A stretch of 64,000 nucleotides of DNA from contig NC_052172.1 in assembly GCF_902713615.1 (NCBI RefSeq), positions 12,504,185 to 12,568,184 on the forward strand, in the 5' to 3' direction. The translations under genes were made by a program, and so were the position numbers. Below the pieces are notes generated by a model that worked only from the letters and a program-made list of their open reading frames with translations, was not told the origin of the DNA and did no database searches. Every line of letters begins with the position of its first letter. The stretch's first letter is position 1. Shown here piece after piece: positions 1-64,000 of this stretch. The DNA comes from Scyliorhinus canicula. Taxonomy: Eukaryota.

Positions 1-29
1 CTCAGGGTAGAGAGGGAGAATTCAGAATA

Positions 30-307
30 GGAAAATATGCTTCCCCACAGCTGCCAGACTCCTCAAAGACTCTCCCTTGGACTGAACTGTTCTCAGGAAG
101 AACACTATTTACGACGCCCTATGCTGCTCTTGTTTGGCCCCTTGTTCCGCACTGTAACCAATCACAGTTTGTCGATGTACCATTTGTCAATGGACTCTGT
201 TGGCTATTCTTTTGTCTACTATGTACATACTCTGTACTTTCCCTTAGCCGCAGAAAAATACTTTTCCCCGTACTTCGGTACATGTGACAATAAATATCAA
301 TCAATCA
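30..307 (+). mobile_element. Rex1/Babar-like LINE 3' end fragment
   Basis: Closely similar to the 3' end of the copy at ~34200-34470 (…GTACATGTGACAATAAATATCAATCAA tail). Confidence 0.6.
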
Positions 308-1000
308 GTCCAATTCACCTAACAAGCACGTCTTTCGGGACTTCTGGGAGGAATCCGGAGCCCCTGGAAGAAACCCACACAGACACGGGGAGAACATGCA
401 AACTCCACACAGACGTTACGTCCGTGACATGCAAATGTGGCACGATACAGGACATGTGGCCTGGACAAAAGTTTATTTAATTTCTTATAAATAGCTGGAG
501 AGACTCAGGTCAAAGGTCAATCGTGTAAAGCAACCACAGCACAAGGTGGATTAAAAACTTGCATTAGCATCGAAAAATGTCCCAGGAGCATAATCGGACA
601 AGCTAAAGGAGGAGCAACTGTGAGCTGGGTCAAAGAGGTGGCTTTCAGGGAGCAGTTTAAGGACGGAATGTGAGGCGGAGAGGTTTAAGTTGGTGCGGGC
701 AGTTAGTTGGCACCAAACTTGGATTTTAAAAGCCTGGAGATTTCAAGGGGGAAAGAGGTCCACAGCTTTAAGCTGGAGGCGAATGAGTTTCAGGAGGGGA
801 CAGTGCAACGAACCTCAGATGCAAGGAGGATCATCGGCCTGTGGGTTAACGTGTGTGTGCAGGATGCGGGAATCGAGGGAGGCGATGTCCAGCTGAATTG
901 CCAACATTCTCCGTAAATAAACGTCCCGGACCAAAATAGAGTTCCGCGTGTCATCCATCTTGAAGTTTTCCTCCAGGGATCGCTGCTGATGTCGGATACC

Positions 1001-1183
1001 AGGGACTGGTTTAGCACAGTGGGCTAAACAGCTGGCTTGTAATACAGAGCAAGTCCAGCAGCGCGGGTTCAATTCCCGTACCGGCCTCCCCGAACAGGCG
1101 CCGGAATGTGGCAACTAGGGGCTTTTCACAGTAACTTCATTGAAGCCTACTTGTGACAATGAGCGATTATTATTATTATTATT
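1001..1183 (+). mobile_element. Short tRNA-derived SINE lacking the V-domain
   Basis: tRNA-like head, then a tail shared with one V-SINE subfamily, ending in (ATT)n; second copy at ~58055-58240 on the minus strand. Confidence 0.65.
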
Positions 1184-3025
1184 AATGAGAGGAACTTCAG
1201 GACACACAGCTCGTCTGCCCGACCAGCAGAAGCAACCTCAGCCCCCATCACAATCTCAGAATCACACAGTGCAGGAGGCCCTTCGGCCCATCGAGTCTGT
1301 ACCGACAGATGAAAAACACCTGACCAGGCAGCACGGTGGCATGGTGGGTTAGCCCCGCTGCCTCACGGTGCCGAGGTCCCAGGTTCGATCCCGGCTCTGG
1401 GTCACTGTCCATGTGGAGTTTGCACATTCTCCCCGTGTTTGCGTGGGTTTCGTCCCCACAACCCAAAGATGTGCAGGGTAGGTGGATTGGCCACGCTAAA
1501 TTGCCCCTTAATTGGAAAAAAATAATTGGGTACTCTAAATTTATATATTAAAAAAAAAACACCTGACCTGTCCTCCAGGGTGGCACAGTGGTTAGCACTG
1601 CTGCCTCAATGCGCCAGGGACCCGGGTACAATTCTGGCCTTGGGTTATTCTCCCCCGTGTCTGCGTGGGTTTCCTCCGGGTGCTCCGGTTTCCTTCCACA
1701 GCCCAAAGATGTGCAAGTTAGGTGGATTGGCTATGCTAAATTTCCCCTCAGTGTCCAGGGGTGTGTAGGTTAGGTTAAACAGTTATTGGGATAGGGCAGG
1801 TTAGTGGATTTGGGTGGAGTGCTTTTTCAGAGGGTCGGTGCGGATAGGCCGAGTGGCCTCTTTCTGCACTGTCGGGATTCTATGATTCTAATCCCATGTT
1901 CCAACACTTGGCCCATAGCCTTGAATGTTACGACATGCCAAGTGCTCATCCAGGTGCTTTTTAAAGGATGCGAGGCAACTCGCCTCTCCCCCACACACAC
2001 ACACACACACACACCCCCCCCCCCCCTCCTCCCCCAGGCAGTGCATTCCAGACCGTCACCACCCTCTGGGTAAAAAAAGTTGTCCTCAAATACCCCCTAA
2101 ACCTCCTGCCCCTCACCTTGAACTTTCAACTAAGGGGAACAGCTGCTCCCTGTCCATGCCCCTTATAATCTCGTACACAATCTTAAAACGGAAAGTGAGA
2201 ATGCTGGAAAACCACAACAGACTGACCAAAGTGCGAGCAATAGCAACTTAATGTCATAGAACATAGAATTTACAGTGCAGAAGGAGGCCATTCGGCCCAT
2301 CGAGTCTGCACCGGCTCTTGGAAAGAGCACCCTACCCAAGATCAACACCTCCACCCTATCCCCATAACCCAGTAACCCCACCCAACACTAAGTGCAATTT
2401 TGGACACTAAGGGGCAATTTATCATGGCCAATCCACCTAACCTGCACATCTTTGGACTGTGGGAGGAAACAGGAGCACCCGGAGGAAACCCACGCACACA
2501 CGGGATGTGCAGACTCCGCACAGACAGTGCCCCAAGCCGGAATCGAACCTGGGACCCTGGAGCTGTGAAGCATTTGTGCTATCCACAGTGCTACCGTGCT
2601 GCCCATGCACATGGAGACTCTTCCACATGACTCCAATCAGAAGGGAAGGGACTCTTTATTGGGCTGGCCAGAGCACAAAAACTACCGTAAGGGGCAAGAT
2701 TCGTAACAGCACACAGTGCACTGCAATAGTTTAGTATTATACATTAAGTAGATGGTATTCCAGAATTATAGTCTTTTGAGCAAAACAATTAAAACAAATT
2801 AATAAATCAAGGACAAATTAAAGGGACAGCCCTATAAAGGGCTACTCTAACGGGACAAAATCTCAAAGGAAATTTATAAAATTCAAATTGCAATGTGTTT
2901 AAGGGGGTCAAGAAAGCACCCAGCCCCCAGGGTGCCCACCGGAGATGGAAAACCTCGACCATCCCGGTGGACATCGCGTGCTCCCTCTCCGAGGAAACCT
3001 GGCCGCGGACGTAATGCCAGCTTCA

Positions 3026-3970
3026 TGTAAGGATCCTTTCAGCTTTATTCCCTCCCCCCCCCTTCTATTTTGCCGATATCATTTTTCATCCATGGGTGAT
3101 TAATGGACATGTGTCTTTAGGTCTTGCAGCAGAGGGAATGAGGAATTCAGAAGTTACAGGAGAGAACACTCTCCTAATCTCTGCTAGCTTCAACAGGAGC
3201 CTCAGAATGTTCGGAACCAGTGAGAGCGAGCTGGGGCGGGACTCGGTCCCATCGATTGGCTGGTGGCTAATGAATTGGTCCAAAGGGCTGTACTCTGCCC
3301 GGTATCAGGTGGTGATCGGATCCTATCTCAGTGGGAGGCTTCTCAGAGACCTGAGGGACCAGTTGAGCCCTAGACACAGAAAGACAAGGAGCTGCTTTTC
3401 TCTACCTCTCCAGAGAGGATGTGAGTGCCGCATTCCTGGAACTGCAGAGAACCTGAATGAATGAATCTACAGGAAAACCATTACTGGCTGCACCCAAAGT
3501 CGAGATTCTCCCTCTCTCCACAGAGCTGTTGAGTGCGGCATTCCTGAAACTGCAGAGGCCTGAATGAATCTACAATAAAAGCCTCAAACTCAAAACAAGA
3601 TTTGAAAAGTACAGTGCTAAAAAAAACCACCATCTGAAACATTTTTCCATTTATTGATTTTTTTTACCCCCTTTCTTCCTCTCGGTATTTGTCTGTCTTG
3701 TGTGTGTCTGTAAGGTGGCGGGAGGGCAAGTTAAAATGGGGAATTGGTTAATAGTTAACAAGTTGTTTTGCTGCACATTCCATTATAGTTCTTGTTATAA
3801 ATAAACAGTAATTGTGTTTAAACTTACGAACCTTTAATTATTGGACAGCCAAGGACAAAGACGTTGGGTGCTTTTCTAACAATTATTGGTTAATTCACTT
3901 ATGTTGGGACTCCGGGACTGGAACCGCTGTGGCTGGAAATCACCGCACACTAGTCCAGGGTCCCGTAACA
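3026..3970 (+). mobile_element. Probable solo LTR
   Basis: TGTAA…GTAACA termini, internal ~50-bp duplication and AATAAA; no TSD found. Confidence 0.35.
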
Positions 3971-4681
3971 ATTATAATAGTGACTACACTTACAAAAGTA
4001 CTTAATATGCTGTGAATCGTTGAGATATCTGGTGGTCGCCAAGAGCACTATATTAACGCAAGTCTTTTGTTTTCCTGTGGACGGTATGAGAGGGACATGA
4101 TCATTTTCACAAGGCGGGGGAGTTTTACAAGATTTCCCCACAGTTTTGACATCCTTCGCTGCCGTTTCGATGAAGCTCAGGGCTCAGGATGGTCACTCTG
4201 AAGGTTTGTCGCGATCCAAAATCCGTCTGCAGCTCCAGCCCTGCCTCAGAACGGGTGCAAACACAGAAGGGGCAGAAGTTAAACAATCAGGTCTCGCTGT
4301 CATCGCCGCACGTTACTTGGCCCAAATATTTTATACAGCTTCCCTGGAAAGTGCACCTCGTGTTCTGCGTGGTGCATTTGTAAACAGTTTGTTATAGGGT
4401 GCGAGGAGTGGGGGGGAGGCACAATCTATTCACTGGTGCGCAATGCTTCATGGTGCGTGACTGCCCCCTTGTGTGGGATAGAACTGACTGCATTAAAATC
4501 ATAGGGGGTAAAACAAAACAAAGGACTTGCGTTTATCAGCACTTTTAAGAACCACCAGACACCTCAATGCGCTTTATAGCCAATGAGGTTCTTTTGAGGT
4601 GTAGTCACTATTGTGATTATAGGAAATACGGTAGCCATATTGGGCACAGCAAGCTCCCCGTGGCAATGATATAATGACCAG

Positions 4682-4852
4682 GGGCGGGATTCTCCGCAGG
4701 CAGGATGCTCCATTTTGCCGGCACCCCAGGGGTTTCCCGGCGGTGTGGGGCTGCCCCACAATGGCAAACCCCATTGGCCGGCCGGCGTAATGGAGCAGCC
4801 CACCGGAGGGGTGAAGCAGAAATGTGGTGCGGCGGGGCGGAGAATCCAGCCC
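4682..4852. mobile_element. MITE (non-autonomous DNA transposon, PIF/Harbinger-like)
   Basis: TIR GGGCGGGATTCTCCG / CGGAGAATCCAGCCC; 3-bp TSD CAG (4679-4681, 4853-4855). Confidence 0.7.
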
Positions 4853-5714
4853 CAGATGTTTTTGTAATGTTGAATGAAAGATAAATAATAATAATCATCT
4901 TTATTATTGTCACAAGTAGGCTTACATTAACACTGCAATGAAGTTACTGTGAAAAGCCCCTAGTCGCCACATTCTGGCACCTGTTCGGGTACACAGAGGG
5001 AGAATTCAGAATGTCCAATTCACCAAACAGCACGTCTTTCGGGACTTGTACGAGAAACCGGAGCACCCGGAGGAAACGCACGCAGACACGGGGAGAACGT
5101 GCAGACTCCGCACAGACAGTGACCCAAGCCGGGGATCGAACCCGGGTCCCTGGCGCTGTGAAGCAAAAGTGCTAACCACTGTGCTATAACCCCCGGGGAG
5201 AAACCCTGGTAATACATTGAAATAGTGCCATGGGATCGTTAGCGATCACCTAAGAGAGGCAGACAGGGCTCTCACGTCTCATTCGAAATGCAGCACCTTG
5301 GAAAAAACAGCACTCTCTCAGCGCTGCACTGCAGTGTCAGCTGTGCTCGAGTCCCAGGGTGGGTGATCCTGACGTTGTGCGGAAGCAGGTCACGGCTGAT
5401 CATGAATCAAAAGAAAAATGGGGGGAGAGTTGCGGGCCGTCGAGTCGCGAGCACACAAGGACAAGTTCTCCCGTAGCAAGCCCTGCACAAGGGTAATTTA
5501 TTGAGTTACATAAAATGCTCACAACCAAGGTAAAGGAACAAATGATCTGGAGAAACATATTTTTGATCACAAACATTTGATAGAATTGTGCAATGTAACC
5601 CAATATAATTCAGATTAAAATTATGCCTGGAGATTAATTGGACAAGATTATGAAACAGGAAACAGCAAAGTTGCCAGTATCATTTACATCAGTTTTTAAT
5701 TCTACTCCCACTGG

Positions 5715-8700
5715 TCACTGTAACGTGTAATCACTGACCCTCACTGGGGTACAGTTCCTGAAGGCACTGACCCTCACTGGGGTACAGTTCCTGAAGGTGC
5801 TGATTCTCACTGGGGTACAGTTCCTGAAGGTGCTGATTCTCACTGGGGTACAGTTCCTGAAGATGCTGACTCTCACTGGGGTACAGTTCCTGAAGGTGCT
5901 GACTCTCACTGGGGTACAGTTCCTGAAGGTGCTGACTCTCACTGGGGTACAGTCCCTGAAGGTGCTGACTCTCACTGGGGTACAGTTCCTGAAGGTGCTG
6001 ACTCTCACTGGGGTACAGTTCCTGAAGGTGCGGACTCTCACTGGGGTACAGTTCCTGAATGTGCTGACTCTCACTTGGGTACAGTTCCTGAGGGTGCTGA
6101 TTCTCATTGGGGTACAGTTCCTGAAGGTGCTGACTCTCACTTGGGTACAGTTCCTGAGGGTGCGAACTCTCACTGGAGTACAGTTACTGAAGATGTTGAC
6201 TGTCACTGGGGTACAGTTCCTGAAGGTGCTGACTCACTTGGGTACAGTTCCTGAAGGTGCTGATTCTCACTGGGGTACAGTTCCTGAAGGTGCTGACTCT
6301 CACTGGGGTCCACTCCCTGAAGGCACTGACCCTCACTGGGGTACAGTTCCTGAAGGTGTTGACTCTCACTTGGGTACAGTTCCTTAAGGTGCTGATTCTC
6401 ACTGGGGTACAGTTCCTGAAGGTGCTGACTCTCACTGGGGTACAGTTCCTGAAGGTGCTGACTCTCACTGGGGTAAAGTTCCTGAAGGTGCTGACTCTCA
6501 CTGGGGTACAGTTCCTGAAGGTGCTCTCACTGGGGTACAGTTCCTGAAGGTGCTGACTCTCACTGGGGTACAGTTCCTGAAGATGCTGACTCTCACTGGG
6601 GTACAGTTCCTGAAGGTGCTGACTCTCACTGGGGTAAAGTTCCTGAAGGTGCTGACTCTCACTGGGGTACAGTTCCTGAAGGTGCTGACTCTCACTTGGG
6701 TACAGTTCCTGAGGGTGCGAACTCTAACTTGGGTACAGTTCCTGAGGGTGCTGATTCTCACTGGGGTACAGTTCCTGAAGGTGCAGACTCTCACTTGGGT
6801 ACAGTTCCTGAGGGTGCGGACTCTCACTGGAGTACAGTTACTGAAGATGCTGACTGTCACTGGGGTACAGTTCCTGAAGGTGCTGACTCTCACTTGGGTA
6901 CAGTTCCTGAAGGTGCTAATTCTCACTGGGGTACTGTTCCTGAAGGTGCTGACTCTCATTGGGGGACAGTTCCTGAAGGTGCTGACTCTCACTTGGGTAC
7001 AGTTCCTTAAGGTGCTGACTCTCACTTGGGTACAGTTCCTTAAGGTGCTGATTCTCACTGGGGTACCGTTCCTGAAGGTGCTGACTTTTACTGGGGTACA
7101 GTTCCTGAAGGTGCTGACTCTCACTGGGAGACAGTTCCTGAAAGTGCTGACTCCCACTGGGGTACAGTTCCTGAAGGTGCTGACTCTCACTTGGGTACAG
7201 TTCCTTAAGGTGCTGATTCTCACTGGGGTACAGTTCCTGAAGGTGCTGACTCTCACTGGGGTACAGTTCCTTAAGATGCTGATTCTCACTGGGGTACAGT
7301 TCCTGAAGGTGCTGCCTCTCACTGGGGTACAGTTCCTGAAGGTGCTGACTCTCACTGGGGTACAGTTCCTGAAGGTGCTGACTCCCACAGGGATAGCGTT
7401 CCTGAAGGTGCTGACTCACTTAGGCCCACTTCCCTGAAGGTGCTGACTCCCACAGGGATAGTGTTCCTGTAGGTGCTGACTCCCACAGGGATAGTGTTCC
7501 TGTAGGTGCTGACTCTCACAGCGGTGTCTCTCCTGAAGGTGCTGACTCCCACAGGGATAGTGTTCCTGAAGGTGCTGACTCCCACAGGGATAGCGTTCCT
7601 GAAGGTGCTGACTCTCACAGCGGTGCCTCTCCTGAAGGTGCTGACTCCGACTAGGGTGCAGTCCCTGAAGGTGGTGCCTCTCACTGGGGTACAGACCCCG
7701 CTGACTCTCACTGGGGTACCGTTCCTGAAGGTGATGCCTCTCACAGCGGTGTTTCTCCTGAAGGTGCTGCCTCTCACAGCGGGGCTTCTCCTGAAGGTGC
7801 TTACTCCCACTGGGGTGCAGTCCTTGAGGATGGTGCCTCTCACAGAAGTACTGTTCCTGAAGGTTGTGGCTCTCACTGGGGTGCAGTTCCTGATGGTGCT
7901 GCCTCTCATTGGGGTACAATCCCTGAACATGCTGTCTCTCATTTCGGTACAGTCCCTGAAGGTGCTGTCTCTTACCAGGGTACAAATCCTGAAGGTGCAG
8001 AGACTCACTTGGGTACAGTTCCTCACGGCTCTGTCTCACACAGGGGTACAGTTCCTGAAGGTGCTGACTCTCACTCGGGTACCGCTCAAGGCTCTGTCTC
8101 TCACAGGGGTACAGTTCCTGAAGGTGCTGACTCTCACTCGGGTACCGCTCAAGGCTCTGTCTCTCACAGGGGTACAGTTCCTGAAGGTGCTGACTCTCAC
8201 TTGGGTACCGCTCAAGGCACTGTCTCTCACAGGGGTACAGTTCCTGAAGGTGCTGACTCCTACTGAAGTGAAGTCCCTGAAAGAGCTGTCTCTCAATGGG
8301 GTACAGACCCCACCGTCTCTCGTTGGGGTTCAGTTCCTGAAGGTGCTGTCTCTTACCAGGGTACAGTTCCTGAAGGTGCTGATTCTCACTGGGACACAAT
8401 ACTTGAAGACGTTTCCTCTCACTGGAGTGCAGTTCCACAAGGCGCTGAGTCTCACTGGGGTACAGTTCTTGAACGTACTGACTCTCACTGGGGTACAGTT
8501 CCTGAAGGTGCTGACTCTCACTGGCAACCATTTTCTGAAAGCGTTCTCTCTCACTTGGGTAGAGTTTCTGACGGTGCTGACTGTCACTGGTGTACACTTC
8601 CTTAAGGTGCTGATTTTCACTAGGACACAGTTGCTTACGGTGCTGACTCTCACGAGGACACAGTTGCTGAAGGTGCTGATTTTCACGAGCACACTGTTGC

Positions 8701-9420
8701 TTAAGGTGCTGACTCTCACTATGACACTGTTGCTTAAGGTGCTGATTCTCTCGAGGACACAGTTGCTTAAGGTGCTGACTCTCACTAGGAAACAGTTGCT
8801 TACTGTGCTGACTCTCACTAGGACACATTTGCTTACTGTGCTGACTCTCACTAGGACACAGTTGCTTAGTGTGCTGACTCTCACTAGGACGCAGTTGCTT
8901 ACTGTGCTGACTCTCACTAGGACACAGTTGCTTACGGTGCTGACTCTCACTAGGACACAGTTGCTTACTGTGCTGACTCTCACTCGGACACAGTTGCTTA
9001 AGGTGCTGACTCTCACTCGGACACAGTTGCTTAAGGTACTGACTCTCACTGGGACACAGTTGCTTACGGTGCTGACTCTCACTAGGAAACAGTTGCTTAA
9101 GGTGCTGACTCTCACTCGGACACAGTTGCTTAAGGTACTGACTCTCACTGGGACACAGTTGCTTACGGTGCTGACTCTCACTAGGAAACAGTTGCTTACT
9201 GTGCTGACTCTCACTAGGACAAATTTGCTTACTGTGCTGACTCTCACTAGGACACAGTTGCTTAGTGTGCTGACTCTCACTAGGACACAGTTCCTGAAGG
9301 TGCTGATTCTCACTAGGAAACAGTTCCTGAAGGTGCTGACTCTCAGTAGGACCCAATTGCTTATGGTGCTGTCCCTTACTGGCATTCATTTTCTGAAGGT
9401 GCGGACTCTCACTGGGATAA
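5715..9420. repeat. 33-bp minisatellite, about 110 units
   Basis: Unit CTCACTGGGGTACAGTTCCTGAAGGTGCTGACT. Homogeneous at 5735-7380, diverged at 7380-8600, second subtype (…AGGACACAGTTGCTTA…) at 8600-9420. Confidence 0.97.
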
Positions 9421-9476
9421 ATTAATGCGGGTGCAGTCTCTGTCACTTTGGGGTCCAGTTCCACAGGCACTTGCAT
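7416..9476 (-). CDS. Possible Gln/Glu/Ser-rich 11-aa repeat protein (ESQHLQELYPS)n, 686 aa; coding status uncertain
   Basis: ATG-initiated in a short unique leader; stays open across ~60 diverged units with only frame-preserving indels. The opposite strand is also largely open, so it may be a by-product of the repeat. Confidence 0.3.
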   Translation of the reverse strand: MQVPVELDPKVTETAPALIYPSESPHLQKMNASKGQHHKQLGPTESQHLQELFPSENQHLQELCPSESQHTKQLCPSESQHSKQICPSESQHSKQLFPSESQHRKQLCPSESQYLKQLCPSESQHLKQLFPSESQHRKQLCPSESQYLKQLCPSESQHLKQLCPSESQHSKQLCPSESQHRKQLCPSESQHSKQLRPSESQHTKQLCPSESQHSKQMCPSESQHSKQLFPSESQHLKQLCPRENQHLKQQCHSESQHLKQQCARENQHLQQLCPRESQHRKQLCPSENQHLKEVYTSDSQHRQKLYPSERERFQKMVASESQHLQELYPSESQYVQELYPSETQRLVELHSSERKRLQVLCPSENQHLQELYPGKRQHLQELNPNERRWGLYPIERQLFQGLHFSRSQHLQELYPCERQCLERYPSESQHLQELYPCERQSLERYPSESQHLQELYPCERQSLERYPSESQHLQELYPCVRQSREELYPSESLHLQDLYPGKRQHLQGLYRNERQHVQGLYPNERQHHQELHPSESHNLQEQYFCERHHPQGLHPSGSKHLQEKPRCERQHLQEKHRCERHHLQERYPSESQRGLYPSERHHLQGLHPSRSQHLQERHRCESQHLQERYPCGSQHLQEHYPCGSQHLQERHRCESQHLQEHYPCGSQHLQEHYPCGSQHLQGSGPK

Positions 9477-10100
9477 CCCTCCTGTACCTTACCCAAATGG
9501 GAATTCTCATTCTGTCCGACTGTTGATAGTGAGCAATGGTTACTCTGCCCTGGGGATGTACTCGTTATCAAATCACAAAGCTCACCCCAGAATGCACCTC
9601 AATTTGTGGTGCAGCATCTGAAGATTCAGACCCAGATCAAGTCAACCCTAACAGAACTCAAACCCATAACTGATGAACTGTGTTTGGTTAGCAGCCACAG
9701 AGCCAAGTGCTCGGGACCAGGGGAGGAAACATTAGCCAGGCACCACCTTCCCCCCCCCCCCCCCCCCCCCAACCGAACGACCAGCCAGCCACACCACCCA
9801 GGTCACAATGCCAGCTGACATCAGCAATCAAACATGGTGTGTCACAGAGTCTGTGACTTACTGATCAATGTAGTTCAGTACCCATGCCCTGCAGTCAGAC
9901 AGATTGACGGGTGTTGTCTGACCAGGGGCTGTGTGCTGGAAGGGCAGGACCTTTCTCATAATGTGCTCCAGTTTTTGACACAATTCCTCCCCCCCCCCCC
10001 CCCCCCACCAAGCTGGCCACAGGAAGTCATATGTCAGACTGAGGGAAGAAAAACCCTCTTGGGAATCCGTGCGATGAGGGTCAGCTATGTAGCCTTACCT

Positions 10101-10735
10101 TTTTTTAATTTAGTGTACCCTGTCATAATATACACACAAGTATATGATGGTGCACAGACAGACACTGACTGACACACTGAAAGACCAATCAACACACAGA
10201 ACACTGCAGCCAATCACCAGACAGGACACGGCCACTATAAAGCCAGAGGGCACTAGTTTTCCCGCTCATTCGGGATGCAGCCTCTGAGACAGCCAGAGCC
10301 CATAATCAGTAACACGAACATCTACCACATGCGAGCAGTATAGTCTGGTCAGGTTAGCCTCAGGTCTCCAGTCAACCTAACATAGTGTCGACCCACAGTG
10401 CAAGTATGTTTAACAGCTCATAGTTAAATAAAATAGAGTTGTACTTCAACAAGTGTTGGTAGCCTGTCTCTCTGACTGCTCTGGTAAACGCAGTCCTCAC
10501 AGACCCAGCATACCCAACACATCATACCCAAATAATTTTTTCCAATTAAGGGGCAATTTAGCATGGCCAATCTGACTACCCTCCACATCTTTGGGTTGTG
10601 GGGGCGAAACCCACACAAACACGGGGAGAATGTGCAAACTCCACAAGGACAGTGACCCGGAGCCGGGATCGAACCCGGGGCCTCAGTGCCGTGAGGCAGC
10701 AGGGCTAACCCACTGTGCCACCGTGCTGCCCTTGC
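10101..10735 (-). mobile_element. V-SINE interrupted by a solo LTR
   Basis: 12-bp TSD GTAGCCTTACCT at 10089-10100 and 10736-10747. Confidence 0.85.
10121..10524 (+). mobile_element. Solo LTR (404 bp)
   Basis: TG…CA termini, 5-bp TSD TACCC (10116-10120, 10525-10529), internal TATAAA and AATAAA. Confidence 0.85.
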
Positions 10736-11449
10736 GTAGCCTTACCTGACTATATAAGCAAAGCAGCAAATCCCTTTCGAGGGGAATGCCAACTTGGTGA
10801 GGAAGGTGCCTCGGAGAGTGAAGAGGTCGCTGTGTGTAGACCTTGTGTTTGTGGCTGACCCCGATTTGGATTGAACTTTGGCCTGTATGGCAACCCGCTC
10901 TAGTAATCTGACCTTCTTCGTCCGTGTTTTGACCTTGCTGCCTTGCCCTCCTGAAGTCGCTGTTACATACAATGTTAAAACTTCCCTGGGAAACGGGTTA
11001 ACCATCCAGGTTTAAATAGGGATACCTGGTGAGTAAAGTTGGGCTCAAAGAGCGAGTATTTATTTGCTTTCTCTTCTGTTCTGCTGAGAGCCTGTAGGCC
11101 TTTGAATAAATGTTCCTTTTTGTTTGCTGGACAACTCTGTGAGCTATTCAACTGAGTGAAGTCCGCCCCACCCATCACAATCCCCTGCCCCTTGTGACCT
11201 CGCACAGGATTCGGGCTTCTCGTAAAGATTTTTTAAACTGATTTCTCGCCTAAGAATAAACTACAACGCGAAATGTACCCAGTGGGGAAAGCGAATCGCC
11301 AGTACATGGCTACTCTACAAATCACCAGGAGTAAGAACCAACGTCACATCCCACTCTGGGAAGGTACGCAGAAGATTACAAAGCATCGTTGCAGCCTGTC
11401 GAAATATCCATTATAAACAGTCCTGGTAGCTTAGGAAGTCAGTACTTCA

Positions 11450-12640
11450 GAGAGGGCGACAGACGGAGGGGGGGCTTGGCCCTTCCGAACCTGTTATACT
11501 ATTATTGGGCGGCGAACGCAGAGAAGGTGCAGCGTTGGAACAGGGAGATGGAGGCTTTGTGGGTGAGGTTGGAGGCAGGCTCTTTGCAAGGGGCCGGGGT
11601 TGCAGGCGCTGGCAACGGCAGCGCTCCCACTTGCCCCAGGGAGGTTCTCGTTGACTATGGTGGTGGCCATGCTGAAACTATGGAGGCAATTTCGGCGGCA
11701 ATGGGAGGAACGACAGGCGATGGAGATGAAGGACTTGCTTTTAGAAGGGTGGTTCACAAGTTTGGGGGAGCTGGGGGAGAAGTTAGAGGTCCCACGGGGG
11801 AGGGATTCAGGCAAATGCGGGATTTCGCAAAAAACGTTTTCCCAACCTTTCCGGTGGCACGCCCACCTCGTTGCTGGACGGGGGGTTGTCGAGGAGGGGG
11901 GGGGGGGGGGGGGGGGTCGTCCCAGCGATCTATGGGAGGATTTTGGAGGAGAATATGGCGTCACTGGAGGGGTGAAGGCTAAGTAGAAGGAGCAGCTGGG
12001 GTACCGCTGGAGAAGGGGCTGCGTTGTGAGGTGCTGCGGAGGGTGAATGCCTCAACCTTCTTTGCGAGGTTGATACAGCTAAAGGTAGTATACAGATCGC
12101 AGCTGACGAAGTCAAGGATGAGCCAATTGGTCTAGGGGGTGGAGGATATTTGTGAGTATTGTGGGAAATGTCCAGCCAATCACATACACATGTTCTGGTC
12201 ATTCTTCAGCACCATGTCGGCGATCTTGCACGTGGAGCCCAGTCCCCTGGGGGCCATATTCGCGTGTCGGACTTGCCGGAGTTGCAGATGGGAGTGGGTG
12301 GGCAGATGTTTTAGACTTCGCCTTGTTGACTGCTCGCAGGTGGGTCCTGTTGGAGTGGAGGTCAGCTTCACTGTGCCTTGGAGCGGCTGGGGGATTTAAT
12401 GGACTTCTTGTACTTGGAAAAAAGGCTTCAAGGCAGGCGAGTGAGGTGTTCCATAAAAAATGGGGTTTAGTTATACTGCATGTCAGGGAGCTGGTGACCG
12501 TCAACTGTTAGGGGGGGGGGGGGGGCGGGAAGGGAGCTGGCTGGTTCAGGGGCTGGTGTTGCATTCATTTTGTTTTGTAATGTTATGGATGTTAAATATA
12601 AAAATGTTAACATTTGAATGTAAATTACTTTTTTTTTAAA
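11450..12640 (+). mobile_element. Degenerate L1/Tx1-like LINE ORF2 3' fragment
   Basis: GGLALPNLLYYYWAA motif and C-terminal Cys/His region (CEYCGKCPANHIHMFWS); frameshifted. Confidence 0.75.
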
Positions 12641-12829
12641 AACAGCCCTGGCAGCAGACACTGAGCTGGAATCTGTGTGGAATAGAAATGGCATGGAATA
12701 GGAACTCAGGTAAAAGGATCACTTGGTGTGTAATCTGAGGTGACGGAAGCTTTGGGAAGGCATAAGGACAAAATATAGAGCAAGTGCAGAGCGCAGCGGA
12801 GCACCCGGTCAACATCCATCAACTGTAAT

Positions 12830-13482
12830 GAAGTCAAGATCAAGGAGAAATGGGAAGCGGAGTTGGGAGGGGAGATCAACTGGGGAGTATGGAGTGAGGC
12901 ACTGCGAAGGGTAAACGGGACCTCCTCTTGTGCAAGGATGTGCCTGATACAGTTTAAGGTGATGCAAAAGGTGCTTATGACTTGGGCGAGAATGAGTGGG
13001 TTCTTTCAGGAGGTAGCAGGCGAGTGCGAGATGTGTGGGCGGGGGCCAGCAAATCACGTGCACGTGTTGGGGTTGCAAACAAATTGGGAAGATTCTGGGC
13101 AGGGGTGTTCGCGGTAATAGCCAGGATAGTGGAGGAGGGGGTGGACCTGGACCCTTTGGTGGTAGGGTTTCAGAGAAGCCGGAGCTCATGGAGAGGAGGA
13201 AGTCCGATGTTGTGGCCGTCGCCTCTCTGATTGTACGGCGGCGAATTTTGCGGGAGTGGCGGTCGGCATCGTCACCAGGGTTGGCAGCTTGTTGGGGTGA
13301 CCTGTACGACTTCCGGAGGTTAAAGAAGATAAAGTGAGTGAATGGAGCTCTTCGGGGGGGGGGGGGGGTTTGAGGAAACTGGGATCTTTGTGAAAAGAAA
13401 ATTGTAGAAAGTATGTTTCCCGGGGTGTTTATGTGTTGTAACCTGTTTTGATACATGTTGGTAATAAAATACATTTTTTTTA
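12830..13482 (+). mobile_element. 5'-truncated L1-like LINE inserted just downstream of the B9D2 stop codon
   Basis: ORF2 C-terminal similarity (WSEALRRVN…SSCAR…QFKV; CEMCGRGPANHVH); 9-bp TSD AACTGTAAT at 12821-12829 and 13483-13491. Confidence 0.85.
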
Positions 13483-13512
13483 AACTGTAATAAAGCCCCC
13501 CCCTCCCCTCGA

Positions 13513-13826
13513 TCAATATTCTACCCCATACTGGTCAAAGTTGCGGAGAATGATGCTGAGCTGCAGGTGCACTTTGCCCATGGCCACAGTTTGCAGACGA
13601 TAACGGTCAGCTCCGGTGTAAATGAGGTCACTGTGTTTCAGCTGAGGCCCGCCACCCACAAACATCTGGGAGAGCTGCTCCTGCCAAGTACCCAGGGGCC
13701 GCCAGGTGACGCACTGAATCTCGTGGGTCCCCGGGCTGCTGGGGATGTGGCAGAAACCGTAGCCGTACAGATCGTTCCTGCCGAAGGAGTCCTGGTGCCA
13801 GACCTGTACGTAGAGCTTGGGCCAGC
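13513..13826 (-). CDS. B9D2: B9 domain-containing protein 2, last coding exon (314 nt incl. TGA)
   Basis: [17 protein letters not shown]…[11 protein letters not shown] matches the vertebrate B9D2 C-terminus; AG acceptor at 13828-13827, phase 1. Confidence 0.97.
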
Positions 13827-14029
13827 CTGCAGCGGGAAGACATGGACAGAATGAGTTATGTTTGTGCTCAGGCAAGGCGAGAATTCGGATTGATGTTGTC
13901 GCATGACTCCCCTTACCTGCAAACCCGCCCCCCACACACAGCGTATGATGATACAATTTCACAGGCATCAGTTAGCTACTCAACCAAGGTAGCGAGAATC
14001 ATGCGCTCGTGTCCTCACCTTACACCCCC

Positions 14030-14555
14030 ACATGTAAGAAATAGGAGCAGGAGTAGGCCATCTGGCCCCTCGAGCCTGCTCCACCATTCAATGAGATCAT
14101 GGCTGATCTTTTGTGGACTCAGCTCACTTTCCGGCCCGAACACCATAACCCTTAATCCCTTTATTCTTCAAAAAACTATCTATCTCTGTCTTAAATACAT
14201 TTAATGAAGGAGCCTCAACTGTTTCACTAGGCAAGGAATTCGATAGATTCACAACCCTTTGGGTGAAGAAGTTCCTCCTAAACTCAGTCCTAAATCTACT
14301 TCCCTTTATTTTGAGGCTATGCTCCCTAGTTCTGCTTTCACCCGCCAGTGGAAACAACCTGCCCGCATCTATCCTATCTATTCCCTTCATAATTTTATAT
14401 GGTTCTATAAGATCCGCCCAAATCCTTCTAAATTCCAAAGAGTACAGTCCCAGTCTACTCAACCTCTCCTCGTAATCCAACCCCTTCAGCTCTGGGATTA
14501 ACCTAGTGAATCTCCTCTGCACACCCTCCAGCGCCAGTACGTCCTTTCTCAGGTA
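14030..14555 (-). mobile_element. CR1 (HER1-like) LINE 3' end
   Basis: LEGVQRRFTRLIP…YEERLSRLGLYSLEFRR…RNFFTQRVVN typical of the CR1 ORF2 C-terminus. Confidence 0.9.
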
Positions 14556-15264
14556 AAAATTTGGCCCTTTTGAGCCTGCACTACCATTCAATAAGATCAT
14601 GGTTGGTCTGATTGTGGCCCAACTCCACTTTCCTGTGGGCAGCATGTGGTGCAGTGGTTAGCACTGAGACTGCGGTGCTGAGGTTCGAATCCCGGCCCTG
14701 GGTCACTGTCCGTGTGGAGTTTGCACGCTCTCCCTGTGTCTGAGTGGGTTTCACCCCACAACCCAAAGATGTGCAGGGTATGTGGATTGGCCACACTAAA
14801 TTGCCCCTTCATTGGGAAAAAAAGATTGGGTACTTTAAGTTTTTTTTTTAAACTCCACTTTCCTGCCTGTCCTCGACTCCCTTGCCAATCAAAAAAAAAT
14901 CGGTTCAGCTCCCCCTTGAATTGATTGAATGATCCTGCCTCCACTCTTCGAGGGAAGAGAATTCCAAACACTACTGGCTGTCAAGCACAAAAATTATAGA
15001 TGTTTCAATGCGATCATCTCTCATTCTTCTAAACTCCAGAGAACATAGCCTCTGCTCAAACGCGGAGTTGAATGAGCCTATGTCAGGCGGAGGGATCAGG
15101 AACAGAGCTAGTTTCCCTAACTAGGGAACGTGGGTCAATTGCAGCAGGCCCCAATCAACAGAACCTCAGAGATAGGGAGGGAATCTTCTCAGCCCCCGTG
15201 GCTCACACATAACCCCACACGGCTACGATCAGAGCCAGATCCTTGGAACTAAATGGGCAAGAGA

Positions 15265-15855
15265 TGATTTTTAAAAAATAGTTTTTATTCTCCTTTTTCA
15301 CATTTTCTCCCAAATTTACACCAACCAACAATAAACAATAATCAGTAACAAATATGTCAATCCCCATATCAATAACAACAATCCCATCCTCCCACCAAAC
15401 CCCAAACATTAGCCCACATGTTCACATAAACAAATGACAAAAGGAATTAGGGATCACCCATAGTTGCCATTAACACACACAGCCACCCTCCCCCTAACCC
15501 TTCCACCCACCCGAACTAATGTTCAATGTGAAAGTGCATAATGAATAATGCCCATGAATTGTGGAACCCCTCCATCCTTCCCCTTAGTTCAATTTTGACC
15601 GTCTCAAGATTCAAGAATTCCAACAGGTCCCCCCGCCACGCCAGGGCAAAGGGTGGAGAGGCTGCTCTCCAACCCATTAGGATCCGCCTTCGGGCGATCA
15701 ACGAGGCGAAGGCTACAACATCTGCCTCCGCACCGGTTTCCAACCCTGGCTGGTCCGACACCCCGAATATGGCCTCCTGGGGCCCCGGGTCCAGTTTCAC
15801 GTGCACCACTTTAGAAATTACCCGAAAAACCTCCTTCCAGTAATCCTCTAGCTTT
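15265..15855 (-). mobile_element. L1-like LINE 3' fragment
   Basis: AFASLIARRRIL…W motif shared with the other L1-like fragments; A-rich tail. Confidence 0.8.
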
Positions 15856-16299
15856 GAACGGGAAAGAGATAATAATGGAAAATCAAGAGTGAGACACAGG
15901 AGGTAGGGATGGGAATGACAGAGCGTACAAAGTGGAGACTACAACAGGAAACACCCAAGTGCTGGAAGCTTACAGCATATCAGACAGACAGCATATCAGC
16001 ACCAGGCATACAAAACGTTACCACTTCAGATGGTACTCTTCATCAGAACAGCATTATGTGACTTTGCACTCCGTCAGGACCCCAGTTTGATTGGATACCA
16101 ACAAATGTGGGTCAGTAACCAGAGAACACAGATTTTAATTAATTGACACAACAGTGGGAGAACGTCTTTATTTTTTGAAACATACAGAGTGAGTGGTTTA
16201 TACAATAGGGCGGTGGAAGCAGATTCAATAATACATTCCAAAAGATAATTGAATCCCTGCTTTAGAAAGGACAGTTTTGCAGGGCTCGGGGGGGGAAGA

Positions 16300-16810
16300 T
16301 TTAGATTTTAGTTTTGTCACGTGTACAGAGAAAAGTATTGTCCTGCGTACAGTCCAGGCAGATTGTTCCATGCATGAAAATAAAACATAGGACCTACGAT
16401 AAATACACAATGTAAATACATAGACATCGGGGGAAGAATACGGAGTGTAGTGCTACATAGTAGAGAAGATTTGTGGAAAGATCAGTTCAGTCCATAAGAG
16501 GGTCGTTCAGGAGCCTGGTAACAGTGGGGAAGGAGCTGTTTTTGAACCTGTTAGTGCGCGTTCTCAGACTTTTGTATCATCTGCCCGATGGAATAGGTTG
16601 GAAGAGAGAATAACCCGGGTGGGAGGGGTCTTTGATTATGCTGCCTGCTTTCCCCAGGCAGCGGGAGGTGAAGACGGAGTCAATGGATGGGAGGCGGGTT
16701 TGTGTGATGGACTGGGCTGTGTTCACGACTCTCTGTAGCTTCTTACGGTCTTGGGCCGAGCAGTTGCCATACCCAGGCTGTGATGCAGCCAGATAGGATG
16801 GTGCATCGGT
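16300..16810 (-). mobile_element. Rex1/Babar-like LINE 3' fragment
   Basis: YGNCSAQDRKKLQRVVNTAQ…IIKDPSHP motif. Confidence 0.75.
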
Positions 16811-18087
16811 AAAGCAGAGGAGGTGGGACAAACTGGCCAGCTCTTTCAAAAGAGCCAGAATAGGCAGGATGGGCTGAATGGCCTACTCCTCTACGGTAAG
16901 ATTCTATGAGAGAGCTGCAGTATTATCTGTTTGGATTAATTTCTGTGGTATTTTCCTTTCCAAACCACAGACACTCTCTCTAGCCGGGAAACTGAATTGA
17001 GTCAATAGTCACAAGACCAGACAAAGATCTGAACTTCAAAGCTTGACACTCAACAAAGAGCGTCTCTTGATTTTTTTTAAAATTAATTTTCTTTTCGTGC
17101 TTTTGGAATTCAAAACAAAAGAGCGCTGATAATTGCAAACTTTCTCCCAGGCAATTCTGAACAAAATACAAAAGCCTATTAACCTCCTTTCGACTATATA
17201 AGGTGACAAGCTTAATTGAGCCTCCAGAAACACTGAACCCACAAAAGGATGGGAAGGCGATAACTCCCGAGGCAACATGATGAAAACAATGCCACTCTGT
17301 GCTTAACATTTGTGAATTGGTTTGATTGGTTTATTTAACACTGGATGCTCAGTCGGTGAATATTCCCGAGACGGAGGTCGATGCATTTTTCGACAGTAAA
17401 GGAATCAAAGAGTTTGGGGACGAAAGCGAGAAAGGGGAACTGTTGCGGAAGGTCAGCCATGGAACCTAACGGCTTCAGGGGGCCAGATCACATACTCCTG
17501 CTCCTATTTACACTCTGAGCTGCTTCAATTCTCAAAAAGGTAGCAACTGCGGGGCGGCTCATTGATGCAGTGGTTAGCACTGCTGCTTCACGGCGCCGAG
17601 GGCCCGGGTTTCGATCCCGTCCCCGGGTCACTGTCCGTGTGGAGTTTGCACATTCTCCCAGAGTCTGCGTGGCTCTCACCCTCCACAACCACTGTTGCCC
17701 TCCAGCCACTGATTTCACACGCCAAGTCCAGCTTCACATGGGCTTGCGGGAATTCCCCGGCAGAAAACACTGAGCACTACCACCCTTGGCTCAGCAGTAA
17801 GCCTCCGTGCCGCAAGGTTGTAGGTTCAAGTTACAGACTAGGAACCCAAGCACAGCCCGGTCTACAAGAGTCCAGAATGCCAGCAGAACAGGCTATAGGT
17901 ACGGAACAAGGTCAGCAAATGGTATTCAGGGTTACTGAAAATAAAGGTGGGGAATACCAGGCAAGGGTGGCAGGTTTCCAATGCGTCATTAGTGAACCAG
18001 CCAAATTTTTTTTTAAATAATGCATGCTTGGGATGTGGGTGTTGCCGGCAAGGTGAGCATTAATTGCCCATTCTTACATGCCCTTGA

Positions 18088-18425
18088 ACTAAAGTTGTTC
18101 CCGATGGTGGGTGTGTCCAGAACGAGGGGGCACAGTCTGAAGATACGGGGTGCACCATTTAGGACTGAGATGAGGAGAAATTTCTTCACCCAGAGAATGG
18201 TCGGTCTGTGGAATTCACTACCACAGGAAGTAGTTGAGGAGAAAACATTATATAGTTTCAAGAAGCAGTTAGATACAGCACTTAGGGTGAAGGGAATCAA
18301 AGGATATGGGGGTGGAAAGCAGGATTAGGCTATTGCGTTGGATGATCAGCCATGATCATAATGAATGGTAGATGAAGCTCGATGGGCCGATTGGCCTCCT
18401 CCTGCTCCTATTTTATATGTTTCTA
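18088..18425 (+). mobile_element. CR1 LINE 3' end
   Basis: TRGHSLK…FRTEMRRNFFTQR…WNSLP and CR1-type tail. Confidence 0.85.
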
Positions 18426-19169
18426 GGAAAGTGGCTTGCCAGCCCCCACCTCCCGGTCTTATTTCTCATCTGCATACTGCCCCTCGGCAACATCATCTGA
18501 AAGCACAGTGTTACATTTCACATCCGACATCCAGTGCTGGTTGAGCTGAATTTTCCTCCAATTACATATTGGGAAAGGTTGAAGTAATTGTCTTCCTTCC
18601 CATTCCAAATTGTGGGTCTGAGCTACTGATTCCATCCCTCTCCCTGGACAGAGACTAAACCGGACTGTTTGATGCCACATCTGCCCTGGAGGCGAGCTTC
18701 CAAATTCACATCTGGGCCCTCGTAGAGATCGCCCATTCCCAGCTCTGCAGCATCACCCGACTTGGCCCAGTCTCAGTTCAACTGCTGCCGAATCCCTCGT
18801 TCGTGGGCCTTAGTTACGTCGACGAACTACATTCCAACGCATTCGTGGCTGACCTCTCTTCCACATTCTGCCAACTTGTGTTCATTCAAAACTCTCACCG
18901 ACGTCATGTACACCGACCACCCCACGCTCAATAACCTACCTTAGCTCCTGGTCAAGCAACATCTTGATTTTAAAATTATATTCCTGGTTTTCAAATTCCT
19001 CCCTATCTCTGCAATCTCCTCTAACTCCACCGCCCTCCAAGGTAACTGCACTCTTCTCATTCTAGTCCCTTGAGCAGACCCAATTTTAATCACTCTCCAT
19101 TGGGAATTGTGCCTTCAGCTCCCTAGGCCCCAAGCCCTGGAATTATCTCGCAACACCTCACTACCTGGG

Positions 19170-19850
19170 GAGGCAAATGGTATGTGGGACCTCATCGCGA
19201 GAGGACCCGAGTACAGGAATTGGGATGTCTTACTGCAGCTGCACAGGGTCTCTCGGTGAGACCACACTAGGAGTATTGTGGGCTGTTTTGATCTCCTTAT
19301 CGAAGAAAGGACATAGTTGCCGTAGAGGGAGTGCAACAAAGGTTCACCAGACTGATTCCTGGGATGGTGGGATTGTTGTAGGGGGGGATGTAGGGGGGAG
19401 GGATTGGGTTGAGAGGGCCTGTATTCACTGGAGTTTAGAAGAATGAGATGGGATCTGATTGAAAGGTATAAAATTCTGACAAGGCTGGAGAGACTGGACA
19501 CAGGGATGTGCTTGCCTCTGGCTGGGCGGCGGGGGATCTAGAATCAGGCAACACAGTTCAGGATACAGGGCGGGCCATTTAGGACTGAGATGTGGAGAAA
19601 CTTCTTCACTCAGAGGGTGGCGAACTTGCAGAATACTCAACCACAGAAGGTTGTGGAGGCCTAGTCACTGAATATATTTAAGAAGAAAATGGATAGATTT
19701 CCAGACCCGAAAGGTGTGAAGGGTACTGGGGGGAGCGCGGGAATGTCGCATTGAGATAAAGAATCAGCCATGATCATATTGAATGCTGTAGCATGCTCGA
19801 AGGGCCGAATGGCCTACTCCAGGCTCCTATTTTCTATGTTTGTGTGTTTC
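19170..19850 (+). mobile_element. CR1 LINE 3' fragment (degenerate)
   Basis: Decayed CR1 ORF2 C-terminal sequence and tail. Confidence 0.8.
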
Positions 19851-20293
19851 TACCTGGTTTTCCTCCTTAAAACCTATCGCTCACCAAACCTTTGGTCGTC
19901 TGCTCCAATATCTCCTTATGTGGCTCAGTGTCATAGGGAGAAACCACTTCTGTTGGCCAAAGGGTCGGTAACCCGAGGACCCCGATTTAAGATAATTAGC
20001 ATAAGAGATAAAGGGAGATGAGGAGACTTTTGTCTTCAATGCAGCAATGATAATCAGGACCGTGCTGCCGGAAATGAATTTGGGAGGGAACTTGATCATG
20101 CAGAACGGGCAACGGGAGAAAGGGTGTGCGACTAATTGAATCATTCTTGCACTGAGCTGCCACACGCGTGATGGGCCGAACGGCATCCATCTGTCCTCTC
20201 TGATTTCATTGTAAGCCAGCTAACTCAAGAGAGAACTTACACTAACAGCAGGAGAAAACATACAGCTCAAGAAGACAACAGCACTGTGGTTAC

Positions 20294-20419
20294 CTTGGAG
20301 GCCTTTGGTTGCGTAGTGTACATCAATAGGATGCGACCAATAGGCCATGTCCTTGATTACCGGATTGTCCACTTGCGTTTGCCCATCCTTTAAGCCAGAC
20401 AGCAGTTTCCAAGCACACC
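20294..20419 (-). CDS. B9D2: B9D2 middle coding exon (126 nt)
   Basis: [42 protein letters not shown]; AG at 20421-20420, GT at 20293-20292. Confidence 0.97.
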
Positions 20420-20649
20420 CTGCAGACATGGAAGAGGGAGAAGAAAGGAGCTTACATTCTATAATTACAAAAAAAACAAGGAGGAGTTGGTCACTGCGAG
20501 CACAGAAATTACCTAACGGCAGACCAAAGGCTACCATCCTGAAAGTCATAGAATCAGAATCACAATGTCATTGGAGGAGGCCATTCAGCATCGGTAACTG
20601 TGCCGGCTCTCCAAACAAGCACGTGACTTAGTGCCAGGGTTCTTTCAGG

Positions 20650-20770
20650 TGAAAACAGAAAATGCTGGAAAAGACTCAGTAATTCCGCAGCATCTGTGTG
20701 GAGAGAGGGGGAAATTTTTTTTTTTTTTTAAAGAGTTAAAGTTTCGAGTCCGTACGACTCTTCTTCAGAG
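20650..20770 (-). mobile_element. Penelope-like pLTR fragment with hammerhead-like core
   Basis: Resembles 63515-63620; minus strand reads CTGAAGA-AGAGTC-GTACG-GACTC-GAAAC. Confidence 0.55.
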
Positions 20771-21778
20771 TTCTTGAGGGTTGTTAGACTAGAGGAGGTC
20801 ACAAAGATAGGGAAGAGAGAAGGATTCGAACACAAAGATTTTTACTTTTAACTCTGAGGCTGTGCTGGGTTTCCGATACTATAACAGTGACTGCACAAAG
20901 TGCCTGCTGGTGTGGGACATCCAGAGATTGTGAAAGGCTCAAAAATACATTGTACAGGTACAGTGCCTCAAGACCAGTTGTCCAAAAACCAGGCTCTTTT
21001 ATAATGTTCCGTGCATCCATTTGAATGGAGTAATTTATTTTAAACAACTAACCTGGACAATTGGCACTGCATTGATGGGGCGTGGCTCCAGATTAGTAAA
21101 GCCGTAAGACGTGGAAGCAGAGGCAAGCCATTCCGTCCATCAAGTCTGCTCCGCCATTCAATTAGATCATTTAAAAAAATATATTTAGAGTACCCAATTC
21201 ATTTTTTCCAATTAAGGGGCAATTAATTTAGCGTGGCCAATCCACCTACCCTGCACATCTTTGGATTGTGGGGCGAAATCCACACAAACACGGGGAGAAT
21301 GTGCAAACTCCACACGGACAGCGACCCAGAGCCGGGATCGAACCTGGGACCTCGGCGCCGTGAGGCCACAGGGCTACCCCACTGCCCCACCGTGCTGCCC
21401 TATTCAATGAGATCATGACTGATCTGATACGATCAACTCCACTTTCCCGCCTTATTCCCAGAACCCTCACAAATCTGTCTTAACTCAGCCTTCAACATCG
21501 TAATCAGCTTTGCTGCCCTATCCGGTACTCCAAGCGACCAGTGAACCACCCGACTTGGCTGCCCGACTCGAAATGCGACTACAACCAAAATCCAGCACTG
21601 CCTCGGTGCCAGATTTATGGTACTGCACCCGTGTAAATACAAGTCTTACTCTTCCTTATAAAAGGGTGCAAATTGGAAGAAGATGGATTTTCTTCAAATT
21701 CCACTTGTTGAAAAGTTGAACAGGCCGCAGCTAAAGTGTGGAACCCTATGCTCATGCAACCCCAGACGAGGGTCTTAC

Positions 21779-21866
21779 CTGCCTGCAGCCCCCATTTGCA
21801 GAATAGGCTGTTCTGCGGGAAGCCACTTGCTCCAACAATCTGTCCAATAATGTGTACCTCAGCCAT
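21779..21866 (-). CDS. B9D2: B9D2 first coding exon (88 coding nt)
   Basis: [29 protein letters not shown]. Acceptor AG at 21872-21871 lies 4 nt before the ATG, implying an upstream non-coding exon; donor GTAAG at 21778. 88+126+314 = 528 nt = 175 aa. Confidence 0.97.
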
Positions 21867-22299
21867 CCTCCTGCACAGAAAAAGACATGAGACTTTTAGC
21901 ATACTGCACCCTCAGCCAGATACTGCATTGTGCAGAGCAGTCAAACTCCCCCATCACCAATCAATGCTATTGTTCTGGCATAAAAGGCACTATCGACAGA
22001 CAACAGGCATAAATCAACCTTTTTAAACTTCCAAACTTTAATAGTTAGTTGCGCGAGGGTTGGGTTAAATAGTCACACTCGTCAACTCACTTCTTCCATC
22101 ATAGAATGGTGTTAATACAGGAGGCCATTCAGCCCATCATGTCTGTGCTTCCTCCCTGCAAAATCAACTCAGCCAATCCCACTCCCTTGCAACCCTGCAA
22201 ACATTCTCTCTTCAGGTGATGATCCAATTCCCTTTGGAATGGCCCAATTGAGTCTGTGTCCACCACACTCTCAGGCAGTGTATTCCTAAACCATTTCTT

Positions 22300-24010
22300 C
22301 AGCCATCGCTCGCTAATGAGTATGACTGTCCACCTAACAAACTCCGTTTCACTGGTCGTGGGTCCTTGCGTGACTGATGAGCCTGATCCTAGAGATGCAT
22401 CTTCAATCGCCCATGTGGCAGAGGTTTCTGGGAGGTGGGATTGGTCCCTGTACTCTAGAGTGTTGGCAGTCCTTTCTCAGGCCCAATTTCCAGACTTCCC
22501 CTTGCCGTCGAATATTCGCGAAGAATTGTGTCCCTTCATTCAGGAGGTTCCTCCAGGTAGGTTTCTTCTAAGCAAGGGTCTCCCAGGCATTGATGTCCAT
22601 GTTGCACTTCTTGAGGCAAGTCTTCAGGGTGTCTTTGAAGCGCTTCCTTATCCTCCTTTAGTTCGGGTGCCTTCCTTGGACTTGGCAAAGAAGACTTGTT
22701 TTGACAATAAGGACTCTGGCATTCTAAGCACGTGATCGGCCAAACCAAGTTGATTTCTGATAACCATGGCCTCGATGATGGAGCTCCTGGCTCCTTCAAG
22801 GACACTGATGTTCGTACACCTGTCCTCCCAGCTGATGCAGAGAATCTTTCTCAAACAGCGTTGATGGTCCCTCTAAAGAGCCTTTAGGTGGCGTCTGTAC
22901 GTATTCCAGGATTTTGAGCCGTTTGGCGGAGCTGGGAAGACGACTGCCTTGTACACGAGGATCTTAGTATCAGCACGGATGTTATAGTCATCAAGGCTCT
23001 CATCCTGAGGCATCCAAAGACAGTTCTCGCAGATTGGTTACGATGTTGGATCTCCACATCGATGCCAGCCTTAGATGAATGGCGGTTCCCCAAGTAGGGG
23101 AAATGTTTCACGTGTGGGGGGATTTTTCTGTTGATCTTGATGGAGGGAGGGACCGGATCTTGCCCAGGGGCAGGTTGATACAGGCGTAGAGGAGGTTGAG
23201 GCGGAGAATTATTCTTTGGTATGCTTCCACGAAGGCGTCAAGCGCAGCTTGGAGATTGCCTCCGAAAGAGCAGAGATGGCTTTCTCATCCGCATACTGAA
23301 AATCCATGAGCGATGCCAGTGTCACTTTCTTCTTGGATTTCAACCAGTTGAGGTCGAAACGTTTTCCGTCCATCTTCTGGATCATGTCAACTCCACTGGG
23401 AAGCTGGTTCTTGACTAGGGGAAAGATGGTGGTAACTAAACTGGAGGCAAGGGTGGGGCCACGACACATCCTGACACCAGTCTTGACCTTGAAGGTTTAA
23501 GTTGTATTTCCGTCGGGTGAGGAATGTCGGAGGATGTTGATGAATTTCTCTGGACAGCCGGCCTTCGAAAGGGTCTTCCATAATACTTCCTGACCGAGTC
23601 GATAGCCTTGATCAGATCGATGAATGCCGTGCAGAGTTGATGTTGCTCCTGGCATATGTCTTGAAGTTATTGAACAGTGAAAATTGTGTCCACTGTTCCA
23701 GGATTTGGTTGGAAGCCACACTGTCTTTCCAGAAGGGTTGCTTCAGAGGCTGGGAGAAGGCTGCTAGTGAGGATTTGGGCGATAGCCTGACGAGTGACGG
23801 ACACTAGGGAGATTCCTCAGTAGTTCCCACAATCTGCTTTGTCTTCTTTTCTTGAAGGTGATGGTGATGACAGCATCCCTGAGATCGGCAAGTATTTCCT
23901 CTCTGTCCCAGATTTTCAGGAACAGCTGATGGAGATGGCGGGGGAATTTGAAAATCTCCGTTGGAATCCCGTCCACTCCTGCAACTTTTTCATTCTTGCG
24001 GCTTCGATTA
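22300..24010 (-). mobile_element. Degenerate RTE-clade LINE
   Basis: RT fragments: GVDGIPTEIFK, FQYADE, FPYLG, LRKILCISWEDRCTNISVLE, PESLLSKQVFF. Confidence 0.8.
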
Positions 24011-24069
24011 CACAGACACTGGCTATGAAAAATATGGTTCTTTTGCCTTTCCACAGGGGGAGGCAATTC

Positions 24070-24720
24070 AACAGCGCAAACCTCCTTGCACTATCAACAC
24101 CCTGGAGGTTACCATTGACCAGAAATGCAACTGTAGCTACAAGAGCAAATCAGAGGCTGGGAATTCTGCAGCAACTAACTCACCTTCTGACTCCCAAAGC
24201 CATGTCAACCATCAACAAGGCATAAGTCAGGAATGTGACGGAATATGCTCCACTTGCCTAGATGAGTGCAGCTCCAACAACACTCTTCACTCGACACCAT
24301 CCAGGACAAAGCAACTCACTTAATGGGCACACAACCAGCATCTTAAACAATTACTCCCTCCACCACTGACACACAATGGCAGCAGTGTGTACCATCTACA
24401 AAATGCACTGCAGGGACACACAAGACTCCTTCAATGACACATTCCAAACCTGTGACCTCTACCTTCTGGAAATATGAGGGCAGCAGATACATGGGAATTC
24501 CACCACATGCAAGTTGCCCTCCAAGACACTCACTATCCTGACTTGGCCGTTCCTTCACTATCACTGGGTCAAGATCTTGGAACTCCCTCCCCAACAGCTC
24601 TGTTGAGTGTACCTCACGGACTGCAGCAGTTCAAGTAGGCAGCTCACCACCACGTTCTCAAGGGGCAATTAGGGATGGGCAATAAATGCTGGCCTAACCA
24701 GCAACACCGACATCCAGTAA
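24070..24720 (+). mobile_element. CR1-clade LINE 3' fragment (second family)
   Basis: ANQRLGIL…LTPKAMSTINKA…EYAPLA type RT C-terminal remnant. Confidence 0.6.
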
Positions 24721-25179
24721 AAGAATAAAACAAAACTTGTTCAGTTCCCGGCTTGGGTCACTGTCTGTGTGGAGTCTGCACATTCTCCCTGTGTCTGCGT
24801 GGGTTTCTTCCGGGTGCTCACTGTCCAAAGATGTGCGGGTGTGGTGGATTGACCATGCTAAATTGCCCTTAGTGTCCAAAACGTTTAGGTAGGGTGGAGG
24901 TGAGGGCTTAAGTAGGGTGCTCCCTCCAGGGGCCAGTGCTCACTCGATGGGCTGAATGGCTGTCCTTTTGCACTGTAAATTCTATGAACCCCCATTATCT
25001 CAAAGATGTGCAGGTTAGGCCATGATGAATTGCTGTTAATAAACAAAAAAAAGGTTAGGAGGGGGTCATTGGGTTACGGGGATAGGGTGGAAGTGGGTGG
25101 GTGCAGCCTGGATGGGCCGAATGGCCTCCTTCTGCACTGCGAGAACCGACTACTTTAGCTAAACTCTGTTCATCCAAGC

Positions 25180-25585
25180 CGCGGCCTGACTGACAGGCGA
25201 ATTGACAAATCAGAACGCGCCGCTGGGCGATCCTTTGATGAACCCACCAATCAGAGGAGAGGGGCGGGACTTAGCTGCCGCCAGTTGCCCCGGGAGACGC
25301 CGCCGCCGCCGCCGCTATCTGTCCGTCTGTATACCGCTCCTCCTCCTTCTCCGCCGTCTCCCCGCTCCTCCTCCTCTGCCGCCGTCTCCCCGCTCCTCCT
25401 CCTCCGCCGTCTCCCCGCTCCTACCCTCCGCCGCCGTCTCCCCCGCTCCTACCCTCCTCCGTCCCCCACTCTCTCTCTCTCAGGCTGGCTCCCGCTGTCT
25501 CTCCGATTCGCCGTCAATCTAGTAACGCGCTCACTCATTGGCGAGGAGCCTTCAGCCAATAGGATTCAGAGGGCGGATTGAGTCC
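25180..25585. promoter_or_regulatory. CpG-rich candidate B9D2 promoter with CCAAT boxes, GC boxes and RFX X-box
   Basis: CCAAT (~25247), GGGGCGGG (25261-25268), X-box-like GTTGCC-CCG-GGAGAC (25284-25298), further ATTGG/CCAAT and GGGCGG at 25537-25577; about 3.4 kb upstream of the first coding exon. Confidence 0.6.
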
Positions 25586-25589
25586 CACT

Positions 25590-26600
25590 GCTCCTCCCCC
25601 GCCCCCTGCCCCACACCTTCCCTCCCCGAAACCCCGCCCCCTGCCCCACCCCCCACCCTAAACTCTGCCCCTCCCCAAACCCCGCCTCTTGCCCCACCCA
25701 AAACCCCACCCCCTTCCCATCCCAAACTGCGCCCCCTGCCCCTCCGCCACCCCAAACCACTCCCCCTCTCCAAAACACCCCCTTGCCCCTCCCCCACACC
25801 AAACCCTGCCCCTCCCCCACCCCCACACCAAACACCGTCCCTCCCTGGAACCCTGTTCATTGACCCCACCCCCAAGCCCCGCCTCCTGCCCCATCCCCTC
25901 CCCAAACCCCACCCTAAACCCCGCCTCTCCCCAAACCCCACCCCTTCCCAAACCCTGCCTCTTGCCCCACCCACTTCCCATCTCAAACCCCACCCCTGCC
26001 CCTCCCCCACTCCAAACCACTCCCCCTCCCCTCTCCAAAACACCCACTTGCCCCTCCCCCACACCAGACCCTGCCCCTCCCCCACACCAAACCCCATCCC
26101 TCCCAGGAACCCTGTTCGCTGACCCCAATCCCCGCCTCCTGCCCCACCCCTCCCCAAACCCCACCCCCCTCCCCCACCTTAAACTCCGCCCCTCCCCAAA
26201 CCCACCCCCTTCTCGACCCCATCCCCAGACCAACCCCCACCCCTCCCCCTCCCCACCACATACCCAACCCCCTCCCCACACTATACCTCACCCTCATCCC
26301 GTTGCCCCATCCCCACCATTCCACCACCCCATTACCTCTTCGCCCATCTGCATTCCTCCCACCCTTTCCCTCCCTCCTCTCTCCCCCAGCCCTTTCCCGC
26401 CTCTCCCCCACCCCATCCCACCTCTCCCCAACCTCTTCCATCCCTCTCCCCAGCTCCAGTCCTTCCACTCCCTCCCACCCCTTACCTGCTTCCCTCTCCC
26501 ACCCATCTTCTGACTCCCACTTCACCCGACCCATAATCTTCCATTACTGCAGCCCTCTCTCCCCCCACTCCATCAACCATTTTCCGAGCTTCCACCATTC
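25590..26600. repeat. C-rich low-complexity / degenerate tandem repeat
   Basis: Repeated CCTGCCCCTCCCCCACACCAAACC motifs with extreme strand skew. Confidence 0.85.
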
Positions 26601-26849
26601 CCTCCCACCATGCTGCTGGTCCACAGCTACTTTAGGAAGAATGTCGAGGCCTTTGGTATGGACAGACTTACTAGAATGCCGACATGTTTGAGAAACTTAA
26701 GTTCTAAATGAAGGGTTTTCATTTATGTAGTGCCTTTCCTGATCACCTGATGACGCAATAGACTTTGCAGCTCATTAAATGCTTGTGAATTATAGTCACT
26801 GTTGTAATGTAGGAAAGACAGCAGCCAATTTGCACACAATTCAACACCA

Positions 26850-27300
26850 TTCAGCCCATCGAGCCTTCTCTGCTATTCCATATGATCATGGCTGTTCTCG
26901 GGCTTCAACTCCACTTTCCTCTCCCCCTCCCCATATCCTTTGATCCCCTGAGAGACCAAAAATCCGTCTCTCCCAGTCTTAAACATGTTCAACAATGGAA
27001 CACCCCAACCCTCTGGGGTTGAGAATTCCAAAGATTCACCACCCTTTGAGTGAAGAAAGTTCTCTTCATCTCTAGTCGTATACGATCGGCCCCCTTTATC
27101 CTGAGACTCTGCCCCCAATTTCTAGATTCCAGTATCTGTCGCATCAAACCTCCATCAGAATCTTAAACATTTCACTAAGATCAAGATAACCTCTTGTTCT
27201 TCTACACTCCAGAGAATATAGATACCATGTAACTCAGCCTCTCAATCCAGGGACCAACGTGGTGAACCTCCGCTCTATCGCCTCCAATGAAAGTGCATTC
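26850..27300 (-). mobile_element. CR1 LINE 3' fragment
   Basis: Degenerate CR1 3' end similar to 14030-14555. Confidence 0.7.
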
Positions 27301-29299
27301 TATGTAAATATGGAGATCAAAACAACGCACGGTATTCCAGATGGGGATTCCTGCAGGCCTGGACTGCTTTTTCTACGAAGGCCAGCATGCCTTTCATTGG
27401 CCTTCCTAGTTGTACAAGCAATGTGGCGACAACCAGATAATCTGTTTAGTGTGATGTTGATTGAGGGACAAATTTTGGCCCGGTCACCAGGTTGAACTGC
27501 TGCCCTCTTCTCCGAGACAGTGGCATCTTTCGCAGCCACCCTTACGTGGCAGACGGGACCTCGGTCGAACTCATCCGACAGACAGCAGTTCGGACTATGC
27601 AGCAAACCCCCCCCCCCCAACCCAGTCCTACTGTAAGCTTTCCCTGTGCTCAAACCCTTAAGTTGGCATCGTAATTGGTGTATGTGTGCCGTTCATGGCT
27701 CCCGACACATGAGCGGAAATGACATCCACTTCTGGTCCCATCAGTAACAGAACTCCTCTGATTAAAATTCTGCCCCGTGACTCTATTTCCCCGTTCATGT
27801 ACAAACTCTCTGAATTGCCCAACAGAGGGAGACAGATGTCCATTAACAAGCTTGTGTCTGGGCACTGATGCCAATCTTTTTACTTATGCAACATGATATC
27901 ATACAGTCGGCCCATTGAGTCTGCACCAGCCCTTACAAAGAGCACCCTACTCAAGCCCACATATCTACCCTATTCCCGTAACCCTACTTAACCTTTATGG
28001 ATACTAAGGGCAATTTATTATGACCAATCCACCTAACCCGCACATCTTTGGACCGTGGGAGGAAACCGGAGCACCTGGAGGAAACCCACGCAGACACGAG
28101 GAGAAGTGTAGACTCCGCACAGACAGTGACCCATCAAGGAATCGAACCTGGGACCCTGGAGCTGTGAAGCAACTGTGCTAACCACTATGCTACCGTGCTG
28201 CCCTATATTACTTATTTTAACATCGATTACTCCCGTAGTAAAAGCTATTCCATATTAGATTTAGTTAATACTGAGCAACGAGCCTGATTTAGTTTCACCG
28301 TAACTTCATTGCAGTGTCAATGTAAGGCTACTTGTGACAATAAAGATTATGATATTATTAGATGAGGTAAGGCTGACTTCAATGGGATGAGGCACAATCA
28401 ATTGGGAAAATCTGCTAATGGGTAAATGTGGGCGGCACAGTGGTTAGCACTGCTACATCACGGCGCCAGGGACCCGGGTTCAATTCCAGCCTCGGGTGAC
28501 TGTGCGGAGTCTGCACGTTCTCCCCCCGTGTCTGCGTGGGTTTCCTCCGGGTGCTGCGGTTTCCTCCCACAGTCCAAAGATGTGCAGGTGAGGCGGATTG
28601 GCCATGACAAATTGCCCCTTTCGTGTCCAAAAGGTTAGGTGGGGTTACTGGGTTACGGGGATAGGGTGGGGGCTTGGACCTAGATAGGTTACACTTTTCA
28701 ATGGGCCGAATGGCTTCCTGAACTGGAGGGATTCTATGATTAGTGGGAGGCGTTACAAAACCTTAATCCAAAGATACCTTTGAAAGCCACATGGCATCCC
28801 AAAGCTATCTTTGCAGTGACAATCACAAAATTATACTATTGTAATATAGGAAACACTGTAAAGTCTGCTCGCAGAAAGCTCCCACAAACAGTAATGTGAT
28901 TTGTGACTGAATAATATGTTTTCGTGCTGTTGATTGAGGCATAAATGTCGGCCAGGACAACTCTCCTGCTCTTCTTTGAAATAGTGTCAAGGAATCTTGG
29001 ACACCCATCTGAGAGAGGAGATGGGGCCTCAATAAATCATCCATAAAACAGCATCGCTAACAGTGCGGCATTCCCTCAATTCTGCAGTGTTTGCCTTGAC
29101 TTGTCCTGGAGTGGGACTTGAACTTCTAACTTTTGGATTTAGAGGAACACAAGTAGGCATCCAGCCCATTGAACCAGCTCCGCCATTCAATACAATCATG
29201 CCTTTTTCTCCACGCTATCCCCATATCCCTTTATGTCATTGAAATCTGCCAATCTCTGTTTTAAACATACTCACTGACTGAGCTTCCATAATTATCAAC

Positions 29300-30420
29300 G
29301 GCTAACACTCAAAGGCCATGGAAACAGTGACAGGGACTCACCAAAATTAACATAAGTGAAGTAACAGTATTGAGGAAAATAACAGCACCAAAGAGACAAA
29401 TCCCCAGGACCAGATGGTTCCCATCCTTCGATTCGAATGAAGGTGAAAACATTGCAGATTCTCAAACTATAATCTTCCAAAGTTCTCTCGATTCCCACAT
29501 CCTGTTGATTTAAAGATTATCAGGGTTGTTTGAGAAAGGTGAGTGGGGAAAATCGGGGAACTGTACAGTAGTTCGCCTAACATCTTATGTCGGAGAAATT
29601 AACAAGAATCCATTCTTAAGAACAGAATGACAAAATTTTCAACTGATCAGAGATCGCCACTGTAATGATACGTATATAGGTACACCAGTGAAGGGTTAAT
29701 TATTACATCTCAGTGTAATACAACACTAGAGGGCACTACCAGTTCCCAGTATAAATATCAGACCTCAGGGAATCTTAGGTAATGTTAGCAGAGGAGAAGT
29801 ATTGATCACAGTTCAGGGAGTAGTTTAGATTAGAGAGAAGTAGCACAAGGACATCATTAGTTAATTCTAGATTATAGATTACTGCTTAACAGACTCAATC
29901 TTACTTTATTAGTAGTTATAGCTCTATAGAGTGCGCACTCTATTTAATTTAATCGTTATTCATTAAATCAGTTTTGCTTCAATCTAAAGATTGGTGGTTT
30001 CTTTATCATCAACTCATCAGACCATTCTGGATCACAAGGCAAAGAATAACGACATATTACCACAAAGTTTAATATAACAGCCACTATCGATTTATAAGGG
30101 TTTCCTCCCACAAGTTTAGAAAGACGTGCTGTGAGGTGAATTAGACATTCTGAATCTTCCCTCCGTGTACCCGAACAGGCGCGGGACTGTGACGACAAGG
30201 GGATTTTCACAGTCACTTCATTGCAGTTTGAATTTAAGCCTACTTGTGACACTAATAAAGATTATTATTATTATCTACACCCGACAACCCCATTGGAAGC
30301 TTCACTGAAGACGTGACTAAAGCAGTGGACATGGGAATATCGATGGGCGTTATTTATGTGGACTTTCCTAAGGCGTGTGACAAAAGTCTCTCACGGAGGA
30401 CCAGTAGGTAAAGTTGTGTG
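29300..30420 (+). mobile_element. Fragmented CR1 RT region with nested LTR-like segment (~29661-30062) and SINE
   Basis: KSPGPDG.HP and V.Y.DF.KA.DK motif remnants on either side of the insertions. Confidence 0.55.
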
Positions 30421-30989
30421 ATGATTCCTGACCAGATCCCCAAATGTTTGCTGCTATCCGGTTTGGGCCCAAAAAACTATTTGTTTGAAGTGTACAAAGT
30501 TTGAGAATCAGGACACTTGCTAAGCCACAAGGTTGTACAGGTTTTAAACAAACAAAATGAAACTAGGTATGAAAAATAAAACAATGTACAATATTACAAT
30601 ATTTACAAAGGGTAGCATGGTAGCATTGTGGATAGCACAATGGCTTCACAGCTCCAGGGTCCCAGGTTCGATTCTGGCTTGGGTCACTGTCTGTGCGGAG
30701 TCTGCACATCCTCCCCGTGTGTGCGTGGGTTTCCTCCGGGTGCTCCGGTTTCCTCCCACAGTCCAAAGATGTGCAGGTTAGGTGGATTGGCCATGATAAA
30801 TTGCCCTTGGTGTCCAAAATTGCCCTTAGTGTTGGGTTGGGTTATGGGGATAGGGTGGAGATGTTGACCCTGGGTAGGGTGCTCTTTCCAAGAGCCGGTG
30901 CAGACTCAATGGGCCGAATGGCCTCCTTCTGCACTGTAAATTCTATGATTCTATAATATCTATCTTATACTCAAACAATGAAGGTCAAT

Positions 30990-33440
30990 ATGTGTGTGGA
31001 GCTGGAAAACATAGGGGAGGTTATAAATCAGTACATTGTATCTGTGTTCACTATGGAGAAGGACATTGTCGGCATTGAAAACAGGGGGGGAGGACTGTGA
31101 TGTGCAAATTGAACAAATTAACATTGAAAGGGATATTAACAGGGAAATCCACACATCCAAATAAGATGTATCCCAGGCTGCTGTGGGAGGTAAAGGAGGA
31201 GTTTGCAGAAGCTCTGACAATCATTTTCAAATCTTCTCTGGCCGCAGGACTGTAGGACGGCTAATGTGATACCGTTACTCAAGAAGGGAAGTAGGAATAA
31301 AAGCAGGAAATTACAGGCCAGAGATTCTAACTTTAACGGTCGGGGAACCATTGCAAAAAAAATTCTGAGGGACAGAATTAACCTCCACTTGGGGAGGCAA
31401 CGATTAATCAAGGTAGCATAGCTTTGTCAAAGAGAGATCATGGGCTGGATTCTCCGCCCCGGCCGATGGGATTCTCCGTTAACGGCAGCCGGTCAACGGG
31501 GTTTCCCATTGTGGGGCAGCCCCACGCCGTCAGGAAAACCCCCCGGGGTGCCGGCAAAATGGAAAACCCCGCCCCATGTTTTACAAGTTTGATTGCGTTT
31601 TTTTGAGATGGTTACTTGGTGTGTGGATGAGGGTAGTGCAGTCGATGTAGTCGACATGGATTTCAGTAAGGCTTTTGACAAGGTCTCACATGGGAGACTG
31701 GTCAAGAAGGCAAGAGCCCATGAAATCCAGGGCAATTTGGCAAATTGGTTTCAGAATTGGCTCAGTGGCAGGAGGCAGAGGGTGGAAGGTTGTTTTTGTG
31801 ACTGGAAGCCTGGTCCAGTGATGTTCCGCAGCGATTGGTGCTGGGGCCCCTTGCTGTTTGACGTGAATGTAGCACGTATGATCAGTATTAGATTACGAGA
31901 CTATATAGATGGGCTGGTCAGAGGGGCAGCAGGGTAGCATGGTGGTTAGCATAAATGCTTCACAGCTCCAGGGTCCCAGGTTCGATTCCCGGCTGGGTCA
32001 CTGTCTGTGTGGAGTCTGCACGTCCTCCCGCTGTGTGCGTGGGTTTCCTCCGGGTGCTCCGGTTTCCTCCCACAGTCCAAAGATGTGCGGGTTAGGTGGA
32101 TTGGCCATGCTAAATTGCCCGTAGTGTCCTAATAAATGTAAGGTTAAGGGGGGGGGGGGTTGGGTTACGGGTATAGGGTGGATATGTGGGTTTGAGTAGG
32201 GTGATCATGGCTCGGCACAACATTGAGGGCCGAAGGGCCTGTTCTGTGCTGTACTGTTCTATGTAACTGTGGCAAATGGAATTTAACCCTGAAAAGTGTG
32301 AGCTGGTGCATTTTAGTTGACTAACAAGGCAAGGGAATAAGCAATGATTGGTACGACGCTAGGAAGTACAGAGCGGGCGGGGGGGGGGGGGGGGGTGCAT
32401 GTCCACCAATCCCTGAAGCCAGCAGGACAGGTTGATAAGATGCATAAGAAGGCATTTGGGATAATTGCCTTCATTATGAGGCATCGACTATAAGAGCAGG
32501 AAGGTTATGATGGGCCTGTATAAAACGCTGGTTAGGCCCCAGCTCGAGTACTGTGTGCTGTTCTGGTCACCACAGTATCGGAAGGATCATAGAATTTACA
32601 GTGCAGAAGGAAGCCATTCAGCCCATCGAGTCTGCACCGGCTCTTGGAAAGAGCACCCTACCCAAGGTCAACAACTCCACCCTATCCCCATAACCCAGTT
32701 ACCCCACCCAACACTAGGGCCAATTTTTGGACTCTAAGGGCAATTTATCATGGCCAATCCACCTAACCTGCACATCTTTGGATTGTGGGAGGAAACCGGA
32801 GCACCCGGAGGAAACCCATGCACACACGGGGAGGATGTGCAGACTCCGCACAGACAGTGACCCAAGCCGGAATCGAACCTGGGACCCTGGAGCTGTGAAG
32901 TGATTGTGCTATCCACAATGCTACCGTGCTGCCTCTCCAATGTGCGTGGGTCCGTGCGTGGCAGTGTCCTGCCAATCACAGGATGTGATTGCACTGGAGA
33001 GGGTGCAGAGGAGATTCACCAGGATGTTGCCTGGGCCGGAGCATTCCAGCTATCGTGAGGCACTGGATAGGCCGGGGTTGTTTTCCTCGGATCAGAGAAG
33101 GGGATCTGACTGAGATGTTCAACATTATGAGGGGTATGGATAAGGTGGATAGGAAGGAACCTTTCCCCTTGGCGGAGGGGTCAATAACCAGGGGGCATGG
33201 ATTTAAGGTAAGGGACAGCAAGTTTGGAGGGGGCGTGAGGAAAAATGCTTTCACCCAGAGGGTGGTGGGAGTCTGGAAGTCACTGACTGAAAGGGCGGTA
33301 GAGGCAGGAACCCTCACAACATTTAGATCAGCACTTCAAATGTCATAGGCTGCTGGAAAATGGGATTAATGTAGTTGGATGCTTGATGGTCGGCTTGGAC
33401 ACAATGGGCCGAAGGGCCTCTTTCCGTGCTGTAAACTCTG
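30990..33440 (+). mobile_element. CR1 LINE (RT to 3' end) interrupted by a MITE and two SINEs
   Basis: VDVVDMDFSKAFDKVSHGRL, YKTLVRPQLEYC, LERVQRRFTRML, TRGHGFK…FTQRVVGVW motifs in order. Confidence 0.85.
31442..31574. mobile_element. MITE, same family as 4682-4852
   Basis: GGGCTGGATTCTCC…GGAAAACCCCGCCC TIRs, 3-bp TSD CAT. Confidence 0.65.
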
Positions 33441-33749
33441 TGACTCTCCATGAGTTACACGTGGACGAACACGCCACACTGTACAATAAATGGTCGATGT
33501 GACAAAAACACATTCCACAGATTGCTCAATGAACCATCCAGACAGTAAACACTGTGAGTCAACAAATCTCATTGTAACTCCGTGTCTCTCACAGGGATTC
33601 CAGTCTGCACCATGGATAATTCCGCCTTGGAATTTTCTCCAACGTTGCTCCAACCTGGACAACCTCACCGACTCTACACCTTGCAGGGCATGGGTGGCAC
33701 GGTAACAGTGGTTAGCACAACACTCACACAGTGTAACACAACACATACC

Positions 33750-34470
33750 CCCGTCTTCAACAATGGCTCCAAAGTGGAGATGGTCGACAGCTTTAAGTTC
33801 CTGGGGGTCACCATCACCAACAGTCTGTCCTGGTCCACTCACGTTGATGCAACAGTCAAGAAAGCCTCTACTTCCTATGGAAGCTAAAGAAATTCGGAAT
33901 GTCTGCATCAACTCTCACAAACCTCTACAGATGTGCCATAGAGAACATCCTATCCGGCTGCGTCACAGCTCGGTATGGCAACTGCTCGGTCCAAGATCGC
34001 AAGAAGCTGCAGAGTGTGGTGAACTCAGCCCAACGCATCGCACAAGCTTGCCACCCCCACATTGATTCTGTCTACACCTCCCGCTGCCTCAGGAAGGCAG
34101 ACAGCATTATCGGAGACCCCTCCCACCCAGACATTGCCGTCTTCCAGACCCTTCCATCAGGCAGAAGATACAGAAGTCTGAAGACCCGCACATCCAGACA
34201 CAGGAACAGCTTCTTCCCCACAGCTACTAGACTCCTCAACGACTCCCCCTCGGGCTGATCTGTTCCCTGTAAGAACACTATCATGACGCCCTATGCTGCT
34301 CTTGTTTGGCCTTGTTCCGCACTGTAACCAATCACTATTTGTTGACGCACCACTGTCAATGTACTCTGTCGATAATTCTTTTGTCTACTATGTTGTAGGA
34401 CTGTGTACCTTCCCTTGGTCGCAGAAAAACACTGTACTTCGGTACATGTGACAATAAATATCAATCAAAT
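33750..34470 (+). mobile_element. Rex1/Babar-like LINE 3' portion
   Basis: VEMVDSFKFLGVTI…; LTNLYRCAIENILSGC…YGNC…LPSGRRYRS…RNSFFP. Confidence 0.85.
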
Positions 34471-34554
34471 CATCCAATCCATCGCTGTGGCTTCACAGCG
34501 CCAGGGCCCCGGGTTCGATCCCCGGATTGGGTCACTGTCTGTGTGGAGTCTGTA

Positions 34555-34669
34555 GGTCCTGGAGGAAATAGATAAATGGTTTCCATCTCCGGGCAAATCC
34601 CTCCACAGACCCTCTCAAAACGAACTTGATTTTTTTTTTCCAGCCGAAGGACATCCGTGAGGTCGCTCA

Positions 34670-34700
<31 letters not shown>

Positions 34701-35070
34701 GGGTTCGGGGGACTCCGAGTCCCTCCATCCCAACAGGATCCGTTCCGGGCTCCCAGAGAGGCGGAGGCCAAAACGTCGGCCTCTCTCACCCTCTGGACTC
34801 TCGGGTCCTCCAAAAAATGGTCACTTCTGGACTCGGGACCGCCTTCACCCTCAGCACCTCAGACATCACGTCAGCGAACCCCCGCCAGAATCCCTCCCAG
34901 CTTCGGACAGGCCCACAATATGTTGACATGGTTCCCACAACCGCCCACACCTATCCTCCACCCCCTCAAAAAACCTGCTCATTCTAGCCACCGTCATAAT
35001 ACTTTATGAGGCTAAACCCAGCGGACAAAGAGGATGCAGTCACCCTCCTCAGAGCCTCCTACCGTCCTCC
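34555..35070 (-). mobile_element. Degenerate L1-like fragment
   Basis: Similar to the other L1-like 3' fragments in the window. Confidence 0.55.
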
Positions 35071-35777
35071 GATTGTGTTAACATGATGACACTTTGACTT
35101 CCCATCGCCTTGTATCCTCTGTCCCCCCCCAGGGAGTATTACTGTTCACTAGGAGACAATAATCTCTCTGTGAACAAATGCAGGGATTTAAGGATCGGCA
35201 ACGCCCGATGGAATTTAGTGCCTGTACGTGGGGCAAAGAAGGAGATCAGTTGATGCGGAGGCTGGTGGTTGAAGGACCTGATGTTGCCATGAAAGCCTCT
35301 CCTTTGCTTTCAGAGCCCCATGACGGGTTATTAAATAAAATTATTAATCCCCGAATGTGTCAGAGCAATGCAAAGGGAATCATGCACCTTGCTGTGACAT
35401 GGTTATAATGACTGTGTGCATGTTTTTACATCTCGTTTCATTTTAAGTCTACACACTCGACTAATGCCCATGTAACGCGGAAATGGCCTGCTTGGATATA
35501 AATAGGATTGCAACGTAACGGGTATTGAATTTGTGCGCGAACACCGTGACAGATATTGGAGTTTGTTCAGTTTGATCGCTCTCTGGAGATCCAGCCAATG
35601 TATAAACATGCCTCCTCTGAAATAATGCCATTGATCTCTGGTTCAGCTGAAAACATTTATTAATTTCTGCTCGAAGGCCAAAAACCGTCAATGGTCAATC
35701 CTACTTTCGTGTTGTTCTGTTTCGCTCACAAGTATTAATGTTGGCGTTGAGATGGAGGGCTTGACTTTTTTGGTGTC

Positions 35778-36032
35778 TTTAGTAGGCCGCGGAGGAGTCC
35801 AAATCAAGCAGGTAAAAGAAAACGATGTTTATTGCAAAGCAATTATATTTACAATATGCACCCGATCCCAGCCGGGTCTGCTCTGTCGGTTCCATACCTG
35901 GCCGACTTTGTATCGAACTCAATCATGAATGTCCTCGGGCTTCCCGCTTCCTTAGCGGGGGAGCTCGTACTTGGCGACACTCGCAGGGAGACTGATTGCT
36001 CCAACCCTGTAGGTCTCGTGCGGGTTATAACA
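35778..36032 (-). mobile_element. Probable solo LTR (255 bp)
   Basis: 5-bp TSD GTGTC (35773-35777, 36033-36037); one terminus intact (…ATAACA). Confidence 0.55.
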
Positions 36033-36737
36033 GTGTCTCAGCGAGTTTTCGGACTCCAATGTACCATGACGGGGACTAGGACAAAATATTGCAATTCCCT
36101 ACCTTGGGAAAAAAGATTGGATAGACATTTGGGCGTTATTAACCGTTTTTATGTTGTAGTTTGCCAATTCTTTTTTTTAATGTATTTTATCACAAACATG
36201 TATCAAACCAGGTTACAGCGACTAAACATCCCGGGAAACATACTTCCCAGAAGGTTGCAAACCGGCGGGATTGATCTGACGGAGAGTGTTGGAGTCAGTG
36301 GGTAGCTATTACCAAGCACATGGAGGCCATTCAACATCATGGGTCCATTCCCAGATTATAGGCCGTTTCCCACTACTTCCCATCCCCTTACAATTGTACA
36401 GTCATTCAGCTCCCTGATTCCTGAACAGCAACAACTTATATAGTGCCTTTAACATTAGAAAATGATCTGGGGCGGCACGGTAGCACAGTGGTTAACACAG
36501 TTGCTTCACAGCACCAGGGTCTCAGGTTCGATTCCTGGCTTGGGTCACTGTCTGTGCGGAGTCTGCACGTTCTCTCCGTGTCTGCGTGGGTTTCCTCCGG
36601 GTGCTCCGGTTTCCTCCCACAAGTCCCGAAAAACGTGCTGTTAGGTGAATTGGACATTCTGAATTCTCGCTCTGTGTGTCCGAACAGGCGCCGGAGTGTG
36701 GCGACTGGGGGCTTTTCACAGTAACTTCATTGCAGTG

Positions 36738-37009
36738 TGTGGTGGTATGGTTATGAGCACTGCCATTGGTGCAGAGCACTGGCTTCCCATTGGCTCTGGC
36801 TGGTCATGTGCCTCCCGTCCGATTGGTTGGGACTAATCATGTGACTGCTCTCCAATTGGTCGCGAGGCAAGTAGGCCCCGCCTCCGAGGCGGGGTATAAG
36901 TTCCCGGCGGTCGGTCATTCTCTGCAGTCGACCACCGGGCTAACAACTAGCTGATTAAAGTCACAGTTCGGATCCTAAATGTGTCTTGAGTCGAATTGAT
37001 GGTACATCA
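36738..37009 (+). mobile_element. Solo LTR (272 bp) inside a SINE tail
   Basis: TG…CA, 5-bp TSD CAGTG (36733-36737, 37010-37014), TATAA and ATTAAA. Confidence 0.85.
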
Positions 37010-38034
37010 CAGTGTTAATGTGACACTAATAAAAATAATTATGAAATAATTTTCGACTTCGAGATACCTGAGGACACATGATCTAAAGCTTAGTCAAGTA
37101 AGGTATTAAGGAGTATCTTGAAGGAGGAAAGTGAGGTGGAGAGGGAATTTCAAAGCTCATTGCAGCTGAGGGCATGACCACCAATAGTGGAGCGATTAAA
37201 ATCGTAGATGTTCAATAAGATTGGTGGAATTAGAGAATTGGAAGCAGGTATCAGCATTCTGGGTGATACTGTACAATATGCATGGGCAGCACGGTACCAT
37301 AGTGGTTAGCACTGTGGCTTCACAGCGCCAGGGTCCCAGCTTCGATTCCCTGCCTAGTTACTGTCTGTGCATAGTCTGCACGTTCTCCTCGTGCCTGCGT
37401 GGGTTTCCTCCGGGTGCTCCAGTTTCCTCCCACAGTCCAAAGACGTGCAGGTTAAGTGGATTGGCCGTGCTAAATTGCCCTTAGTGTCCAAAAAAAAAGG
37501 TTCGGAGGAGTTAGTGGGTTGGGGGGATAGGATGGGAGGGCTTAAGTGGGTCGGTGCAGACTCGATGGGCCGAACGGCCTCCTTCTGCACTGAATGTTCT
37601 CTGTCTATGTGTAATAGTGTGCGTGACCACTACACATCTTTATACACGTGGCAATCAACTGGAATGAGGTTGTTTTGTGCTTTCAGCAAGGGATAGTTTA
37701 GTCAATCCATGCATAAAAGGCACCCATCCAATGAATTATTGATGAGAGAGCAAGGACTCTTTGGGTCTGTTTAGTGGCTGATCTGCAGGCAGAGGAAGCA
37801 AACAGCTACATCTTAGGTGGCACATTTTCCCTGGAGATTTCATTAAAGGAGCAGATCTCAAGTTTCAAGATGTGGATACTGAGGTCACTCAATGGCCATC
37901 TGCAGAGTTCCAACCTGAAGAACTAGCTTGTGATCTGAGTGATCTTTTCTTTTCTCGTCCCACTCTCCCAGGAGAGCACATCTCCCATCTACTCAGACAC
38001 ACTTCCTGGCTGACGGCCAACAGAGCCAAACCCC

Positions 38035-38986
38035 TGTTGCACGTTTTACTATGGGCGTAAAACGCGTTTATTGGAGTGTATTAACACGCCTCCGAGTTCG
38101 ACGTGTGCTTAACACTGCTAGGCTCTGTTCTATGTAATTATTTAAGCTCTGGAGTCGCCAGCTGCCGTATAGGCAACGTCACAAGTATTCCAAGGTCAAA
38201 TTCAAAGTAATAAAGACGATACACCGATTAGTCAAGTTCAAACGATCAATATTTATTATACAGTTAATAATAAATACTCATGCACACACACTAGGAGACT
38301 AAGCTACAACTAAACATAAGCAAACAGAATACTTATCTAACAGGAACAGGCAAGGTCAGAGAACGAGGCCTTCGTCCTGGTTTTGTCTGCAGCCTTCAGC
38401 AAGCGTTCTGGCACTTGGGAGTCTAGCGGGCTTGGATCGCGTAGCGAGCGTTGAACTTACGGTTTCGGCGGCTGGTGCTCAACGGCTGGAGTCAGGATAC
38501 CAGGTGTCAGTCGGGGCCGGAGCACAGGTTTAACAGACCGGACAACACGAGGTCCCTATCTTTTATAGGGGTTCCGTTGTCCTTCCCTCTTCTCGGGCGG
38601 GCTCTACCTATTGGATCAATTTCTTATCGATACTGGATTAATTCCCCAATGCGAGGGGGTCTCCGTGATGGAGGGGGCGTTTCTTATGTCCTTTTGTTTG
38701 GAGGTTTCTGGTGCCTCGATGTCTGGGTCTTGATTGGAATGTGTCCATTCAGAACCAAATGTATCTATTGTGTGGGTGTTCAAGTCTGATGGCCTCATTA
38801 GCATGCAAAGCGTTTTGCCATTTGCACCTAGCTAAGGTCTCTTCACCTGAGCCCAAACTGGTTTCTGCTGCTGCAGAATGCAAACTGCTCTGTGCAGACT
38901 GCTGTTCTGGCTGAACTGTCTGTTTCTCAGCAGCCTTCCATTTTAGTTTGGCTCAGTGTCCATTTTGCGTGGCCAGCATGGCTACA
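38035..38986 (-). repeat. 3' LTR
   Basis: Direct repeat of 46934-47885 (offset 8899); no difference found by eye, and ORF-track translations within both copies are identical. Confidence 0.97.
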
Positions 38987-38996
38987 TTCCCTCCTT
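38987..38996 (-). promoter_or_regulatory. Polypurine tract
   Basis: AAGGAGGGAA immediately 5' of the 3' LTR on the minus strand. Confidence 0.8.
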
Positions 38997-39314
38997 GTGA
39001 TCCTCACAATCATACTATTGTGAAGGATCACCTATGTACTTTGCCTCCTTGTGTTCTGACCTCTTGCCAGTTCCTGTTCTACTCTGTTCTAAACTATGGG
39101 AAGAAGAGAAAAAAATTTTAACTAACATTTCTACTTGGCCCTATGTCAAAGGGACATGCATTACTACAATTGGGAACCTCTACCTATCACTATTAACCTT
39201 AACCTTAACTTAAACATTTAATCACTCTAAACCTTAACCATTCACACCACAACATCACACTTCCCAACTCGGCAGTCGAGTATGGAACAATATAATACAT
39301 GGCTGAATTTTTAT

Positions 39315-39668
39315 TTACAGAGTGTTGTAATCAGTGAGGGGTTGAGGGGTTTGGTGGAATCCGAAGATGGGGGATTGCACTCTATAGATGGGTGAGGTGC
39401 TGGAACGAGAGGCTCTCCTCTTCCATTTCCTCAACCTGAGGGTCTGCACTAGGATGGTGAGGATCGCGATCACCAACAGTGATTCGATTATGTAGGACAT
39501 GGAGTACCACGTCATGAATTTAGTACACCAGGTCTGAACCTCGCTGATCAGAGCTGAGCACTGGGGGTTTGCTGTACTAACATTTACGGTGGGGGTTGTG
39601 GGGGAAACGTGTCTTGTTTCCACACATATACATATGACATTAAATAGTAATAAGTGGGCTTCCATCAT
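39315..39668 (-). CDS. Small accessory type I membrane protein (~117 aa) in env position
   Basis: First ATGs after a strong acceptor (39772-39771). Hydrophobic N-terminus, NVS sequon, Cys pair, TM helix, RLRKWKRR, Tyr-containing tail. Confidence 0.7.
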   Translation of the reverse strand: MMEAHLLLFNVICICVETRHVSPTTPTVNVSTANPQCSALISEVQTWCTKFMTWYSMSYIIESLLVIAILTILVQTLRLRKWKRRASRSSTSPIYRVQSPIFGFHQTPQPLTDYNTL

Positions 39669-40640
39669 TTTGCTGTTCTTCCTCTTTCTCTTCCTTCTTC
39701 CTCCGGTATTGACAATCCTGGCTTCGACCTCTGTCTCGTCCTTTGAAACCTTTGGGATCAAGCACAGTATCTGTCAATACACAGTTTAAGACCTTTACTT
39801 GTTAGTGCATCTGTCTTTCAAAACCCAATTGACCCTTTAAAATGACTGGCTAAGTCACACCCTGTGACTCCCCTCATTTTTTTTCAAAAAGCGAATTTAA
39901 AGACCAGCATACACCTAACAATCCTTCCTTCTGCGAGCCGTCTCGCAGGCTTTGCTGATTTACCATCCGAATGTTCCCGGATGTAAATAGCATGTGGGAT
40001 GGTGGCCGAAGGGCTACCTAACGTAAAATGAAAACAAAATGTGGAAAGAAACGTCCGAATGAGTTGCGTATGGGCCGCTACGGGTGCGAGTTGGATGGGA
40101 TCCCCGGGTAGGGCGTGCTGTGCCATACCCGAGCTTGGCTGACCAAGGGTTGGTTCTCAGACAGGGCGGGTCCTCAGTGCCGTTTGTCCACTGCCTGAGT
40201 AACCTGGAAAAACGGGTACGAATGTGTTGACCATGACTTGCAGCCTCTATTTCGCCGAATAGAGGGGCACCTAAAAACAATGGAGCCAAGATGCTCCGTT
40301 CTGAAAACAGGGAACAAGTCGTGAACCGTGTCGGTTCACCAGAGGATACAACTGAAGTTCTCAGAAATATCTGCGGACAAGCTATTTGGCGTGTGGCCTT
40401 ACAACTTTGGAAAAGATCTCCAATCAAACCGAAGTTCTCAGAAGTATCTGCGGACAAACTAACGTGTATGTGAGGTGGTCACAATCTTTTCAGCTGAAAA
40501 GAAGATGTCCATCCTCCAGCTGAAACATTTACATTCCTGAAAACAAACAAACATAAAACGAAGACAAACATACGTGCAGGTTCCATCAGAAAGGACATCG
40601 TTTCCCTCAAACGATTCCTATCTTACATCATCTGGACACC

Positions 40641-41678
40641 TCACTTTGATTCTGCCTCTGTGAACAGGGTCACAAAGGGGTTGCCGTGTCGGGAGTCAGA
40701 CACCGTGTCGTCCTGCTCTCCCGGATCCCACACCCTTGTGTGGATCAGGCATGCTATTTTGGAGTTGTGTGACCGGGGGTCACTTTCATCATTGCGGACA
40801 AGTCTGTAGGAATTGTCCCTGTGCCATTGGGTAGCGTCGAGTGTGTTGTCGGGGTAGTCGGGGTCGGGTGGTGGTTCGGGGTTTTTGAGGTAAGTGACTT
40901 CCATGGGGTCACTGGAGTCGGGGTCGTAGGTGGTGCAGTGTGGGCTGTATGGCTGTGTGGTGTCGCTGTCTTCAGAGTCAGTGTCTGTCCTACTGTCTCT
41001 GCTGTGGCAGCTTGTGGGCGTGTCGGGGCGTGGTCTGTAGTGGTCTGTGGGCGGAGTCGTGGGCGAGTCCGTTGATGAACTGGTCTGTGAGGGGGATGGT
41101 GGAAAAGTGTCTCTGGTGGGCGGGGTGAAGTGTTCTGCTGCATCCAGCAGGACATGGTGAGCATGGTTGGCCTGTGTTCCATAAGCCTTTAACTGGTTTA
41201 TATGGAACCACGCGGTCTTCCCATTAGGATACTTTATCCTGTAAACGGAGGGGCTAATTTTGTCCGAAATTGAGTAGGGACCGGAATATTTTGGAGCCAA
41301 AACACTGCTGGGGTTATAAACAGATAACATTACCTGTTGCCCAACCTGGAATTCTGTGGTGTGTACGGTCTTATTGAAACAGGCAGTCCGTTGCTGTCGG
41401 CGTTTCCCTAGCTGGACTGCGGCTGCGAGCTGTGCAGACCTCACAGTCTCAACTAGTTCTTTAACTGCCTTTTCATGTGTGAGGGCCGTCACTTCGGGGC
41501 TTGTCATGTCCAGTCCTGAAAGGAATTCTGTACCTTTCATAGGGCGTCCGGTCATGAGTGTGTGTGGGGTGTATCCTGTCGATGTGGAGACAGTGTTCCT
41601 TATGAACATAAGTGCAAAGGGGAGCACTGAATCCCATGTGGAATTGTTCTCTTGAACCATTTTCCTAAGGGTAGTTTT
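40641..41678 (-). CDS. pol: Pol C-terminal part after frameshift: integrase C-terminus with GPY/F motif and Pro/Thr/Asp-rich extension
   Basis: TTLRKMV…WDSVLPFALMFIRNT…TGYTP…KYSGPY…WFHINQLK continues the integrase core in another frame. Confidence 0.85.
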   Translation of the reverse strand, partial: KTTLRKMVQENNSTWDSVLPFALMFIRNTVSTSTGYTPHTLMTGRPMKGTEFLSGLDMTSPEVTALTHEKAVKELVETVRSAQLAAAVQLGKRRQQRTACFNKTVHTTEFQVGQQVMLSVYNPSSVLAPKYSGPYSISDKISPSVYRIKYPNGKTAWFHINQLKAYGTQANHAHHVLLDAAEHFTPPTRDTFPPSPSQTSSSTDSPTTPPTDHYRPRPDTPTSCHSRDSRTDTDSEDSDTTQPYSPHCTTYDPDSSDPMEVTYLKNPEPPPDPDYPDNTLDATQWHRDNSYRLVRNDESDPRSHNSKIACLIHTRVWDPGEQDDTVSDSRHGNPFVTLFTEAESK

Positions 41679-44600
41679 AGGGTCCGATTCATGCGCTCCA
41701 CAATCCCGCTGGACTGTGGATGATACGCAATGTGGAAGTTCTGTTTGATTCCGAATATTGTCAGGACGTTCCTCATGACCCGTCCTGTAAAGTGAGATCC
41801 CTGGTCCGAATCGATACTTCGGGGTAAACCCCATCTCGTGAAGATGTGGTGGGTCAGGATCTTTGCAGCTGTCTTTGCTGTATTTGTTCGTGAGGGAAAT
41901 GCCTCTACCCACTTGGTAAAGGTATCTATCACCACCAGAACGTATTTATAGCCATTCCGACAAGGGGGCAATGGACCTATAAAATTGATCTGGAGGTTTG
42001 TCCAAGGGCCGTTAACTGGGCGAGTATGCCGAAGTTGTGCCTTCTTAGAATACCTCTCCGGGTTATTCTGAGCACAAATCAGGCAATTCTCAATGTAGTG
42101 CGTTACCTCATTCCTGAGATCAGGCCACCAACAGAGTTGCCTGAGGTGCCTCGTTGTTGCATCAATTCCCTGATGCCCGTGTCCGTCATGGAACAAGGCA
42201 ATTATCTGATTCCTGTCCTGCTGTGGGACCACATAAAGTCGGTCCTTAATGATCACACCCTCATGTGTGGTCAGTGCGTGTTTAAAGTGCTCGTAAGCAG
42301 GCACAAAGTTTCCCTTGAAAACCTCCCTGAGGTCTCCGTCCTGTTTTTGTGCTGCCACGAGATCTTTAATATCAGTCTGTGAGACTTGGACTGCGCTCAC
42401 AGGGGCGCTAGCTGGTGCGCTAGCTGGGGGGGTCCATAAGTGTCCTCTCCTGGAACCTGCCTTAGCCAACGCGTCGGCTTTTACATTCCCAGGGGGTGAT
42501 GACCTATGGTGACTTCTTACTTTTATTATGCCGAAGGTCCTGTCCTTCGCTTTCGCTAAAATATGCTGGAGTAGAGGGGCTGATGGAAGGGGTTTCCCGT
42601 CTGCGGAGACAAAACCTCGTGTCCTCCACAGGGGCAGAAAATCGGTTAAACTGTTACAGACATATAAGCTGTCCGAATATATGTCTGCTGGGCTGGGGAA
42701 AGAATCGGGGTGGTCCACTATGTACGCTATGGCTGCTAGCTCTGCTGCCTGCGCGCCTAAGTGACCTGGTAACTTAAGAGCTATCTCTTCGAGAGCGCGC
42801 CCCTGCGCGTCCTCTACATAGATGCCGCATCCTGTGATACGCTCACCATTTAAAACTGTGGAGGAACCGTCTACATAAATCCTCAAGGGTCCACACGTGT
42901 CTGTGGGCTGGGGGCTTTGTTTCGGGTTCCCTATCTTCCTGGGGGGTGTTTTCGCTAAAAAGGGTCCTGTGTTATGCAGGGGAGCTACAATTTCACAGTC
43001 ATGGGGCTGTCCGGGGTATTGGAGGTTGTCTGCTAAGTATGTGTGGGTGCGTGTCCGTTTTACTGTAATGTCCCGTCCTTGTAAAAGTAGGGTCCACCTA
43101 GCTGCCCTAATCTGGCTAACTGAACCGTCCTTCAGTCGACCGTCTAGTAGTAGCTGTGTGGGTGTGTGTTCGGTCAGAATAGTAATGGGGTTGAGTCCGG
43201 TGATGTATGAGAAATACTGCACTGCCCAGAAGACAGCAAGGAGGTGCCTCTCACAGGCCGAAAATCCTTGTTCTACTGGGTCTAACAGTCGGGAGGCATA
43301 AGCCACTGGTCTTAGCTGCTCGTGCCGTTCCTGAAGCAACACGGCCGAGAGGGTCAGATCGGTGCTCGCTACCTCTATTGCGTACGGTGAAAGTTGGTCG
43401 GGGACTAGCAGCGCGGGTGCTGCACTAAGGGCTCGTTTCAACTCTTCCACAGCGCCTGTATGCTGCGGAAGCCATTCCCAGGGGGCTCCTTTCTTAAGGA
43501 GGTCTGAAAGTGGGGCGGCTTTTGTCGCGAATCCGTCGATGTGGTTCCGACAATAGCCAACCAGTCCTAAAAACGACCGGAGGGCTGATACATTCTGGGG
43601 AAGGGGCAATTTGACGATCGAATCAATTCTTTTGAATTCGATCTCGCGTTTGCCGTGCGTGATGACTGATCCCAAATACATCACTTTACTTTCCAATATT
43701 TGGGCCTTTTTCGGGTTAACTTTACAGCCAATTTCAGTTAAGAGTTCTAGGAGTTCGGCCAGAAGCGAAATGTGCTCTGCCTTTGTGTCTGTCTGCAGTA
43801 GTAGGTCGTCTACATACTGTACCAGACATTCGGGTCGGGAAAATTTTTCTAATCCACTTGCCAGCTGTCGGTGGAAAATGGAGGGTGAATTGTGGAATCC
43901 CTGTGGGAGGCATGTCCACGTGTACTGCTGCGTTTTAAAAGTGAATGCGAATTTGTATTGGCACGCTTTTGCCAATGGTATTGACCAGAATCCATTACTG
44001 ATGTCCAATACCGTGAAGTACTTGGCGTTGAGACCCTGCTTGAGCATGGTCTCGGGACTAGTAGCTACCGTTGGGGCTACTGCGGGGGTTACTTTGTTGA
44101 GTTCCCGATAATCGATGGTCAGACGCCATGATCCATCGGGCTTCCTCACTGGCCAAATAGGGGCATTGTTGGTGGAGGCTACCGTTCTCAGTACACCTTG
44201 GTCCAACAAGCTGCCTATAACTTTTTCTATTTCCACCTCTGCCTCGAGGGGAAATCTATACTGCTTTTGCGGTCGGGGGTCCTGTCCGGTAACATGAACT
44301 TGTCCAGTCATTCTACCACAGTCATGACGGTGACTTGCAAATGCTGTCCTGTGTTTGTTTAGTAGGGCCTTAATTTGTCGGTCGTTGTGGAGTGTAGTCA
44401 GGTCGAATGAGTACTCTCCCACTGCGCTAATCCGATTAGCGTAGTCTCCTACTGTGAGGGTGGCTGGGGCTCTGTCCGATCTCGCCATTCGCCAGACACA
44501 CTGGTTCACTGGGTCGAACGACAAGCTATGAGCGTTCATGAAATCTATCCCCAGGATGTGCTCTGCTGTCCGGGGAAGATTTACTAGAACTACGGGGTGT

Positions 44601-44866
44601 CTTGTGCTAATGTTCCCTAGCTGGATCGCTACGGGTGCTGTGATATGTCCCTGCTGCGAGTGTCCGGTGAACCCGCTAAGTGTGATGGTGGAGGTGGTCG
44701 GCCACGTGTCTGCGTGTGCCGTGGTTGTGGAGTTAATGGTGGTGCGGGATCCTCCTGTGTCCCACAATAACTCTATGGGCTTCCCTTTGACTTTTGCCGT
44801 GACTACGGGCCTCCCTGATGAGTCCCATAGTGTGTCACAGACCCAAGTGGGGGAGCCCGAACACCG
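41675..44866 (-). CDS. pol: Pol: protease, RT, degenerate RNase H (tether), RNase H, integrase
   Basis: LLWDTGGS; LDISNGFW, LPQGFHNSP, YVDD (43805-43816); RPVAYASR; YVDGS…AELAA…YSDS…GNVKAD; HHCC zinc finger; SDQG…E. In frame with gag after a single TGA. Confidence 0.95.
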
Positions 44867-46615
44867 TCAGTTCGTCTCGTCCACATTGGTGGGTCCTGAC
44901 TGTACTGCTACATTGTGGATGGGTTTTGCCTTGTTGCGGTTCAGAGTGCCTGTCTGTTGGCCTCTCTGAGATCGCTGGGGTGCATTACACTCTTTTGCCC
45001 AATGCCCTAACTGTCCACAGTTATAGCATTCCTGTCCTTTCTGTTGTGGGCTGCTCTTGCCTTCATTTACCCATGCGGGCTTCTGGTGCTCTCTGACTGC
45101 TTGGATATCTGCAGCAGCCTGAGCCTCTTCTGGGGATCTAACCTTTGCTTTTGCCTGAAGCGATTGCTCCCAAGCGCGGGACAATCTTTTGAGGACCCAT
45201 TTTTCGTTATGGGCCTCTTCTGAGGGGTCGTAATTATTGCAAGCGCTCTGTCCTGCGTCTGTTGCGTGTGAGATAATTGTGCGCGTCCACTTAACCATGT
45301 TTTCGCGGGTTAAATGCGCTCTATCTAGCTGTCCGAAAACTGCGCTGAAGTGAATCCACAGCCTTCCGGCGAATGCTGTGGGGTGTTCAGATCTCTTCTG
45401 CCTGCACTTATTCAAGCCTTCTACGGGGTCACCTCTATTGTACCCGATGGCATCTAAAATGGCAGTGTGCATCTCCTCTAGGCTGCCTCCTGCCACGTTT
45501 TGTGGGTCGGGGAGGGCTGCCACTACACTCTGGTCTAAGCTCAACACGGTGAGCTTAACCTGCTCTCTCTCATCCAGGCCGTACATGGTAGCCTGCTGTT
45601 TTACTTTCGCGAAGAACTGGTGGGGGTCTGCGGTGGGGAGGAACGGAGTGATCTTTTCACAAGCGTCCCTTAGCTGGGTTACTGTTAACGGGGTGGTGTA
45701 AGTTATGTCTGGGGCGCCTTCGGATTCGGCTTTCCTCTGTGTGGTTACGGGATTCATGGGTGCGGTTATGATCTGAGCTGTGGGGGGTTGGGGTGCCTGT
45801 CGTTTCTGCTGAGCTGCGGGCGCACATGTTCCCTGAACATAACGCTGCGCTGTCTCGCTTAATTCCTGCCAATCTGGGGCGTTTTCCCCATCTAACTGAG
45901 CTCCAAAGGTGCTTTGGAAGCCATTCTGCACCGAAAGCAGAGATTGCAGTTCCGCAATCTGTTTTCTGCATTTCGCGTGGTCAACTGTGCTTTGTCTTTG
46001 TTCGGTCGTTGCAGCGTGGAGTGCTCTCAAAGCTGCTTTGAGATCCGAACATTGCCTCTGCAATGCCTCCACCTGCTTTTCCGATTCCTGTCTTATCAGA
46101 ACGGCACGTTGCACGTCCTGATAGGCTTTCTCATACTGGGTCTGGGAACTGTTCAGATGAGCTAGACAAGACTGGTGAGCCCTCTTGGCATCATCCACCT
46201 CTCTACCCTTCTCTGCCAACTTCCCTTTAAGATCCAGGTTTTCTTTCTCGATGTCCCTGACATCGACCTTACTCATTCGGTTCCTTTCCTCTAAATCTGC
46301 CCGGAGCGTCCTGATGACCTCCTCTGCGCCTCGCAACTGTGCCAAGCAGGACACAATCGCCATCGGCTTGCGTGCTTTACTTAAACTCTTTTTGTGTATC
46401 TGAGAGAGGTTCTCCCACCAAGTATGACCTATACTTCCGGGACCTGTCTCCTCATTTGCACAAAACTCTTTCCAAAGGGGCCATCCCTTTCCCTGCAGAT
46501 ATTTGCGGAGTTCCAGCTCCCACGTGGGACACTGGCCTACTCTGCTACTGCTGCTGGTCGCTGCGACCACAAACCTTTCTGGGTCCATCAGACGTTCCAT
46601 TGCCTGCATGGCCAT
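44867..46615 (-). CDS. gag: Gag (582 aa) with long coiled coil and one CCHC zinc knuckle
   Basis: Intact ORF after the PBS; CYNCGQLGHWAKEC near the C-terminus. Confidence 0.92.
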   Translation of the reverse strand: MAMQAMERLMDPERFVVAATSSSSRVGQCPTWELELRKYLQGKGWPLWKEFCANEETGPGSIGHTWWENLSQIHKKSLSKARKPMAIVSCLAQLRGAEEVIRTLRADLEERNRMSKVDVRDIEKENLDLKGKLAEKGREVDDAKRAHQSCLAHLNSSQTQYEKAYQDVQRAVLIRQESEKQVEALQRQCSDLKAALRALHAATTEQRQSTVDHAKCRKQIAELQSLLSVQNGFQSTFGAQLDGENAPDWQELSETAQRYVQGTCAPAAQQKRQAPQPPTAQIITAPMNPVTTQRKAESEGAPDITYTTPLTVTQLRDACEKITPFLPTADPHQFFAKVKQQATMYGLDEREQVKLTVLSLDQSVVAALPDPQNVAGGSLEEMHTAILDAIGYNRGDPVEGLNKCRQKRSEHPTAFAGRLWIHFSAVFGQLDRAHLTRENMVKWTRTIISHATDAGQSACNNYDPSEEAHNEKWVLKRLSRAWEQSLQAKAKVRSPEEAQAAADIQAVREHQKPAWVNEGKSSPQQKGQECYNCGQLGHWAKECNAPQRSQRGQQTGTLNRNKAKPIHNVAVQSGPTNVDETN

Positions 46616-46910
46616 TTCCTCTGACTCTCTTTTTATAATTTGGAACAGGGGGTTGCTGGGGTGGTGTTTCGTAAAAAGGGTACGGCTTACGCTATTTTCC
46701 GATCACAAAACTACCGAAAGTTTGTCGCAACAAAAAGCTTTCAGTTTTACCTTACAGCCCTGTTAGTACGCATGCACTAAACACACTTCCGAATTTCGCT
46801 TATTATTTTGAACACCTTGAATACTTGTGATCTCTTTCTTTCTCTGCAATTTGGAGTTCTAGTTCAAATTTCAGGGTCCTGGACACTGTGGTGTTTCCAC
46901 TTACAACAGG

Positions 46911-46928
46911 GTCCCGGCGGAGTCGCCA
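46911..46928 (-). promoter_or_regulatory. Primer-binding site, tRNA-Arg(UCU)
   Basis: TGGCGACTCCGCCGGGAC, complementary to …GUCCCGGCGGAGUCG-CCA, which from recall is the 3' end of a vertebrate tRNA-Arg-TCT; 5 nt from the LTR end. Confidence 0.85.
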
Positions 46929-46933
46929 CTAAA

Positions 46934-47885
46934 TGTTGCACGTTTTACTATGGGCGTAAAACGCGTTTATTGGAGTGTATTAACACGCCTCCGAGTTCGA
47001 CGTGTGCTTAACACTGCTAGGCTCTGTTCTATGTAATTATTTAAGCTCTGGAGTCGCCAGCTGCCGTATAGGCAACGTCACAAGTATTCCAAGGTCAAAT
47101 TCAAAGTAATAAAGACGATACACCGATTAGTCAAGTTCAAACGATCAATATTTATTATACAGTTAATAATAAATACTCATGCACACACACTAGGAGACTA
47201 AGCTACAACTAAACATAAGCAAACAGAATACTTATCTAACAGGAACAGGCAAGGTCAGAGAACGAGGCCTTCGTCCTGGTTTTGTCTGCAGCCTTCAGCA
47301 AGCGTTCTGGCACTTGGGAGTCTAGCGGGCTTGGATCGCGTAGCGAGCGTTGAACTTACGGTTTCGGCGGCTGGTGCTCAACGGCTGGAGTCAGGATACC
47401 AGGTGTCAGTCGGGGCCGGAGCACAGGTTTAACAGACCGGACAACACGAGGTCCCTATCTTTTATAGGGGTTCCGTTGTCCTTCCCTCTTCTCGGGCGGG
47501 CTCTACCTATTGGATCAATTTCTTATCGATACTGGATTAATTCCCCAATGCGAGGGGGTCTCCGTGATGGAGGGGGCGTTTCTTATGTCCTTTTGTTTGG
47601 AGGTTTCTGGTGCCTCGATGTCTGGGTCTTGATTGGAATGTGTCCATTCAGAACCAAATGTATCTATTGTGTGGGTGTTCAAGTCTGATGGCCTCATTAG
47701 CATGCAAAGCGTTTTGCCATTTGCACCTAGCTAAGGTCTCTTCACCTGAGCCCAAACTGGTTTCTGCTGCTGCAGAATGCAAACTGCTCTGTGCAGACTG
47801 CTGTTCTGGCTGAACTGTCTGTTTCTCAGCAGCCTTCCATTTTAGTTTGGCTCAGTGTCCATTTTGCGTGGCCAGCATGGCTACA
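46934..47885 (-). repeat. 5' LTR with promoter, splice donor and poly(A) signal
   Basis: Minus strand order: CCAAT (47513-47509), GC box (47494-47500), TATAAAA (47466-47460), donor ACC|GTAAGT (GT at 47359-47358), AATAAA (47156-47151). Confidence 0.95.
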
Positions 47886-47988
47886 CCCCTCACCAGCCAC
47901 AAACTCTTCACGGCTTTTTGCTCGCTGCATCAACGTGGGAGCAGCACCAACCTGGACAGTAGTTCAAAACATTAAGGAGTCTTACAAC

Positions 47989-48125
47989 ACCAGGTTAAAG
48001 TCCAACAGGTTTGTTTCAAACACTAGCTTTCGGAGCACAGCTCCTTCCTCAGGTGAATGAGGAGAAGAAGGAGCAGTGCTCCGAAAGCTAGTGTTTGAAA
48101 CAAACCTGTTGGACTTTAACCTGGT
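47989..48125. repeat. 59-bp near-perfect inverted repeat from Penelope-like pLTR fragments
   Basis: Arms 47989-48047 and 48067-48125, one mismatch. Confidence 0.85.
48021..48055 (-). ncRNA. Minimal type I hammerhead ribozyme motif
   Basis: CAC-CUGAGGA-A-GGAGC-UGU-GCUCC-GAA-AGCU-A-GUG. Confidence 0.55.
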
Positions 48126-49599
48126 AAGACTTCTTACTGTGCTCACCCCAGTCCAACGCCGGCATCTCCACATCATGGTTAAAAAACATGACGCCAATTT
48201 TGATGCAGGAATCATCTGGGACAGTATGACTCGTTCCCAAAGTGAGCAGTCAATTAGGGAGCTGATCAATAACTAATCAATAAATGGTCTCCATCTGTAT
48301 CAATCCTGCTTTTTTAAAAATAAATTTAAAGTACCCAATTATTTTTTTTTTCCAATTACGGGGCAATTTAGCGTGGCCAATCCACCTAACCTGCACATCT
48401 TTGGGTTGTGGGGGTGAGACCCACGCAGACACGGGGAGAATGTGCAAACTCCACACAGTCACCCAAGGCCGGAATCGAACCTAGGTCCCTGGTGCATTGG
48501 GTACTCTAAATTTATTTTTAAAAAGCAGGATTGGTGCAGATGGCGAATATTTATTGATTAGATATTGATCAGTGCAGGTTAGGTGGATTGACCGTGATAA
48601 ATTGCCCCCTCCAAAGATGTGTAGGTTAGGTGGGGTTACGGGGATAGTGTGGGAGAATGGGCCAAGTTTTATAGAATTTACAGTGTAGAAGGAGGCCATT
48701 TTTTTGCCCATCGAGTCCGCACCGGCTCTTGGAAAGGTTAACATCTCCACCCTATCCCCATAACCCAGTAACCCCACCCAACACTAAGGGCAATTCTGGA
48801 CACTAAGGGCAATTTATCATGTCCAATCCACCTAACCTGCACATCTTTGGACTGTGGGAGGAAACCGGAGCACCCGGAGGAAACCCACGCACACACGGGG
48901 AGGATGTGCAAACTCCGCACAGACAGTGACCCAGCCGGGAATCAAACCTGGGACCCTGGAGCTGTGAAGCGATTGTGCTAACCACATGCTACCGTGCTGC
49001 CCAGTTGTGGGTCTGGGTGCAGATTCGATTGGCTGAATGGCCTCCTTCTCCACTGTATGGATTCTAAGTGTTTAAGGGGAAGAAAGATAAACACATGAGG
49101 GAGAAGGGAATAGCAGTTCATGTTGATTAGGGTTTGATAAAGAGGAGCGGGAGAAGGCGCATGTCAAACATAAAGTGCTGGCACAGACAGGTAGGGCTGA
49201 ATGGCCAGTTTCTGTGCTGTACATTCCATGTAATTCATCTGTCACACTTCTAACCGTAGCAGCACGGGAGCACAGTGGTTAGCACAATTGCTTCACAGCT
49301 CCAGGGTCCCAAGTTCGATTCCCAGCTTGGCCATGCTAAATTGCCCTTAGTGTCCAAAAAGGTTAAGTGGGGTTACTGGGTTACGGGGATAGGGTGGAGG
49401 TGTGTGCTTAAGTAGGGTGCTCTTTCCAAGTGCCGGTGCAGACTCGATGGGCCGAATGGCCTTCTGTACTGTAAATTCTATGATTCTACCCCTCGCAAGC
49501 TAGGCCCATCTATTTACCTCACAGGTTTTGAATCCACAGAAGCCCTACAATAAGATGTTAACAAAAGGGAAATGATGAAATTGACTCCAAATATACTCA

Positions 49600-52270
49600 A
49601 GGCTGCTTTTTAAAATTGAGCATGATTCTGTTCAGCACTTGTTAATGCTCTCAAAGGAAAAGCTCTTTCATCGCCATGTGCCATTGTATAAAAGGCAACT
49701 GCACCTACCCCATAGGGTGGTAGGTCACATGTGAGTGGTATTTTCAACATACGGTCGAAATGAACAAAGATTCTGATTTCTTTAGCACATTTTTGACTTT
49801 TGTATGTGCCTCTTGACAGCCTTTTGTCCAATTCATTGTTGAATCGTATGTAAGAATATATGGAGTCCTCTTTTTAAAATAAATTTAGAGTATCCAATTT
49901 TCTTTTTCCCCAATTAAGGGCCAATTTAGCATGACCAATCCACCTACCCTGCACATCTTTTGGGTTGTGGGGGGTGATACCCACGCACACACGGGGAGAA
50001 TGTGCAAACCTATGCAAACTCCTCACGGACAGAGGCCCAGGGCCAGGAGTGCTTTTTTAAATAATAATCTTTATTGTAGGCTTATATTAACACTGCAATG
50101 AAGTTACTGTGAAAATCCCCTCGTCGCCACATTCCGGCGCCTGTTTGGGTACACTAAGGGAAAATTCAGAGTGTGCAATTCACCTAACAAGCAGATCTTT
50201 CGGGACCTGTGGGAGGAAACCAGTGCGCGTGGAGGAAACCCACGCAGACACGGGGAGAACGTGCAGACTCTGCACAGACAGTCACCCAAGCAGGAATCGA
50301 ACCTGGGACCTTGGAGCTGTGAAGCAACAGTGCTAACCACTGTGCCGCCCATAAGGTGACGAGATTTGGAATGAATTTTCCATAGTAATTGGTGAGTCCT
50401 AAAAGAGATCTCAGTGGTGATGTATTCTGCGATCTTGCAGCATCTAAAATCATTGTCATTTTCTTAGGTTCCTTGCGGAACCTGTCCTTATCAATTACAT
50501 GGACAAGATAGCTTATTGATGATTAGAAAAATTTGCATTTCACTCTTGACATGAAGATTGTGTCATTCGAGACACTCCATTGTGTCTTCTAAATTCATGA
50601 GGTTCTCCTGTTCAGTCCTGCCGGTAATGTCACCCAAATAACAATGAACACCGTTGAGGCCACTAAGGATTTGGTCCATGATCTTACTGTGTGGTTTAGT
50701 CCACCCGGAAATCCAGTAAATAGGTCCTTTATTAGGAATACTGGTCAGCACACAACACTGTGTTTATCGTCATTTTAAAGTTACCACGGATTCTTACTGA
50801 GCCATCTGGTTTGATAACTGGGACAGTTGTGGTCACCCAATTGCTCGATGTAACATTCTCCATCACGCCGTCTCTGATCAATTTGCCAAGTTCCACTTCA
50901 ACGTTTGGTTTGATAGCATATGGCAGTTCTTGCCGTTGAGAGTGCTATCTTGAGCCACCCCTCGACTCCAGTCATTTCCCCTAAAGTGTTTACAAATATT
51001 TTCTTGTACTTTTCTAAGAGTTTCTGTAATGTGTTCTTTCCATTAACCAATTGGGTCACAGCTTACCAAATATTTTGATCTTGTTCAACTGCAAAAAGTG
51101 CAGGAAAATTGCCTTTTACCACATGTAGTGACAATTTTTCAGATCGACCTTTCACTTCAACTTGCACCAAGATATAACCCTTCACTGGAACCACCTCTTC
51201 CGTGTAATTTTTCAAGATTATATCAGATGGCTTTAATAGTACATTCTTGATATAATTTTTTAGAGATAAGAGATTCAACAGCTCCCGTACCTACTTCCAA
51301 TTTAATTTTGTTTCCATTCAATTTTGGATAGATCCAAAATCTCTCTGCATTGCCTTGCATCGATAATTAGATTACCCAATTATTTTTTCCAATCAAGGGG
51401 CAATTTAGCATGGCCAATCCACCTACTCTGCACATTTTTTGGGTTGTGGGGGCGAAACCCACGCAGACACTTGCATCGATAATACACAAACTTTTAGTTC
51501 TTTGATCTCCGTGGACATTGTGTCTTCCTGGGAATTCTCATAATTGTCTTTGGACATTCAATGGACTCTTTTTGTGGTTTTGGGTGCGTTCTTCCGTTTA
51601 CCCATTTTCGAGGTTTGAGGATTGAGTCTGGCCCAGCACCCCTTTATTATGTGACCTTTCTTGTCACAAATACGACATTTATGTTCTCGACACCCCCTGG
51701 GCACACCTGTGGCATGCTTGCATGTTGAGTGATCTTCTTTTCATCAGTATGCACTGTGCTTATTTTGGTGGCAGCTCCAATTTGGGAAACTTCTTTTGCC
51801 GGTAATTCCATAGTCACGGCTATTTCAAACGTGTGAGTGTTAGAGAGCTTTCTGTTAGCAATCGTCTCTGCATTGTCTCAATTCTCAATCCGCATGCGAG
51901 TCTGTCTCACAGCGTGTCTTCAAGGGTCGATCCAAACTCACAATTCTTTGCCAGTTTCCAGAGTACTGCTACAAATTGTAGAATATTTTCACCCTCTTCT
52001 TGACTACACCAATGAAATCTGAATCTCTCTGCTGTAATTAATGGTTTGGGATATTCAAGGACATTCGTTAATTCCCTGTACATTATTATACCAGGAAGTA
52101 CAAAACTTTGTAAAAGGGTGAAGGTTTTCTACTACACTCAAGAAAGTTGATACCTTAATTTGATCCGGTATCCTGATCACAGCAAGGTATTATTGGAATC
52201 TCCCTTCATAGGAACTCAATTCTCATTCTCATCGAACGGTCCACAGCGTCACCTTTTCCCAGCCAATTAC
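49600..52270 (-). pseudogene. Decayed Ty3/Gypsy (Mag/K02A2.6-like) gag-pol remnant interrupted by SINEs
   Basis: CRICDKKGH knuckle, YTEEVVPVKG, IMDQILSGLNGVHCYLGDI, LRSLLGLTNYYGKFIPNL, LTCD..PYGVGAV; many stops and frameshifts. Confidence 0.8.
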
Positions 52271-53220
52271 CTGGTTTTAAGTTGAAGAACTTTCTTTAAC
52301 TTTTCCTCTCTTTTAATTTCTTTCTTTTCCAACTTAATTTGTATTATTTTGTTGTTTCTTTAAAAATTCTCTTTTTGTGGTTGGACTGTGGCTTTAAGGG
52401 AAAAAACTTTCTCTTTTCCAGATACTAATCTGTTTCTAAAAAGCAGATTTTAGCTTTAATCCAGCTTAATGTTGGTTACTGTCGGTGTATTTTTCATTTT
52501 GGGGCCGACTGTGCAGCCCGCCACTTGAGAAGGCGCACAAATGAAAAACTCCCCAGCTTGGTAAGTAACTCATAACTTTTTACAGATAATCCTCTTATTC
52601 CCTGGCTTTCTCTGCTCGTTTTCCAGAAGATTTATTTTCAACAGCCGACACTCTGGCTGAAAAAAAAGTCTCTCTCTTCCCGCCTGCAACTCCTGGGGTC
52701 GTGGTTGCTGAGAAAATCTTTCAGGAGCAGTCCTGAGTGTTTTCTATAACTTCCAAAATCACTATGCACTCCCAGCAAAGCCAGACCCACATTCCCGACG
52801 GCCAGTTTTACCGCACGTTTATAGATAGAACATAGAACAGTACAGCATAGAACAGGCCCTTCGGCCCTCGATGTTGTGCCGAGCCATGATCACCCTACTC
52901 AAACCCACGCATCCACCGTATACCCGTAACCCAACAACCCCCCCCCCCCCCCCAATCTTACATTTTTAGGACACTACGGGCAATTTAGCATGGCCAATCC
53001 ACCTAACCCGCACATCTTTGGACTGTGGGAGGAAACCGGAGCACCCGGAGGAAACCCACGCACACACAGGGAGGACGTGCAGACTCCACACAGACAGTGA
53101 CCCAGCCGGGAATCGAACCTGGGACCCTGGAGCTGTGAAGCATTTATGCTAACCACCATGCTACCGTGCTGCCCATGAGGGAGTGGTCTCCTGAAAATTG
53201 ATCTTCACCCCGAGAACCAG

Positions 53221-53566
53221 GGGCTGGATTCACCGTTTTGAAGGTTAAGTGCCGACGGCGGCCTGGGAACGATGGCGTTTTACGATGGCAAAATCGGCTC
53301 CGAACTCTCACCAATCCTGCGACTGGTGAGGGGCTAGCAGCTGCGCCGGGTGAAACTCCCGGCTCCCACGACATTAACGCCTGCGGTATGGCCAAGTCCT
53401 TGGCCGGACAGACGCACGGCCATGACCTGCAGCAGTCGCGCCATAAAACATGGCGCCGGCCGTGCATGGCGTCAAATCGGTGGCGCCCCCGATTTTGGCG
53501 TCAGGCAGGATTCTCCGCCCAGTCGCCGTTGACGATATCAGCGTCGGGGAACGGTGAATCCTGCCC
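53221..53566. mobile_element. MITE, related TIRs
   Basis: GGGCTGGATTCACCGTT / AACGGTGAATCCTGCCC; TSD CAG. Confidence 0.7.
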
Positions 53567-56089
53567 CAGGTCTTTTTATTTTACTATTTCACTGGGAAAA
53601 CATCCTCCTTGTTTTTGTTTTATACTGTTATGTTTTTGGGCATTTTATTTTAAGACAAAGGAGCAGAATTAGGCAACTCAGCCCATCGAGTCTGCTCCGT
53701 CATTTAATCATGGCTGATATTTATCTCATTCCCATTCTCCTGCCTTCTCCCCATAACCCCTGATCCCCTTTAACTCACAGTACTGTCAAAGGATAACCAG
53801 GTTGCCACATTGTAAGGTTACTTAACCAGTTGGCAAAGGTGTTACTTGCTCACAGCCTTAAGATGGAAATGAGGGAAAATTTCCAGAGTGCCTCTGATGA
53901 TGTCACCACGTAATCATGTGACATTCTATACTGACGGCATTGGCTACAGTACATAACGACCACAGGGGAGGCCCTGTGGGCCACCGGGTAGTGTCCCTGC
54001 ATCTGAACCAGAAGGGCCAGGTTCAAGCCCCATTCCAAGACTTGATGGGCGAGGACGATTTGTTCATGATGTGGCCAATCAGGACTATGCCCAACTCCTC
54101 ACTGAGCCAGGTTCCTTTGAACCTGGCCAACTTTGAAGAGACGGCATGGATCATTTTAGTTTGCCTTGCTCGGGGCAGTCCACCGGGTGAATTATTTGCG
54201 AACCAGCCAGCTGACAGAATTCATTATTTCTCAGCTGCTCAGCAAGTCATCAGAGCTACGAGCTGCGGTGGCCAGGAAGACAGTCAGTATTGAATCATCA
54301 TCCGTCATGCACACATAGTGAACATCATCTTTCATCAGCTTTGGCAAGCTGTTTCTCTTCCACCAACACCCCCCTCCAGCCCCTCCCCCTCACGTCATAC
54401 ACCTCAGGTGTCAAAGAGCAGAGGATGTTTTAGATTCTACTTAGGGTTGCCAACTGTGATTGAGTGCCTTGCTGGAGGTCCTCCCACGCTCCAGCCATTA
54501 GTCGGCCAACACATCCGTCCTTGTGACGTACGGCCTTCCTCCGCCAATCGTTAAGCAAAATGAGTCATTAGCCAATTGGATGATGCTCGACTGACAACCC
54601 AAACAGCCTTTTTTCACAGAATTGTAGAATCCCTACAGTGAAGAAGGAGGCCATTTGGCCCATCGAGTTTGCACCGACCCGCTGAAAGAGCCGCCCGCCT
54701 ACGCCCACTCCCCCGCCCTATCCCCGTAACCCCACCTAACCCGCACATCCCTGGACACTAAAGGCCAATCCACCTAATCTGCAGATGTTTGGACTGTGGG
54801 AGGAAACCGGAGCACCCAGAGGAAACCCACGCAGACACGGGGAGAACGTGCAGACTCCGCACAGACGGTCACCTGAGGTCAGAACCGAACCTGGCACCCT
54901 GGCGCTGTTAGGCAACAGTGTTAACCACTGTGCCGCTGTGCCACCACAGTGGAAATTTGTTTTTTATGAGGTGGATAGGACCCCGACTGCTGTCTTAGGT
55001 CAGCTCTGCTGAGAGGCTGTGGCAGCCAGGTAGGACATCTCACTATAAATACCAAACATGAAATAACATCTCGACAGAAATCTGTCAGCGAGAATGGCCT
55101 GGCACAGATTTGAGGCTGATTTAAAATGCCGTTACTGTGAATTAAAGCCCACCTTTTTTTAATTAACATGAGCTATTAGCTGTCAGGCAGCATGTTTGCA
55201 TTATTGATAAGAAGGCCATAAACTGCAAGTTGACATTTACAAAACACTTCATTATTTAATATATCCTGGTGCCTCTCAATAAACTTGACAAGACGTCACT
55301 GCGGACAACAGCTGCTGGTTGGCTATATCTACTGTCCCTCACCAGATCTGGCTGGACTACACTGAGATCTGTCAGGCCTTGGTGTCCTTTGACAGATCAA
55401 CCCACCCTCCTCACCACCTGAAAGGTGAAAACTATATTGTCCTCTTTTCCCTGTTCCCACCATCTCCTTAAATGCCTTTCGTCGCCGCCAGCGATAATGA
55501 GGAGCTCATGATTTCTTTGTTGCCTCACCTTTGTTGACCACACCTTCAGTGGCCTAAACTCCAAGCTCTGGGGTTAACTTTCCCAAACTGCCTCTGCCTC
55601 AGTTAACTGCCAAGATCAACCGGCAGTTAACTCCATTAATGCCTCTGCCAATCACTGTCCATTTGCCAACCAATCAGCGCTCTCTTCCCATGAAGTATAA
55701 ATTGTTCCCTTTACATTTGGTATTCTTGCGAATTGTCCTGATGAGTGCAAGATGAAATGCTTCAACAACATGTGTCTTTTTTCAACAATACACTTGGGGA
55801 GGTGGTGATGTGGCAGTATTGCCATTGCCCTAGTAACCAGGAACCCTGGGTAATGTTCTGGGGACCTGGCCTTGAATCTCACCATGGCATTGGTAAAATT
55901 TTAAACCAAATAAAATCTGGAATTAAAAGTCTAACAATGACCATGAATCAATTAATGGAAATCTGCCGTCCTTACCCGGTCTGGCCTACATGTGACTCCA
56001 GGCCTCCAGCAATGTAGCTGACTCTTAAATTGTCTCGCAAGCCATTCAGTTTAAGGGCATTTAGGGATGGGCAATAAGTGCTGACCCTG

Positions 56090-56378
56090 TGATGGAACCA
56101 TCAATTCACCAGACACGTGTTTCCGATATGAATATAGGCTTTAATCGACTTACTACAGAGCCAGCCTGTTACCCGTTGATGAACTCTCAGTGAACTGCAG
56201 GCTGACTCTGGACAAGGGTATTTATACAGCAGCACTAGGGGGAGGAGTCGTGGGCGGAGCCAAGGGTGGAGCCCTGTACAAGCTCCTGAGCATTCCCAGA
56301 GCTACTCCCCCTAGTGGTTGGATAACGCTACTGCGCTTACAAAGACATAGTGTGAATGATCATATTACATTCACCACA
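56090..56378 (-). mobile_element. Solo LTR (289 bp)
   Basis: TG…CA termini with 5-bp TSD CCCTG (56085-56089, 56379-56383). Confidence 0.85.
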
Positions 56379-59300
56379 CCCTGCCAGCGATGCACACATC
56401 TGATAAATGAATTTTTTAAAAATGTTGAATCGTACTTGAAGCATGCATGTTGTATTTTCATTTTGTTAGATGTTGGCATCAGCCCAGGCCCCACTCGACA
56501 GGAGAACGAAAGGCGACAGCTCACTCTACCACAGACAGGAGGACATTATTTATGACACAAAGCACAGTGGCTGCATGGAAAGTCTAAATATCTCCTTCAG
56601 GGGGAAATTGAAGTTCCTGGCAGAGGTCCCATTCTTTCGAATGCAGCGATGAGTGTGTGAGAGAGACACTGATTGTCTCCAATTGGGGTTACTTTACAGC
56701 GGTTGCCTCTCAAGTGCCAGTGAATCAAGCTGGAGCCCCATGGACTCTGAAGAACCGTGCTTTACAGAAAATTACGAACCGCAGTGGAACTCAAATTATC
56801 CCTGTGGGTGGGAGTGAAAAACATTTTGGATAATGGGCTCAGTAATTTAGCGGCCAGGGCGACATCAGAATCAAAATGCAGGCCGATTCAATCGGGAGAG
56901 TTAAGGCTATACAGGGATGTGCTTGGACCAGAACATGGTGACAGAAGGAGGCCATTCAGCCCCCTCAAGCCAGGTCTGCCATTCAACAAGATCATGGTTG
57001 TTTTGTACCTTAACTCCATCGAACCACCTTGGTTCAGTAACCCTTAAAACCCCAGTCTTTCAAAAAAAATTAATCAATCTCACTTTTGCCACTTCCGGCC
57101 TCCACAGATTTTTTGGTTTCCGTTACCCTTTGACTGAAGGGTAAGGGTGACACGGTGGCACAGTGGTTAGCACTGCTGCCTCACAGCGCCAGGGATCCAG
57201 GTTCAATTCCGGCCTCAGGTGACTGTCTGCGTGGAGTTTGCACATTCTCCCCGTGTCTGCGTGGGTTTCCTCCGGGTGCTCCGGTTTCCTCCCACAAGTC
57301 CAAAGATGTGCAGGTTAGGTGGAATAGTCATGCTAAATTGCCCCACGGTGTCCAAGGATGTGCAGGTTAGGTGGGGTTACGGGGAAATGGGAACCTGAGG
57401 AAATGGGTTCTCTTTACCTCCCTTACCTTTAATCACCTAAAACGCCCCAATTTGGTCTTTAATTTTCGATATTCAAGGAAAACGTGGCTGATCCGTGCAA
57501 CGGAAGCCTCGGGTCCTTTAGAGGCACTTTATAAATTCAAGTTGTTGTTGACGAGGTCAATTGTAAACAGCCGCTCTCTGGAGAGCCGTGACTGAAGCAT
57601 GTCACCAGAGAGTTAGAAGCCATGAAGGTTTTGTGTTAAACTGACATTGTGAAGCGAGTGTTCAGCTCTTTAGATTATAGGGAGGCTTGGCTGCGATTTG
57701 GGAATGACAGACAGGTTAATGTTCACGTATGAAAACAAACTACACTAATTACGGAGAGACCACTGTTGAGATTTAGTAATCATAAACTGAGGGAATGATC
57801 CTCAACCTGGGCTTTGTGCCACTTATCTCATTATAATGCAGTTCAGTGCTGTTAATTGCTCCCATTCTGATTCACACACATTATACCCTGCAGAACGCAG
57901 CTCGCACCACAACACATGTATGACTATAGGCAGATGCAGTGCAAACAGGGGTTCAGCAAAAAGGGAGGAACAGCAGAGGGGGAAAAGGAAATGGGAAGAA
58001 AAGGGAAGAGGAGAGGAATGAAGGATGGAGGGAGGGAGAAATAGAAATAAAAAATTGCTTCTTGTCACGAATAGGCTTCAAATTAAGTTACTGTGAAAAG
58101 CCCCTAGTTGTCACATTCCGGCGCCTGTCCGGGGAGGCTGGTACGGGAATCGAACCGTGCTGCTGGCCTGCTTGGTCTGTTTTAAACGCCAGCGATTTAG
58201 CCCAGTGAGCTAAACCAGCCCCTAGCTAAACCAGCCCCTGGTTGGAGTGAGGTGTGCACGCAGTCAGAGGCAGGACGGAGGGCAGGGATGGTGAGAGAAG
58301 GAAAATGAAGGGGTAAGGTAGAATAAAAAGAAGGCAGCAGGAAGTGACAGGGAGATAGAGAGAGGAAGGGAGACGAGAGGAATGGAAAGGGAAAGGAGGG
58401 AGGTGAGGAGCCAAGGGGAAGGAGGCAGGGAGAGTGAGAGAAGGATGGCATAAAAAATTCCCTCTCAGAGATAGCATCCCTGGAATTTGGATGGCCCCCC
58501 ATATCCAGAGGCAGGCGAAGCACATGTTTGTTTTCTGTAGCCTGTTTCCCCTGAAACAGGTCTTAAAGCAACTGCTTGAGGACAGCATTTAACACCAGGT
58601 GTTGATGACCAGATGTCTCACCTGATCTTGCCACCCAGTTGACCTGTTTGGCTGCATTATGGATGCACTTTCCTTGGCCATCAAGTGCTGGAGCGGGACT
58701 CTAACCCGGAGCTCTGAGCGCAGAAGCAGGGCCGAGTGGCCATCATGCCACAAGACCTTCCTTCGTCCTCGGAACTGCACCACCCCCTCCCCACACAGAC
58801 AGCCCCCCCCCCCCCCCCTCCCCACACAGACAGGCAGCACCTTCCAGGGTTGGGGGAAGGCAATTAAGCTCTGGTCCAATTGCAGATACGGTAGCACAGT
58901 GGTTAGCACTGTTGCTTCACAGCAAAAGGTCCCGGGTTCGATCTCCACTTGGGTCACTGTCTGTGCGGAGATCTCCCCGTGTCTGCGTGGGTTTCCTCCG
59001 GGTGCTCCGGCTTCCTCTCACAAGACCCGAAAGACGTGCTGTCAGCTGAATTGCACATTCTGAATTCTCCCTCTGTGTACCCGAACAGCGCTGGAATGTG
59101 GCGACGAGGAGATTTTCACAGTGACTTCATTGCAGTGTTGATGTCAGCCTACTTGTGACACTAATAAAGATTATTATTAGGTTAACCTACGGTTCGCCTC
59201 TGGATCGTCCTCAGGGGCAGGAAGCGAAGATGTCCAAGGACCATGTTCCAGCTTTTAACTACACCTAGCGCCCGCCCTGCGTTGAGCTGCTTGCTCAGCA

Positions 59301-61059
59301 GAGGGCAGTTAACTGTGGCTGGGTACCAGCTGCAGGGCACCTGCCAGACACCTGACGCAATCCACGACGCCAGGTTGGAGTGCGAGGGAGGGGAAAAGCA
59401 GGCAACGGCAGAGAGCGGATTGAACCCCACCTGCTCTGCACAGTCCTTGCAGCAGCAGATGGGCACTAGGACCCAGGAGGAGCCCTGCAGTCAGTGCCTC
59501 CGCCAGAACTGATACATTTGGTGAATGCCTGAATGAAGAGGTCTGTGTTTCAGAAAACTTTAACCGGGGAAGTCTTATTGCAGGGCTGGGCTGCTTCTCT
59601 TGTGTGTGCGAGGCAGATAATTTCTGATGGGGGTTTTATACGGCTGAAGGAGCTGATACCTTCCCATATTAAGCTCGCTGCCTGATCCATCACAGTTTCT
59701 CCTGGTAAGTTGCTTGCTGTGTGTTGCTGAACCGTCTCTTCCTCCATCCTCTCCATTCCTAATCAAAGTGGCGTGTAAAGGTGAACAGCTTGCACGTGTG
59801 GATGAACAGCACAGAAGAAGACCCTTCGGTCCATTGTGCGTATGCTGGCGAACAGGTATCCCTCCAGTCTAACCCCACTTCCCAGCTCCTGTCCACACCT
59901 TGTATAAGTTACGGTGCTTCAGGTGTATGCCCAACTATGTGGCCTCACGGTAGCATGGTGGTTAGCATCACAGCTCCAGGGTCCCAGGTTCGATTCCCAG
60001 CTGGGTCACTGTCTGTGTGGAGTCTGCACGTCCTCCCTGTGTGTGCGTGGGTTTCCTCCGGGTGCTCCGGTTTCCTCCCACAGTCCAAAGATGTGCGGGT
60101 TAGGTGGATTGGCCATGCTAAATTGCCTGTAGTGTAAGGTTAATGGGGGGATTGTTGGGTTACGTGGGTTTAAGTAGGGTGATCATTGCTCGGCACAACG
60201 TCGAGGGCCGAAGGGCCTGTTCTGTGCTGTACTGTTCTATGTTTTACAAATGTGACGACGGTTTCTGCCTCTAAGACCCTCTCAGGCAGTGAATTCTCCC
60301 TCCCTCCCCACCACTCCGAGTGGTTTCCCCCTCAAAGCCGCTCTAAACATTCTCCCTCTTATTCCTCAAGGGAGAAAAAAAACAATTTTGCATCTAAAAG
60401 TCAATTCAAATAATTCAACAGCAGGATCTAAACTGAGAGGAGAGAATTCTGCAGTTACACAGAGGGTTTGTTTGTGCCTGCGTGAGAGAGAGAGAGACAA
60501 CTGAGAGGTAGAGAGATAGAAAGAACATAGAACATAGAACAGTACAGCACAGGCCCTTCGGCCCACAATATTGTGCCGACCATTTATCCTAATCTAAGAT
60601 CAACCTAACCTACACCCCTTCAATTTACTGCTGTCCATCTGTCTGTCTAAGAGTCGAGAGAGAGAATGTAAAAGGCCTCTCTCATTTCCATCACTAGAAC
60701 CGTCTCATCCAAATCAGATTGCATAACTCCCCGTACAGCAGCTCGGCACGCTGGTTATTCTCTATTAATCCCCTCTTTCTATTCCACTCGCACTTTAATC
60801 TCTTTTCCAAATTCTCGTTTGTTACTCTCTCTCTTTACTCCTTCCCTCTGTTCCATCTCTTCCTTCGCTTTTTCAACTTGTATTTATTTCGCACCTTCAA
60901 TGTAAGAAAACATCACGAGTGGTTCACAGGAGCTTTATGAAACAAAACATGACACCGAAGCCCAAAAGACGCAGACGATCAAAGGATTGGTCAAAGAAGT
61001 AGGGTTTAAAGAGTGTCTGAAAAAGAGGTGGAAAGAGACGACACACCCCCGCCCCCGGG

Positions 61060-61998
61060 TTGCTGCTGCTGTCGGCCTGTTTCCCTACCGTTCTGCCAGG
61101 AAGTCCAGGAAAGGCTGCCACCGCCTGAAAAACCCTTGTACTGATCCTCTCAGGGCAAATTTCACCCTCTCCAATTTAATGAACCCCGCCATATCATTGA
61201 TCCAGGCCTCCACGCTTGGGGGCCTCGCATCCTTCCACTGAAGAAGAACCCTCCGCCGGGCTACTAGGGACGCAAAGGCCAGAACACCGGCCTCTTTCGC
61301 CTCCTGCACTCCCGGCTCCACCGCAACCCCAAAAATTGCGAGTCCCCACCCTGGCTCGACCCTGGATCCCACCACCCTCGACACCGTCCTTGCTACCCCC
61401 TTCCAAAATTCCCCCAACGCTGGGCACGCCCAAAACATATGGGCGTGGTTCGCTGGGCTCCCCGAGCACCTAGTACACCTGTCCTCGCCCCCAAAGAACC
61501 TACTCATCCTCGACCCAGTCATGTGGGCCCTATGCAGCACCTTGAACTGTCTGAGGCTAAGCCTCGCACAAGAAGAGGAGTTTACTCTTTCCAGAGCATC
61601 CGCCCACGTCCCCTCCTCAATCTCCTCACCCAGATCCTCTTCCCATTTACCCTTCAGCTCCTCCTCATCTACCTCCTGCATCACTTGGTACATGTCCGAA
61701 ATCCTCCCCCCTCCAACCCACACCCCCAAGAGCACCCTGTCCTGGACCCCACGTTAGGGCAACAGAGGGAACCCCGCCACCTGCCGCCTGGCAAATGCCC
61801 TTACCTGCATGTACCTAAAAATGTTCCCCGGGGGGAGCCCGAATTTCCCCTCTAACTCACCCAGGCTCGCAAACATGTCCCTCAACCTCCTAACACCTGC
61901 CCTGTGCCACCTCAGGAACCCGCCATCGATTCTCCCTGGAACAAACCGGTGGTTCCCCCGTATCGGGGACCCCATCGAGGCCCCCACCTCCCCCCTGC
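61060..61998 (-). mobile_element. L1-like LINE ORF2 C-terminal fragment, fairly young
   Basis: 216-aa ORF: KWEEDLG…SSCARLSLRQFKVLHR…CTRC…NHAHMFWAC…W. Confidence 0.85.
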
Positions 61999-63009
61999 TG
62001 TATTTTGTATGTGTATCTGTGTGTGTGTGGGCGGGTGACAATATCTGTCTGGCTGTGTGTGGGTGGGAGTAATTTATTTGCCGAACTATTTCAACGCTAT
62101 CTCTACCTGTCAACCACTGCAGTAAGGGGTCTCATTATTCACTACGGCACTCGCTCCAGCTTTGTTAAACTATTCACCCTCAGGGCAGCACGGCGCAGCG
62201 GTTAGCTCTGCAGTCTCACGGCGCTGAGGTCCCAGGTTTGATCCCGGCTCTGGGTCACTGTCCGTGTGGAGTTTGCACATTCTCCCCGTGTTTGCGTGGG
62301 TTTCACCCCCCCACAACCCAAAGGTGTGCAGGGTAGGTGGATTGGCTGCACTAAATTGCCCCTTAATTGGAAAAAAATTGAATTGCGTACTCTAAATTTA
62401 AAAAGAAAACTATTCACTCGCTTTGCACTTTTTGGCTGAATTAGTCACTGGTGATGTTGACGGGGGGGGGGGTTTATTTATTCTTTGATGGGGTGTGGGT
62501 ATCGGGCCTTGCTGGCACAGCCGGCATCTGATGACCATCCACAATGAACTGAGTGGTTTACTCGACCATTTCGGAGTCAACACGGGGCAGCAGGGTAGCA
62601 TGGTGGTTAGCATAAATGCTTCACAGCTCCAGGGTCCCAGGTTCGATTCCCGGCTGGGTCACTGTCTGTGTGGAGTCTGCACGTCCTCCCCCTGTGTGTG
62701 TGGGTTTCCTCCGGGTGCTCCGGTTTCCTCCCACAGTCCAAAGATGTGCGGGTTAGGTGGATTGGCCATGCTAAATTGCCCGTAGTGTCCTAATAAATGT
62801 AAGGTTAAGGGGGGGATTGTTGGGTTACGGGTATAGGGTGGATATGTGGGTTTGAGTAGGGTGATCATGGCTTGGCACAACATTGAGGGCCGAAGGGCCT
62901 GTTCTGTGCTGTACTGTTCTATGTTCTAACCCCATCACTGTGGGTCTGGAGTCACATGTAGGCCAGGCCGGGTAAGGACGGCAGATTTCCTTCCCTAAAG
63001 GGACTTCGC

Positions 63010-63650
63010 TGTGCGCATTCAGGATCCTGACCTTCCTGTTGCTTGCCATTTTAACAAAAGACCCTGCTCCCATGCCCACATGTCTGTCCTTGGCCTGCTG
63101 CAATGTTCCAGTGAAGCGCAACGCAAACTGGAGGAAGAACATCTCATCTTCCGGTTAGGCACGCTACAGCCTTCCAGCCTGAACATCAAATTCAACAACT
63201 TCAGATGATCAGCCTCACCTCGACCCATTTGTTTTCATTTCATTTTAACTGTCTTTTACCATTTCTTTCTTTCCTGCACCTTTCTCCTCTTTGCTTCCCC
63301 CTTCCCCTCTCCCCACACCTACAGTTCATCCTCTGATGTTAGTTTCTCTGCTGTTTGACCTTTCACATCTTTTGTGCTCTCTGGGGACTGCCATTAACAC
63401 TCTTTCCCCTTGGATTCTGTGGCCATTAGCACCCGGTTTCCCTGGGTTTCTGTGGCTATGACTCATCTTTCATTCTCACTCCACAGTATAAATATTTCCC
63501 ACTCTCTCTGTCTGTTAGCTTTGACAAAGAGTCGTCGGACTCGAAACGTCAGCTCTTTTCTCTCCCTACAGATGCTGCCAGACTTGCTGAGATTTTCCAG
63601 CATTTTCCCTTTCGTTTCAGATTCCAGCATCCGCAGTAATTTGCTTTTAT
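63010..63650 (+). mobile_element. Penelope-like element 3' end (GIY-YIG C-terminus plus pLTR)
   Basis: PVACHFN…RKLEEEHLIFRLGTLQPSSLN; hammerhead-like motif at 63517-63554. Confidence 0.8.
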
Positions 63651-64000
63651 TTATTACATTAGTGAACCAGATGGTTTTTTGCGACAATCAATGAGTTTTT
63701 ATGGTCATCGTTACTGAGACTAGCTTTCGATTCCAACGTCCAATCAGCTGTGCCAATTGAATTTGAACCAATGTACCTCGGACATTAGCCTTGTGCTTTC
63801 GCGCACATTATCGCTACATCACCGTCACCCCAAAATTCCACTAAATGGTGGCTGAGCTTCTATCTTGCTTCTATCCAACTGTCTTCCAGGGGGTTAGCAC
63901 TGCTGCCTCACAGCGTCAGGGACCCGAGTTCAATTCCGGCCTGGGCTCACTGTCTGTGTGGAGTCCGCACGTTCTCCCCGTGTCTGCGTGGGTTTCCTCC

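Follow-up and report, generated by a model that had tools for sequence, protein, structure and literature searches.

A 9,851-bp LTR element occupies positions 38035-47885 of the window, the whole 64,000-nt stretch of catshark DNA analyzed here. It lies on the minus strand, as do all of its features given below, and has the layout LTR-PBS-gag-UGA-pro-pol-(small membrane-protein ORF)-PPT-LTR. In the sense of the element, the 5' LTR is at 46934..47885 and the 3' LTR at 38035..38986; both are 952 bp long with TG..CA ends, and one TATA-like and two AATAAA-like motifs were found in the LTR. Alignment of the pair showed no mismatch at any of the 952 positions, in agreement with the initial annotation, which had called the LTRs identical. 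The 4-bp target site duplication (TSD) that it had also described is the sequence CCCC on both flanks (38031..38034 and 47886..47889, unstranded); this sequence is of low complexity, and a 4-bp TSD is also present in a turtle relative (L003). The primer-binding site (PBS; 46911..46928) begins with TGG, 5 nt past the 5' LTR, and that of the turtle relative opens with the same 7 bases. The polypurine tract (PPT), AAGGAGGGAA (38987..38996), adjoins the 3' LTR, and L003 has AAGGAGGGGAA at the equivalent place. LTRs with these ends, together with the PBS and PPT, are as expected of a retrovirus-type LTR element. No solo LTRs or fragments of it were found elsewhere in the 64,000 nt, where a single copy was seen.

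The gag gene (44870..46615) is open over all 582 of its codons, confirming that it is intact. In an AF2 model, Gag has a long N-terminal helix or coiled coil (residues 82-237; 45905..46372) and a capsid-like region (residues 288-510; 45086..45754) consisting of a beta-hairpin and two helical lobes. A Foldseek search of the PDB with the latter returned retroviral, Arc or PNMA capsids as all of its top 50 matches, including those of HTLV-1, MLV and BLV (probability 0.96-0.99, E about 8e-3). Gag carries a single CCHC zinc knuckle (44987..45031; Pfam zf-CCHC, 1e-07), and CCHC motifs are also found in the Gags of relatives in the same clade. Related Gags are 76% (P0121, Scyliorhinus torazame), 62% (P0122) and 33% (P0123, Heterodontus) identical.

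Gag ends at a UGA (44867..44869) that is followed by CGG, and pol continues in the same frame; this stop is a candidate readthrough site. The knuckle and the in-frame arrangement of gag and pol are as first described. The in-frame gag-pol stop is UGA-CUA in a frog relative and UGA-UGG in the turtle relative. UGA-CGG and UGA-CUA are type II leaky contexts, and SSSV, ZFERV and a toad ERV also have UGA between gag and pol (PMC13517186). A stem-loop 3' of the gag UGA was not significant (z -1.8). The codon context points to UGA readthrough as the putative source of Gag-Pol.

Pro-pol (40644..44866) is one broken gene with no internal stops and one frame change, and its Pfam domains follow the order PR-RT-tether-second RNase H-IN. 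The protease (44531..44815; RVP, gag-asp_proteas) has its DTG and the reverse transcriptase (43667..44278; RVT_1, 5.6e-34) its YVDD; all five RT strings quoted in the initial annotation are present in the pol translation. Next come a tether or connection that represents a degenerate Ty3-type RNase H (residues 465-596; 43079..43474; RT_RNaseH_2, RT_RNaseH) and a second, acquired RNase H (residues 662-805; 42452..42883; PF00075, 7e-16). Integrase, which is of the kind that carries both an N-terminal extension and a C-terminal SH3 domain, comprises a zinc-binding (HHCC) domain and catalytic core (41717..42229; Integrase_H2C2, rve) and an SH3-like (GPY/F-type) domain (41181..41318; SH3_Tf2-1, Integrase_p58_C), which matches its counterparts in L003 and in the nearest relative, L004. 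A Ser/Thr/Pro/Asp-rich tail of about 180 residues (40644..41180) follows the SH3 domain; L004 also has a long low-complexity tail, and the turtle Pol stops 13 residues on. An AF2 model of the upstream pol frame had a pLDDT of 85.

Age and mobility of the insertion

The absence of LTR differences (0/952) sets an age bound of 0.7-7 My for the insertion, according to which substitution rate is taken. That the perfect identity is an assembly artefact or the product of gene conversion, and the insertion itself old, is very improbable. Substitution rates in sharks are low, and at the rate in PMC4422223 zero differences permit an age of up to ~7 My; LTR identity could reflect this slow shark clock, or gene conversion could have preserved it. 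Against an old insertion, however, gag is fully open, RT and RNase H retain all of their highly conserved columns (27/27 and 11/11), the TSD is intact, and CpG observed/expected is higher in the element (0.67) than in its flanks (0.49-0.50).

The element is a recent insertion, yet a self-disabled copy. Highly conserved columns are also kept in the IN N-terminal domain (6/6) and in PR (5/6), but the frame change falls in the IN part of pol, and one of the three catalytic acidic positions of IN is non-acidic in this copy. The description of pol as near-intact therefore overstates function, although the frame change, of which there is just one, may stem from a mistake in the assembly. Since IN is doubly compromised, the window copy probably owes its mobilization to proteins of other copies; most likely another copy provided IN in trans, or the damage came soon after insertion. 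The proposal that the element was recently mobile without Env thus holds for the family but not for the autonomy of this copy. In these respects it resembles env-less ERVs, such as those of the ERV-L and IAP types, which multiply in the manner of retrotransposons and combine gag-pol without env with young LTRs, and whose amplification routes are summarized in PMC10435555; like them, the defective window copy is probably complemented in trans. It differs from them in lineage and host and in keeping a conserved ORF for a small membrane protein.

The env position

Between pol and the PPT lie ~1.66 kb (38997..40643) with 20-33 stops per frame and no open stretch longer than 154 codons, in line with the earlier observation that no env-sized ORF precedes the 3' LTR. 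A Pfam search of the region gave no match, and it resembles neither the frog nor the turtle env-sized ORF. The window element therefore has no env gene of the kind that marks a retrovirus.

The env position is nevertheless not empty, as it holds a small conserved ORF that had been missed (39318..39668; 117 codons from the first ATG). Its product has a hydrophobic signal-like N terminus, one NxS site, one transmembrane helix and a basic tail, and a 29-nt purine run (39676-39704) lies just upstream. Its homolog in Scyliorhinus canicula (P0238; LOC119963282) shows this short form too, Met to end, and is 61% identical over 113 residues (E 5e-37); identity is concentrated in the C-terminal 68 residues (55/68) as against the N-terminal part (14/45). 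This conservation in a catshark relative suggests that the small ORF is in use. It may be what is left of an envelope gene after shrinkage (signal, anchor and tail) or may instead encode a membrane protein with an accessory role.

The initial annotation had proposed a search for env-bearing relatives, and two were found: L001 (frog) and L003 (turtle) each have an env-sized ORF whose product has a membrane anchor at its C terminus, and that of the turtle starts with a signal and contains a furin-like site as well. Neither has relatives in the PDB or in the databases searched. It could be argued that the family consists of ordinary infectious retroviruses, complete with env, and that the window copy alone lost this gene by deletion: distant turtle and frog relatives have kept env-sized ORFs, and the small ORF holds parts that would flank an Env (signal-like start, membrane anchor and tail). 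We consider this improbable. Because the LTRs are identical, decay in place is negligible, and a stop-filled 1.66 kb free of env similarity is not what a fresh deletion would leave. Furthermore, P0238 shares the short form, which must therefore be older than the window insertion.

Affinities of the element

The best Pol matches, at 36-47% identity, come from Pyxicephalus, Rhinophrynus, Aquarana, Latimeria, Xenopus, Emydura and Logan contigs, and the clade that they form includes Xenopus tropicalis P0007 and other frogs. In NJ trees (p-type distances; weak deep support of 36-62%; built without the named reference retroviruses foamy, loki, SnRV and ERV3/4), the window element groups with P0001 at 92-99% bootstrap within this frog, coelacanth and turtle set. 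The clade is placed beside class I, the basal long branch being taken by P0101, and in every tree the window element groups with elements that have a dual RNase H, apart from the Gypsy outgroup.

Against PDB sequences, RT scores 239 bits with foamy PR-RT, 236 with MLV/XMRV RT and 222 with Ty3, so that RT is no closer to foamy virus than to the others; its motifs had initially been taken to resemble foamy-virus RT more than typical Gypsy RT. The PDB scores of Latimeria P0005 are likewise equidistant. A class I control (P0022), in contrast, scores 211, 428 and 142 bits with foamy virus, MLV and Ty3, respectively. Since Pol stands at roughly the same distance from the foamy, gamma and Ty3 references while the class I control is clearly gamma-like, the element represents a deep, unclassified branch, which agrees with the deep lineage first proposed. 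We conclude that the window element is probably a provirus of a shark ERV family belonging to a deep, unclassified retroviral clade that is otherwise known from frogs, coelacanth and turtle. The shark host first proposed is plausible, since its Gag has relatives in S. torazame and Heterodontus and its small ORF has one in S. canicula.

The view that it is an ordinary Ty3/Gypsy retrotransposon is scarcely credible. The lack of env, the CCHC Gag, the SH3_Tf2-1 domain of IN and the Ty3 RT score would all fit such an element. However, the capsid matches are retroviral, the trees set the element apart from the Gypsy outgroup, and the tether plus second RNase H (PF00075), absent from the Gypsy matches in our search, contradicts the single RNase H directly after RT that defines Ty3/Gypsy elements (Metaviridae). 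The tether and second RNase H likewise support the original description of the element as retrovirus-like rather than ordinary Gypsy.

Several features are shared with the Spumaretrovirinae. Searches of BFVD with Pol gave equine foamy virus Pro-Pol and fish retroviruses as best matches. Among solved structures, the RNase H is closest to that of foamy virus (37.8 bits, compared with 31 for cellular RNase H1 and 25-27 for MLV/XMRV, with which the RNase H of the class I control P0022 scores 131), and IN is closest to PFV IN (114.7 bits, from PFV residue 12 on, compared with 91.6 for Ty3 IN). The coiled coil at the Gag N terminus in the AF2 model is a further likeness, and foamy viruses, too, have a 4-bp TSD. 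Foamy viruses make Pol from a separate mRNA instead of as a Gag-Pol fusion, whereas the UGA-CGG context here points to putative readthrough. Unlike the Spumaretrovirinae, the window element has an orthoretrovirus-like capsid, pol in frame behind gag, and neither env nor bel-type genes, and none of the foamy Pfam families Gag_spuma, Spuma_A9PTase and Foamy_virus_ENV is among its Pfam matches. Assignment to this subfamily, whose Gag lacks a Cys-His box, fails on the one zf-CCHC. With gamma- and epsilonretroviruses and class I ERVs the element shares an in-frame gag-pol stop (here UGA, not UAG), a 4-bp TSD and the N-terminal extension of IN, but it differs from class I in its RT score with MLV (236 compared with 428 bits) and in having no Pfam matches to Gag_p30, MLVIN_C or TLV_coat. 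ERV4 was also considered and rejected: it has a 5-bp TSD and neither a Gag zinc finger nor GPY/F (PMC4299795, Table 1), whereas the window element has a 4-bp TSD, a CCHC and SH3_Tf2-1.

It was also proposed that the element belongs to the lokiretrovirus/Odin grade, as an Env-less shark member, like Odin, of a group sister to canonical retroviruses. This is possible but rather unlikely. As in lokiretroviruses and Odin, there is a dual RNase H, the element is deep relative to canonical retroviruses, and its RNase H is allied to that of foamy viruses (PMC7947760, PMC9040795); loki RNase H groups with foamy RNase H in PMC7947760, and that of the window element is closest to the foamy one. In addition, RT is as near to Ty3 as to any retrovirus, which is compatible with a loki position without being specific to it, and the hosts of the relatives (coelacanth, frogs and turtle) overlap loki hosts. 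The top Pol matches are named "NYNRIN-like" by NCBI, and PMC7947760 reports a grouping of loki IN with CGIN1/NYNRIN, but the same name is given to a class I ERV (P0029). Other evidence runs against this placement. The paramyxovirus-F-like Env of lokiretroviruses is lacking in the window clade, no PF00523-like Env being detected in the window element or in the frog and turtle env-sized ORFs at E values up to 1-10. Zebrafish loki Gag is described as ending in a glycine-rich stretch without CCHC (10.1101/2024.03.25.586437), whereas the Gags of the window clade have CCHC. No ray-finned fish is among the close relatives, although lokiretroviruses are reported from 120 such species (PMC7947760), and the clade stands next to class I in the trees, off the basal long branch of P0101. 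Lokiretroviruses have no report from cartilaginous fish (PMC7947760, PMC9040795), and Odin, which also lacks env, has a cnidarian rather than a vertebrate host.

A stronger alternative, to which we give somewhat less than an even chance, is that the element is a well-preserved copy of a published shark/frog lineage: the FLERVs, the SnRV-like lineage I or ERV-Spuma.0-Sca. The FLERV of Xenopus tropicalis falls together with those of Callorhinchus, pol alone being detectable in both (PMC5512871), and CmiERV lineage I of the elephant shark clusters with SnRV (PMC4422223). S. canicula itself has 293 ERV elements (PMC10699275) and the catshark family ERV-Spuma.0-Sca. X. tropicalis has ~9 SnRV-like copies, and an env-less one is reported from a frog transcriptome (PMC4131045); ERVs related to SnRV and Ovex1 can carry a zinc finger in Gag and a GPY/F module in IN (PMC4299795), as the window element does. 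Consistent with such an identity, X. tropicalis P0007 and other frog elements fall in the window clade, and the BFVD matches are to foamy and fish retroviruses; the likeness, drawn from descriptions and host overlap, extends to shark and frog hosts and a Pol outside the classical genera. Conversely, Pol is no nearer to foamy virus than to MLV, Gag is unlike that of foamy viruses, and the putative mode of gag-pol expression would differ from theirs as well. The element also differs from the shark and frog FLERVs, of which pol alone was recognized, in that its whole layout is readable, and from published shark insertions, dated at 36-75 My, in its identical LTRs. In any case the window element is no new kind of element, since foamy-like and SnRV-like ERVs of sharks and frogs have already been described, as have env-less ERVs.

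Proposed life cycle and significance

A plausible cycle for the shark ERV family would begin with transcription of genomic RNA from the 5' LTR. Most ribosomes would halt at the UGA to give Gag, and a minority would read through UGA-CGG to give Gag-Pro-Pol. Particles would assemble within the cell, a tRNA would prime reverse transcription at the PBS, and IN would insert the DNA copy. The family, having no envelope gene, would spread in the germ line by intracellular retrotransposition or with the proteins of other copies.

Going further, we tentatively raise the idea, which on balance we doubt, that the clade of these frog, coelacanth, turtle and shark elements constitutes a major lineage of retroviruses in its own right, uncharacterized as such. 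Such a lineage would jointly combine a foamy-like RNase H and IN and a coiled-coil Gag N terminus with an orthoretrovirus-like capsid, CCHC and UGA readthrough, and its shark branch would have become a germ-line retrotransposon without env, in which selection retains a membrane protein of 117 residues at the former place of env. If this were true, the window element would give cartilaginous fish their first described case of a very young retroviral insertion. Well-preserved proviruses are scarce in these animals, published shark insertions have been dated at tens of millions of years, and a 2023 survey of invading ERVs has no cartilaginous-fish order among the hosts (PMC10435555). In sharks and frogs pol alone had been recognized before, and the window copy gives the full gene layout of a deep branch. 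Because that layout is visible, it can serve as a reference point, close to the retroviral base, for comparing types of Gag, modes of gag-pol expression and the loss of env, and the small membrane-protein ORF offers a concrete case for what stays or is gained once a retrovirus drops its envelope.

Anatomy and age of the element

The window contains one pair of direct repeats, at 38035-38986 and 46934-47885 (minus strand), which delimit a 9,851-bp LTR element (38035-47885). The repeats are 952 bp each, start with TG, end with CA and align with 0 mismatches, and CCCC lies on both flanks, in agreement with the identical LTRs and 4-bp flanking duplication described in the initial annotation. Because all of the long ORFs lie on the minus strand, 46934-47885 is the 5′ LTR. 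On the same strand, an 18-nt stretch starting TGG, 5 bases past the 5′ LTR, is the putative primer binding site (PBS), and the putative polypurine tract (PPT), AAGGAGGGAA, directly adjoins the 3′ LTR. Within the leader, downstream of the PBS and upstream of the gag ATG, the sequence AAG/GTAAAA (about 46744-46751, minus) resembles a 5′ splice donor, from which a subgenomic mRNA encoding the small ORF discussed below could be spliced. Neither solo LTRs nor further pieces of the element were found elsewhere within the 64-kb window.

With 0 differences in 952 LTR positions, the 95% upper bound on the age of the insertion is about 0.7, 1.6, or 7 My at rates of 2.2e-9, 1e-9, and 2.2e-10 per site per year, respectively, the slowest rate being the one assumed for a chimaera (PMC4422223). 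As the bound varies with the assumed rate, the earlier description of the element as very young fits the identity of the LTRs but holds only as a relative term, since the bound reaches about 7 My at the slowest rate. The CpG observed/expected ratio is 0.67 within the element, compared with 0.49-0.50 for its flanks.

Several other features of the window were recorded. A 33-bp satellite (5734-9416; about 112 copies, 83% match) gives rise to spurious long ORFs on the two strands, and these have weak Pfam matches of the Mucin-like, LRR_5, and pentapeptide types. Within a region of strongly negative GC skew lies a C-rich repeat (25609-26212, and more widely at 24-28 kb) whose CCCCA-type units measure 95 and 265 bp, and a short Gypsy-type pol fragment at 50352-50685, 30-40% identical to the database protein P0034, is unrelated to the element. 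The only ARAGORN call in the window, an odd 90-nt tRNA-Phe with anticodon AAA (58132-58221, minus), is probably a pseudogene or SINE-like sequence; Rfam gave no tRNA at the gathering score there.

Gag, Pol, and the junction between them

Gag (44870-46615, minus) is open over 582 codons and has one CCHC knuckle; its stop codon is UGA, followed by CGG, and pol runs on in the same frame, which bears out the intact, CCHC-containing gag and in-frame pol reported initially. In an AlphaFold model built with 19 relatives as input (pLDDT 72), a long helix spans residues 82-209 and is followed by a beta-hairpin, by two helical lobes at about 290-510, and by the knuckle. The best 50 Foldseek matches to this model in the PDB are all retroviral, Arc, or PNMA capsids, headed by the capsids of HTLV-1, MLV, and BLV (probability 0.96-0.99, with E-values of only about 8e-3). 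Both UGA-CGG and the UGA-CUA of a related frog locus are type II leaky contexts, and UGA at the gag-pol junction is on record for SSSV, ZFERV, and a toad ERV (PMC13517186). RNA folding downstream of the gag UGA gave a z score of only -1.8, and an Rfam scan of the window found no family.

Relatives of the Gag protein come from Scyliorhinus torazame (76% and 62% identity), two metagenome fragments (53%), and Heterodontus francisci (33%), and the matches in S. torazame and Heterodontus indicate that the family lives in sharks. An exact look-up of Gag gave no match, a metagenome scan gave a single match of 29%, and a viral-contig scan gave none. The 76% relative, P0121, is a Gag-only protein from an annotated S. 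torazame gene (three accessions, XP_072337111-3), and it could be either an expressed ERV gag or a co-opted one.

Pol comprises a protease (DTG), an RT (YVDD), an RNase-H-like tether, a second RNase H (PF00075), and an integrase with a zinc domain, a catalytic core, and an SH3-type C-terminal domain, after which a tail of about 180 residues rich in Ser, Thr, Pro, and Asp closes the protein. The upstream pol frame was modeled with a pLDDT of 85, and highly conserved columns are kept throughout the RT (27/27), the RNase H (11/11), and the integrase N-terminal domain (6/6), and at 5 of 6 positions in the protease. Pol has no internal stops and a single break, a frame change within its integrase part. 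This change is not common to the relatives, because the same stretch is a single frame in the frog and turtle elements and the frame of the nearest relative changes at a different point within it. In addition, of the three catalytic acidic positions of the integrase, one holds a non-acidic residue here, in a column that all 39 other rows of the alignment conserve; a HMMER alignment to foamy virus integrase agrees. The integrase is thus compromised twice, and neither the description of pol as near-intact nor the autonomous mobility of this copy is supported. Because the LTRs are nevertheless identical, the simplest reading is that this copy was copied with integrase supplied in trans. Alternatively, the damage to the integrase may have arisen after insertion, or the frame change may be an assembly error.

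Relatives and phylogenetic placement

Among 5.8 billion clusters searched, no protein exceeded 47% identity to Pol. The best matches (36-47%) are of frog (Pyxicephalus, Rhinophrynus, Aquarana, and Xenopus), coelacanth (Latimeria), and turtle (Emydura) origin or lie on Logan and ENA contigs, followed by class I ERVs with MLVIN_C at 30-34% and then by Gypsy elements. In neighbor-joining trees of the RT, the RT plus tether, the RNase H, the integrase, and all domains together, the element adjoins the database protein P0001 with bootstrap values of 92-99% (61% for the integrase alone). This pair falls inside the frog/coelacanth set, near class I ERVs and well apart from Gypsy; deeper nodes have support of only 36-62%. 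A Gypsy identity was rejected on account of the dual RNase H.

Comparison with solved structures did not sustain the proposal that the RT is more like that of foamy viruses than that of Gypsy elements. The element's Pol scored 236 bits against MLV/XMRV RT, 239 against foamy virus PR-RT, and 222 against Ty3, and the Latimeria protein P0005 behaved similarly (231, 233, and 211), whereas a class I control, P0022, was skewed toward MLV/XMRV (428, 211, and 142). The clade is therefore neither class I nor close to foamy viruses, and judged by these sequence scores it is about equally far from MLV, foamy viruses, and Ty3. For the RNase H alone, the top score was against the foamy virus enzyme (37.8 bits), followed by cellular RNase H1 (31) and MLV/XMRV (25-27). 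The integrase is nearest to foamy virus integrase (115 bits, aligned from foamy residue 12), with Ty3 second (92 bits); this match was discarded as a foamy signal, as the class I control reaches 103 with that chain. The best Pol matches in BFVD were equine foamy virus Pro-Pol (24%), another entry (28%), WDSV (27%), and a bat gammaretrovirus (28%). The element further differs from foamy viruses in Gag type, RT distance, and the lack of foamy-specific Pfam families, and probably in its gag-pol arrangement.

The lokiretrovirus/Odin grade, to which the element had been assigned, is unproven as its placement, and we regard membership as rather unlikely: the host overlap of the relatives, the deep RT, and the foamy-like RNase H argue for it, but an F-like Env is absent, the Gag has a CCHC knuckle that zebrafish loki Gag lacks (10.1101/2024.03.25.586437), and lokis have not been reported from cartilaginous fish (PMC7947760, PMC9040795). 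ERV4 does not fit either, being characterized by a 5-bp duplication, no zinc finger, and no GPY/F module (PMC4299795). Compared by description only, three published labels may already cover the clade, namely the shark-plus-frog FLERVs of which only pol was detectable (PMC5512871), the SnRV-like lineage I of elephant shark together with SnRV-like, partly env-less frog elements (PMC4422223, PMC4131045), and the 293 catshark elements termed ERV-Spuma.0-Sca (PMC10699275).

The turtle relative (Emydura macquarii, locus L003, 4180-14974) carries LTRs of 927 bp with 100% identity, flanked by a 4-bp target site duplication. Its LTR ends and PPT closely resemble those of the element in the window, and its PBS opens with the same seven bases. 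Its gag ends at an in-frame UGA and its pol is unbroken; the env-sized ORF after pol is in two pieces, contains one in-frame stop, and has a signal, a furin-like site, and an anchor at the C terminus. The turtle element is very young, in a group whose lokiretroviruses have been described as highly degraded. At the frog locus (L001), gag meets pol at UGA-CUA, and an env-sized ORF, again in two pieces, carries an anchor at its C terminus. The two env-sized ORFs matched nothing in Pfam, solved structures, or database proteins, nor each other.

The nearest Pol relative (46-47%) lies on Logan contigs of 4-5 kb (SRR17051962 and SRR17051963), which encode a Gag with CCHC, pol in the -1 frame relative to gag rather than in frame, and an integrase SH3 domain with a long low-complexity tail in yet another frame. 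A dual-RNase-H element on a basal long branch (P0101, cluster of 525 member sequences; ENA ERZ27246857) has a Gag without CCHC and pol in another frame and is a candidate for a different deep lineage; it was dropped as a loki anchor since its contig stops before any env. The Salvelinus protein P0054, also considered as an anchor, is class I, with TLV_coat and MLVIN_C.

The env position and the proposed life cycle

The 1.66-kb region that separates pol from the 3′ LTR has 20-33 stops in each frame and a longest open stretch of 154 codons, confirming that no env-sized ORF precedes the 3′ LTR. Pfam searches of this region and tblastn with the frog and turtle env-sized ORFs gave no match, and Smith-Waterman comparison of those ORFs with it, using shuffles, gave z scores of at most 2.1. 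The region does contain a small ORF (39318-39668, minus; 117 codons from the first ATG), whose product begins with a hydrophobic segment and has a single NxS site, a single transmembrane helix, and a tail of basic character. An unbroken 29-nt purine run just upstream of its ATG (39676-39704, minus) may act as a second PPT or as a signal for splicing or translation.

The sole database relative of the small ORF is an uncharacterized Scyliorhinus canicula protein, LOC119963282 (P0238; E 5e-37), with 61% identity over 113 residues; the anchor and tail are identical at 55 of 68 positions, the preceding part at 14 of 45. The match runs from a Met at P0238 residue 100 to the end, and thus the short form is present at a second catshark locus. 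Since its first 99 residues are without counterpart in the small ORF, the P0238 gene model probably joins unrelated pieces. The small ORF could be a shrunken Env or an accessory protein. We argue that env was probably lost in the lineage before this insertion, and not in this copy, because the region after pol is ridden with stops and the short ORF is shared with P0238.

From established retrovirology and the routes reviewed in PMC10435555, a life cycle can be proposed. Transcription would begin in the 5′ LTR, termination at the UGA would yield Gag, and occasional readthrough of UGA-CGG would yield Gag-Pro-Pol; a tRNA would prime reverse transcription, and integration would produce the 4-bp duplication. 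In the absence of env, the element would spread by retrotransposing within cells of the germ line or with the aid of other copies. Overall, most of what was observed initially holds; what stands of the initial interpretation is a deep retroviral lineage without env, probably in a shark, and not the autonomous mobility of this copy. Env-less ERVs that multiply as retrotransposons are an already known kind, and related lineages are already in the literature; a useful addition here is the conserved ORF for a small membrane protein.

What the first reader, a model, noticed from the sequence alone, without database searches (positions are those of the whole stretch)
44767..44875. Gag-Pol joined by an in-frame UGA-CGG stop: predicted opal readthrough
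Gag ends AAC TGA CGG, and the same frame continues without stops (RCSGSPTWV…GRPVVTAKVKGKPIELLWDTGGS) into the protease with no ATG before the active site. UGA-CGG is an established leaky context in alphaviruses and tobraviruses. Gamma- and epsilonretroviruses read through UAG, and foamy viruses splice pol, so this would be an unusual Pol expression strategy.
Basis: partly seen in the sequence, partly recalled or inferred. Interest (0 to 1): 0.7.

Follow-up and report, generated by a model that had tools for sequence, protein, structure and literature searches.

The report
Alphavirus-style stop readthrough in shark retrovirus
A young endogenous retrovirus with over a thousand copies, in what is likely a shark genome, keeps a UGA stop codon between its gag and pol genes, followed by the sequence context that alphaviruses use and a predicted RNA stem, so ribosomes likely read through it now and then to make the viral enzymes; stop readthrough itself is already known from other retroviruses.

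Summary
On the minus strand, gag ends in TGA (44869-44867) and the same frame runs on into the protease with no ATG before the catalytic Asp. The stop is not a lesion. 1106 of 1109 copies with exact flanks carry TGA. Subfamilies 15-40% diverged keep TGA-CGG while Pol is under strong purifying selection (dN/dS 0.06-0.10). Synonymous change is suppressed just 3' of the stop, and a stem-loop is predicted from +12 (one compensatory pair; modest support). Distant related families in the same genome (protease about 30% identical) carry TGA-CTA, the other type II hexamer, at the same codon. The best reading is programmed type II UGA readthrough giving Gag and a minor Gag-Pol (0.85; inferred, not assayed). 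The element is an env-less, class III-like ERV with an Arg-tRNA primer site, outside gamma/epsilon, foamy and, by AU test, snakehead retrovirus. I found no report of an exact UGA-CGG/CUA signal with a +12 stem in a retrovirus, or of readthrough in this lineage. New variant of a known kind.

The parts
46934..47885 (-). 5' LTR (952 nt, TG...CA), identical to the 3' LTR
46911..46928 (-). Primer-binding site complementary to the 3' end of host tRNA-Arg(TCT)
   Evidence: sequence; 11 genomic matches to the tRNA 3' end; ARAGORN of 3 loci a tRNA-Arg(tct)
44870..46615 (-). gag, 582 aa from the ATG used here, with a C-terminal CCHC zinc knuckle (about 44987-45031)
44867..44869 (-). In-frame TGA between gag and pro-pol, 36 codons before the catalytic Asp; predicted readthrough codon
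44859..44866 (-). CGG TGT TC: type II context and 8-nt spacer, nearly free of synonymous change
44777..44858 (-). Predicted extended stem-loop from +12 (basal helix 44858-44854 with 44781-44777; inner helix 44840-44834 with 44803-44797)
41603..44866 (-). pro-pol frame: protease (Asp codon 44761-44759), RT, tether (degenerate RNase H), RNase H, integrase; broken by a frameshift in the integrase region in this copy
40644..41945 (-). Frame carrying the integrase C-terminal (SH3-like) part in this copy
39315..39668 (-). Small ORF (117 aa) at the env position with an N-terminal hydrophobic stretch, a second hydrophobic stretch and a basic tail; no env ORF
38035..38986 (-). 3' LTR, preceded on the minus strand by a short polypurine tract (38987-38996)
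38031..38034 (.). 4-bp target-site duplication CCCC, repeated at 47886-47889

Best explanation
The TGA at 44869-44867 is a fixed, conserved feature of an endogenous retrovirus family and is likely a programmed leaky stop: most ribosomes would end Gag there and a minority would insert an amino acid and go on to make Gag-Pro-Pol, likely helped by the CGG context and a predicted stem-loop that starts 8 nt downstream. Shown: the in-frame arrangement, the fixation and deep conservation of TGA-CGG, selection on Pol, suppressed synonymous change, and the lack of another start. Inferred: readthrough itself, the stimulatory role of the stem, and its purpose (setting the Gag:Gag-Pol ratio as in MLV). 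The inserted residue is unknown; Trp, Arg or Cys are usual at UGA (recalled).
For: (1) 1106 of 1109 exact-flank copies have TGA. In one search, 114 of 150 listed matches sit in a 1408-codon frame that begins right after the stop, and none is longer (my hand count). (2) Of 61 loci examined, 55 gave an aligned codon and 52 of these are TGA. Among the 47 under 85% identity, 37 read TGACGG and 6 read TGATGG or TGACAG, the forms expected from CpG decay (inference). (3) Pol dN/dS is 0.063-0.099 in 5 of 5 comparisons, up to dS 0.98, all with TGA CGG TGT. (4) +1..+36 has 3 sites with shared change against a mean of 14.2, lower than all 266 other windows (21 sequences). Shared synonymous change affects 2 of 7 scorable codons at +1..+9 against 98 of 120 background codons, p 0.005, and 5 of 10 at +1..+12, p 0.03 (37 sequences). 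(5) The stem from +12 is 95% paired over 23 sequences with a U-A/U-G/C-G switch, against 28-48% for slid controls; RNAalifold finds the same basal and inner helices. (6) No in-frame ATG lies before the Asp in 39 of 39 sequences, and no near-cognate start is conserved. (7) A family with a protease about 30% identical has TGA at the same codon in 8 of 9 loci, followed by CTA in 4 of the 8. A further lineage (L071) has TGA CTA and another (L081) has TGA CAG. (8) Three Scyliorhinus torazame Gag models end at the same residue. (9) The anatomy matches type II sites as described in PMC3159437.
Against: There is no direct measurement. Structure support is modest: single-sequence z is -2.0, median z is -1.7 and -1.3, only one pair shows a shared compensatory change, and two of the five measures do not beat shuffles. 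In the oldest subfamily the 5' arm pairs with a different 3' partner, and pair 33-70 is C-A in 7 of 16. The copies are related, so the p-values overstate independence. Codons around the active site are also low in synonymous change, and part of the conservation may be protein-level. One distant subfamily (6 loci) has a sense codon at this position, with TAA eight codons further on in 4 of 6 and no stop at that spot in 2. In Candida Tca2 a gag-UGA-pol junction with a predicted 3' structure did not direct readthrough in a reporter (PMC2194720 abstract).
Confidence: 0.85

Rival explanations
1. Pol is made from a spliced RNA (foamy-like, or a small intron that removes the stop) or from an internal start, and the conserved 3' sequence serves splicing, packaging or the protease N-terminus.
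For: The RT lies outside the gamma/epsilon group, with foamy viruses unresolved nearby. An AG at +72/+73 is present in 36 of 39 diverged copies. Tca2 has a minor internal promoter at its junction.
Against: That AG has only 40% pyrimidines upstream and reads GG in 58 of 60 young copies. There is no ATG before the Asp in 39 of 39. An exact type II hexamer in both of its forms would be a coincidence.
Confidence: 0.08
2. The stop is bypassed on the unspliced RNA by something other than near-cognate decoding, such as A-to-I editing of the codon, selenocysteine insertion or a long-range element, as suspected for Tca2.
For: The sequence 3' of the stop is structured, and some folds pair the spacer with the active-site codons. 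There is the Tca2 precedent.
Against: No Rfam family matches the region. The context fits type II readthrough without further assumptions.
Confidence: 0.05
3. The stop is a nonsense mutation in a defective founder that spread with help from stop-free copies.
For: Three sense-codon copies exist, and the element lacks env.
Against: The sense-codon copies are 3 of 1109 and have not amplified. The stop persists across subfamilies up to dS of about 1 with Pol dN/dS of 0.1 or less. No fused Gag-Pol turned up in protein searches (weak).
Confidence: 0.02

Closest known systems
Type II (Beier-Grimm) readthrough sites of alphaviruses (VEEV UGA-CGG, Sindbis UGA-CUA), Colorado tick fever virus VP9, tobra-/furoviruses
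   Same: UGA followed by CGG (CUA in sister families), an 8-nt spacer, G at +12, a predicted extended stem-loop and suppressed synonymous change. CTFV has the same nine letters UGA CGG UGU (PMC13517186 Table 1; PMC3159437).
   Different: It sits at a retroviral gag-pro junction. The base at -1 is C, not the A of the plant-virus motif. The stem is shorter than in VEEV and has weaker covariation. Untested.
Gamma-/epsilonretrovirus gag-pol readthrough (MoMLV, WDSV)
   Same: One in-frame stop between the NC knuckle and the protease active site; +8G/+9U as in MoMLV; a structure predicted from +12.
   Different: UGA-C, not UAG-G. 36 codons to the Asp, against 27 (MLV) and 40 (WDSV). A stem-loop is predicted, not a pseudoknot (pseudoknots not tested). 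The RT falls outside that clade.
SSSV, ZFERV and Rhinella marina ERV (UGA junctions)
   Same: An in-frame UGA at gag-pro. The SSSV-like record L175 also reads Arg-Cys after the stop, 35 codons before the Asp.
   Different: Their hexamers are UGAAGA, UGACGA and UGAAGU, not exact type II. The SSSV-like RT groups on the epsilon side.
Snakehead retrovirus and class III / clade Huo ERVs
   Same: Shared RT motifs and an in-frame junction (L062: TAG GGC). An Arg primer site and coiled-coil Gag in SnRV are recalled, not checked. Clade Huo is described as SnRV-related, class III and present in all vertebrate groups.
   Different: SnRV uses UAG-G and has env. The AU test rejects the window clade plus SnRV as one clade (p 0.015). 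The nearest Pol proteins are frog, coelacanth and unnamed ones at 40-45% identity.

Membership tests
Type II stop-codon readthrough site | UGA followed by CGG or CUA | tested here: met
Type II stop-codon readthrough site | Same-frame coding continuation under selection | tested here: met
Type II stop-codon readthrough site | Enhanced synonymous conservation 3' of the stop | tested here: met
   (p 0.005-0.03; related sequences); one search gave p 0.09 on four-fold sites alone
Type II stop-codon readthrough site | Extended stem-loop after an 8-9 nt spacer | tested here: inconclusive
   Predicted from +12 or +11 in both subfamily sets, with one compensatory pair, a partner switch in the oldest set and weak z-scores
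Type II stop-codon readthrough site | Measured readthrough product | not testable with these tools
   Needs a reporter, ribosome profiling or proteomics
Retroviridae-type ERV (class III-like) | LTRs, target-site duplication, tRNA primer site, PR-RT-tether-RNase H-IN order | tested here: met
Retroviridae-type ERV (class III-like) | RT outside Ty3/gypsy and outside class I | tested here: met
   (Ty3 rows 100/99; SnRV+epsilon+gamma 99/99; window in a 9-row group with frog and coelacanth at 83/95)
Retroviridae-type ERV (class III-like) | Grouping with named ERV-L/ERV-S or clade Huo references | not tested
   No named ERV-L/S, beta/lenti or loki sequence was in the tree
Retroviridae-type ERV (class III-like) | env gene | tested here: not met
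   No env-sized ORF after pol in the window or in the 10 other long copies with a readable 3' region, L148-L157; a small membrane-like ORF is there instead
Snakehead retrovirus lineage | RT monophyly with SnRV | tested here: not met
   AU p 0.015
Gamma-/epsilonretrovirus | RT placement and UAG-G junction | tested here: not met
Foamy virus | RT placement; Pol from its own AUG; Gag without zinc knuckle (last two recalled) | tested here: not met
Lokiretrovirus | Paramyxovirus-F-like env | tested here: not met
   No env ORF; definition from PMC7947760
Lokiretrovirus | RT in the loki clade | tested here: inconclusive
   No natural loki sequence was available for the tree. Two RT motifs of the window occur only in SnRV rows of the paper's supplement (first 300 of 318 pages).

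The most novel reading that the evidence does not exclude
A deep retroviral lineage of sharks, frogs and coelacanth, outside gamma/epsilon/SnRV and foamy viruses, makes Pol by stop readthrough and has evolved the alphavirus-type signal in both of its canonical forms (UGA-CGG and UGA-CUA). Relatives apparently use a gamma-like UAG-G signal or a relocated UAA. Readthrough would then be the ancestral retroviral route to Pol, with foamy splicing and beta/lenti frameshifting derived, and these fossil subfamilies would record switches between readthrough signal types.
Probability: 0.3. Interest if true: 0.7.

Novelty: new variant of a known kind. Interest (0 to 1): 0.5.

Why it matters
It extends gag-pol readthrough to a retroviral lineage where my searches found no description of it. 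It gives a retroviral example of the exact type II signal known from alphaviruses, coltiviruses and plant viruses. Readthrough outside gammaretroviruses is described as experimentally unverified (PMC13517186). This family offers over a thousand copies and a ladder of older subfamilies, so the signal and its 3' structure are defined by natural variation and can be tested in a short reporter. It also warns annotators that this stop should not be scored as a pseudogene lesion when counting intact ERVs.

Tried and rejected
Lokiretrovirus or Odin as first guess: dropped, because there is no F-like env and the motifs match SnRV rows only; the two papers have no passage on readthrough. SnRV sister group: rejected by AU test; one search returned only the quick tree. 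One search used a hand-typed structure that was out of register by one column and is discarded in favour. RNA evidence: no holder is on record as RNA. In 8 runs of contigs (RNA is a guess) no joint crossed the junction and five listed contigs bridge the stop unspliced. Contigs drop rare forms, so this is not counted as evidence against splicing. The search for fused Gag-Pol proteins found only two Gag-length hits (weak). A single-sequence fold of the protease failed (pLDDT 34). Rfam found nothing at 44600-45000. ESM Atlas gave only sub-0.9 leads for the small ORF. A foamy fetch with P0049 found nothing, as it groups with Ty3 rows. The DNA of frog, coelacanth and S. torazame relatives could not be seen, so their stop codons are unknown. 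Earlier scan findings: none returned. Literature searches found no report of this family's junction. The library omits most subscription journals, including the original SSSV, ZFERV and SnRV papers, which I did not read.

Full report
OBSERVATION. The window holds a complete LTR element on the minus strand, 47885-38035. Its two 952-nt LTRs are identical, it has a 4-bp target-site duplication, and its primer site matches host tRNA-Arg(TCT). Gag (CCHC knuckle) ends AAC TGA at 44869-44867, and the same frame continues CGG TGT TCG into protease, RT, tether, RNase H and integrase. The catalytic Asp is 36 codons after the stop and the first Met is at 110. This copy has a frameshift in the integrase region. 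There is no env ORF. The host is likely a shark, since the closest named Gag proteins (72-78% identical) are from Scyliorhinus torazame; this is an inference.

IS THE STOP A LESION? No. The 30 best DNA matches, one of them the window itself, all carry TGA CGG, as do 29 of 30 further loci, with one not located by the probe. An exact-flank census of the own genome gave 1108 places with a T-initial codon and 1 with another first base (AGA). Of the 1108, none is T[ACT]N and 2 are TGG, so 1106 of 1109 are TGA. In one search, 114 of 150 listed matches lie in a 1408-codon frame that starts right after the stop and none is longer (hand count).

DEPTH OF CONSERVATION. Searching with two distant proteases and fetching 20 further places gave a ladder of older subfamilies (tree). 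One search examined 61 loci. Six were dropped for short or gapped alignment: L086 and L139 (one locus with a junction deletion), L111 (which reads GGA at the stop position), L119, L122 and L126. Of the other 55, 52 are TGA; the exceptions are TCA and two poorly aligned loci at 58-61%. Under 85% identity, 37 of 47 read TGACGG, 5 TGATGG and 1 TGACAG; I infer the last two to be CpG decay after insertion. Pol downstream is under strong purifying selection, with dN/dS 0.063-0.099 in 5 of 5 comparisons and dS up to 0.98, so Pol was being made in lineages that carried the stop. Three of the four S. torazame Gag models end at the same residue as the window's Gag, and the fourth diverges earlier. Their stop codons were not seen.

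DISTANT FAMILIES. The genome also holds old families whose proteases are 26-32% identical to the window's. In one, 8 of 9 distinct loci have TGA at the same codon (-36), followed by CTA in 4, CAA in 2, CTG in 1 and TTG in 1; the ninth reads TGT CTA. L071, about 50% identical to these, reads TGA CTA, and L081 reads TGA CAG. In L079 the Gag knuckle is in frame with the stop, and an independent Gag record (P0133) ends within a residue of the same place. Against a simple picture, a sister subfamily of 6 loci has CGA or GGA at -36; 4 of the 6 have TAA CTG at -28 instead, and 2 show no stop at that spot in degraded, gapped copies. UGA-CGG and UGA-CUA are the two hexamers that define type II readthrough (PMC13517186; PMC3159437). 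Only 49 of 2297 TGAs in the window are followed by either.

3' ELEMENT. The 36 nt from the stop have 3 sites with shared change against a mean of 14.2, below all 266 other windows (21 sequences, two removed for unalignable flanks). With 37 sequences, shared synonymous change affects 2 of 7 scorable codons at +1..+9 against 98 of 120 background codons (p 0.005), and 5 of 10 at +1..+12 (p 0.03). On four-fold sites alone in the smaller set p was 0.09. The sequences are related, so these values are optimistic, and the active-site codons are also low in synonymous change. The window's 150 nt fold into a long stem-loop (z -2.0). RNAalifold on 23 copies pairs +12..+16 with +89..+93 and +30..+36 with +67..+73. 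My 18-pair version is 95% paired, against 28-48% for slid controls, and pair 33-70 switches U-A (11), U-G (3), C-G (9). Two of the five measures do not beat shuffles. In 16 older copies the same 5' arm pairs with +78..+82, the inner helix remains, and 33-70 is C-A in 7. Median z-scores are -1.7 and -1.3. A helix starting after about 8 nt is therefore predicted throughout, but covariation support is modest. An 8-nt spacer and G at +12 are what PMC3159437 describes for VEEV and the tobravirus group.

OTHER ROUTES TO POL. A single frameshift cannot join two same-frame ORFs. There is no in-frame ATG before the Asp in 39 of 39 copies, and no near-cognate start reaches 60%. The best-kept AG (+72/+73, 36 of 39) lacks a pyrimidine tract and is GG in 58 of 60 young copies. 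The Tca2 case (PMC2194720) shows that a UGA junction with a predicted structure can fail in a reporter, which keeps my confidence at 0.85.

WHAT THE ELEMENT IS. The closest Pol proteins are frog, coelacanth and unnamed ones at 40-45%. In an RT-tether tree of 31 rows (22 of 53 left out as redundant or long-branched), the window falls in a 9-row group with these (83/95). That group lies outside SnRV+epsilon+gamma (99/99), foamy (100/100) and Ty3 (100/99). Holding it with SnRV is rejected (AU p 0.015). I call it class III-like. No named ERV-L/S, loki or beta/lenti rows were included and the root is unresolved. Reference labels for IMG/VR records come from their match to published motifs or contexts or from recall.

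WHAT IS KNOWN. In-frame gag-pol stops are established for gamma and epsilon viruses and SnRV (PMC1224870). The 2026 review PMC13517186 lists UGAAGA (SSSV), UGACGA (ZFERV), UGAAGU (toad ERV) and UAGGGC (SnRV), and says epsilon readthrough is unverified. I saw TAG GGC in L062, TGA AGA in L175 and TAG CGC in L093/L094. So UGA at a retroviral gag-pol junction is not new. The exact type II hexamers, the +12 stem and the occurrence in this lineage did not appear in ten searches of an open-access library.

PAPERS, AS SEEN. PMC13517186: passages and section 4.1.2. PMC3159437, PMC1224870, PMC6001957, PMC8922424, PMC4977317, PMC12193657, PMC10435555, PMC3835772, PMC12440569: passages. PMC9040795: term search with no hits. 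PMC7947760: parts 1-2 of 4, supplement part 1 and supplement passages. PMC4422223: part 1 of 2. PMC2194720: abstract. Supplements of the other papers were not read and could hold junction annotations. The original SSSV, ZFERV and SnRV papers: nothing.

VERDICT. This is a real, deeply conserved in-frame stop, likely read through by a type II mechanism. It is a new variant of a known retroviral strategy. Interest 0.5.

Noticed in passing
window 39315-39668 (-): A small ORF at the env position with two hydrophobic stretches and a basic tail stays recognisable at 98% to 46% amino-acid identity across 7 of 7 copies tested. It has no Pfam family and no Atlas hit at 0.9 or above. It may be a retained small membrane protein in an env-less ERV.
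   Followed up: partly
L070, L072, L074, L076, L077, L080: A distant subfamily has a sense codon plus ATG/ATA at the usual stop position and TAA CTG eight codons later in 4 of 6 loci; L068 has both stops. This may record relocation of the readthrough stop.
   Followed up: partly
P0005 (coelacanth gene model), residues just before the protease: It reads Q-G-C-Q at positions -36 to -33, resembling the gammaretroviral UAG-GGN-UGU-CAG context with Gln in place of the stop. The DNA was not seen.
   Followed up: no
window 38035-47885 and genome-wide: A very young, large burst: identical LTRs here, over 1100 copies with an identical junction, and about three quarters of sampled copies with an unbroken pol frame, despite no env.
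   Followed up: partly
window 44757-44864 (-), alignment A2 columns 6-11 with 108-113: RNAalifold also pairs the spacer with the codons of the protease active site, which are low in synonymous change; this is a possible lower extension of the stem.
   Followed up: no
window 5734-9416: A tandem array of a 33-nt unit, about 112 copies, unrelated to the element.
   Followed up: no
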